The position numbers and the translations under genes were made by a program. Below, piece by piece: positions 1-13,981 of a stretch of DNA of 13,981 nt. The DNA is from a virus (lineage: Duplodnaviria; Heunggongvirae; Uroviricota; Caudoviricetes). Location: IMG/VR virus record IMGVR_UViG_2531839454_000017, positions 1 through 13,981 of that record; one strand, given 5' to 3'. The notes beneath the pieces were generated by a model. It saw only the letters and a list, made by a program, of their open reading frames with translations, was not told the DNA's origin and made no database searches. Positions within the stretch are counted from its first letter, which is position 1. Every line of letters begins with the position of its first letter.

Positions 1-212
<212 letters not shown>

Positions 213-372
213 CTCGGTGGCCAGTTTTTGTTGACCACTTCACTTCCTACCATCCAGCATTCTTTCCGGGCCCGGAGAATTGTGCCTGGTTTGAGCCCGG
301 TAATTGCGATAAGAACGCTTTCACAAACCCATTCATTGGGAGCCAGTTGAATCACATTGCCCATGCATTACC

Positions 373-519
373 TCACACAACACTCAGCCCACGGCAGTGG
401 CACCACACTTCAAACATTCGTTTCACAATTTCACGGCTGTAGAAACCGTCAACATCTCGCGTCAGGTCATAGCGATTGCCGTAACGCTGGCGTACCCATA
501 GCTCAAACGCTTTATTCAT
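373..519 (-). CDS. Hypothetical small protein, 48 aa (MNKAFELWVRQRYGNRYDLTRDVDGFYSREIVKRMFEVWCHCRGLSVV); below the ORF-track length cutoff
   Basis: Hand translation of the minus strand: ATG at 519-517 preceded by AAGGAA with 7-nt spacing, 3 nt after the stop of the upstream gene; stop TGA at 375-373. No family recognised. Confidence 0.3.
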   Translation of the reverse strand: MNKAFELWVRQRYGNRYDLTRDVDGFYSREIVKRMFEVWCHCRGLSVV

Positions 520-522
520 TCT

Positions 523-765
523 TTATTTCCTTTTCATGACCCGTAATTTTTTCAGATGAGTTTCCTGTTCTGTTTCTGCCAGAATTTGTCGGTATTCCTG
601 GTGATCGAGCCGTTCAAACAGTTCATTAAAATCGTTTATTTTTACCGACTGTGTTCGCCCATCCATTCTTCTGTACAACACAGTGTTATTTATGCAGCGA
701 ATAATTTTTACCGGGTAACCGGCACTGTCGGTATACAGTTGTCCCTGATTAATCAAAGCGAACAT
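523..765 (-). CDS. Hypothetical protein, 80 aa (start chosen inside ORF 523..888)
   Basis: Internal ATG at 765 is preceded by AGGAG with 5-nt spacing; the longer track ORF would overlap the upstream gene. Basic C-terminus (LKKLRVMKRK). No recognisable domain. Confidence 0.5.
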   Translation of the reverse strand: MFALINQGQLYTDSAGYPVKIIRCINNTVLYRRMDGRTQSVKINDFNELFERLDHQEYRQILAETEQETHLKKLRVMKRK

Positions 766-796
766 TTTTTCTCCTGCTCTCTGAATAGTGAGAACT

Positions 797-1168
797 TCAG
801 AGCCGTATGTTTGTAGCGGGTTCAATACTGATAATTTCTGCTGAGATAAGCATCCCGGCAAGCCAGAGTTCTCCGGACAGGTCTTCATCCTGACATATCA
901 GTTCGCCAATATTAATGGTGGCCATGATATCTGTTCCCCCTGTGCGCTCATCCTCGACTTCTTCATAAGGCAGTGTTGCGTACAGGCTTTCAATAGCGCA
1001 ACTGATAACATCCAGTCCGGTCAGATTGCCGCCGACAGTAACTTCGAATGTTTCGCGGTATTCCCATAACCCGAAAGTTAATCGAACGGTTTGTTTTGCC
1101 ATACGTCCGCATGACGTCAGATTCGGGTCATAGTTCATTATTTGCGGTTGGGCATTATGGGTGTTCAT
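797..1168 (-). CDS. Hypothetical acidic protein, 123 aa (start chosen inside ORF 797..1240)
   Basis: ATG at 1168 preceded by AAGGGA with 7-nt spacing; the track start at 1240 would overlap the SPFH gene end. C-terminal half is strongly acidic (about 13 D/E versus 2 basic residues in the last ~57 aa). Confidence 0.5.
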   Translation of the reverse strand: MNTHNAQPQIMNYDPNLTSCGRMAKQTVRLTFGLWEYRETFEVTVGGNLTGLDVISCAIESLYATLPYEEVEDERTGGTDIMATINIGELICQDEDLSGELWLAGMLISAEIISIEPATNIRL

Positions 1169-1208
1169 CTGCTTTTCCCTTAGCCCGGCGGTCTGCCGGG
1201 CGTATAAG

Positions 1209-2036
1209 TTATTTAACCTGGATAAATGGTGTACTGGCACCGCTGGTCATGTATTGCGGCAGTGTGCCGTTCCATTTATTAATGGCTTCCAGTTCCATAA
1301 CACCAGGGTTCTGGCGCAGAGCTTCACCGCGTAAACGAATAGCATCGGCTTCGGCCTGGGCTTTTGTGCGAATGGCGTCAGCCTGTCCGGCAGCTTCCGC
1401 GCGCAACATGTTGGCTTCCGCTTCGCGCTGTTTTACTTCCTGTTCGCGTTGCAGGGTCTTCTGGTTTGCCGTGACTTTGGCATTAATGCTGTCGATAACG
1501 GTTGGCGGGTACTCCGGCTTACCCACATATGAGAGACTCATTACCTGAATACCGATGGGCGTCATTTCTGCCTGAATGTCTTTAAGGGCTGCATCCAGCA
1601 GCTCAGACTTGCCGCCGTCGATAAATTTGTCAGTGGTCATTTTGCTGGCCAGTCGGTTGAGTGCGTCGGCGATCTTCTGGCGCAGGTCAGTGTCGGTAAT
1701 GTCATCCACGCCTTTGCGGTAGGTCTGAAACACCGTGGTAACTTTGGATGGATCAACTTTGTAGGCCACGCCAATGTGATAGCCGATGGTTGTACCGTCA
1801 CTCATCTGGAAACTGAACGGTTCATCGTAGGTCTTCATTTGCTTGAAGGTGGGGAAGATGTAAACTTCAGTATTCCAGCCAGTCCAGTAGCGACCAACAC
1901 CGACCACCTCACCGACGCCTTTGTCGTCGCCCAGTTTATTTACCTTGATGCCAACATTACCTGGTTCAACGCGATCGCAACCGACAAGGCCAATAGTCGG
2001 CAGAACAATGGCTAAAGCAAAAATAATTTTTTTCAT
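1209..2036 (-). CDS. SPFH/band-7 (prohibitin/HflC/flotillin-like) lipoprotein, 275 aa
   Basis: N-terminal signal peptide with lipobox LVGC (MKKIIFALAIVLPTIGLVGC), then a band-7-like core and a long Ala/Glu/Gln-rich coiled-coil-like tail (QREQEVKQREAEANMLRAEAAGQADAIRTKAQAEADAIRLRGEA). ATG at 2036 preceded by AAGGA; start overlaps the stop of the upstream small gene (ATGA at 2033-2036). Confidence 0.85.
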   Translation of the reverse strand: MKKIIFALAIVLPTIGLVGCDRVEPGNVGIKVNKLGDDKGVGEVVGVGRYWTGWNTEVYIFPTFKQMKTYDEPFSFQMSDGTTIGYHIGVAYKVDPSKVTTVFQTYRKGVDDITDTDLRQKIADALNRLASKMTTDKFIDGGKSELLDAALKDIQAEMTPIGIQVMSLSYVGKPEYPPTVIDSINAKVTANQKTLQREQEVKQREAEANMLRAEAAGQADAIRTKAQAEADAIRLRGEALRQNPGVMELEAINKWNGTLPQYMTSGASTPFIQVK

Positions 2037-2221
2037 CTTTTATCCTTAGTGAAAGAAAGACCCTTGTAAATGGCATAAATGCAGGGCGGGGTCAGAAACG
2101 CCAGTGCAAAGCCAGAAATAACTGCTATCGTATCCTTCATGGATATAAGGAACGGAACAAGTAATCCGTAAATACATGCGATAATTGCCAGTAAAATTAC
2201 TATTGTGAAATACAGTCTCAT
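2033..2221 (-). CDS. Small integral membrane protein, 62 aa, translationally coupled to the SPFH gene
   Basis: Two hydrophobic segments (LYFTIVILLAIIACIYGLLVPFLI and AVISGFALAFLTPPCIYAIY); stop overlaps the SPFH start codon (ATGA). A small membrane partner upstream of an SPFH protein recalls NfeD-SPFH pairs, although this protein is much shorter than typical NfeD. Confidence 0.6.
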   Translation of the reverse strand: MRLYFTIVILLAIIACIYGLLVPFLISMKDTIAVISGFALAFLTPPCIYAIYKGLSFTKDKR

Positions 2222-2244
2222 TGGTCTGTGGTATCCCGATATTT

Positions 2245-2352
2245 TTAACCGACTGACAGCACAATAAAGAGAATAATGATTTCAGTTAGTGTCAGTACTG
2301 TGGCAAGGATTAAAATCAGTTTTACTCTGTTTAATTCACGGTTGCTTTTCAT
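2245..2352 (-). CDS. Possible tiny membrane peptide, 35 aa (MKSNRELNRVKLILILATVLTLTEIIILFIVLSVG); not in ORF track
   Basis: Hand translation: charged N-terminus followed by one hydrophobic helix; lies 23 nt upstream of the 62-aa membrane gene on the same strand. No convincing Shine-Dalgarno, hence low confidence. Confidence 0.25.
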   Translation of the reverse strand: MKSNRELNRVKLILILATVLTLTEIIILFIVLSVG

Positions 2353-2364
2353 ACAAACGGTTAG

Positions 2365-2391
2365 TAAAAAACTGGAAGAATTATTTTCTTC
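2365..2391 (-). terminator. Weak intrinsic terminator-like hairpin after the 193-aa gene
   Basis: On the minus strand, GAAGAA/TTCTTC stem (AT-rich, 6 bp) followed by CAGTTTTTT; located just past the stop at 2399. Confidence 0.3.
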
Positions 2392-2398
2392 TTAATAT

Positions 2399-2980
2399 TT
2401 AATGTGTCACTGGCGCTTCTGGCATACCATGAGTATTCAGGTCGTTAATCATTTCATCCAGAAGGAGTTCAAGCCCTTCGCGCCCCATAGCAGAAACAAT
2501 GAAACCATTATCAGGATCTGCGATGAGCATATTTTGATAGAGAAACAGAACTCGCCCCATGCCTTCAGCTTCGCCATATTTTTCAATAAATCCCCATTCG
2601 ACATGGTTTTGCAGGGCAATGCGAAGTGGTCCTGGGTATATACTCATGCAACCATGCTTCCCCTTATAAATAACAGCGCGATCTGTAGTTCCGTTATCGT
2701 TAGGGATATCAATGGTGCCGTTCTTATACTCCTCTTCATTAATAAATACCGTTACATACAGCCAGCGCCACTGTGCAACCTTCATATCGATAGAACAGTT
2801 TTCTAAAATCCCGGACTCATCGGCTTCTGCCAGGCACTGGAGAATGCTTAAACCGCGTGAATTTGGATAATCGTATTCACCATCATTAAGCCGCTGTACG
2901 GCCTCAATATAATCAATGGTTGTATTACCAATTTTTATGCCATGTGGCGTTACTTCTGGTCGGAACTCTGAATGATTCAT
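2399..2980 (-). CDS. Hypothetical protein, 193 aa, no recognisable domain (start chosen inside ORF 2399..3055)
   Basis: ATG at 2980 preceded by AAGGAG with 8-nt spacing; this start overlaps the stop of the upstream 62-aa gene (ATGA at 2977-2980). No nucleotide-binding or catalytic motif recognised by eye. Confidence 0.7.
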   Translation of the reverse strand: MNHSEFRPEVTPHGIKIGNTTIDYIEAVQRLNDGEYDYPNSRGLSILQCLAEADESGILENCSIDMKVAQWRWLYVTVFINEEEYKNGTIDIPNDNGTTDRAVIYKGKHGCMSIYPGPLRIALQNHVEWGFIEKYGEAEGMGRVLFLYQNMLIADPDNGFIVSAMGREGLELLLDEMINDLNTHGMPEAPVTH

Positions 2981-3165
2981 AATGTTTGCTCCTTTGCTGG
3001 TGGAATAATCGTGTAGCCAGCTCTTTTTGCCATCCACAGAAATGTATCCATGCAACCAACGAATTCATTATCCAACAGATGTTTTGAGTAAATTACTTCA
3101 CCATTTTCAATGGTTAGCAACACTCTTACTTTTTTATGTGTTATGTTTTGGTGTTTTTCTTCCAT
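2977..3165 (-). CDS. Hypothetical small protein, 62 aa (MEEKHQNITHKKVRVLLTIENGEVIY...), translationally coupled to the 193-aa gene
   Basis: Preferred start ATG at 3165 is preceded by GGGAG with about 8-nt spacing; the ORF-track start at 3180 lacks a Shine-Dalgarno. Stop overlaps the downstream start. Confidence 0.55.
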   Translation of the reverse strand: MEEKHQNITHKKVRVLLTIENGEVIYSKHLLDNEFVGCMDTFLWMAKRAGYTIIPPAKEQTL

Positions 3166-3175
3166 TGATTTATCT

Positions 3176-3194
3176 CCCATATGCTTTGCGCAAA
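3176..3194. repeat. Copy 1 of a repeated 19-bp motif with palindromic core TTTGCGCAAA
   Basis: CCCATATGCTTTGCGCAAA; matches 13922-13940 at 18 of 19 positions; overlaps the start region of the 62-aa gene. Confidence 0.45.
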
Positions 3195-3361
3195 TACAGG
3201 CTGGCTATATGAAGATAAGAATCTCCATGTTGTGCAATGAGGCAGGCAGTTTTATACGATGCCTTATGTTTCAGGAAAGTCATAACATAATCTCCTGCGA
3301 ATAAAGGTTGCAACGATCCCCGGCGATAAAACCGTAATAAACATTCAGGGAATATTTATTG

Positions 3362-3727
3362 TTATTGCGCTAATTCTTTTTCGGCAGCAGATTTTGCATA
3401 TTCACATGCAAAATTCAGAATTTCGCTGCCAAGTGTTTTTGTTTCGTGATTACTGGACATATGTAATACCTGTGTTGCATGCAATAAATGATAAACATTT
3501 ACCGCAAATGAGTCCGGCTCCAGACAAATGCCTTCATAATCATCTTGTTGTGAGGTTGTTTCTGTCATTGCTCCTGAAGTGCATGCGAGCCTGTTTTTGA
3601 CAATTCTCTTTCCTCTAATCACTATATCGGCAACATCTATTGCCTTTACAACCTCCGGGAGAAGTTCCGGGTTTGTATAATCAAAGTCATCAACATGGAG
3701 AACAGTTATGTTTTCGAACTTTTTCAT
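3362..3727 (-). CDS. Hypothetical protein, 121 aa
   Basis: Intact ORF with GAGGAA upstream of the ATG at 3727; same orientation as the cargo block. No family recognised. Confidence 0.6.
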   Translation of the reverse strand: MKKFENITVLHVDDFDYTNPELLPEVVKAIDVADIVIRGKRIVKNRLACTSGAMTETTSQQDDYEGICLEPDSFAVNVYHLLHATQVLHMSSNHETKTLGSEILNFACEYAKSAAEKELAQ

Positions 3728-3855
3728 GGCTTCCTCAGCTGACTTATATGTTCTGCTATATAGCGAGTCTCAGAAGGGTTTTCATATTGAGACTGTTTCC
3801 GCAATGATTGATAAAAATGTTCGCATGTACCTTGAGGGGCGAAGCGGCGATTATG

Positions 3856-4404
3856 TCACCATTGGTATTGGTTCTTCCGTAGAAGAGCTTCGCGAGATAA
3901 GGAGCAAACTTGTTGAGATGCGTCATGGTGTTGCTGCTCCTCACTTTTTGGTTGCTCCGGAGGAGTAACCTCGCCAGTTAACAGCCACATCGGATCGCAG
4001 CCAAGAATATTTGCCAGTGGGATAAGCATACTGATGGTTGGTTCATACTCTCCGCTCTCCCACTGAATGATGATTTCTTCATCGAGATCGAGCAGCCTGG
4101 CGAGTTCGGCGGTTGTTAAGCCGCAGGCTTCGCGTTGGGGGCGAAGGTTAACCAGCCAGCTTTTAGGGAAGGATTGTTTTTGTTGTGCAGGAGAAGCCGC
4201 AGATAGAGCATATTCATGGATAAATTCCATTACCTCAATGCCCAGTTCCTTTGAGCGAGCACAATCCAGAAGATGGAATGTGCGTACAGCACTTAGCAAA
4301 TTTGCAATATTTAATGCAAAGGAATCAAGTTCTAAGCCTTCAAGCGTAACACAGCCGCAGTTGATAAAATTAGTTGTTTCTGGAGTTGCTTTTAGTGTCT
4401 TCAT
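3856..4404 (-). CDS. Atypical HTH (XRE/Cro-C1-type) protein, 182 aa: unknown ~90-aa N-terminal domain followed by the HTH
   Basis: Residues about 95-150 (GLTTAELARLLDLDEEIIIQWESGEYEPTISMLIPLANILGCDPMWLLTG) form a classic XRE helix-turn-helix; the N-terminal ~90 aa and the Gln/Glu-rich tail are unassigned. Own sigma70-like promoter upstream. Confidence 0.75.
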   Translation of the reverse strand: MKTLKATPETTNFINCGCVTLEGLELDSFALNIANLLSAVRTFHLLDCARSKELGIEVMEFIHEYALSAASPAQQKQSFPKSWLVNLRPQREACGLTTAELARLLDLDEEIIIQWESGEYEPTISMLIPLANILGCDPMWLLTGEVTPPEQPKSEEQQHHDASQQVCSLSREALLRKNQYQW

Positions 4405-4457
4405 ATACCCACCAACAATTTTAAATTGAATTTAATCAAGTTATAATTGATGTTGCG

Positions 4458-4486
4458 ATATTATGCTTTGAGAAATAGGCTGTCAA
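4458..4486 (-). promoter_or_regulatory. Sigma70-like promoter for the HTH gene (minus strand): -35 TTGACA, 17-bp spacer, -10 TAATAT
   Basis: Reverse complement of 4481-4486 is TTGACA and of 4458-4463 is TAATAT, with a 17-nt spacer; sits between the cI terminator and the start at 4404. Confidence 0.5.
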
Positions 4487-4512
4487 GAAAAAATTGATAT
4501 CGTGTGTTTTAG

Positions 4513-4537
4513 GCAGAAAAAAACGGGCAAAGCCCGT
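4513..4537 (-). terminator. Rho-independent terminator downstream of the cI-like gene
   Basis: Minus-strand sense reads ACGGGC-UUU-GCCCGU followed by UUUUUUU; begins 13 nt after the repressor stop codon. Confidence 0.7.
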
Positions 4538-4549
4538 TAAAATCAAAGA

Positions 4550-5239
4550 CTAACCAAATCTGTTTATATTGAATGGTACTGATGAGATCACTTTAGACTG
4601 GATATAAAGCAGAGCTAACCCCTCTTTTTCGATGCTCCATGGTTGATAATTGGGGTTATCAGATAACACCATGATTTTGCTTCCAATTTTTTGAAGTCTT
4701 TTCACGTAGCATTCTCCATCAAAACAAAATGCATAAATGCCATCGCCATCAAAATAAGTTACTGTCTTATCAAGAAAAAGAAGGTCGCCAGGTGAGATTG
4801 TGGGAGCCATACTGTCTCCTCTGGCGTTACCTATTTCTATATTTTTGAATGCCCGATTTCCAACAAGGCGTCGGGCATATTCAGGATCAAGTTCTATTGA
4901 GCGCACTACATCTATCAAGTCACCACGGACATGAGTTCCATCACCGCAACTAAACTCAACATCAAGGACATTAAACACGACGCTATCTGTTCTTGTCTGG
5001 TGTTTCTCTTGCGAGGAAAAGGTTGGTGAGGAGTCTTCACCTAAGAACCAGGATTGTGGATAACCGCTAATCTCGGATAAATGCGCGAGCTTATCACTCC
5101 GTGGAAATGTTTTTCCTGTTGTCCAGTACTGCACTGATTGCGCACTCACACCTAACTTGCGGGCCAGTTGAGCCTGAGTCCATCCTTTTGCTTTCAGCAT
5201 CGCGGCTATTCGATTTTCCGTGTTTTTGACGTTCTTCAT
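4550..5239 (-). CDS. Prophage CI-like repressor: N-terminal XRE HTH plus C-terminal S24 (LexA-like) autopeptidase, about 229 aa
   Basis: HTH (WTQAQLARKLGVSAQSVQYW) and S24 motifs (GDSMAPTISPGDLLFLD with the catalytic Ser; YVKRL with the Lys). The track start is TTG at 5245; the ATG at 5239 is preferred. Divergent from a Cro-like gene. Confidence 0.9.
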   Translation of the reverse strand: MKNVKNTENRIAAMLKAKGWTQAQLARKLGVSAQSVQYWTTGKTFPRSDKLAHLSEISGYPQSWFLGEDSSPTFSSQEKHQTRTDSVVFNVLDVEFSCGDGTHVRGDLIDVVRSIELDPEYARRLVGNRAFKNIEIGNARGDSMAPTISPGDLLFLDKTVTYFDGDGIYAFCFDGECYVKRLQKIGSKIMVLSDNPNYQPWSIEKEGLALLYIQSKVISSVPFNINRFG

Positions 5240-5372
5240 GACCAAATCCTGTGGGTTTCTTTACAAGGATAAATCTTTACTTGATTTTAGTGTATTCGAT
5301 CCTTTTGCAACTTGCATGTTAATTTAAACTTGATGTATTCTTGATTTATAAAGTTAATGTTGGTGCTTTGTT
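5240..5372. promoter_or_regulatory. Divergent cI/cro promoter-operator region
   Basis: AT-rich 133-bp spacer between divergent repressor genes; three direct copies of a CTTGAT(T/G)T motif (about 5280, 5329, 5341); palindrome TGCAAcTTGCA at 5306-5316; a possible rightward promoter (TTAAAC, 17 bp, TATAAA at 5324-5352). Confidence 0.55.
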
Positions 5373-5645
5373 ATGAAAGGAAATGATTACGACAAACTTC
5401 GTGCATTAATTGCGCAAAATGCCATAGCGCGAAATCTTGGTGTGACGCCGCAAGCGGTGAATCAGTGGTTTTCAAAAAACACAATTCCTGCTCGTTTCGT
5501 TTTACGCGTATGTGAAGTAGTTGCATGGAAGGTCACGCCACATGGCTTAAGGCCAGATCTTTATCCTCACCCTGAAGATGGAATTCCTGATTCGTTACGC
5601 AAAATTTCAAATCCAAGCTTAGCGCATACAGAGGACGAGAAGTGA
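5373..5645 (+). CDS. Cro-like HTH regulator (YdaS/DicC-like), 90 aa
   Basis: HTH signature IARNLGVTPQAVNQWFSKNTIP; divergent arrangement with the CI-like repressor, as in lambdoid immunity regions. Confidence 0.75.
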   Translation: MKGNDYDKLRALIAQNAIARNLGVTPQAVNQWFSKNTIPARFVLRVCEVVAWKVTPHGLRPDLYPHPEDGIPDSLRKISNPSLAHTEDEK

Positions 5646-5685
5646 TGGTGGTGATATGAGCGAAAAAATAACTATTAAATACGAT

Positions 5686-5708
5686 GGGGCAACCATTTCG
5701 ATTGCCCC
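5686..5708 (-). terminator. Terminator-like hairpin after the reverse-oriented moron
   Basis: GGGGCAA/TTGCCCC stem (7 bp, 9-nt loop) 8 nt downstream of the stop at 5716 on the minus strand, followed by a U-rich stretch. Confidence 0.35.
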
Positions 5709-5715
5709 AATCACA

Positions 5716-6009
5716 TTAGCGTTCGCTGAGAAGTTGTTGGTAAGCCTTAAAGGATGCGAACTGCATTCTACCTTCGGCATTGATTCCAATGCCTTCGCTT
5801 GTACACCAGGTGATGAACTCGGCTGTATCCGCTTCAACTTTAATAACTCGTTGCCCGCTTCTTTCGACACGCTTAATCAATTTTTCAGCGTCGTGTTTCC
5901 ACTCGGTGTAACTGTCGGAGAGCACATCAGCATCAGTAAAAATATTTTTGAGCTCATGATACTGAATCGCATCGCGAAACCAGAATAAACCAACGGCCTG
6001 AACTTTCAT
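5716..6009 (-). CDS. Hypothetical protein, 97 aa; reverse-oriented moron inside the rightward early operon
   Basis: ATG at 6009 preceded by AAGGAGG with 6-nt spacing; balanced protein-like composition. The overlapping plus-strand ORF 5656..5988 is judged spurious. Confidence 0.65.
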   Translation of the reverse strand: MKVQAVGLFWFRDAIQYHELKNIFTDADVLSDSYTEWKHDAEKLIKRVERSGQRVIKVEADTAEFITWCTSEGIGINAEGRMQFASFKAYQQLLSER

Positions 6010-6122
6010 GTCGAACCTCCTTTGGTTCTTTTGTTTATAGGGATCAAAAGGATAACTGAAGGAAGGTTCGGCACCAATAAGTACGAATGTGCGGAATCTT
6101 AAAAGAATTTATCCGTAAGGAG

Positions 6123-6836
6123 ATGGCAGTGAACACCGCAATTTTTAACGACAAAGCATCCATGACCAGCGTTGAGATCGCAGAGCTGGTGGGTAGTCAG
6201 CACTCAGATGTTAAACGTAGTATCGAACGCCTGGTTGCTAAAAACATCATCCGGAAACCGCCAATGGCTGTTTCCGAGAAAATCAATAACTTAGGTTTTA
6301 AAGTTCAATATGAGCATTACCTGTTTGAAGGAGAACAAGGTAAGCGCGACAGCATCATTGTCGTCGCACAGCTCTGCCCTGAATTCACTGCTCGCCTGGT
6401 AGATCGCTGGCGTGAACTGGAAGAACAGATCCGTAAGCCAATGAGCGAAATTGAAATGGTTGCTGCGATGGCTCTTGAAGCCGTTCGTCAGCAGAAACGG
6501 ATCACTCAGGTGGAAGAAAAAGTCAGCCATGTTGCCGAAACAGTTGAGCAAATCAAAAGGGGTACCATTCGTGAGGGCTATGCCGGATATCGCCAACTGA
6601 AAGCGAAAACCGGTTTGTCAGATGATAAATGCCGCAATCTGGTGAACGCCTATCAAATTCCTACAGATACCCACGAGTTTATGACGCCGGACGGATTGTT
6701 ATCACGTCGCGCAATTGTTGCTGTGGAACCGTTTATGGCCGCTTTTTATCAGGTTATGGAGGAAGCAGAACCGCGAGGGACTCGCTGGTATCACCCGAAA
6801 ATGGGGTTATTTCAGGTTATTGGTTGGCAGCGGTGA
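6123..6836 (+). CDS. Rha/antirepressor-like phage regulatory protein (N-terminal Rha-like motif plus unassigned C-terminal domain)
   Basis: Motif MTSVEIAELVGSQHSDVKRSIERL resembles the Rha N-terminal domain. Start is ambiguous: track ATG 6087 (no SD), ATG 6123, or GTG 6129 (AAGGAG at 6117-6122, best spacing). Stop TGA at 6834-6836. Confidence 0.6.
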   Translation: MAVNTAIFNDKASMTSVEIAELVGSQHSDVKRSIERLVAKNIIRKPPMAVSEKINNLGFKVQYEHYLFEGEQGKRDSIIVVAQLCPEFTARLVDRWRELEEQIRKPMSEIEMVAAMALEAVRQQKRITQVEEKVSHVAETVEQIKRGTIREGYAGYRQLKAKTGLSDDKCRNLVNAYQIPTDTHEFMTPDGLLSRRAIVAVEPFMAAFYQVMEEAEPRGTRWYHPKMGLFQVIGWQR

Positions 6837-6860
6837 AAAAAAGCCGGGTAGTGACCCGGC
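6836..6860 (-). terminator. Orphan minus-strand intrinsic terminator
   Basis: GCCGGGT-AGTG-ACCCGGC hairpin (6843-6860) followed, in minus sense, by seven U (plus-strand A-run 6836-6842); no U-tract on the plus side. Confidence 0.5.
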
Positions 6861-7062
6861 TCGCTCAACGTTAGTAAAGGCAACCTCACAAAGAAGTAAG
6901 CCAGTAACATCCAAGAACATTTGCGTTAGTAAAAATACCAGTAAGCATATGAATGTTTCAAGCCTAAATATTGATTCTGCAATTTCGGGACGTTACACTG
7001 TCTCCGCACCTTATAAAGCGGGTGCCGGGATTGGAACCCCGGAATTGCTCGAGGCGATATAC

Positions 7063-7082
7063 GACGCGCTAGCGTCTTTTTT
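7063..7082 (+). terminator. Plus-strand terminator-like hairpin between the two Rha genes (tR-like)
   Basis: GACGC-GCTA-GCGTC stem-loop followed by TTTTTT (7077-7082). Confidence 0.4.
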
Positions 7083-7248
7083 ATCGTCCATGCTCGCGCA
7101 CGCCAGAATTATGGTGGGCTGGGCAGGGGAGCCGAAAGGCTCGCCGGTTTCCTTGAGCGCCGGTAGTTCCAACCCTGTTCAGTCCGCCACCAGCGAGCTT
7201 GGAACCTCCGGTGGTGGAAGTTTTTCACTGCTCAAGGAGGCTGCCATC

Positions 7249-7611
7249 ATGGCTACAGTCCCAACTTCCCCATACCTGAAAATCGAAGTCGTCAACGGCA
7301 AGGCCGTTATTTTCTCCCTGCATGTTGCCTGCCACTTTAAGCGCATGCACCAGAACATCGTCGACAAAATCGAGTATCTGAACTGCTCACGCGAGTTTTT
7401 TACCCGCAATTTCATACCGGGTACTTATCACATCTATGGTGACTCCCTGCGTGGTTATTACATCACCCTTGATGGCCTGATGATGCTTCAGCTTGGGTTA
7501 AGTCTGCGCACAATGCGGTACTACGAGAGCTGTATTGAAGCATTCCATGAGGCAGAAACTAACCTGAATCACACCGCTTTCCGCCGTAATCAATGGGAGG
7601 TGCGTCCATGA
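7249..7611 (+). CDS. Rha-family phage regulatory protein, 120 aa
   Basis: HFKRMHQNIVDKIEYL ... NFIPGTY ... YYITLDGLMMLQLG ... CIEAFHEAE matches the Rha N-terminal domain pattern. ATG at 7249 preceded by AAGGAGG with 8-nt spacing. The same frame stays open upstream to 6715 but without a credible start. Confidence 0.7.
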   Translation: MATVPTSPYLKIEVVNGKAVIFSLHVACHFKRMHQNIVDKIEYLNCSREFFTRNFIPGTYHIYGDSLRGYYITLDGLMMLQLGLSLRTMRYYESCIEAFHEAETNLNHTAFRRNQWEVRP

Positions 7612-7802
7612 TTAGTTACGAAATTATTATTTCCACAACTGAATACAGAAACGATGTATCAGTTCGCACGGATACGTCTGTCTGGCACCGCCGCTATAAA
7701 TCTAGGAAAACAGCGGAACGTAAAGCAGCGGAGATGTGTGAAACCATCGCAATGAAAGGCAGTCCGGTTAAATACATCACTACGGCGGAGGGGCGCCCAT
7801 GA
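7608..7802 (+). CDS. Hypothetical small phage protein, 64 aa
   Basis: ATG at 7608 overlaps the Rha stop (ATGA); GGGAGG lies 7 nt upstream. Confidence 0.6.
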   Translation: MISYEIIISTTEYRNDVSVRTDTSVWHRRYKSRKTAERKAAEMCETIAMKGSPVKYITTAEGRP

Positions 7803-8023
7803 TTCGTCGCGTTGTGAATTCTCTGTATCACCGATACAACCGTTGCCCCCGTGTGGGGCAGTGGTTTGCCACCAGCAACGGTCACGTTCTGCGGGTTTGC
7901 CTGGTCAGTACCGAAAGCCAGAAAGTTGTGTGTGAATTACTGGGGCGTAACTACACCATTAGCTATCCGTTGATGGCGTTTCAGTCCGGAAAAATGTTTA
8001 AACGCCTGGGAGGTGCCGTGTGA
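7799..8023 (+). CDS. Hypothetical small phage protein, 74 aa (Cys-containing)
   Basis: ATGA overlap with the upstream stop; GGAGGGG Shine-Dalgarno; stop overlaps the GTG start of the next gene. Confidence 0.6.
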   Translation: MIRRVVNSLYHRYNRCPRVGQWFATSNGHVLRVCLVSTESQKVVCELLGRNYTISYPLMAFQSGKMFKRLGGAV

Positions 8024-8976
8024 GTAGCAAAATTCTCGGTAACGTCTGGGATGCATGTGCCGCGTATGGAGTCAAAGGTGCAAAGCTGATGATCATGGCG
8101 CGTCTGGCTGATTATTCGAATGATGACGGGGTGTGTTATCCCGGTGTTGAAACAATATGCCGACAGCTTGGGTTGGGAGAAAGCACAGTAAGAACAGCAA
8201 TTTCAGAGCTGGAGGCTGATGGCTGGCTGACGCGTCAGTCACGCCGCAAAGGTAATCGTAATACGTCCAATCTTTATCATCTGAATGCTGATCGGCTTGA
8301 ACAGCTTGCCAGAACGGAGCGGGATAAGGTCGCAGAACTAAAACAGCAGCGCAGACTTTCAGTACTACGTGACCCGTCAAAATCTGAACCTTCAAAATCT
8401 GAACCTTCAAAATCTGAACCTTCAAAATCTGAACCGTCAGAATCTGAATGTTCAGGTGTGTTTGACCCTTCAGATTCTGGCAAAAAAACGGTTTTGACCC
8501 TTCAGAATCTGGCCCCAGATCCACAAGGTTTAAAACATGATCCGCAAGTAAATTCAAAACATGATCCGCAAGATATTGGCGCATCCGCTGACGCGTCTGC
8601 ACCAGCGCGCTCTGCCCGACAGGAATATTCACCGGAATTTGAACAGGCCTGGCAGGAATATCCCAAACGTGCTGGTGGTAATTCCAAGTCGGCAGCCTTC
8701 AAAGCCTGGAAAGCCCGTCTCAGGGAGGGAATAAAACCGGAGACCATGCTTGATGGTGTGAGACGTTATGCCGCTTGGGTACGTGCTACAGGAAATACCG
8801 GCACACAGTTCGTGAAGCAGGCTGCGACGTTCTTTGGACCCGATCGTCACTTCGAAGACTTCTGGCAACAGCCAGCCGCTCCCGGAGGGGGGCGACAGCG
8901 ACAGGTCGATGTCCTGGCTGGCCTGGGAGCCATGTCTGACAAATTCGGTAAATCCAGTGACAAATTGACATTCTGA
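8020..8976 (+). CDS. Phage replication initiator (lambda O-like replisome organiser): N-terminal winged-helix region, central repeats, C-terminal domain
   Basis: GTG start with GGGAGG 6 nt upstream, coupled to the preceding gene; PSKSE repeated four times plus further repeats in the middle; position immediately upstream of the DnaC- and DnaB-like genes. Confidence 0.75.
   Translation: MSSKILGNVWDACAAYGVKGAKLMIMARLADYSNDDGVCYPGVETICRQLGLGESTVRTAISELEADGWLTRQSRRKGNRNTSNLYHLNADRLEQLARTERDKVAELKQQRRLSVLRDPSKSEPSKSEPSKSEPSKSEPSESECSGVFDPSDSGKKTVLTLQNLAPDPQGLKHDPQVNSKHDPQDIGASADASAPARSARQEYSPEFEQAWQEYPKRAGGNSKSAAFKAWKARLREGIKPETMLDGVRRYAAWVRATGNTGTQFVKQAATFFGPDRHFEDFWQQPAAPGGGRQRQVDVLAGLGAMSDKFGKSSDKLTF
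8374..8512. repeat. Iteron-like array inside the O-like gene; candidate phage replication origin
   Basis: Five tandem 15-bp units (TCAAAATCTGAACCT and variants) at 8377-8451, then two copies of TTTGACCCTTCAGA(T/A)TCTGG flanking an A-run (8461-8512), and a further 17-bp direct repeat (AAAACATGATCCGCAAG, twice) near 8531-8580. Confidence 0.55.
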
Positions 8977-8986
8977 GGGGACAGCG

Positions 8987-9865
8987 ATGATGACGTTTAA
9001 CCTGCGTGAACAACAAAAAAGACTACAGGCGCGAATGGATGAGTTACGGGCAGAGATTGCATTTGCTCAGAAGGGCGAAAAGCCATGGCCTTATCGTTCC
9101 TGCCTGATGCGTGAAGGTCGCGGATATTGCGAAAAACACGGTAAATACCATACGCATATACTGGTGTGGAGCGATCGTAATGGCGAGGACAGAGAAAAAA
9201 TTTCATGCTGCCCTGACTGCTTGATCGCTGAGGCCAACGATTTGACCATGGAATTGTCGTCCATCAAGGCGGAAGAGCTGACTGATAACGCCGGAATTGC
9301 CCTGCGTTTTCGGGACTGCGAGTTTGATAATTATCTGGAGGTTAATCCTGACGCAGCCAGAAATCTTGCAGCCTGTCGCCGCTATGCGGAGAACTGGCCA
9401 GATATGCTGGAGAACGGCACCAGTCTTGTTATGACTGGCAGTTGCGGTACCGGGAAAAATCATCTGGCGGTATCAATGGCAAAACACATCATCCGTAACT
9501 ATCTGGCCAGTGTGGAGATCACCGACGTGATGCGTCTTACCCGTGCTGTGAAAAACTGCTGGCGGAATGACAGCGAAAAAACAGCGGATGAAGTTATTGA
9601 GCATTATGCGTCAATGGATTTGCTGATCATCGACGAAGTTGGTGTTCAGTTTGGCAGCGCGGCTGAAATGGCTATTTTGCAGGAAATTATCAATGCCCGG
9701 TACGAAAGTATTCTGCCCACCATCCTGATTAGCAACCTTTCACCGGATGAGTTGTGGGCGTTCATCAGCCCCCGCATTGCCGACAGGATCACAGACGGGG
9801 GGCGCAACTGGTTGTCGTTCAACTGGCCCAGCTATCGTTCTCGTATCAGAGGTGTGGCTGCATGA
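8987..9865 (+). CDS. DnaC-like helicase loader (AAA+ ATPase, IstB/DnaC family)
   Basis: Walker A GSCGTGKNHLA (compare E. coli DnaC GKPGTGKNHLA) and Walker B DLLIIDEVG; Cys/His-rich N-terminus; GAGGGG Shine-Dalgarno 6 nt upstream. Confidence 0.85.
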   Translation: MMTFNLREQQKRLQARMDELRAEIAFAQKGEKPWPYRSCLMREGRGYCEKHGKYHTHILVWSDRNGEDREKISCCPDCLIAEANDLTMELSSIKAEELTDNAGIALRFRDCEFDNYLEVNPDAARNLAACRRYAENWPDMLENGTSLVMTGSCGTGKNHLAVSMAKHIIRNYLASVEITDVMRLTRAVKNCWRNDSEKTADEVIEHYASMDLLIIDEVGVQFGSAAEMAILQEIINARYESILPTILISNLSPDELWAFISPRIADRITDGGRNWLSFNWPSYRSRIRGVAA

Positions 9866-11253
9866 CAATACCAGTCTGGCGTAACGATGACCTGGAAGGC
9901 GCTGTTATTGGCGCGTTCTTTCTGCGTGGGGCAGATCCTGAAGTGATGGATATTCTGGCCACATTGCCGGCGGACGTTTTTTCTGTACGAGCGTATCGGG
10001 ATATCTACACAGGTATCTGCAGACAGGCCCGTGTTTCAGGTGTGATTGACCCTGTGCTGCTGTGTAATGAGATGCCGGAACTTGCCCCGGTGATTACTGA
10101 TACCGGGCGCAAAACCTGGGTGAAGTCGTCACTGGAGCACTATGTTGCAGCGTTGCGGCGCAATGCCGCATTGCGCGATGCAGAAAAAACACTGAATGAG
10201 GCGTTACAGAAATTACGTGATGCGCATACCTGTGAAGCAGCTGAAGATGCTCTGAAGGATGCGCAGAACATGATGGCCTCATTGTCGACGGGGAAGGGTA
10301 TTATTCAGCCGGTACATATTGATGATGTGCTTCCGGAAGTGGTTGAACGTGTTGAATGCCGGAATCAGGGGCTGGAGAAATCCAGGACGCTGATGACCGG
10401 TATTGATGAACTGGACGCAAAAACAGGCGGTATGGAACCCGGCGACCTGGTATTTATTGCGGCTCGTCCTTCGATGGGTAAAACCGAACTGGCGCTGGAT
10501 ATCATCGACAAGGTGACTGAGCAGGGGCATGGTGTTCTTCTGTTCACAATGGAAATGGCGAACATCCAGATTGGTGAGCGCATGGTATCTGCGGCTGGAG
10601 GAATGCCGGTATCACGCCTGAAATCTGTCACTCACTTTGAAGACGAAGACTGGGCACGTTTCTCACAAGGAGTGGGGCGGATGACCGGGCGCAATATCTG
10701 GATGGTGGACCAGGCGAACCTGACCATTGACGAGATATACGCAACAACGAAACACCACCTGATTAAACATCCGGAAACGGCGCTGGTGGTGGTTGATTAT
10801 CTCGGGCTGATAAAAACCCGGAGCACGGGGCGTCATGACCTTGCCGTGGGTGAAATCTCAAAGGGGCTTAAAGGCCTGGCAAAATCCGGCGGATTACCGG
10901 TGGTTGCGTTGAGTCAGCTCTCCCGCGGTGTGGAGTCCAGGCCCAATAAACGCCCCATGAACTCAGACCTGAAAAATTCCGGAGAAATAGAGGCGGATGC
11001 AGACATCATTCTGATGCTTTACAGGGATGAAGTGTACAACCCGGATACGCAGGCCAGGGGCATCGCAGAAATCAATATCACGAAACAACGTAACGGTTCT
11101 CTGGGAACGATTTACCGGCGTTTTTATAACGGACATTTTCTGCCTGTGGATCAGGAAAGCGCACAGATTCTTTCTACCCCAATGCAGCAGCCCCAGCCGC
11201 GCAGATACAGCAACAAACGAACTGACAGCAGTAAGATGGAGCGTTTCTTTTGA
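9862..11253 (+). CDS. DnaB-family replicative helicase, about 463 aa
   Basis: ATG at 9862 overlaps the DnaC-like stop (ATGA). Motifs ARPSMGKTELALDI (Walker A), LVVVDYLGL, VVALSQLSR and KQRNGSLGT align with E. coli DnaB; the track ORF starts further upstream inside the preceding gene. Confidence 0.9.
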   Translation: MTIPVWRNDDLEGAVIGAFFLRGADPEVMDILATLPADVFSVRAYRDIYTGICRQARVSGVIDPVLLCNEMPELAPVITDTGRKTWVKSSLEHYVAALRRNAALRDAEKTLNEALQKLRDAHTCEAAEDALKDAQNMMASLSTGKGIIQPVHIDDVLPEVVERVECRNQGLEKSRTLMTGIDELDAKTGGMEPGDLVFIAARPSMGKTELALDIIDKVTEQGHGVLLFTMEMANIQIGERMVSAAGGMPVSRLKSVTHFEDEDWARFSQGVGRMTGRNIWMVDQANLTIDEIYATTKHHLIKHPETALVVVDYLGLIKTRSTGRHDLAVGEISKGLKGLAKSGGLPVVALSQLSRGVESRPNKRPMNSDLKNSGEIEADADIILMLYRDEVYNPDTQARGIAEINITKQRNGSLGTIYRRFYNGHFLPVDQESAQILSTPMQQPQPRRYSNKRTDSSKMERFF

Positions 11254-11507
11254 ACAACCAGACAACACCTTTTACCCCTGAACAATTACGTAAACAGGCA
11301 CAGGAAATGTTGCGACAGGCGGAACAACTGGAAAAAACAGGTGTAACAAAAGATGCCATTCGTCGGGATATGGTGCCAGCGCTCAGGGAACTGATGCAGG
11401 CGAAACACCGCGCACAAAAAGCGGTGGATGAGCTGGTGGATTGTGTGGCAGAGCTGGAAACCAGAGTTGGAAAGTTTGAAAAACTGGTGCAGGAGGTGCT
11501 GCGCTGA
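11250..11507 (+). CDS. Hypothetical small protein, 85 aa, probably coiled-coil
   Basis: TTG start at 11250 overlapping the helicase stop, with GGAG about 8 nt upstream; an internal ATG at 11307 is an alternative start. Stop overlaps the Q start. Confidence 0.5.
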
Positions 11508-11890
11508 TGCGTGATATTCAGATGGTTCTTGAGCGTTGGGGGGCATGGGTGGCAAATAATCATGAGGATGTCACCTGGTCATCGATTGCAGCCGGATTCA
11601 AGGGACTTATTCCTTCAAAGGTTAAATCGCGACCGCAATGTAGTGATGATGACGCAATGGTTATTTGTGGGTGTATGGCTCGTTTGAAAAAGAACAACAG
11701 TGATTTGCATGATTTGCTGGTAGATTATTATGTGGCTGGTATGACGTTTATGGCACTGGCCCGTAAGCATCATTGTTCTGATGGATATATAGGAAAAAAA
11801 CTTCAGAAGGCTGAAGGAATAGTCGACGGAATGTTGATGGCACTGGATGTTCGTCTCGAGATGGATCTTGAAGTTGTTAGATGTTATTGA
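11507..11890 (+). CDS. Late-gene antiterminator Q, 127 aa (phage 21/QuuD-like type)
   Basis: Length, sequence ([24 protein letters not shown] ... [23 protein letters not shown]) and position before the late-region porin match the short Q family of DLP12/phage-21-type lambdoids; AGGAGG upstream. Confidence 0.8.
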
Positions 11891-11901
11891 TTAACGTTTG
11901 C

Positions 11902-11910
11902 TGGTAAAAT
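11902..11910 (+). promoter_or_regulatory. Candidate late promoter (pR'-like) extended -10 element: TGgTAAAAT
   Basis: TG at 11902-11903 and TAAAAT at 11905-11910, immediately downstream of Q and resembling the lambda pR' -10 region; no good -35. Confidence 0.3.
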
Positions 11911-11914
11911 TGAA

Positions 11915-11941
11915 TAAAAAAGGGGACGCAAAAACGCCCCC
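11915..11941 (-). terminator. Minus-strand intrinsic terminator, likely for the porin transcript
   Basis: Minus sense reads GGGGGCG-UUUUUG-CGUCCCC followed by UUUUUUAUU. Confidence 0.55.
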
Positions 11942-12027
11942 AAGAGTTTAGAGTAATAAATAACAGAAGGTTAAAAAGAAAAGACAAAATGTCTTTCTTA
12001 ATGCAGTGACGTGAGGGCGTCACCCAC

Positions 12028-12068
12028 ATGTTGTGGGAGATAAATATCTCCCACAACATATCTTTTTT
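12028..12068 (+). terminator. Plus-strand intrinsic terminator (candidate tR')
   Basis: Perfect 15-bp inverted repeat ATGTTGTGGGAGATA/TATCTCCCACAACAT (12028-12059) followed by TTTTTT (12063-12068). Confidence 0.6.
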
Positions 12069-12079
12069 AATAAAAAGAT

Positions 12080-13177
12080 TTAGAACTGGTAAACCATACC
12101 GACAGCAACAATATCGTCGGTGTTTATACCAAGACCTCTGGTGAAATCATTTTTGTCAAGCAGGTTGATTTTGTAATCAACGAAAGTAGACATATTTTTG
12201 TTGAAGTAATAGGTTGCGCCTACATCAACATATTTAACTAAGTCTTGATCGCCCCATACTCCGAGATCTTTACCTTTAGATTGCAGGTAAGCCACGGACG
12301 GACGCAGCCCAAAATCGAACTGATATTGTGCAACAGCCTCAACGTTCTGAGCTTTATTAGCGACGAAGCGATCAGCAAATACCGTCATATTCTGGGTTTC
12401 AGAATAGGTAGTGGCCAAGTAAATGTTGTTAGCGTCATATTTCAGACCAGCGGCCCAAACTTCTGCATTTTTACCGGAAGCAAATACTCCAGGAAGAACT
12501 TTCCCTAGATTAACTTGAGTGTCGGTACGGTCAGATTTCGCATAAGTTGCACCAATACCGAATCCTTCGTATTCATAGGTAGCAGAGAAACCGAAGCCAT
12601 CACCGTTACCTTCGGTATAGTTATCGAGATTGCTACGATCGTTTTTGCCTTGGTACTGAGCAGCAAAGTTCAGACCATCAACCAGACCGAAGAAGTCGTT
12701 ATTACGGTAAGTTGCAACACCAGTTGCACGCTGAGTCATGAATACGTCGGTTTGAGTCCAGGTATCCCCACCGAATTCTGGCAAAACGTCAGTCCACGCA
12801 CCGATGTCGTATGCTACACCGTAGTTACGGCCATAATCGATGGAGCCGTAGTCACCGAATTTCAGGCCAGCGAATGCAAGGCGAGTTTTATCCCCGGAAG
12901 AACCTTGAGATTCAGCACGGTTGCCTTTGAATTCATATTCCCACTGACCGAAACCAGTCAGTTGATCATTGATTTGGGTTTCGCCTTTGAAGCCCAGACG
13001 AGCATAAGTTTTGTCACCATCGTGTTTATCGTTAGAGGAGAAGTAGTGCTCGGCATTAACTTTTCCGTACAGATCCAGTTTGTTGCTGTCTTTGTTATAA
13101 ATCTCTGCTGCTTGAGCAGACATCGCCATTAATACTGACGCAGCTACAGCAGAGATTGCCACTGTTAATTTTTTCAT
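12080..13177 (-). CDS. nmpC: Prophage-encoded outer-membrane porin (OmpC/OmpF superfamily, NmpC/Lc type), 365 aa
   Basis: Signal peptide [23 protein letters not shown] followed by AEIYNKD; general-porin beta-barrel sequence ending in the C-terminal VYQF; minus-strand gene placed just after Q, as nmpC in DLP12 and lc in PA-2; AAGGA Shine-Dalgarno. Confidence 0.93.
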
Positions 13178-13629
13178 CGTGAATCCTTAGTCCTTTTCGG
13201 AACTATTATTAAAAAATATTGTCACTGCGGCCTAAATATACATCTAATCGGTATGGCTATTTCAAGATATGGAGTTTATTTAATGGTTCAAAGTGTGATC
13301 AAGATCTCGTTTATGCGTACTGGTAATTATTGACGATGTTTTTGTAATGAGAGATGCGTTTCTGAAATGCAATGAAAAGTTATTGTTTTTGTATTTTATA
13401 ATGTAAATTTTTTGCGTGCTGGTTTACGTACGTAAAAATTTAAATATGATGTTAAGAGTAGTCACTTTGCCACACAGCTTAAACCAGCCGCCAAACGGGG
13501 TTTTTTATGCCCGAAAAGCGGCGCAGTACGTTAAACGCGCTGGTGGTTGCGAATACGGGTCTTTCAGCTTGCTGGCTTTTCCGACAAGAGTTATTGGTAT
13601 GTCACGTTAACCAGAAAAGGGAAAAAGAC

Positions 13630-13827
13630 ATGCTAAAACAGCAGGATATGACCGAAACTGCCAGAGTGGTGTTTAATGAATTAAGCGTCACCGAACCGGC
13701 GACCGTCGGGGAAATTGCGCAGAATACTTACCTTTCACGCGAACGTTGCCAGTTAATACTGACCCAGCTTGTTATGGCGGGTCTGGCAGATTATCAGTTC
13801 GGTTGTTACAGACGCCTTCCGCAGTGA
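13630..13827 (+). CDS. Hypothetical small protein, 65 aa (start chosen inside ORF 13507..13827)
   Basis: ATG at 13630 preceded by AAGGGA with 7-nt spacing; soluble, not holin-like. The alternative start at 13507 follows GGGG plus a T-run. Confidence 0.45.
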   Translation: MLKQQDMTETARVVFNELSVTEPATVGEIAQNTYLSRERCQLILTQLVMAGLADYQFGCYRRLPQ

Positions 13828-13921
13828 AGGCTTTTTAATTTGTGGTAATGGGCGGCTGGTGGGTGTTAGCGGCACCTGCCAGCCATCTGCTCATGCGTTG
13901 GGGTCACAAGCAAACCTCAGG

Positions 13922-13940
13922 CCCATCTGCTTTGCGCAAA
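13922..13940. repeat. Copy 2 of the repeated motif, with a partial third copy at 13883-13897
   Basis: CCCATCTGCTTTGCGCAAA; partial copy CCATCTGCTcaTGCG about 40 bp upstream; lies just before an ATG at 13947 that runs off the window. Confidence 0.45.
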
Positions 13941-13981
13941 AGCGGTATGAGCCTATCAGAGAAGTGCTTATTGATCTATGA

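Follow-up and report, generated by a model that had tools for sequence, protein, structure and literature searches.

A phage gene cassette encoding an SPFH-domain protein with a predicted lipid anchor and a 62-residue membrane partner

The gene pair and its products

The DNA analysed here, referred to below as the window, is a stretch of 13,981 nucleotides from a virus of the Caudoviricetes (IMG/VR record IMGVR_UViG_2531839454_000017, positions 1 to 13,981). On its minus strand, positions 1209-2036 encode a protein of 275 amino acids (aa), and positions 2033-2221, directly upstream, encode a protein of 62 aa. The 275-aa protein matched the Pfam Band_7 model (PF01145) with an E-value of 8.2e-31 and a score of 107.8 bits, the cutoff being 23.6, and was assigned to phrog_200 at E = 3e-114. 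The SPFH (Band 7) domain, delimited by the Pfam match and the secondary structure of the structural model, comprises residues 22-208 (positions 1413-1973, minus strand), and the match covers positions 2-176 of the 176 in PF01145. As this match lies above the curated threshold, the protein is a member of the SPFH/Band 7 superfamily. The sequence-only reading of this DNA, which had described the gene as a 275-aa band-7/SPFH lipoprotein with the lipobox LVGC and a long coiled-coil tail, was right on the reading frame, the domain, the lipobox, the long helix and the location on a prophage.

The N-terminus of the 275-aa protein (positions 1977-2036, minus strand) reads as a classical lipoprotein signal peptide, MKKIIFALAIVLPTIGLVGC|D. 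It has a positively charged n-region, a hydrophobic core and the lipobox L-V-G-C (MKK-IIFALAIVLPTIG-LVGC), in which Cys20 is encoded at 1977-1979; with this architecture the protein is a predicted lipoprotein with the features of an Lgt/LspA substrate. The lipobox Cys occupies the same alignment column in 83 of the 92 representatives at 50% identity on which conservation was counted, with 15-27 residues ahead. An Asp at position +2 is the inner-membrane retention signal of lipoproteins in E. coli and the Enterobacteriaceae. The window protein has Cys20-Asp21, and Asp at +2 is also found in the P88, P1-like and phiE125 copies. Family-wide, Asp is not conserved at this position, where T (19), D (11), S (11) and other residues occur, and the lipoprotein may therefore reside in different membranes in different hosts.

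The AlphaFold2 monomer model of the 275-aa protein (pLDDT 92.8) consists of the SPFH domain followed by a single helix of 65 residues, which DSSP placed at residues 178-242 (positions 1311-1505, minus strand). A helix of this kind forms the cage wall in solved SPFH complexes. The top Foldseek matches of the model were HflK/C (7vhq/7wi3), prohibitin (9o9z/8rrh), erlin, stomatin, flotillin and QmcA-YbbJ, with a probability of 1.00 for HflK/C, prohibitin, erlin, stomatin, flotillin and QmcA; the matches to HflK/C, prohibitin and erlin cover the long helix. By analogy with these solved homologues, the protein would form a ring or cage oligomer. Beyond the helix lies a family-specific C-terminal motif, K-W-N-G-T-L-P (positions 1257-1277, minus strand), which was recognized in two alignments with W255, G257 and P260 invariant and which is shared by PM0222 of Pasteurella multocida.

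The 62-aa protein has two hydrophobic segments and a K/R-rich C-terminus, with a predicted N-in/C-in topology. It matched phrog_1130 at E = 2.5e-23, and its homologues form 35 clusters with identities down to 63%. At E ≤ 0.01 it matched no Pfam or NCBIfam family. An NfeD identity was therefore rejected, and a protein of 62 aa is too short for an OB fold. The turn predicted to face the periplasm bears a conserved motif, YGLLVPFLISMKDTIAVISG, which in the family takes the form P-x-L-I-S-A-x-S-T..V..G; among 78 unique partners the P is present in 100%, the S in 97% and the G in 95%.

The TGA stop codon of the 62-aa gene overlaps the ATG of the SPFH gene in the junction ...AAAAGATGAAAAAA... (ATGA), and an AAGGA Shine-Dalgarno sequence lies 8-9 nt ahead of that ATG; the translational coupling to a 62-aa two-helix membrane protein that had been proposed earlier is thus borne out by the overlap. 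In P88, N4, phiE125 and loci L011-L018 the two genes likewise overlap or nearly abut. A hidden Markov model (HMM) of the partner found a match (E < 0.01) directly upstream of the SPFH gene, on the same strand, in 51 of 80 genome loci, and about nine further loci have a weaker upstream match with the same motif, which gives a range of 51-60 of 80. Elsewhere, the HMM matched only four of 11,822 ORFs, two of them partners that an IS1 remnant has displaced and the other two fusions. The homologues total roughly 3,000, and the loci examined were gathered by a scan built on 14 sequences and a single peptide pattern, so that the sample of taxa is biased, for example towards Dyella. No upstream partner was detected for the lipobox-bearing homologues of Bacteroidota and Kapaibacteria.

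Natural fusions of the partner with the SPFH protein were found in approximately 14-20 of 150 representative clusters. Their order is that of hairpin, K/R-rich linker, signal peptide with lipobox and SPFH domain, and this order fixes the topology. That the 62-aa protein is a family-specific partner of the SPFH lipoprotein is a new finding.

Boundaries, transcription and distribution of the cassette

The sequence-only reading had placed a possible 35-aa single-helix peptide just upstream of the pair. The ORF is present (2245-2352, minus strand) and is open, with no indels, in seven sequence variants. The differences between these variants were 11 nonsynonymous and 3 synonymous, with no third-position bias, and no Shine-Dalgarno sequence, no homologue beyond phiP27-like prophages and no SE11 RefSeq annotation was found for it. 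Being restricted to one lineage and devoid of a coding signature, this doubtful ORF was rejected as a third component and lies outside the conserved module; as a peptide gene it can still be called only possible.

The GCCCGGC/GCCGGGC hairpin described after the SPFH stop codon was found at 1184-1202 (minus strand; GCCCGGC-N5-GCCGGGC). It folds at -17.1 kcal/mol (z = -2.8) and marks the 3' boundary of the cassette. Lacking a U-tract, it does not qualify as a canonical sense-strand terminator. In cassettes from other phage families a hairpin of different sequence stands at the same position, and in N4, pMT1 and locus L017 this hairpin carries a T-run and is a true terminator. On the other side of the pair, a weak AT-rich hairpin followed by CAG and six T residues (2375-2391, minus strand) lies just past the stop codon of the upstream 218-aa gene. 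Its folding energy of -4.3 kcal/mol (z = -0.57) is no better than that of shuffled sequences and its stem is not conserved in the variant EcA34; it was rejected as an upstream terminator and is a leaky terminator at best.

A PL-like promoter (TTGACA-17-TAATAT, 10 of 12 positions matching) is located at 4458-4486 on the minus strand. The cI gene is followed directly by a terminator-like site (4538-4522) and then by this promoter (4486-4458), which is flanked by operator-like TCAAG-N6-7-TTGA palindromes at 4435-4451 and 4483-4498; palindromes of the same type recur in the cI-cro region. No other terminator-like site was found on the minus strand from the promoter to position 1209. The gene pair lies approximately 2.3 kb downstream of the promoter, beside DUF5406/DUF4222/xis and near xis/int, and its GC content differs from that of the neighbouring genes. 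The search for a promoter of its own gave none that was convincing, with eight promoter-like sites upstream and 10.3 expected in the region. Judging from these elements, the PL-like promoter probably drives a leftward early operon containing the pair, and the cassette of this prophage most probably shares the transcript of the repressor-controlled early-left operon. The comparison of this position with that of rexAB in lambda, made in the sequence-only reading, was given up, since cI is closed by a terminator and the pair belongs to a repressor-controlled, PL-type operon.

The cassette of Yersinia pestis pMT1 is an autonomous unit composed of a terminator, a promoter-like site, the genes and a second terminator, whereas in the window the downstream hairpin has no T-run and the upstream promoter-like sites are not above chance. 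Given the autonomy of the pMT1 cassette and the expression of the distant relative PM0222 in lysogens, the pair may also be expressed in the prophage state here.

Relatives of the SPFH protein were found by tblastn in 665 phage records, including those of the virulent phage N4 (62% identity) and the Vequintavirinae (49%), P2-like P88, P1-like phages and phiP27/Stx2 phages. They were also found in 633 plasmids of P1-like and SSU5/pMT1-like size, 607 of which are both non-mobilizable and in the size range of phage-plasmids, and in haloarchaeal viruses. With so many relatives, an SPFH scaffold in this place is not unusual, contrary to what had been supposed. The presence of the pair is patchy in unrelated backbones (lambda-like phiP27/Stx2, P2-like P88, P1-like/SSU5-like phage-plasmids and N4), as expected of a moron. 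It is frequent in the prophages of STEC, APEC and Shigella and in Y. pestis pMT1. Positions 1100-2450 of the window recur without any difference in E. coli SE11 and strain 504838.

Early operons house the pair in lambda-like, P2-like and P1-like phages: in P88 it is found between cox and the replication gene, and in one P1-like phage it stands between dmt and ban in the same orientation. In N4, U47, P88 and the window it occupies an early or a middle region, well away from the lysis genes. Among P1-like genomes, only variant ones carry the pair. The plp and upl genes of reference P1 were considered as its counterparts and rejected, as neither Plp (125 aa) nor Upl (63 aa) showed BLAST similarity to either protein.

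Chromosomal relatives with 35-48% identity occur at syntenic housekeeping loci, beside RNR in Dyella and beside Sdh/Frd in Leptospira. A phage-related role had been expected to fail if the homologues proved to be mainly chromosomal housekeeping genes with no prophage association; this holds for the distant homologues only, while the close ones are all borne by phages, prophages or phage-plasmids. The pair is a common cassette of phages, phage-plasmids and some bacterial chromosomes, for which an anti-phage role is one of several possibilities.

Possible roles of the cassette

The role of phage SPFH genes is called unclear in papers up to 2026 (PMC13239085). In the literature searched for tested functions of phage SPFH proteins, we found genome-note mentions only and no reported experiment on the lipoprotein subfamily, and SPFH goes unmentioned in the CRISPRi-ART phage fitness paper.

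The explanation that we favour, if tentatively, is that the cassette encodes a membrane scaffold of the SPFH type, split between two proteins and placed on the periplasmic side of the inner membrane, with a general role in conditioning that membrane. The 62-aa protein would sit in the inner membrane as a hairpin of two helices, its two ends cytoplasmic and its conserved P-x-L-I-S-x-x-D/S-T turn on the periplasmic side. The 275-aa protein would be exported, lipid-modified at Cys20 and, with Asp at +2, kept on the periplasmic face of the same membrane. If HflK/C, prohibitin, erlin and stomatin are a guide, the SPFH domains and the 65-residue helices would come together as a closed ring or cage enclosing a patch of membrane. 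Through the ATGA coupling the hairpin subunit would be made in matching amounts, and it would give the scaffold a transmembrane element, which the lipid-anchored subunit lacks. In the infected or induced cell the scaffold would condition or stabilise the cytoplasmic membrane, which would stay whole and energised up to programmed lysis, and a membrane less permissive to a second phage may be a side effect. On this reading the cassette would not be a dedicated immune system of the lysogen. The presence of the pair in virulent N4 and the Vequintavirinae, in early operons and at housekeeping loci, together with the lack of a PADLOC match, points to a general rather than a lysogen-specific role. 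It should be noted that membrane conditioning, as stated, is a broad category that shares ground with exclusion and is difficult to falsify.

A dedicated role in superinfection exclusion or abortive infection is possible, and we consider it unlikely. In that case the cage and the hairpin would block the DNA entry of other phages or collapse the membrane on infection, and so protect the lysogen or the infected cell. A membrane-located (as predicted), accessory and horizontally mobile cassette in many unrelated phage backbones, with a GC content unlike that of its neighbours and, in the pMT1 copy, a moron layout that includes a promoter-like site and terminators of its own, is what such a role would lead one to expect. 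The T4 imm/sp-type exclusion genes are expressed with early/middle timing, which the early/middle position of the pair in virulent phages fits, and the N4 gene adjoining the pair belongs to Pfam PF17420, 'superinfection exclusion gene product 17'. However, nothing specific was found for the defence module that the sequence-only reading had suggested. In PADLOC-DB v2 (E ≤ 0.01) no family matched either protein of the pair, the 35-aa ORF or any flanking gene apart from generic HTH matches of the 182-aa regulator, and there is no similarity to known exclusion lipoproteins. The pair lies within a repressed PL operon with no convincing promoter of its own in the window, its syntenic chromosomal copies among the housekeeping genes of Dyella and Leptospira are unlike defence islands, and the literature searched contains no report of a phenotype. 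A wider version, which we offer as a speculation with a low probability, is that a hitherto undescribed two-subunit SPFH cage, switched on early by virulent and temperate phages of many unrelated families, armours the cytoplasmic membrane, blocking a second genome and/or blunting depolarising abortive-infection effectors and premature holin firing; it would be a general phage counter-measure at membrane level, derived from a cellular housekeeping module.

The early-left operon of lambda carries the FtsH inhibitor cIII, and the location of the SPFH gene in such an operon raises the question of an HflK/C mimic. A phage cage of this kind would surround or compete for the periplasmic domain of FtsH and alter the stability of CII/CIII/Xis-type proteins or of LpxC and sigma-32, thereby biasing the lysis-lysogeny decision or host physiology. 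Of the named families and solved structures, HflC/HflK came out best in sequence comparison, and HflK/HflC also gave the best fold matches; the predicted topology, in which the SPFH domain is at the periplasmic side of the inner membrane, is the same. Yet the scores of the 275-aa protein in the equivalog test, 24.7 bits for TIGR01932 (hflC; cutoff 134.4) and 22.7 bits for TIGR01933 (hflK; cutoff 159.4), are far under the family cutoffs. It would form a single type of homo-oligomer, not a K/C pair, and its dedicated membrane partner suggests that the client is that partner and not FtsH. Furthermore, the pair is carried by strictly virulent phages, which make no lysogeny decision, and SPFH relatives occur in viruses of haloarchaea, which to our knowledge lack FtsH; we regard mimicry of HflK/C as quite improbable. 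Still less probable in our view is lysogenic conversion, by which a prophage-expressed pair would alter the capsule, serum resistance or vesicle content and hence fitness in the animal host. It draws on PM0222 (Pmorf0222) of a lambda-like prophage of P. multocida, the only relative with experimental data: the protein was detected in cultured lysogens and outer-membrane vesicles, and its deletion led to slower growth, reduced capsule gene expression and serum resistance, and attenuated virulence (PMC9872710). The shared C-terminal motif of PM0222 and the frequency of the cassette in STEC, APEC, Shigella and Y. pestis agree with such a role, but PM0222 belongs to a different branch, and in virulent phages and environmental bacteria the cassette cannot serve animal virulence. 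We give the least credence to a role in lysis timing, in which the cage would sequester or restrain the holin or other lysis proteins, or aid the export of lysis enzymes, and so tune the moment of lysis. The Kayvirus SPFH protein MbpS is encoded within a lysis module, between lysK and tgl, and its authors suggest that it may help in the Sec-dependent export of Tgl (PMC7150955); it is, however, only about 25% identical to the window protein and a putative member of the subfamily. N4, which carries the pair, shows lysis inhibition, but the available passages of the study on N4 lysis assign lysis and its regulation to gp60-63 and do not mention the SPFH pair (bioRxiv 10.1101/2025.11.12.688109). 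The location of the pair away from the lysis genes in the window, P88, N4 and U47, and the chromosomal homologues that have no lysis cassette at all, also speak against this role.

SPFH proteins such as stomatin, prohibitin, flotillin or HflK/C are universal membrane organisers, and their cage structures have been solved recently. The cassette is a compact and genetically tractable SPFH variant, in which a predicted lipid anchor replaces the transmembrane helix and a dedicated 62-aa partner is sometimes fused to the scaffold protein. Its carriers are model or medically relevant elements, namely N4, phiP27, Stx2 phages, P1-like and SSU5/pMT1-like phage-plasmids and possibly the Kayvirus therapy phages. 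Simple read-outs such as burst size, latent period and exclusion are available for what an SPFH cage does, and knowing why many phages carry the cassette would explain a large 'lipoprotein' PHROG and correct the widespread mis-annotation of the SPFH gene as a serine protease. If the cassette acts against other phages or host abortive-infection effectors, this would be a new membrane-level mechanism.

Comparison with known systems

Among the closest known systems is that of phiP27, which has the same pair in the same genome place; the SPFH protein of the window is 99.3% identical to phiP27 L05, and the DNA is 96.9% identical. No real difference was found between the window and phiP27 or the families phrog_200/phrog_1130. 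The phiP27 SPFH gene is named 'lipoprotein' or 'putative serine protease', which are generic or wrong names with no function recorded, and its 62-aa gene is not annotated. The PM0222 gene was recovered at 5956-6861 of L095 by the third of the primer-derived patterns, the other two having no match in viral contigs, and its product is 26% identical to the window protein. It shares the C-terminal KWNG[TV]LP...PF[IV]Q motif with the window protein, and a terminator hairpin lies 3' of the gene. It differs in having an N-terminal transmembrane anchor, no lipobox Cys and no upstream partner gene, and these differences place it in a different branch. MbpS of the Staphylococcus phage K group is another phage-encoded SPFH protein, located on the cytoplasmic membrane's outer face (PMC7150955), as is predicted for the window protein, with an identity of ~25% by tblastn; its gene, unlike that of the window, is part of the lysis module in a virulent Gram-positive phage.

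T5 Llp, phi80/N15 Cor, T4 Imm/Sp, P22 SieA and HK97 gp15 are, like the products of the window pair, phage-encoded envelope proteins. Llp and Cor are lipoproteins, and Imm is a small two-helix inner-membrane protein. Pfam and PADLOC searches detected no sequence or domain similarity between these exclusion proteins and the window pair, and we know of none among them that contains an SPFH scaffold or has conserved chromosomal housekeeping orthologues.

The SPFH-NfeD operons (QmcA-YbbJ, PDB 8z5g; YqiK-YqiJ; FloT-YuaF) resemble the cassette in layout, as a gene for a small membrane protein lies directly upstream and is co-translated, and the SPFH part of the window protein is structurally similar to their SPFH members. 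Gene fusions of NfeD with SPFH proteins are known, and fusions occur in the partner family of the window too, although the protein family is a different one. In place of an NfeD/OB-fold domain, the window partner, which has no Pfam match, is a two-helix hairpin with a motif of its own. QmcA, YqiK and FloT face the cytoplasm, whereas the window SPFH protein is predicted to be exported and lipidated.

The best fold match is HflK/HflC-FtsH (PDB 7vhp, 7vhq, 7wi3 and 9cz2; E about 1e-13), in which an SPFH domain is followed by a long helix as in the window protein; the sequence match is also the best obtained, but weak. The SPFH domain of HflK/C lies on the periplasmic face of the inner membrane, and the solved structures are cages around a membrane client. 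HflK/C is a hetero-oligomer of two paralogues anchored by N-terminal transmembrane helices, with FtsH as its client, whereas the window has one SPFH gene with a lipoprotein signal peptide and a neighbouring gene for a 62-aa hairpin protein. On our best reading, the cassette would encode a split SPFH cage that resembles HflK/C in fold and topology but has a lipid anchor and a non-NfeD partner.

The SPFH gene and its hairpin partner

The ORF listing placed three reading frames on the minus strand, as the sequence-only reading had described them: a 275-aa SPFH ORF (1209-2036), a 62-aa partner ORF (2033-2221) and a 35-aa ORF (2245-2352). The Pfam search identified the 275-aa protein as an unambiguous member of the SPFH/Band_7 family (PF01145, E=8e-31). 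Its N-terminal sequence MKKIIFALAIVLPTIGLVGC is a lipoprotein signal peptide of the classical type, and the next residue is Asp. An Asp at position +2 of a lipoprotein leads to retention in the inner membrane of E. coli, and this residue predicts the same location here; the +2 residue is variable across the SPFH lipoprotein family. The proposed translational coupling was seen at the gene junction AAAAGATGAAAAAA as an ATGA stop/start overlap, and the Shine-Dalgarno sequence of the SPFH gene sits within the 3' end of the upstream gene. At 1184-1202, immediately past the SPFH stop codon, the sequence can fold into a stable hairpin (-17.1 kcal/mol, z=-2.8) that lacks a U-tract.

The 35-aa ORF is open in seven variants, which differ by 11 nonsynonymous versus 3 synonymous changes. 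The variants showed neither third-position bias nor a ribosome-binding site, and the ORF has no homologue beyond the phiP27-like lineage and no RefSeq annotation. We regard this ORF as unproven.

In the confident AlphaFold2 model of the SPFH protein (pLDDT 92.8), the SPFH domain is followed by a single helix of 65 residues and a short C-terminal stretch. The structures that resemble it most all belong to cage-forming SPFH complexes, namely HflK/HflC with FtsH, prohibitin, erlin, stomatin, flotillin and QmcA-YbbJ, from all of which the protein is remote in sequence. Of 92 representatives, 83 have the lipobox Cys, and W255, G257 and P260, within the C-terminal KWNGTLP motif, are invariant.

The 62-aa protein combines two hydrophobic helices with a basic C-terminus. 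The suggested NfeD check gave no such domain, nor any Pfam or NCBIfam family. We tested an HMM made from enterobacterial and phage partners on 80 genome loci (11,822 ORFs). At 51 of the 80 loci it matched the ORF that directly precedes the SPFH gene in the same orientation (E<0.01), and about nine additional loci matched less strongly but share the motif. Elsewhere among the 11,822 ORFs there were only four matches, two being partners displaced by an IS1 remnant (Shigella, E. coli) and two in-frame fusions. Over 78 distinct partners the inter-helix turn reads Y-G-x-x-G-P-x-L-I-S-A-x-S-T-x-A-V-x-x-G, with Pro conserved in 100%, Ser in 97% and Gly in 95%.

Natural fusions make up approximately 14-20 of 150 representatives (50% identity) and follow the order hairpin, Lys/Arg-rich linker, signal peptide with lipobox, SPFH. 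These fusions show that the hairpin and SPFH proteins are likely to act together. Combined with the positive-inside rule, their architecture shows that the hairpin ends should be cytoplasmic, the conserved turn periplasmic and the SPFH domain outside the cytoplasm. As homologues from Bacteroidota and Kapaibacteria keep the lipobox without a detectable partner, the pairing is not universal.

Three variant arrangements were observed. In L009 and L010 (loci of Shigella flexneri and an E. coli strain, ~7233-8000), an IS1-like remnant of ~770 nt lies exactly between the two genes, altering the partner C-terminus and breaking the translational coupling. One representative homologue, P0133 (344 aa), has the partner-like hairpin at its C-terminal rather than N-terminal end (residues 289-334); either the fusion order differs in this protein or its ORF reads through into a partner gene that comes next. 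At the Bacteroidota/Cytophagales loci L079-L088, which have no hairpin partner, a different common ORF of ~100 aa with one hydrophobic segment and the ending ...LRI occupies the region ~100-400 nt ahead of the SPFH gene and is possibly an alternative partner.

Genomic setting and transcription

The window is a portion of a phiP27-like lambdoid E. coli prophage. Segment 1100-2450 matches yecE-site prophages of SE11 and further E. coli strains at 100% identity, phage phiP27 at 96.9% and Stx2a/Stx2d phages at 93.6%. The cI-type repressor (4550-5245; S24 peptidase and HTH) is directly followed by a terminator-like hairpin with a T-run (4538-4522) and a PL-like promoter, TTGACA-17-TAATAT (4486-4458; 10/12 sigma-70 match). 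Operator-like palindromes TCAAG-N6-7-TTGA, candidate OL and OR sites, lie on both sides of this promoter (4435-4498) and in the cI-cro intergenic region (5269-5336). Terminator, promoter and flanking palindromes would together form the expected OL/PL arrangement. The pair follows ~2.3 kb downstream within the leftward early operon, after an HTH regulator and three unknown genes and ahead of DUF5406, DUF4222 and xis, in this order. On the operon's strand no additional terminator-like sites were found, and the 177-nt spacer upstream of the pair contained no promoter match above chance. The evidence favours early-operon expression of the pair as the probable mode in the window.

Other backbones carry the pair at other positions. 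P2-like phage P88 has it in an early operon, with cox on one side and a replication gene on the other, and a P1-like phage has it between dmt and ban, in the orientation of ban. In Y. pestis pMT1 (locus L016, 7711-8867) it is a free-standing unit of terminator (strong, 9-bp stem), promoter-like site (TTGAAA-17-TATTAT, 10/12), partner, SPFH and terminator. This is the layout of a textbook moron and would allow expression in the plasmid-prophage state. A GC-rich hairpin, differing in sequence, directly follows the SPFH stop in every backbone examined, with a T-run in N4, pMT1 and one further locus, and the GC content of the SPFH gene in the window is 0.51 versus 0.35-0.47 in its neighbours. From the varied positions, the pMT1 unit, the recurrent hairpin and the GC contrast we conclude that the pair is a mobile cassette whose transcriptional wiring is set by the landing site.

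Several features outside the pair were also recorded. Within the left end (1-364), the C-terminal portion of an IS transposase (27-212, plus strand; rve_2/rve_3) truncates the excisionase gene (209-364, minus strand), which matches positions 1-39 of the 70 in the DUF1233 model. Given this truncation and SE11 prophage identity that begins only at 240, this copy may be unable to excise. Region 4147-5612, which spans cI, cro and a portion of the HTH gene, finds no nucleotide counterpart in the SE11 prophage, which is elsewhere 93-98% identical, as would be typical of a mosaic swap of the immunity module. Rfam matches to isrK (7006-7082, plus strand, 63 bits) and C4 antisense RNA (7107-7194, plus strand, 84 bits) form a P1/P7 immI-type RNA control element (7006-7194) upstream of ash/antirepressor-like ORFs; by these matches, a second, RNA-based immunity layer seems to be present. 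Inside an HTH_36 replication-initiator-like ORF (8020-8976), the SE11 copy of which is annotated as a pseudogene, a 15-nt unit repeated 4.8 times (96% matches; 8377-8448) encodes SEPSK repeats and could represent origin iterons within an initiator gene, in the fashion of lambda O. A full-length OmpC-type porin gene (12080-13177, minus strand; Porin_1, E=3e-155) lies directly downstream of the Q antiterminator gene (11507-11890) in opposite orientation; such prophage-borne cargo could change phage receptor availability.

Distribution of the cassette

The 275-aa and 62-aa proteins belong to phrog_200 ('lipoprotein') and phrog_1130 ('membrane protein'), respectively. The earlier view of an SPFH scaffold as something unusual for a phage proved wrong: SPFH relatives turned up by tblastn in 665 phage records (over >=80% of the length in 609), the segment is carried by 633 plasmids, and an exhaustive profile-free search gave 3,012 representative clusters at E<=1e-3 (226 at E<=1e-30). 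The segment also occurs in 534 of 5,426 complete E. coli genomes. Most of the plasmids (607/633) are non-mobilizable, and those listed fall into two size ranges, 87-96 kb and 100-117 kb, which match P1-like and SSU5/pMT1/pHCM2-like phage-plasmids. The lipobox was verified, together with the small hairpin gene ahead of SPFH, in N4 (species Enquatrovirus N4; SPFH protein 62% identical), the Vequintavirinae phage SSE121, the Burkholderia phage phiE125, P88 and the P1-like phage; Pseudomonas U47 has a lipobox and a small membrane protein upstream. Matches at ~25% identity (Kayvirus, Enterococcus, haloarchaeal viruses, Lak phages) are putative subfamily members, verification being limited to the closer phages. 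Many homologue records (phiP27 AJ298298, Stx2 phages, N4-like OLB145, Kosakonia) bear the name '(putative) serine protease', which looks like a propagated annotation error, since no protease domain is detectable in the SPFH lipoprotein (Pfam yields Band_7 alone).

Cellular copies of the pair, at 35-48% identity, were found in many Dyella, other Rhodanobacteraceae and Leptospira, a taxon sample biased by the single peptide pattern used for the scan. The Dyella and Leptospira flanks are conserved between species. By functions recognised from their sequences, the Dyella flanks encode ribonucleotide reductase, FtsX-type permeases and two peptidases, one BlaR1-like and one of family S9; those of Leptospira encode subunits of succinate dehydrogenase/fumarate reductase. 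The anticipated association with prophages held for the close homologues, all of them on phages, prophages or phage-plasmids, but not for these distant copies, whose sites appear to be ordinary chromosomal neighbourhoods, neither prophage nor defence island.

Possible functions and tested relatives

The cassette is very widespread in phages; the literature search found no functional study of the SPFH lipoprotein subfamily, and a 2026 phage paper still describes the gene's presence in phages as unexplained (PMC13239085). The gene itself is annotated as phiP27 L05 and, in RefSeq, as 'SPFH domain-containing protein', and phage SPFH genes have been remarked on in many genome papers. We did not find described the dedicated hairpin partner, the invariant motif, the fusions or, as a trait of the whole family, the periplasmic topology with its lipid anchor.

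The molecular reading of the pair is well supported: an SPFH scaffold outside the cytoplasm, split between a hairpin subunit and a lipid-anchored SPFH subunit that would be produced in matched amounts. That this scaffold generally conditions or stabilises the cytoplasmic membrane during phage development is, taken as a whole, a tentative proposal with somewhat less than even chances. We favour it because it fits the virulent phages, the early operons in three temperate backbones and the housekeeping chromosomal copies. Exclusion or abortive infection, put forward by the sequence-only reading from a rexAB-like position, is unlikely; the cI-PL interval holds no rexAB-like gene, the pair lies well inside the early-left operon, and the analysis turned up nothing that points directly to defence. 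Modulation of FtsH would agree with the HflK/HflC matches, but HflK is remote in sequence (PDB match E=1e-3) and the HflC/HflK family scores fall far under the cutoff; we consider it improbable.

The two remaining readings touch on studied relatives. A role in lysis timing is the least probable of all. The Kayvirus SPFH protein MbpS, which speaks for it, lies within the lysis module and was proposed to aid Tgl export (PMC7150955). Lysogenic conversion, which ranks just before it and is likewise quite improbable, is the reading closest to the one experimentally tested relative, the Pasteurella multocida prophage protein PM0222. This protein is present in cultured lysogens and vesicles, and its deletion lowered capsule expression and serum resistance and attenuated virulence (PMC9872710). 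The gene was recovered by means of its published primers. Unlike the 275-aa protein, PM0222 has a transmembrane anchor and neither a lipobox nor a partner, whereas the C-terminal motif is common to the two proteins, which are 26% identical.

Follow-up and report, generated by a model that had tools for sequence, protein, structure and literature searches.

In phages lambda and P22 the early-left region has the order cI, terminator, OL/PL and first PL gene (N or 24), and lambda carries rexAB downstream of cI. The stretch of DNA that we analysed (13,981 nucleotides, called the window below) belongs to a phiP27-like lambdoid prophage of E. coli and covers the immunity region with both early arms. 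Its leftward side resembles that of lambda and P22 in that a leftward promoter, overlapped by operators of the cI-cro type, follows immediately on the repressor gene with its terminator and heads an operon running to xis and int. The difference is in the first gene of this operon, which codes for a 182-aa protein with an XRE-type helix-turn-helix (HTH) and not for an N-type antiterminator. Except for its first gene not being N, the proposed PL/OL control region is standard lambdoid; it represents the ordinary part of the locus.

A second system to be compared is SinR/SinI of Bacillus subtilis, where a paralogue of an oligomerisation module forms a heterodimer, thus abolishing DNA binding (PMC3163267). 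Our locus shares with it the combination of a phage-repressor-like XRE HTH with a two-helix module, as well as an adjacent small gene with a paralogue of this module (PMC3163267). On the other hand, the helical module is N-terminal here and C-terminal in the Sin proteins; there are many types of the hairpin, not always matched between the two proteins; the partner often has an extra alpha/beta domain; and the interaction is, in our case, proposed from sequence and models. No match to the SinI domain, a family that we take to be Pfam PF08671, was found in Pfam scans. By analogy, the logic of a regulator with a paralogous module is that of SinR/SinI, whereas membership in the family fails on sequence.

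The dicA-dicB region of the Qin prophage offers one more parallel, an XRE HTH of an enterobacterial prophage whose repressor gene is followed immediately by a small-gene operon that it controls. However, only the HTH is common to DicA and the 182-aa protein (DicA model NF007257: 40.7 bits, HTH region only, below the cut-off of 101); moreover, the 182-aa protein is encoded at the head of the controlled operon and is not itself the immunity repressor.

The repressor of the window (4550-5245, minus strand) is a cI-type protein of 231 aa with an XRE HTH and an S24 peptidase domain (Pfam HTH_3, E 5e-8; Peptidase_S24, E 4e-17); its gene carries the name cI in phage PhiR49_2, and it defines the immunity type R1. 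The right arm has a cro-like gene (5373-5645, plus strand), replication genes and then a Q-type antiterminator (11507-11890). Left of cI, leftward genes head to xis and int, among them the 182-aa gene (3856-4404, minus strand; phiP27 L10 family, phrog_4836) and the next gene, of 121 aa (3362-3727, minus strand; phrog_5451), with a protein sequence identical to phiP27 L08. The stretch 3300-4560 was present in 305 of 5426 complete E. coli genomes; its identity was 99.8% with a prophage located beside yecN/cmoA/yecE (DUF72) in E. coli strain 504838 and 96.6% with phage PhiR49_2, while with the Stx2e phage phiP27 there was identity over part of the stretch only. Searching the literature on phiP27 L08 and L10, on their accession numbers and on regulatory cassettes of Stx phages, we found no functional study.

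As the best explanation of the locus as a whole, to which we give a probability of about 0.55, we propose that a PL controlled by CI and Cro heads the leftward arm, with a hairpin-bearing XRE regulator and a partner carrying a paralogous hairpin.

The leftward promoter and the immunity types

The stop codon of cI is followed, after 12 nt, by an intrinsic terminator of the cI transcript (4538-4522, minus strand; a 7-bp stem with five G-C pairs and a T run), and the terminator stem was unchanged in 38 related sequences. Further on there is a sigma-70 promoter, TTGACA-17-TAATAT (4486-4458, minus strand), with 10 of 12 consensus matches. Both elements had been pointed out in a preliminary description of the sequence, and both were confirmed. 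Promoter-like sites as such were not in excess in the scanned region (5 found versus 8 expected in shuffles). Both hexamers of the promoter and three palindromes near it were invariant in a set of 38 distinct sequences that share the window's type, with variable spacers between them. Between cI and position 2300 no strong leftward promoter other than 4486-4458 was found.

The first palindrome, O1 (GTCAAGAAAAAATTGAT, 4482-4498), overlaps the -35 hexamer; the second, O2 (ATCAAGTTATAATTGAT, 4435-4451), has perfect arms and covers about +1 to +17 of the transcript; the third and weaker one, O3 (ACAATTTTAAATTGAA, 4416-4431), is situated in the leader and is invariant among relatives as well. The exact pattern TCAA-N7-TTGA occurs just twice in the 14-kb window (0.46 expected), at 4483-4497 (the -35 hexamer) and at 4436-4450 (near +1). 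The cI-cro intergenic operator region (5269-5364) contains three 17-bp sites (5269-5285, 5318-5334 and 5348-5364), and the half-site CTTGAT, with three copies in the cI-cro region, is also found in the palindromes at the promoter of the 182-aa gene. When the window was searched for ATCAAG-N5-CTTGAT, the palindrome derived from O1/O2-type sites, with up to three mismatches allowed, nine other matches were seen, three of them inside the 127-bp cI-cro region.

We collected 168 related loci and scored linkage between the repressor and the N-terminal domain of the regulator over 165 of them. Seven repressor types were in perfect linkage with seven types of the N-domain. In each of the seven types the promoter palindromes were of the same kind as those of the type's own cI-cro region, and the HTH of the 182-aa family was nearly invariant throughout. 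Examples of such palindromes in the different types are the 12-mer CCAAAGTATCAA, the 13-mer CTATAGCGATTGA, TTAGCA-N3-TGCTAA, ATCG[GA]-N4-CCGAT, AATAGCAA and ACTATCAA. Exact k-mer sharing of a promoter with its cognate cI-cro region was significant by shuffling in two of the four types tested, and the diagonal was highest in three of the four; for other immunity types the match is a half-site resemblance judged by eye. Five of the seven types had a TTGACA-like -35 hexamer at this promoter; the other two have weaker candidates, TTGCCA and TTGCTA.

We considered the promoter palindromes as autoregulatory sites of the 182-aa protein and rejected this idea, since the palindromes vary by immunity type with the HTH staying the same. 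An invariant HTH cannot account for seven types of sites, but the immunity repressor (and Cro) can. Given the immunity-type palindromes, and its place directly left of cI and the terminator at the head of every leftward gene, the promoter 4486-4458 is, as far as can be judged from sequence, most likely a repressor-controlled early-left promoter (PL/OL analogue) rather than the promoter of a moron. If so, the module would be expected to stay silent in the lysogen, where the position of the operators suggests that CI would repress the promoter, and to be switched on early after infection or induction. The 182-aa gene had been described earlier as an independent unit; it does have its own promoter after a terminator, but the operator-type palindromes around this promoter, which agree with the cognate cI-cro region in all seven immunity types, contradict independence from the phage switch.

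The same strong promoter behind a terminator, at a place downstream of cI that is the rexAB position in lambda, would be in agreement with an autonomous two-gene moron expressed in the lysogen and autoregulated via an operator of its own, with the HTH protein acting either as a sensor-regulator or as the antitoxin to a 121-aa toxin. However, the promoter palindromes track the immunity type, not the invariant HTH, and the module heads the entire leftward operon; properties of the two proteins that bear on this explanation are given in the next section.

The perfect linkage over 165 loci could also be taken as a sign that the 182-aa protein, made from PL, is an anti-repressor or co-repressor specific to its immunity type, with the variable hairpin binding the cognate CI (or Cro) and thus feeding back on the switch. 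Linkage of N-domain and repressor types is to be expected anyway, as the coding regions are ~150 bp apart and there is no sequence shared between types at which recombination could occur. The junction between the immunity region and the leftward module lies within the conserved HTH-coding DNA, where phiP27 is 97.7% identical to the window; upstream of it the two have nothing in common. With the linkage explained by adjacency and by the location of this junction, and with the conserved HTH left unexplained, an anti-repressor role appears very doubtful to us.

The regulator, its partner and the shared hairpin

The XRE-type HTH of the 182-aa protein occupies residues 87-143 (3976-4146, minus strand) and is nearly invariant across all immunity types; Pfam HTH_3 (PF01381) was matched at residues 90-141 (E 3e-10, 40.4 bits versus a cut-off of 23). 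Thus, the location of the HTH in the middle and C-terminal half of the ORF, and with it the atypical architecture of this HTH protein, agreed with the preliminary description. In a Foldseek search against the PDB the top matches of the HTH were P22 c2, 434 Cro and C.AhdI (TM to target 0.8-0.9 over ~63 residues), and a PDB sequence profile search returned generic HTH relatives only. No Pfam family was found for the N-terminus. According to an AF2 model built with a 50-sequence alignment, the N-terminal region consists of ~23 disordered residues, a 47-residue two-helix hairpin of type N1 (residues 24-70; 4195-4335, minus strand; helices 24-45 and 49-70, modelled with moderate confidence, pLDDT about 70) and a linker, after which comes the confidently predicted HTH. 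An unassigned N-terminal domain of ~90 aa had been thought of before; the lack of an assignment was right, but the extent was not. A known antitoxin or regulator fold, which had been named as the outcome speaking against the earlier proposal, was not found in the N-domain: with hairpins from both AF2 models, Foldseek gave generic, non-significant PDB matches only.

We found 159 matches to the 182-aa family, almost all of them in E. coli. Members of the family have a hypervariable N-terminal domain followed by the nearly invariant HTH, and most have a second tandem HTH. The single HTH of the window's regulator looks, by its sequence, like a hybrid left after deletion of the second one; inter-repeat recombination is suggested by the ending of the first HTH, 'CDPMWLLTG', which is typical of the second HTH.

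The 121-aa ORF, previously noted as the next gene, was confirmed at its place. Its product consists of a small alpha/beta domain, which we called 'KFE' (residues 1-48; 3584-3727, minus strand) and which is the conserved part of the partner, and a C-terminal two-helix hairpin (residues 69-120; 3368-3523, minus strand; AF2 pLDDT about 90). In the AF2 model the alpha/beta fold extends over residues 5-47 and is connected by a disordered linker to confidently predicted hairpin helices 71-89 and 94-120. The hairpins of the two proteins are paralogous: regulator residues 24-70 and partner residues 69-115 share 47% identity over 47 aa (BLASTP, E 9e-11). RefSeq calls only the last 68 codons of the 121-aa gene; as conservation extends over the whole length down to 45% identity, the 121-aa reading is right and the 68-aa call is too short.

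A profile search with the 121-aa family among 1.84 billion representative proteins returned only 38 relatives; the module is narrowly distributed. Foldseek of the 121-aa model against the PDB and BFVD gave no significant match for the hairpin and no fold match for the alpha/beta domain. Searches of Pfam, NCBIfam, PHROGs and PADLOC with the hairpin, the KFE domain and the 86-aa product of an opposite-strand gene (see below) gave nothing beyond unnamed PHROGs; these three are without a described family.

In these relatives the parts of the module were shuffled. In P0164, P0165 and P0170 the alpha/beta domain (motif ADIVI.G..VVKNR) is joined straight to a tandem pair of XRE HTHs, and it occurs with other helical C-termini in P0160, P0166, P0171 and P0176; the hairpin is fused with HTHs in P0177 and P0182; P0179 unites all three modules in a single chain, the alpha/beta domain being present there as a remnant. 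P0179 and P0170, too, are encoded where the leftward genes begin, downstream of the repressor gene, with a single other gene intervening in each case. Fusions of this 'Rosetta stone' kind indicate that the 182-aa and 121-aa proteins make up one system and probably touch each other. The earlier supposition that the 182-aa gene and the one after it work as a functional pair is upheld by the paralogous domain common to both and by relatives (L031, L040) in which one gene abuts or overlaps the other.

The protein evidence is also at variance with the moron explanation. HTH antitoxin models, such as HipB, HigA, MqsA and spr1629, which might be cited in its favour, matched the 182-aa protein weakly (19-23 bits versus cut-offs of 62-335), and so did RmrA, HTH_VI and CapH in PADLOC-DB at the level of the HTH; all these matches are confined to the HTH and are far under family cut-offs. 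The 121-aa protein had no match to a toxin or defence model in Pfam or PADLOC (with NCBIfam, a chance-level 15 bits versus a cut-off of 336), and no match was found in PADLOC-DB for the 121-aa, 86-aa, 67-aa or 218-aa products. The partner is often a bare hairpin of 63-80 aa, and its N-terminal domain is found elsewhere in one chain with an HTH; the operator proposed for the pair proved to be a chance repeat within a gene (see below). We therefore regard an autonomous moron as highly improbable. For the same reasons (no toxin or defence family match, bare-hairpin partners, fusion of the partner's other domain to an HTH) the antitoxin-like role that had been put forward for the 182-aa protein is not supported.

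In nearly every locus of the survey a hairpin gene comes directly after the regulator gene. It takes one of three forms: (i) the 121-aa form; (ii) a bare hairpin of 63-80 aa; (iii) a pair of 74 aa and 63 aa, resembling types N5 and N4. We checked whether the type of the partner hairpin co-varies with the N-type of the regulator and had to reject it, since reassortment is free across the 168 loci: a partner hairpin type may follow any regulator N-type, and an N1-like partner was found after all seven. Both hairpins are N1 in the window, while in phiP27-type loci they are mismatched; the hairpin of P0148 is 57% identical to type N5, yet its own locus carries an N2 regulator. In a Salmonella relative (L173) the regulator has no evident hairpin at all. 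As the partner type and the N-type do not co-vary, and as a regulator with no evident hairpin exists, cognate pairing of hairpins cannot be universal.

The early position of the 182-aa gene, along with a paralogous hairpin that would suit a competitive decoy, brings to mind the CII/CIII pair of lambda, an early HTH regulator with a small helical early protein possibly modulating it. The 182-aa protein would be an early activator of repressor and integrase synthesis, and the hairpin proteins would be CIII-like decoys, sharing with it an N-terminal degron or docking domain and shielding it from proteolysis. The 182-aa family indeed bears a 'CII-like' label, though in PHROGs and one phage record only, and the label seems to be based on the generic HTH. 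Phage_CII (PF05269) was matched neither by the window's protein (E ≤ 0.1) nor by four relatives (E ≤ 1); the lack of any Phage_CII-family match among the proteins scanned may be counted in favour of this explanation, but for the 182-aa protein itself it counts against. The architecture and the genome position differ from those of CII, with the gene located in the left operon and not in the right one; no target promoter was identified, and the activator role is putative. We consider the CII/CIII explanation unlikely.

The gene on the opposite strand

The region 3728-3855, previously taken to be intergenic, is not so; it is situated inside a plus-strand gene of 86 aa (3708-3968; phrog_6104), with the Shine-Dalgarno sequence GGAG 7 nt before the ATG at 3708. 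The gene is convergent with the regulator gene and shares 113 nt with the 3' end of the 182-aa ORF; at its other end, it and the 121-aa gene overlap in their start regions. The ORF matched an unnamed PHROG (E 2e-48). Full-length homologues with 58-95% identity and an invariant core were seen in E. albertii, Salmonella and Citrobacter, and the three-gene arrangement with the same overlaps was present in one Citrobacter and one Salmonella locus (L172, L173). The frame is kept in diverged copies (L085, L087; dN/dS 0.10-0.38). Judging from these sequence comparisons, 3708-3968 is a real coding gene. Ahead of it there are conserved look-alikes of -35 and -10 elements, which fall on codons of the 121-aa gene that are themselves conserved. 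The 86-aa gene is omitted in RefSeq.

Within the overlap, the 86-aa frame has dN/dS of 0.06-0.28 versus 1.7-3.7 in the frame of the 182-aa tail (residues 147-182; 3859-3966, minus strand). These last 36 residues of the regulator are without purifying selection and disordered in the model (pLDDT below 50); the tail has premature stops in three loci (L018, L019, L029), where the 86-aa ORF is intact. In loci such as L031 the insert with the 86-aa gene is absent, and the regulator gene runs straight into the 121-aa gene, overlapping it. The dN/dS values, the disorder, the stops and the insert-free loci lead us to view the tail as read-through into the convergent gene.

The 86-aa coding sequence also contains the 7-bp inverted repeat AGTCTCA (3766-3772) / TGAGACT (3788-3794), for which an operator role had been suggested. 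The repeat exists (3766-3794), but we rejected it as an operator: it is a chance repeat within coding sequence, not above the expected frequency (48 comparable 7-bp inverted repeats in the window, about 0.44 per 128 bp), and one of its arms is broken by a synonymous third-codon-position change in phiP27, L085 and L087. Another inverted repeat, at 3336-3360 past the stop codon of the 121-aa gene, was considered as a conserved site or terminator and was rejected too, as its commonest variant loses several pairs without compensation.

Possible course of regulation and its significance

If the preferred reading, a CI/Cro-controlled PL with a hairpin-bearing regulator and its partner, is correct, then CI and Cro bound at the three operator palindromes would shut the promoter 4486-4458 in the lysogen. 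On infection or induction the promoter would fire, and the whole leftward arm would be transcribed towards int. Its first product, the 182-aa XRE regulator, is predicted to bind DNA, with the hairpin most likely serving as an oligomerisation module. The 121-aa protein would most likely dock on the regulator via hairpin-hairpin packing in a four-helix bundle; we infer that the two probably form a SinR/SinI-like hetero-oligomer. Docking could either deliver the alpha/beta domain, as a non-covalent equivalent of the fusions, or antagonise and titrate the regulator in the manner of SinI. The 86-aa gene, running in the opposite direction across the gene junction, may add antisense or convergent interference with leftward transcription.

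One could speculate further that the hairpins constitute a diversifying 'address' system, in which type-specific hairpins of regulators prevent cross-pairing between co-resident prophages, while free and KFE-linked hairpins, reassorting independently and for the most part resembling N1, the commonest type, act as decoys that poison the early regulator of heteroimmune phages in co-induction or superinfection. This idea seems to us quite unlikely; if the decoy part were true, it would be a new kind of inter-phage interference, by dominant-negative domain mimicry.

The locus presents an annotation problem, with the 121-aa gene cut to 68 aa and the 86-aa gene missing in RefSeq. Shuffling of hairpin, KFE domain and HTH, along with a conserved gene embedded in antisense, makes a compact and testable case of the evolution of a regulator and its antagonist by domain duplication. 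Many prophages of E. coli, Shigella, Salmonella and Citrobacter begin the early-left operon with a regulator of the 182-aa type rather than with the N antiterminator, and the carriers include Stx1a, Stx2a, Stx2d and Stx2e phages of the phiP27/yecE group. Should the regulator shape the lysis-lysogeny decision or induction, it would have a bearing on the release of Shiga toxin.

Annotation of the interval between the regulator and its partner

The gene of the 121-aa partner protein (window 3362-3727) appears in RefSeq (PGAP annotation of locus L001) as a 68-aa protein, WP_000141090.1. The 86-aa gene on the plus strand (window 3708-3968), which separates the regulator gene from that of the 121-aa protein, is missing from the RefSeq annotation of NZ_CP025856; it is called in the GenBank record CP028741, where its length is given as 82 aa. 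The 121-aa gene is followed by a gene for a 67-aa product (window 2977-3180, minus strand; phrog_340), which shows weak likeness (E 0.004-0.04) to the C-terminal part of two families of phage anti-repressors, phrog_4792 and phrog_2379.

The interval itself varies. In phiP27 (locus L002) and some E. coli loci, e.g. L035, a segment of ∼520 bp takes the place of the 159 bp found in the window at 3815-3973, and the 86-aa ORF is shortened there to 36-50 codons. This replacement carries an unannotated 82-aa helical ORF (4767-5015 in L002, minus strand), flanked by the regulator on one side and by the 121-aa gene on the other. An additional gene was also seen on the other side of the regulator: in L168, the locus encoding P0179 (a triple fusion of hairpin, HTHs and alpha/beta remnant), a 293-aa opposite-strand gene at 2962-3843, with a weak BRCT match of its product, occupies the slot between the repressor and regulator genes that in the window holds only a terminator and a promoter.

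Other elements of the window

Rfam searches of the window identified on the plus strand the Hfq-binding sRNA isrK (7006-7082; 63 bits) and, directly 3′ of it, a C4 antisense RNA (7107-7194; 84 bits), both within a long mechanical ORF (6715-7611). Window 7006-7194 is an sRNA-controlled anti-repressor module of the right arm, similar to the P1-immI/Gifsy module. A replication-initiator-like ORF (8020-8976, plus strand) contains a tandem peptide repeat, SEPSK, in 4-5 copies (about 8369-8440); the underlying DNA repeats might be iterons or origin repeats. The Q antiterminator gene (11507-11890) is followed shortly downstream, at the position of a late-operon moron, by a gene for an OmpC/NmpC-like porin of 365 aa (12080-13177, minus strand).

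At the left end of the window (27-212, plus strand; 209-364, minus strand), translation alone indicates an apparent C-terminal end of an IS3-family transposase beside a short excisionase-like ORF; this arrangement suggests that the leftward arm of this copy was interrupted by an insertion sequence.

Free-standing ORFs similar to regulator N-domains

Other types of the regulator N-domain were matched by separate small ORFs located downstream of the regulator: a 128-aa ORF in L004 (2265-2651), with 29% identity to type N4, and a pair of 74-aa and 63-aa ORFs, similar to N5 and N4, in loci L133-L138 and L155. Judging from these similarities, N-domains of the regulator have evidently been duplicated into genes of their own more than once.

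Follow-up and report, generated by a model that had tools for sequence, protein, structure and literature searches.

Setting of the locus

Why should a short gene lie backward in the early operon of a lambdoid prophage, directly downstream of cro, on the strand of cI and antisense to the rightward genes, and what might it do there? The question is raised by a small open reading frame, here called ORF97, in a stretch of viral DNA of 13,981 nucleotides, referred to throughout as the window. The window spans integrase to Q in a phiP27-like lambdoid E. coli prophage, and its positions 5300-6200 are 100% identical to the chromosomes of E. coli strain 504838 and others. The repressor gene cI, encoding a LexA-like S24 repressor, lies at 4550-5245 on the minus strand, and a YdaS/Cro-type cro at 5373-5645 on the plus strand. 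The 3' tail of cro (5610..5645, plus strand), which encodes NPSLAHTEDEK and the stop codon, forms the conserved left joint of the slot that holds ORF97. Rightward, the order is cro, the ORF97 unit, a Rha-family gene, an Ash/Rha gene, the replication genes, and Q, the start of the rightward Rha-family gene being placed by PGAP at GTG 6129. The neighbouring Rha and Ash proteins fall into families to which antirepressor or regulator functions are assigned by annotation. ORF97 itself occupies 5716-6009 on the minus strand (ATG 6009-6007, stop 5718-5716) and encodes a 97-amino-acid protein of the phrog_4753 family. Its base composition is that of its flanks, and the atypical composition that would be a sign of foreign origin was not seen.

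ORF97 is a gene on the minus strand

The sequence-only reading of this DNA had proposed a 97-aa minus-strand gene with an excellent Shine-Dalgarno sequence, and both points are borne out. ORF97 matches phrog_4753 over its full length (residues 1-97 on profile positions 1-97, E = 1.8e-49), and a profile search of 1.84 billion representatives gathered a family of 1,118 representative clusters at E <= 1e-3. The motif AAGGAGG, read from the sequence at 6016..6022 (minus strand), stands 6 nt before the ATG. In the identical E. coli chromosomes, PGAP calls the same CDS (WP_000867914.1, hypothetical protein). For the selection test, 39 homologous loci were reduced to 16 distinct DNA sequences, among which the variable sites fall on ORF97 codon positions 1, 2, and 3 in the numbers 30, 13, and 75, and pN/pS is 0.17 in the ORF97 frame versus 1.0 in the opposed plus-strand frame. 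ORF97 is a real gene under purifying selection, and its coding strand is the minus strand. It was found in 88 of 5,426 complete E. coli genomes, at full length in 75, and nonsense mutations occur in two of the 39 loci.

The same reading had named conservation of the plus-strand ORF at 5656..5988 as a result that would overturn its proposal. That ORF, of 110 aa, has a codon register exactly opposed to that of ORF97, and it could be imagined as a real gene, translationally coupled to cro, with ORF97 as its shadow. It starts 11 nt past the cro stop, is open in every homologue examined, and is the version annotated as a gene in the GenBank record of phage EKP1. Set against this are the pN/pS of 1.0 and the concentration of variable sites on ORF97 third positions; moreover, the length of the plus-strand ORF falls within a codon-resampling null drawn from phage codon usage (P about 0.2), and its product has no family or profile match. 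It is ORF97, not the plus-strand ORF, that has a Shine-Dalgarno sequence, a large family, and a confident fold. The plus-strand ORF was accordingly rejected both as the true gene and as a second gene, and a coupling to cro with ORF97 as the shadow is barely credible. The opposed frame stays open because its stops would need TTA, CTA, or TCA codons in ORF97, where Leu and Ser are few; enterobacterial homologues have 4-7 Leu and 2-6 Ser, and distant homologues up to 10 Ser. For ORF97 and every other cargo gene described below, the length of the antisense ORF is within chance by codon resampling (P = 0.15-0.9 across all cargo families), which leaves unsupported the idea that such ORFs are kept open to shield the PR transcript from Rho polarity. 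The gene call on the shadow strand of EKP1 looks like a mis-annotation, and the annotation of that phage can be corrected at this point.

The protein and its family

ORF97 is predicted to be a soluble protein of 11.3 kDa, acidic to neutral (pI 5.65), with no transmembrane segment. Homology and structure searches, which the sequence-only reading had suggested, returned the phrog_4753 family and one partial structural match; no significant match was found in Pfam or NCBIfam, nor among helix-turn-helix (HTH) families. PADLOC-DB 2.0 gave no match for the proteins scanned, namely ORF97, six of its homologues, the BssS-family cargo, and the 223-aa cargo of phiP27. Nearly all family members are single-domain proteins of about 100 aa, with a few tandem repeats. 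The family showed no fusion to a known domain and no informative neighbours, and its distant members had no Pfam match. Conserved positions are W10, D26, W37, G52, W68, C69, and R81. The family that ORF97 represents is large (more than 1,100 clusters), yet it lacks both a Pfam model and an assigned function. Some members are chromosomal and not linked to phages; the biochemical activity is therefore not inherently phage-related.

The AlphaFold2 model of ORF97 has the topology beta-alpha-alpha-beta-alpha-alpha with a pLDDT of 87. Its sole structural relative with a known structure is SO3848 (PDB 2OX6), of which 84 of 162 residues are matched, and a structure search of BFVD returned nothing beyond two uncharacterised phage proteins. 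The Aca2-like regulator SO3848 has its HTH at the N terminus, followed by a long helix and then a C-terminal region with a two-stranded parallel sheet and extra helices (PMC8434428), and in other studies only 55-59 of its residues align to HTH proteins (PMC9638941, PMC9410881). Because of this domain layout and the short HTH alignments elsewhere, the ORF97 model probably resembles the non-HTH C-terminal part of SO3848, as judged by topology. When a profile built from 104 family members was run against every sequence in the PDB, neither 2OX6 nor 1S4K nor Aca2 came up at E <= 10, and this search gave no sequence link from the family to solved structures. SO3848, whose structure is homologous to those of YdiL and the anti-CRISPR-associated repressor Aca2, has an HTH, whereas ORF97 lacks one and has no detectable sequence similarity to SO3848 or Aca2. 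ORF97 is not a member of the Aca2/YdiL/SO3848 HTH family and cannot be a DNA-binding repressor of that family.

A slot that is empty or otherwise filled

Related phages differ in what they carry between cro and rha. In phage PhiR49_2, cI and cro are 95% identical to the window, up to about 5617, and the slot is empty: cro overlaps roi/rha, with nothing between them. In phiP27, the slot holds an unrelated reverse-oriented gene of 223 aa, and similarity to the window resumes at 6103. In E. coli cq9 and other strains, it holds a reversed 83-aa gene of the BssS family (PF13991), whose upstream 74 nt, through the ATG, are 98.6% identical to window positions 6007-6080 and which has a canonical terminator of its own. 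The cro tail (H/N)PSLAHT(E/G)(D/E)EK, which precedes ORF97 in at least three otherwise different cro genes, also precedes the BssS-family cargo. As these alignments are read, the ORF97 unit is an insertion between cro and rha, and the earlier proposal of a reverse-oriented, autonomous unit at this place is supported by the empty slot of PhiR49_2, the replacements in cq9 and phiP27, and the minus-strand coding.

The unit keeps its position and orientation next to changing neighbours. At 77-100% identity, ORF97 is combined with at least five cI types and at least seven cro types. A partnership of ORF97 with one Cro family was considered and is ruled out, at least three unrelated Cro families being involved. 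The neighbour upstream of the unit likewise varies, being Rha, a CII-like protein (phrog_101), or a phrog_4439 protein of 87 aa. Homologues at 28-34% identity are likewise antisense, flanked on one side by cro (or a candidate cro-like gene) and on the other by a cII-like gene. The ORF97 homologue of Klebsiella phage Kp4865-4 is found on the other side of cI, and in phage pPE4 the unit follows ydaT and precedes the replication genes. The comparison with lambda in the sequence-only reading, which had equated the position with cII and the oop RNA, needs correction: since relatives with a cII-like gene carry the unit between cro and cII, the lambda equivalent is the nutR/tR1 interval, through which the PRE transcript passes.

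A leader common to unrelated cargo genes

Upstream of ORF97 lies a non-coding block that is better conserved than the ORF97 coding sequence. This leader cassette (6007..6077, minus strand) consists of arm A (TTGGTGCCGAACCTTCC, 6077-6061), a variable middle, and arm C (GGAGGTTCGACATG, 6020-6007), and is laid out as TTGGTG, 17 nt, TATCCT, AAGGAGG, and ATG. It is common to ORF97 homologues at 77% and even 34% identity, and distant homologues in high-GC phages are without it. When IMG/VR was scanned for exact matches to TTGGTGCCGAACCTNCC, 77 hits came back, 49 of which have GGAGGTTCG(A/G)CATG at a constant distance. Behind the leader at these 49 IMG/VR loci stand at least six unrelated cargo families: the ORF97 family (25 loci), a family of 151-155 aa (10 loci), a family of 145-157 aa (phrog_5286; six loci), the BssS family (four loci and one frameshifted), a family of 68-70 aa (two loci), and a protein of 88 aa (one locus). 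Whatever the cargo, GGAGG-TTCGAC-ATG is near-invariant in the 28 unique leaders.

With a gapped pattern, the leader was also found in five GTDB species-representative genomes, all of Enterobacterales, from Izhakiella, Salmonella, Ca. Symbiopectobacterium, Klebsiella, and Hafnia. The Salmonella and Hafnia leaders precede further cargos, and the N-terminal segment of the one in Hafnia is hydrophobic and probably membrane-spanning. At 10 of the 11 IMG/VR loci inspected, the context of locus L087 being ambiguous, the unit converges with a cro-like gene and diverges from the early gene that follows, be it Rha, phrog_4439, or CII-like (phrog_101). A palindromic leader held in common and the cargo repertoire are what is added here beyond the first observation of the locus; a limited literature search found no description of the slot, the leader, or the repertoire, and nothing on the accession or the PHROG number.

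Predicted promoter, 3' hairpin, and RNA folds

The leader contains the elements of a candidate promoter. The candidate -35, TTGGTG (6072..6077, minus strand), is present in nearly all leaders, partly by design of the search, and the candidate -10, TATCCT (6049..6054, minus strand), keeps a constant position inside the variable middle. All 28 unique leaders have a -10-like hexamer 16-18 nt after TTGGTG, ending 36-40 nt before the ATG; its forms include TATCCT, TATTCT, GATATT, and once a perfect TATAAT, with A at position 2 in 27 leaders and T at position 6 in 25. It is mainly because this hexamer is conserved within the variable middle that a sigma-70 promoter is proposed. As predicted, the promoter is weak, matching the consensus at 3/6 and 4/6 positions and falling below the threshold of a generic promoter scan. 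From these elements, we infer a transcription start at about 6042-6045.

Past the ORF97 stop, a stem-loop (5678..5717, minus strand) with the core GGGGCAATC-GAAAT-GGTTGCCCC at 5709-5685 may serve as a terminator or a 3' stabiliser. This hairpin starts 6 nt past the stop and has a folding energy of -19.9 kcal/mol (z = -4.2), and none of 200 shuffled sequences was as stable. The earlier claim of a terminator-like hairpin belonging to the gene holds as far as the hairpin goes: a stable one, flagged as terminator-like by the scan, does lie directly past the stop, but its U-tract (AUCGUAUUUAAUAGUUAUUUUUU) is imperfect, and the regional terminator scan gave 3 sites against 1.2 expected. Termination at the hairpin is plausible. 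A hairpin is kept in enterobacterial homologues, takes another sequence in the EKP1-type unit, and is absent from three distant loci (L003, L011, and L004).

On the PR-sense strand, the leader of the window can form one long imperfect hairpin (6009..6074, plus strand; -29.3 kcal/mol, z = -4.7) just upstream of the rha ribosome-binding site. Being an imperfect palindrome, the leader gives one long hairpin in every leader type, with PR-sense folds of -27 to -37 kcal/mol and z about -5, against z about -3 in the cargo sense; of 25 unique leaders, 23 are more stable on the PR-sense strand. From one leader type to another, pairs of the inner stem co-vary, one of them occurring as UA in 11, GC in 7, and AU in 2, and broken in none. 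The outer arms hardly vary, and the rare variants that do occur there are uncompensated. A transcript from the predicted promoter would contain the 3' arm alone, so the long hairpin is expected only in the PR transcript, where processing, pausing, or stabilisation of the downstream mRNA are possibilities. Arm A was also considered as an anti-Shine-Dalgarno element in the cargo mRNA; this found no support, the arm C variants in loci L039, L042, L064, and L085 being uncompensated, and arm A is not expected in the cargo-strand transcript because it lies within the predicted promoter spacer. An Rfam scan of 5200-6400 gave chance-level hits only (E >= 0.59). A small terminator-like hairpin, GAACC-TCCTTT-GGTTC followed by TTTTGTTTAT (6013..6028, plus strand), is an alternative to the long hairpin and is confined to this leader type.

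Proposed role and alternative explanations

The reading we prefer, with a probability of roughly 0.6, is that a moron, a self-contained unit facing backward, occupies a fixed slot of lambdoid Enterobacterales prophages and carries ORF97 as its optional cargo, which would be expressed in the lysogen and benefit it. As delimited from sequence, the unit comprises leader, CDS, and hairpin, in a slot that is elsewhere empty or holds unrelated genes behind the same leader, and with these predicted parts it has the structure by which a moron is defined. In the lysogen, cI would silence PR, and the modest sigma-70 promoter predicted in the leader would fire unopposed. The predicted cargo mRNA would be short, with a 5'UTR of about 35 nt that leaves the strong Shine-Dalgarno sequence exposed, and the hairpin past the stop would end or stabilise it. 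Should transcription read through, the RNA would be antisense for cro but sense for cI, and hence harmless to lysogeny. On induction, head-on transcription from PR would occlude the leader promoter and make RNA antisense to the cargo mRNA. The PR RNA, carrying both leader arms, would fold into the 70-nt hairpin before the next early gene, and the cargo would be off in lytic growth. The protein itself, presumably a small soluble alpha/beta module, most likely binds a protein or a small ligand that is common to many hosts, and its target would not be specific to one phage's repressor. A role as a repressor-specific antirepressor is improbable because ORF97 is found with at least seven cro types. 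The benefit to the lysogen would lie in exclusion or defence, or in modulation of host physiology, and not in the core switch. Genes expressed from prophage immunity regions have repeatedly turned out to have exclusion or defence functions.

A broader and more tentative proposal, to which we give somewhat better than one chance in three, concerns the leader itself. It may be a dedicated platform for cargo expression, with a promoter and ribosome-binding site on one strand and a structured PR RNA on the other, which would make both cargo shut-off and the output of the next early gene depend on whether the phage is in lysis or lysogeny. The two invariant arms and the conserved cro tail may serve as homology anchors for cargo exchange, and the cargos would constitute a pool of uncharacterised proteins with lysogen-benefit or anti-phage functions. 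If so, the pool would include the ORF97, 151-155-aa, phrog_5286, and 68-80-aa families, the 88-aa protein, and the Hafnia membrane protein, and the pattern of TTGGTGCCGAACCTTCC, about 45 nt, and GGAGGTTCGACATG would be a search handle for uncharacterised, probably prophage-expressed accessory genes in Enterobacterales. The leader would likewise be a defined and conserved candidate promoter, directly testable with reporters under convergent PR transcription.

The most serious rival to the moron reading makes ORF97 a component of the lysis-lysogeny circuit, as the first gene of a PRE-like leftward establishment transcript with its start between cro and cII/rha, which would cross cro in antisense and go on into cI. 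The protein would then help to establish or stabilise lysogeny, for example by way of a host protease or RecA, as lambda CIII does for CII. What makes this rival the most serious is that the position persists down to about 30% identity: in phages that infect different hosts, homologues of 28-34% identity stand between cro and the gene of a cII-like activator. ORF97 is also on the cI strand, where the lambda PRE transcript passes, its -35 is weak, as in activator-dependent promoters, and the lack of a clean U-tract in the post-stop hairpin makes read-through into antisense cro and cI conceivable. However, a close relative with the same cI and cro, PhiR49_2, does without anything in the slot, and unrelated genes stand behind the same leader elsewhere, so that nothing in the slot is essential to the switch. 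The leader is kept whether the neighbour is Rha, CII-like, or phrog_4439, which leaves it with no common phage-encoded activator; nonsense alleles of ORF97 occur, and the Kp4865-4 homologue lies beyond cI. We give this explanation about one chance in five. Lower odds, in the order of one in ten, go to the idea that the unit matters as RNA or DNA, with the palindromic leader and convergent transcription regulating early rightward expression through processing, pausing, or insulation before rha/cII, and the cargo ORFs being passengers. Both leader arms are indeed more conserved than any cargo, and the preference for the PR-sense fold in nearly all unique leaders, together with the co-variation of inner pairs, would suit such a role; yet ORF97 itself is under clear purifying selection, the leader is absent from the empty slot and the early operon therefore does not need it, natural arm C variants are uncompensated in arm A, and no Rfam family corresponds to the leader.

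Less probable again is that ORF97 is an antirepressor of the TF-smORF type, following the logic of Qtip and smORF72, which would be activated by the divergent Rha or CII-like regulator and would inactivate cI without proteolysis. The geometry fits, a small counter-oriented ORF beside a transcription-factor gene in the immunity region being the arrangement of that logic (PMC10432266), and the adjoining Rha and Ash proteins carry antirepressor or regulator annotations. The smORF antirepressors described so far, however, are specific to their own cI and without homologues (PMC10432266), whereas ORF97 keeps 77-100% identity in the company of at least five different cI/cro pairs and does not co-vary with the repressor. 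Its family of more than 1,100 clusters extends outside phages, and the adjacent gene sometimes encodes the 87-aa phrog_4439 protein, which is not a transcription factor. Only a small chance, well under one in ten, is left for this explanation.

Comparison with known systems

Several known systems resemble the ORF97 unit in part. In lambda, the PRE/oop arrangement of the cro-cII-O region likewise has a promoter that lies within the rightward early operon but reads leftward, towards PR and along the strand of cI, the promoter of ORF97 being a candidate. The ORF97 unit differs in encoding a conserved protein and in being dispensable, as the slot can be empty, and its leaders show no sign of a shared CII-type activator site. 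The TF-smORF/Qtip modules also have, within the lysis-lysogeny region, a small ORF that faces the opposite way to a neighbouring regulator gene, but their ORFs are orphans specific to their own repressor, in contrast to the large family of ORF97 and its many repressor types (PMC10432266).

Closer are the lambdoid morons in the sense of Juhala and Hendrix, such as lom, bor, and HK97 gp15. They too are extra genes between genes that are adjacent in a relative, with promoter-like and terminator-like signals of their own and an orientation that would permit expression while lytic genes are repressed. Unlike the classical morons, the ORF97 unit lies inside the immunity/early region, antisense to PR, and its composition is not atypical. 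To our knowledge, within a limited literature search, a conserved 70-nt palindromic leader common to at least six unrelated cargos has not been described for classical morons. The variable accessory-gene hotspots of temperate phages and satellites, including the P2/P4 defence hotspots and the rexAB/sieB-type genes beside cI, share with the ORF97 slot a fixed position, conserved flanks, and a choice of small genes, unrelated to one another, whose expression probably comes from the prophage. Unlike the defence hotspots, the ORF97 slot gave no PADLOC match among the cargos scanned, and one of its cargos is BssS-like, of a family linked to host physiology. The slot also differs from the accessory hotspots in what is conserved, the constant element being a non-coding leader and not the flanking core genes.

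The leader and its cargos

The leader of 70 nt that precedes ORF97 (window 6007-6077, minus strand; also in loci L058-L138) is a portable cassette, found in Enterobacterales prophages ahead of at least six unrelated cargo families. The cargos behind it include ORF97, a BssS-like protein, a family of 151-155 aa, phrog_5286, a family of 68-80 aa, a protein of 88 aa, and, in Hafnia, a membrane protein. Read on the plus strand, the leader forms a long imperfect palindrome (6009-6074), the inner pairs of which co-vary. Folding in the rightward, PR-sense direction (z about -5) was more stable than in the cargo-sense direction in 23 of 25 leader variants.

On the other side of ORF97, the final 11 codons of cro (window 5610-5645), encoding NPSLAHTEDEK, recur in three or more cro genes that otherwise differ, and also in prophages with another cargo. 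The cro tail thus has the look of a mosaic joint, conserved where modules are exchanged.

The same cro-rha interval in phage phiP27 is occupied by the reverse-oriented gene of a 223-aa protein, L13 (1755-2426 of locus L044), which is preceded by an upstream region that differs from the ORF97 leader. This protein, for which Pfam, PHROG, and PADLOC returned no match, is a further uncharacterised cargo of the slot. Two phages of high GC content have, ahead of their ORF97 homologue and in the same orientation, a gene of 77-79 aa (3766-3999 in L045 and 4692-4931 in L011), the product of which is rich in alanine and leucine, lacks a match in PHROG and PADLOC, and may be a partner protein.

Premature stops interrupt two ORF97 alleles, W37* and E36*, in IMG/VR prophage contigs (L031 and L038), and an IS element lies between ORF97 and cro in locus L022; these are signs that the ORF97 unit is dispensable.

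Annotation and stated hosts of relatives

In Elizabethkingia phage EKP1 (OM284015), GenBank calls the shadow ORF on the cro strand at 5001-5396 as "hypothetical protein 21", while the ORF97 homologue lies on the opposite strand; the GenBank call is probably a mis-annotation. The "Actinobacillus" phage pPE4 carries DUF4222, ydaT, and the same leader. Since the gene content of both EKP1 and pPE4 looks enterobacterial, their stated hosts may deserve a check.

Other genes of the window

Immediately after the gene for the Q antiterminator, and in reversed orientation, stands a complete OmpC-type porin gene (12080-13177, minus strand; Pfam Porin_1, E = 3e-155). Its product belongs to the known lc/nmpC kind of porins carried by prophages. 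The gene for a DnaC-like ATP-binding replication protein (window about 8957-9834) is marked as frameshifted by PGAP, the NCBI annotation pipeline, in the identical chromosome (L001, 10658-11535), and, on the basis of that annotation, the prophage may be replication-defective. The leftward early region holds a gene for an SPFH/Band-7 domain protein (1209-2036, minus strand).

Follow-up and report, generated by a model that had tools for sequence, protein, structure and literature searches.

The viral DNA analyzed here (IMGVR_UViG_2531839454_000017; the window, 13,981 nucleotides) carries two neighboring genes of the Rha family, and we asked what the unusually long spacer between them contains. 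A sequence-only reading had put this spacer at about 410 bp and had noticed in it a strong terminator directed leftward only, a terminator-like hairpin on the plus strand, and a Rha reading frame that stays open for about 135 codons; an antisense small RNA, a decayed N-terminal extension or an unannotated gene had been offered as explanations. The spacer measured 412 nt, from the stop codon of the first gene, rha1 (6834–6836), to the ATG of the second at 7249, and the frame was stop-free for about 137 codons. The leftward hairpin at 6843–6860 has the stem GCCGGG/CCCGGC, and its minus-strand T7 run, which is the plus-strand A-run at 6836–6842, abuts the rha1 stop codon; as the plus-strand side lacks a T-run, this terminator is indeed one-directional. 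The plus-strand hairpin was also present, and is the terminator of a small RNA gene. The idea of a small RNA was right in kind, since sRNA genes are present, but the main content of the spacer (6837–7248) is on the plus strand: two Rfam RNA genes, IsrK and a C4 antisense RNA.

We conclude, with a probability of roughly 0.85, that the spacer between the Rha genes is an IsrK-C4 RNA immunity cassette heading the gene for a 120-aa Rha-family regulator, Rha120. The name 'IsrK-C4 immunity system' has been used for P4, P1, P7, N15 and lambdoid prophages (PMC3632133). The element that hosts the cassette here is a lambdoid prophage of E. coli, and hundreds of E. coli and Stx prophages were found to carry the cassette. 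A search of the spacer for tRNA and tmRNA genes gave none. Two minus-strand ORFs (7011–7172 and 7179–7415) were considered as a 'missing' leftward gene and rejected, being antisense to the cassette and Rha120 and lying in reverse frames that contain stops in at least 96% of relatives. The features of the locus are listed in Table 1.

Table 1. Features of the spacer and its flanking genes, in positions of the window.
Feature	Position	Strand	Basis or detail
rha1, Rha/Ant-like gene	6087–6836	+	Pfam, PHROG, PGAP
Leftward-only intrinsic terminator	6834–6862	-	hairpin 6843–6860, stem GCCGGG/CCCGGC
Candidate leftward sRNA, ~90 nt	6834–6926	-	fold, block conservation
Leftward sigma-70 promoter-like site, TTGAAA-18 nt-TGgTATTTT (extended -10)	6932–6961	-	promoter scan
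Long open frame in phase with Rha120, 220 aa	6949–7611	+	PGAP 'ash family protein'
PisrK, putative constitutive promoter inside the long open frame, analogue of P4 PLE	6971–6999	+	homology edge, Gifsy-1 alignment
IsrK sRNA gene (homologue of P4 seqA)	7006–7082	+	Rfam RF01394
Box a1	7031–7038	+	within IsrK
Box b1	7047–7054	+	within IsrK
IsrK intrinsic terminator	7063–7082	+	hairpin 7063–7076, then T6 7077–7082 (terminator scan)
C4-type antisense RNA (P4 CI; Gifsy-1 STnc1160)	7107–7194	+	Rfam RF01695
C4 outer stem	7112–7128 with 7173–7189	+	17 bp
C4 hairpin 1	7129–7142	+	
C4 hairpin 2	7143–7164	+	loop is b', 7148–7159
C4 a'	7166–7172	+	single-stranded junction
Alternative helix	7183–7191 with 7210–7218	+	a2 in loop; mutually exclusive with C4 outer stem
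Box a2	7199–7205	+	Rha120 leader
Box b2	7229–7242	+	Rha120 leader; includes Shine-Dalgarno AAGGAGG 7234–7240
Rha120, 120-aa Rha-family regulator	7249–7611	+	Pfam, PHROG, Shine-Dalgarno

IsrK and its putative promoter

IsrK matched its Rfam model from end to end (63.2 bits against a gathering score of 50; model positions 1–77 of 77). A match to the Rfam c4-a1b1 model at 6993–7045 was sub-threshold (23.3 against 46.7), and the upstream element is therefore of the IsrK type rather than the P1 type.

The site that we call PisrK has a -35 of TTGATT (6971–6976), a spacer of 17 nt, a -10 of TACACT (6994–6999) and an expected +1 at about 7006. It matches the consensus at only 8 of 12 positions and so was not flagged by the promoter scan. 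Two observations suggest that it is a promoter, namely an invariant block where the homology begins on the left and the alignment to Gifsy-1: the homology common to all 80 related loci starts exactly at PisrK, ATATTGATTCTGCAATTTCGGGACGTTACACTG, and Gifsy-1 carries TTGACA-17-TATATT in the same place. The left flank of the cassette is a mosaic junction, which at least eight unrelated sequences abut from upstream.

C4 RNA and its pairing code

The C4 RNA gave 84 bits against a gathering score of 45 with RF01695, a member of clan CL00128 that includes P4 CI (model positions 1–87 of 87). Its ends are conserved, with AUGG at the 5' end and ...CCACCA at the 3' end; the AUGG, at 7111, is the start of orf45 in Gifsy-1. 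Across 45 diverse sequences the outer stem was 99.9% paired with 8 doubly changed pairs, hairpin 1 was 100% paired with 4 of its 5 pairs doubly changed, and hairpin 2 was invariant. In P1 and P4, C4-type RNA is excised from a precursor by RNase P or other nucleases, which leaves a stable RNA of about 77–80 nt. Processing of STnc1160 to a stable RNA has been reported as well (PMC4825925).

RNAduplex analysis showed that b' pairs with b2 over 14 bp (-24.8 kcal), spanning the Shine-Dalgarno sequence, a value equalled by 1 of 500 shuffles, and that a' pairs with a2 (-20.4 kcal). The corresponding duplexes with the IsrK boxes were -23.0 kcal for a' with a1 (again equalled by 1/500 shuffles) and -17.4 kcal for b' with b1. 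These pairings covary. In the 45 diverse sequences a'-a2 was 100% paired, with 6/7 pairs doubly changed, and b'-b2 was 89% paired, with 7/12 doubly changed; for the cassette structure as a whole, 97.2% of cells were paired (79% after shuffling, 35–47% after sliding). The alternative helix was 98% paired, and 5 of its 9 pairs were doubly changed.

Among 80 close relatives there were three a alleles and four b alleles, with the identical change at all three sites. All four boxes were perfectly complementary to their own a' or b' in 106/141 diverse cassettes (non-cognate control, 1–13%), and the related cassettes, more than 100 in number, held 17 a and 26 b alleles. Conservation, which the sequence-only reading had left to an alignment across related prophages, was thus found in more than 100 relatives, for the pairings and also for the open frame (see below). 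No further C4 target boxes were found throughout the window besides those of the cassette.

Rha120 and the rha1 module

Rha120 matched Pfam Phage_pRha with 30 bits (cut-off 29.9) and PHROG 995 with an E-value of 6.5e-58. Its ATG at 7249 had been named as the only convincing start in the frame, and the anti-Shine-Dalgarno duplex there was calculated at -11.4 kcal/mol. The frame is not literally without an earlier start, as in-frame ATGs stand at 6949, 7090 and 7111, but a Shine-Dalgarno sequence accompanies ATG 7249 only (-0.2, +0.7 and +0.4 kcal/mol, respectively, at the other three). Rha120 is the first gene of a tightly overlapping operon that reaches O-like, DnaC-like and DnaB replication genes. 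It stands where P4 has kil, P1 has icd and Gifsy-1 has anrP.

Searches of 7249–7611 against Pfam, NCBIfam and PHROGs returned Rha-family matches only, and the next two small ORFs had no families in them. No homology between Rha120 and Gifsy-1 AnrP was found by BLASTP (E 0.88), the two having only distant 'anti-repressor' or 'regulator' PHROG matches. Neither P1 icd/ant nor P4 kil nor Gifsy-1 anrP is a homologue of the gene that the cassette controls, and antirepression or prophage induction as the outcome is therefore only an analogy.

The upstream gene, rha1, matched Phage_pRha (E 5.7e-8) and PHROG 63, anti-repressor Ant (E 5.6e-48); PGAP annotates it as 'Rha family transcriptional regulator' with a GTG start at 6129 (Shine-Dalgarno duplex -9.2 kcal). 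In IMG/VR the hairpin-plus-linker motif that follows it occurred 92 times, each time after the 3' end of rha1. Gene rha1, the hairpin behind it and the spacer are a fixed module.

A candidate leftward small RNA

The orphan leftward terminator could belong to a separate, additional element, a leftward sRNA of about 90 nt running from 6926 to 6834, from the promoter-like site at 6961–6932 to this terminator, as in the oop-like idea of the sequence-only reading. We regard this element as possible, at somewhat less than even odds. The terminator is genuine and leftward only: the scan gave 9 pairs, 6 of them G-C, and variants in its stem and loop retain pairing (GCCGGGTAGTGACCCGGC, GCCGGGAGTAACCCGGC, GCCGGGGAGTGGCCCGGC). 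The promoter-like site lies back to back with PisrK and was the only promoter-like hit in 5800–7800, although a single hit is below the 2.9 expected by chance. The diverged L002-type and L008-type spacers have the same hexamers and spacing, so that the site, TTGAAA-18-TGnTAT(T/C)TT, is kept together with the terminator in three spacer types with differing middles.

The candidate RNA would consist of a conserved 5' end, GUUCUUGGAU, a middle hairpin, a conserved linker, GUUGAG(C/U)GA, and the terminator. Its predicted fold was -31.8 kcal/mol (z = -4.4). The middle hairpin is present in all three spacer types with different sequences, a U-G pair of this window's spacer type (on the plus strand it would be a C-A mismatch) is U-A in the close variants L015 and L045, and a 13-nt block around GTTCTTGGAT is invariant. 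However, RNAalifold gave only 1/15 compensatory pairs, a weak covariation, and there is overlap between the conserved blocks and the initial codons of the long frame, so that plus-strand reasons could explain the conservation. The candidate has no Rfam family (SorY and AS-pc01 matched at chance level), its seed targets in the window (8 against 4.7 expected) did not exceed chance, and it is confined to the rha1 module, this type of spacer being present in 33/5426 E. coli genomes.

Lambda oop RNA runs antisense across the 3' end of cII. In the early-right region of this lambdoid phage, too, a short leftward RNA with a promoter and an intrinsic terminator of its own is conceivable, but the candidate would end at the rha1 stop codon and overlap the intergenic spacer only, without the coding-sequence overlap of oop, and the two have no sequence or Rfam similarity. 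If made, the RNA could act through its 5' GUUCUUGGAU, or on rightward read-through from rha1 into the long frame, as an antisense.

Comparison with known immunity cassettes

The same device is found as seqA-CI-seqC in P4, as c4 with a1b1/a2b2 in P1 and P7, and as isrK-orf45(STnc1160)-anrP in Gifsy-1. In the immI region of P1 and P7, the c4 antisense RNA is co-transcribed with its target, in an operon of c4, icd and ant (Citron & Schuster, 1990, as cited in PMC8201110). Its a' and b' pair with upstream a1b1 and downstream a2b2, b2 lying over the ribosome-binding site of the first gene, and allelic differences in a and b result in heteroimmunity. The cassette described here shares the co-transcription layout and the pairing of a'/b' with a1b1 and with an a2b2 that lies over the Shine-Dalgarno sequence. 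It differs in that the downstream genes are not icd and ant, Pfam finding Rha only, and in that the a1b1 copy is packaged as a separately terminated sRNA, IsrK.

Gifsy-1 of Salmonella Typhimurium (Hershko-Shalev et al., 2016; PMC4825925), also a lambdoid prophage, could be aligned feature by feature. Both have, in this order, a promoter (putative here), IsrK with its own terminator, a C4-like RNA (stable in Gifsy-1) with AUGG and a regulator gene, and in both the middle part of IsrK is complementary to the 3' part of the C4-like RNA, with alternative foldings. In Gifsy-1, however, the TGA of orf45 overlaps the ATG of anrP, so that the two are out of frame and coupled, whereas here the frame enters Rha120 without a stop; translation from the conserved AUG at 7111, with no stop before ATG 7249, would give a product of 166 aa. 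Gifsy-1 further differs in its degenerate b' hairpin, in its regulator AnrP, which has no detectable homology to Rha120, and in its location next to the late-gene antiterminator antQ, whereas the cassette here is upstream of replication genes.

In P4 (PLE-seqA-cI-seqC) the two Rfam elements follow each other in this order too, within the CDS formerly called 'cI protein', and this CDS matches the same Pfam Ash model. In P4 as here, one frame runs through the internal promoter, seqA, CI and seqC into a short first gene starting MAT... (in the P4 sequence the frame extends from 8821 to 8168, with kil at 8365), and the frame is held open throughout the family. The nested-gene logic of eta and kil in P4 comes from Forti et al. 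(1999), as outlined in the summary given in PMC10111431. Whereas P4 is a satellite phage, the host element here is a lambdoid prophage; the P4 cargo is Kil (65 aa) and not a Rha domain, and P4 has about 45 additional nt between seqA and CI. Moreover, P4 eta starts at the end of orf88 and is therefore coupled to it, whereas here 112 nt separate the preceding stop from the first in-frame ATG, which has no Shine-Dalgarno sequence.

Proposed mode of action

By homology with these systems, we propose how the cassette would be transcribed and processed, in which direction it would regulate, and what part Rha120 would play. Transcription would fire rightward from PisrK, most transcripts ending at the IsrK terminator to give the short IsrK RNA. 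The C4 RNA would be cut from read-through transcripts and accumulate, and its b' and a' would pair with b2, over the Shine-Dalgarno sequence, and with a2 in the leader. This would block translation of Rha120 and probably lower expression of the downstream operon through polarity. The decoy boxes a1 and b1 of IsrK may in turn compete for C4, or refold the long transcript, so that translation is switched on. Such switching-on by IsrK has been shown experimentally in Gifsy-1 (PMC4825925). Ribosomes arriving on upstream transcripts, or starting at AUG 7111, would melt these RNA structures and make expression insensitive to C4.

It is also conceivable, but less likely, that C4 acts as in P4 or N15 rather than as in P1: its pairing with a2/b2 (and a1/b1) would cause premature termination before or within Rha120, so that the main effect would fall on transcription of the replication operon and occlusion of the Shine-Dalgarno sequence would be secondary. 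By sequence, the frame architecture has its nearest relatives among P4-like elements, and in P4 CI causes termination and translation of Eta prevents it (PMC10111431; PMC4825925). Farther downstream, P4 has a Rho-dependent terminator, timm, the use of which is governed by CI and by translation. Rha120 heads the overlapping operon into the replication genes, and in this window a T5 run follows the alternative hairpin (7183–7218, then AAGTTTTTC). Against this, b2 lies exactly over the Shine-Dalgarno sequence, which is the P1 arrangement and is sufficient for a translational block. The terminator scan of the plus strand called none in 7082–7294, and the T-run behind the hairpin (7221–7225) is not conserved, close relatives reading AGTTATCC or AGTATTTC; a conserved intrinsic terminator between C4 and Rha120 was rejected on this ground.

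The long open frame

Between 6685/6715 and 7611 the Rha frame stays open. Of 110 cassettes in the family, 89% had no stop in this frame; the two remaining forward frames were stop-free in 24.5% and 3.6%, and the reverse frames in at most 3.6%. When the cassettes were grouped into 43 clusters at <85% identity, the counts of open frames were 32 against 4 and 4. Stop trinucleotides within b' alleles fell in phase 0 in only 1/16 cases. From the C4 AUG the frame extended for at least 100 codons in 79/87 cassettes, and it was open for at least 47 codons upstream of that AUG in 79/87.

It is, nevertheless, very improbable that this frame is a real N-terminal 'Ash' domain of a 220-aa Ash-Rha protein to which the RNA-family matches are incidental. 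That view has annotation on its side: Pfam PF10554 (Phage_ASH) matches nt 6994–7245 with an E-value of 6.7e-14 (52.7 bits, cut-off 26), PGAP calls the 'ash family protein', PHROGs 995, 821, 3960 and 6928 include the segment, and a preprint on Stx phages handles Ash as a protein domain whose function is unknown. Most relatives, as said, keep the frame open. The pattern of substitution argues the other way. Variable columns in the Ash block were spread evenly over the codon positions (25/26/22; pi 0.110/0.097/0.090), whereas the adjacent Rha120 ORF of the same loci had a threefold excess at third positions (34/30/72; pi 0.048/0.051/0.162), and long runs of the Ash block were invariant, third positions included. 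The residues that vary are exactly those encoded by the RNA pairing boxes, with radical changes (e.g., LLE, LHT, LST) made in step at three sites. The Pfam member from P4 is the old 'cI protein' CDS that holds the CI RNA, and there the immunity factor is the RNA. Finally, the start chosen by PGAP, ATG 6949, lies 112 nt past the rha1 stop, outside the conserved cassette and upstream of its promoter, and has no Shine-Dalgarno sequence. A search for solved structures related to the 220-aa product found none.

The frame is kept stop-free under selection and is unconstrained as protein, and it is the counterpart of P4 eta nested with kil. It is not the decayed N-terminal extension that had been suggested, as selection has held it open, without a coding signature, in most of about 110 diverse cassettes; nor is it an unannotated gene, PGAP already calling 6949–7611. 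Some relatives, e.g., L017, have a coupled start for the long frame with a Shine-Dalgarno sequence. Eta-like translation is less well supported in this window than in P4 or those relatives, because the upstream ATGs have no Shine-Dalgarno sequence and 6949 is 112 nt away. Giant fusion proteins, predicted from very long upstream frames in L007, L030 and L020, were rejected as apparently the shadow of a divergent leftward gene.

That the spacer is junk, a decayed extension or recombination scar with chance hairpins and a chance open frame, might be read from the mosaic junction on its left, but is already refuted by a 255-nt cassette block with zero indels across 80 loci, by the fold of the RNA of 7006–7265 (z = -5.7), and by covariation and frame statistics that speak against chance.

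Implications

The principle of the cassette is already known, having been established in P4, P1 and Gifsy-1, and the value of the present analysis lies in the correct interpretation of the segment and in the breadth of the family. Judged by how it accumulates substitutions, the segment is a regulatory cassette made of RNA, although PGAP, Pfam and PHROGs enter it as protein ('ash family protein', 'Ash domain', 'transcriptional regulator'), and in papers on Shiga-toxin phages the Ash domain figures as a protein whose function is not known. With its position before a Rha-family regulator and a replication operon, the cassette could plausibly provide a second layer of control over lysis and lysogeny and over cross-immunity among prophages and satellites. 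Its many a and b alleles are ready-made orthogonal RNA-RNA pairs. Some phages have IsrK-C4 cassettes in tandem.

More tentatively, and with the odds on the whole against it, the Ash frame may serve not as a protein but as a general 'translate-to-override' device, joined in the rha1 module by a previously undescribed leftward sRNA. If so, the IsrK-C4 family would keep some 80–140 codons free of stops while evolving purely as RNA, and ribosomes entering from upstream would erase control by C4. The leftward sRNA, divergent from PisrK, would modulate the entry of upstream transcripts into the long frame. The 17 x 26 interchangeable a/b alleles and the tandem cassettes would then amount to an orthogonal barcode system, by which co-resident prophages and satellites would be able to control one another selectively.

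RNA Genes in the Spacer

The window derives from an E. coli prophage, with 100% identity to strain 504838. The long gap between its two Rha-like genes, which the sequence-only reading had remarked on, was borne out: 412 nt separate the end of the upstream gene, rha1 (6836), from the next start codon with a Shine-Dalgarno (SD) sequence, ATG 7249 of the 120-aa Rha-family gene Rha120. An Rfam scan at gathering thresholds placed two neighboring plus-strand RNA genes in this spacer, isrK and C4. The RNA 7006-7265 folds much more strongly than its shuffles (z = -5.7), and the Rfam 'a1, b1 targets' family gave a sub-threshold match at 6993-7045. The plus-strand hairpin already suspected of being a terminator (7063-7076, then T6) also scored as one, and is the IsrK terminator. 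PGAP lists no ncRNA feature at this cassette.

Block 6994-7248, 255 nt long, showed zero indels among 80 related viral contigs, and the left edge of homology common to all 80 was the promoter-like block PisrK, beyond which at least eight unrelated sequences were found. Gifsy-1 has TTGACA-17-TATATT at the matching position. The 4-6 bases between the PisrK -10 and the IsrK start (7000-7005) are the cassette's most variable columns, with up to four different bases per column and invariant sequence on either side.

Features of the spacer, its surroundings and related loci (window positions unless a contig is named)
Feature	Position	Strand	Detail
PisrK promoter-like block ATATTGATTCTGCAATTTCGGGACGTTACACTG	-35 TTGATT 6971-6976; 17-nt spacer; -10 TACACT 6994-6999	+	six bases ahead of first IsrK base
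isrK (RF01394)	7006-7082	+	63.2 bits, gathering score 50
a1, b1 (second box copies in IsrK)	7031-7038, 7047-7054	+
C4 antisense RNA (RF01695)	7107-7194	+	84 bits, gathering score 45
b' (C4 hairpin-2 loop)	7148-7159	+	complementary to b2 (7229-7242); 14-bp duplex, -24.8 kcal/mol
a' (C4 single-stranded junction)	7166-7172	+	complementary to a2 (7199-7205)
SD AAGGAGG	7234-7240	+	inside stretch paired by b'
Rha120	7249-7611	+	120 aa
Overlapping operon after Rha120	7593-8023 (small ORFs)		then O-like, DnaC-like, DnaB genes
Spacer types, common feature 1		leftward	promoter-like site, TTGAAA-18-TGnTAT(T/C)TT
Common feature 2			invariant GTTCTTGGAT just downstream of the promoter-like site
Common feature 3			middle hairpin, sequence differing by type
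Common feature 4			linker + terminator
Tandem cassettes	L100 9739-9777 and 11051-11089	-	also L012, L026, L063 (second cassette 2169-2425)

A Base-Pairing Code

Two exposed C4 segments, a' and b', are complementary to boxes ahead of Rha120, and both boxes recur in IsrK. In close relatives a has three alleles and b has four, every one of them altered identically at its three sites; of the 12 a × b combinations that could arise, 11 were found. For a wider sample, C4 cores were pulled from IMG/VR by matching a DNA pattern, which takes no account of reading frames. This yielded 141 distinct cassettes, in which 17 alleles of a and 26 of b occurred in 54 combinations; all four target boxes were perfectly complementary to their own a'/b' in 106 of the 141, against matches of 1-13% for non-cognate pairs. 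When 45 diverse cassettes were aligned, the named structure was 97.2% paired, compared with 79% after shuffling and 35-47% with partners slid. Pairing of a'-a2 was 100% (6/7 pairs doubly changed), and 7/12 pairs of b'-b2 were doubly changed. An alternative helix, 7183-7191 with 7210-7218 (98% paired, 5/9 pairs doubly changed), presents a2 in its loop and cannot form together with the C4 outer stem, giving the transcript, before processing, two folds to alternate between.

Some phage contigs carry tandem IsrK-C4-Rha120 units, two per contig, 0.65-1.3 kb apart and with differing a/b alleles. In L017 and L100, a small-ORF start with a strong SD leads into the second cassette and overlaps the stop of the first Rha120.

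The Open Frame and the 'Ash' Annotation

The Rha frame had been described as open through the spacer yet without a start. It is indeed free of stops back to 6685/6715, and ATG 7249 is the sole in-frame ATG with an SD, but in-frame ATGs do occur at 6949, 7090 and 7111. SD strength is -11.4 kcal/mol at 7249 vs about 0 at the other three (background mean -2.0). The frame is maintained stop-free across relatives: this held in 89% of 110 distinct cassettes, whereas the remaining two forward frames were stop-free in 24.5% and 3.6%, and no reverse frame in more than 3.6%. In 43 clusters below 85% identity, stop-free counts for the three forward frames were 32, 4 and 4. Distinct b' alleles held 16 stop trinucleotides, only one of them in phase. 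The ORF from a conserved AUGG extends at least 100 codons into the downstream gene in 79/87 cassettes; in 79/87 the frame is also open backward over IsrK and its promoter.

In one subfamily (L085, L088, L117, L134, L168 and L199; junction GCTGCCACATGGCTAC) a 1-nt difference puts the downstream ATG in another phase than the C4 frame. The C4 frame is nonetheless open for 416 codons, suggesting another long product or a compensating shift farther downstream.

When translated, 6994-7245 matches the Pfam 'Ash' family PF10554 (E = 6.7e-14). In PGAP, 6949-7611 is a 220-aa 'ash family protein', and 6949-7248 is included in PHROGs 995, 821, 3960 and 6928, several of them labelled 'transcriptional regulator' or 'repressor'. 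An Ash protein domain was rejected in favor of a translated RNA cassette: variable columns at codon positions 1/2/3 numbered 25/26/22 in the cassette segment (pi 0.110/0.097/0.090), against 34/30/72 in the Rha120 ORF of the same loci (pi 0.048/0.051/0.162). The apparent amino-acid changes are the pairing boxes, and the segment does not evolve like a protein. In P4 the member of PF10554 is the CDS of the old 'cI gene product', with the CI RNA inside. Protein-family databases and PGAP treat what is conceptually translated from an IsrK-C4 RNA cassette as part of a protein.

The Leftward Terminator

The terminator reported as working on the minus strand only (hairpin 6843-6860, with A7 preceding it on the plus strand) is intrinsic for leftward transcription alone, and is separate from the cassette. 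Its hairpin-plus-linker motif occurs 92 times in IMG/VR, every time immediately behind the stop codon of this same Rha/Ant-like gene and ahead of about 100 nt of spacer, after which PisrK comes. Between rha1 and PisrK we found three sequence types sharing four features, and the predicted leftward RNA of about 90 nt folds well (z = -4.4). A discrete RNA of this kind is a tentative candidate, which we hold somewhat less probable than its absence: formal covariation was weak, known families gave no match, the target search produced no evident target, and one promoter-like match is not above chance. Strictly speaking, such an RNA would differ from oop, the model proposed earlier, because no coding sequence is overlapped.

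The cro-like gene (5373-5645, +) and rha1 are separated by a leftward 97-aa ORF without family match (5716-6009, -), so rha1 and the cassette may not be directly served by the cro promoter.

Relation to P4, Gifsy-1 and P1/P7

In P1/P7, as Citron and Schuster (1990) are reported to have shown, c4 RNA uses a' and b' to pair with a2b2, which lies at the ribosome-binding site of icd. P4 has both Rfam elements in the order of the window, seqA being isrK and CI being C4. In the portion of Forti et al. (1999) relayed by PMC10111431, eta, the long P4 frame, begins ahead of PLE, a constitutive internal promoter, and is translated only from the upstream promoter, its translation blocking immunity-specific termination; kil is short, in phase, CI-controlled and the first gene reachable from PLE. 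In the P4 sequence, the eta ATGs (8761-8767) adjoin the orf88 end, kil (65 aa) starts with the ATG at 8365, and position 8503 holds the C4 AUG. The nested frames of the window are this eta/kil arrangement, but with a Rha domain as cargo, upstream ATGs that lack an SD, and 6949 outside the conserved cassette. P4-like members (L098, L120, L158) have about 45 extra nt between the IsrK terminator and C4 (cassette alignment columns about 107-150), which lambdoid E. coli cassettes lack.

In Gifsy-1, some isrK transcripts extend beyond the terminator and form an isrK-orf45-anrP mRNA that is translationally silent; STnc1160, a processed and stable RNA, arises downstream of IsrK; and short IsrK, acting in trans on the long form, activates orf45 and, by coupling, the antirepressor-like anrP; IsrK was equated with P4 seqA and STnc1160 with CI (Hershko-Shalev et al., PMC4825925). 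The Gifsy-1 sequence matches the window element by element, the AUGG start of orf45 being window 7111, although in the window, unlike in Gifsy-1, the orf45-like frame forms a fusion with the gene that follows. The Gifsy-1 C4-like RNA (L203, 34150-34215, -) has a degenerate second hairpin, GCCGGTCGGTGATCTGGT, and therefore no canonical b' loop; the a' box TACGCCAAC and the a2 box TTGGCGT are both intact.

Proposed Mechanism

RNA identities, pairings, frame conservation and SD position come from this analysis; the steps that follow are drawn by homology. PisrK would be active in the lysogen, making mostly short IsrK, and read-through would give C4, which would then be processed out. C4 would occlude the Rha120 SD and, by loss of translation, probably also lower expression of the overlapping operon. 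IsrK may compete for C4 or refold the long RNA, turning translation on, and ribosomes that reach the open frame on upstream transcripts, or that start at AUG 7111, could override the control. The primary effect may be translational, as in P1, or on termination, as in P4 and N15, both appearing compatible with the sequence. Rha120 showed no homology to AnrP; PHROGs places it among transcriptional regulators and anti-repressors.

Farther downstream, PGAP flags the DnaC/IstB-like ATP-binding gene (8957-9865) as frameshifted, and about 110 nt are shared between a 292-aa ORF (8987-9865) and the beginning of the longest ORF for the DnaB helicase (9754-11253). Beyond the Q antiterminator gene (11507-11890) lies an ompC-type porin gene (365 aa, 12080-13177, -), probably lysogenic-conversion cargo.

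The finding is real and is accounted for by a known system. Its by-products are a leftward sRNA candidate, pointed out but unproven, recognition of the 'Ash domain' annotation as a translated RNA cassette, and numbers for a/b barcode diversity and for selection on frame openness. The cassette, carried by a lambdoid E. coli prophage, is a new member of the IsrK-C4 (P4 seqA-CI, P1 c4) family and has a nested open frame of the P4 type.
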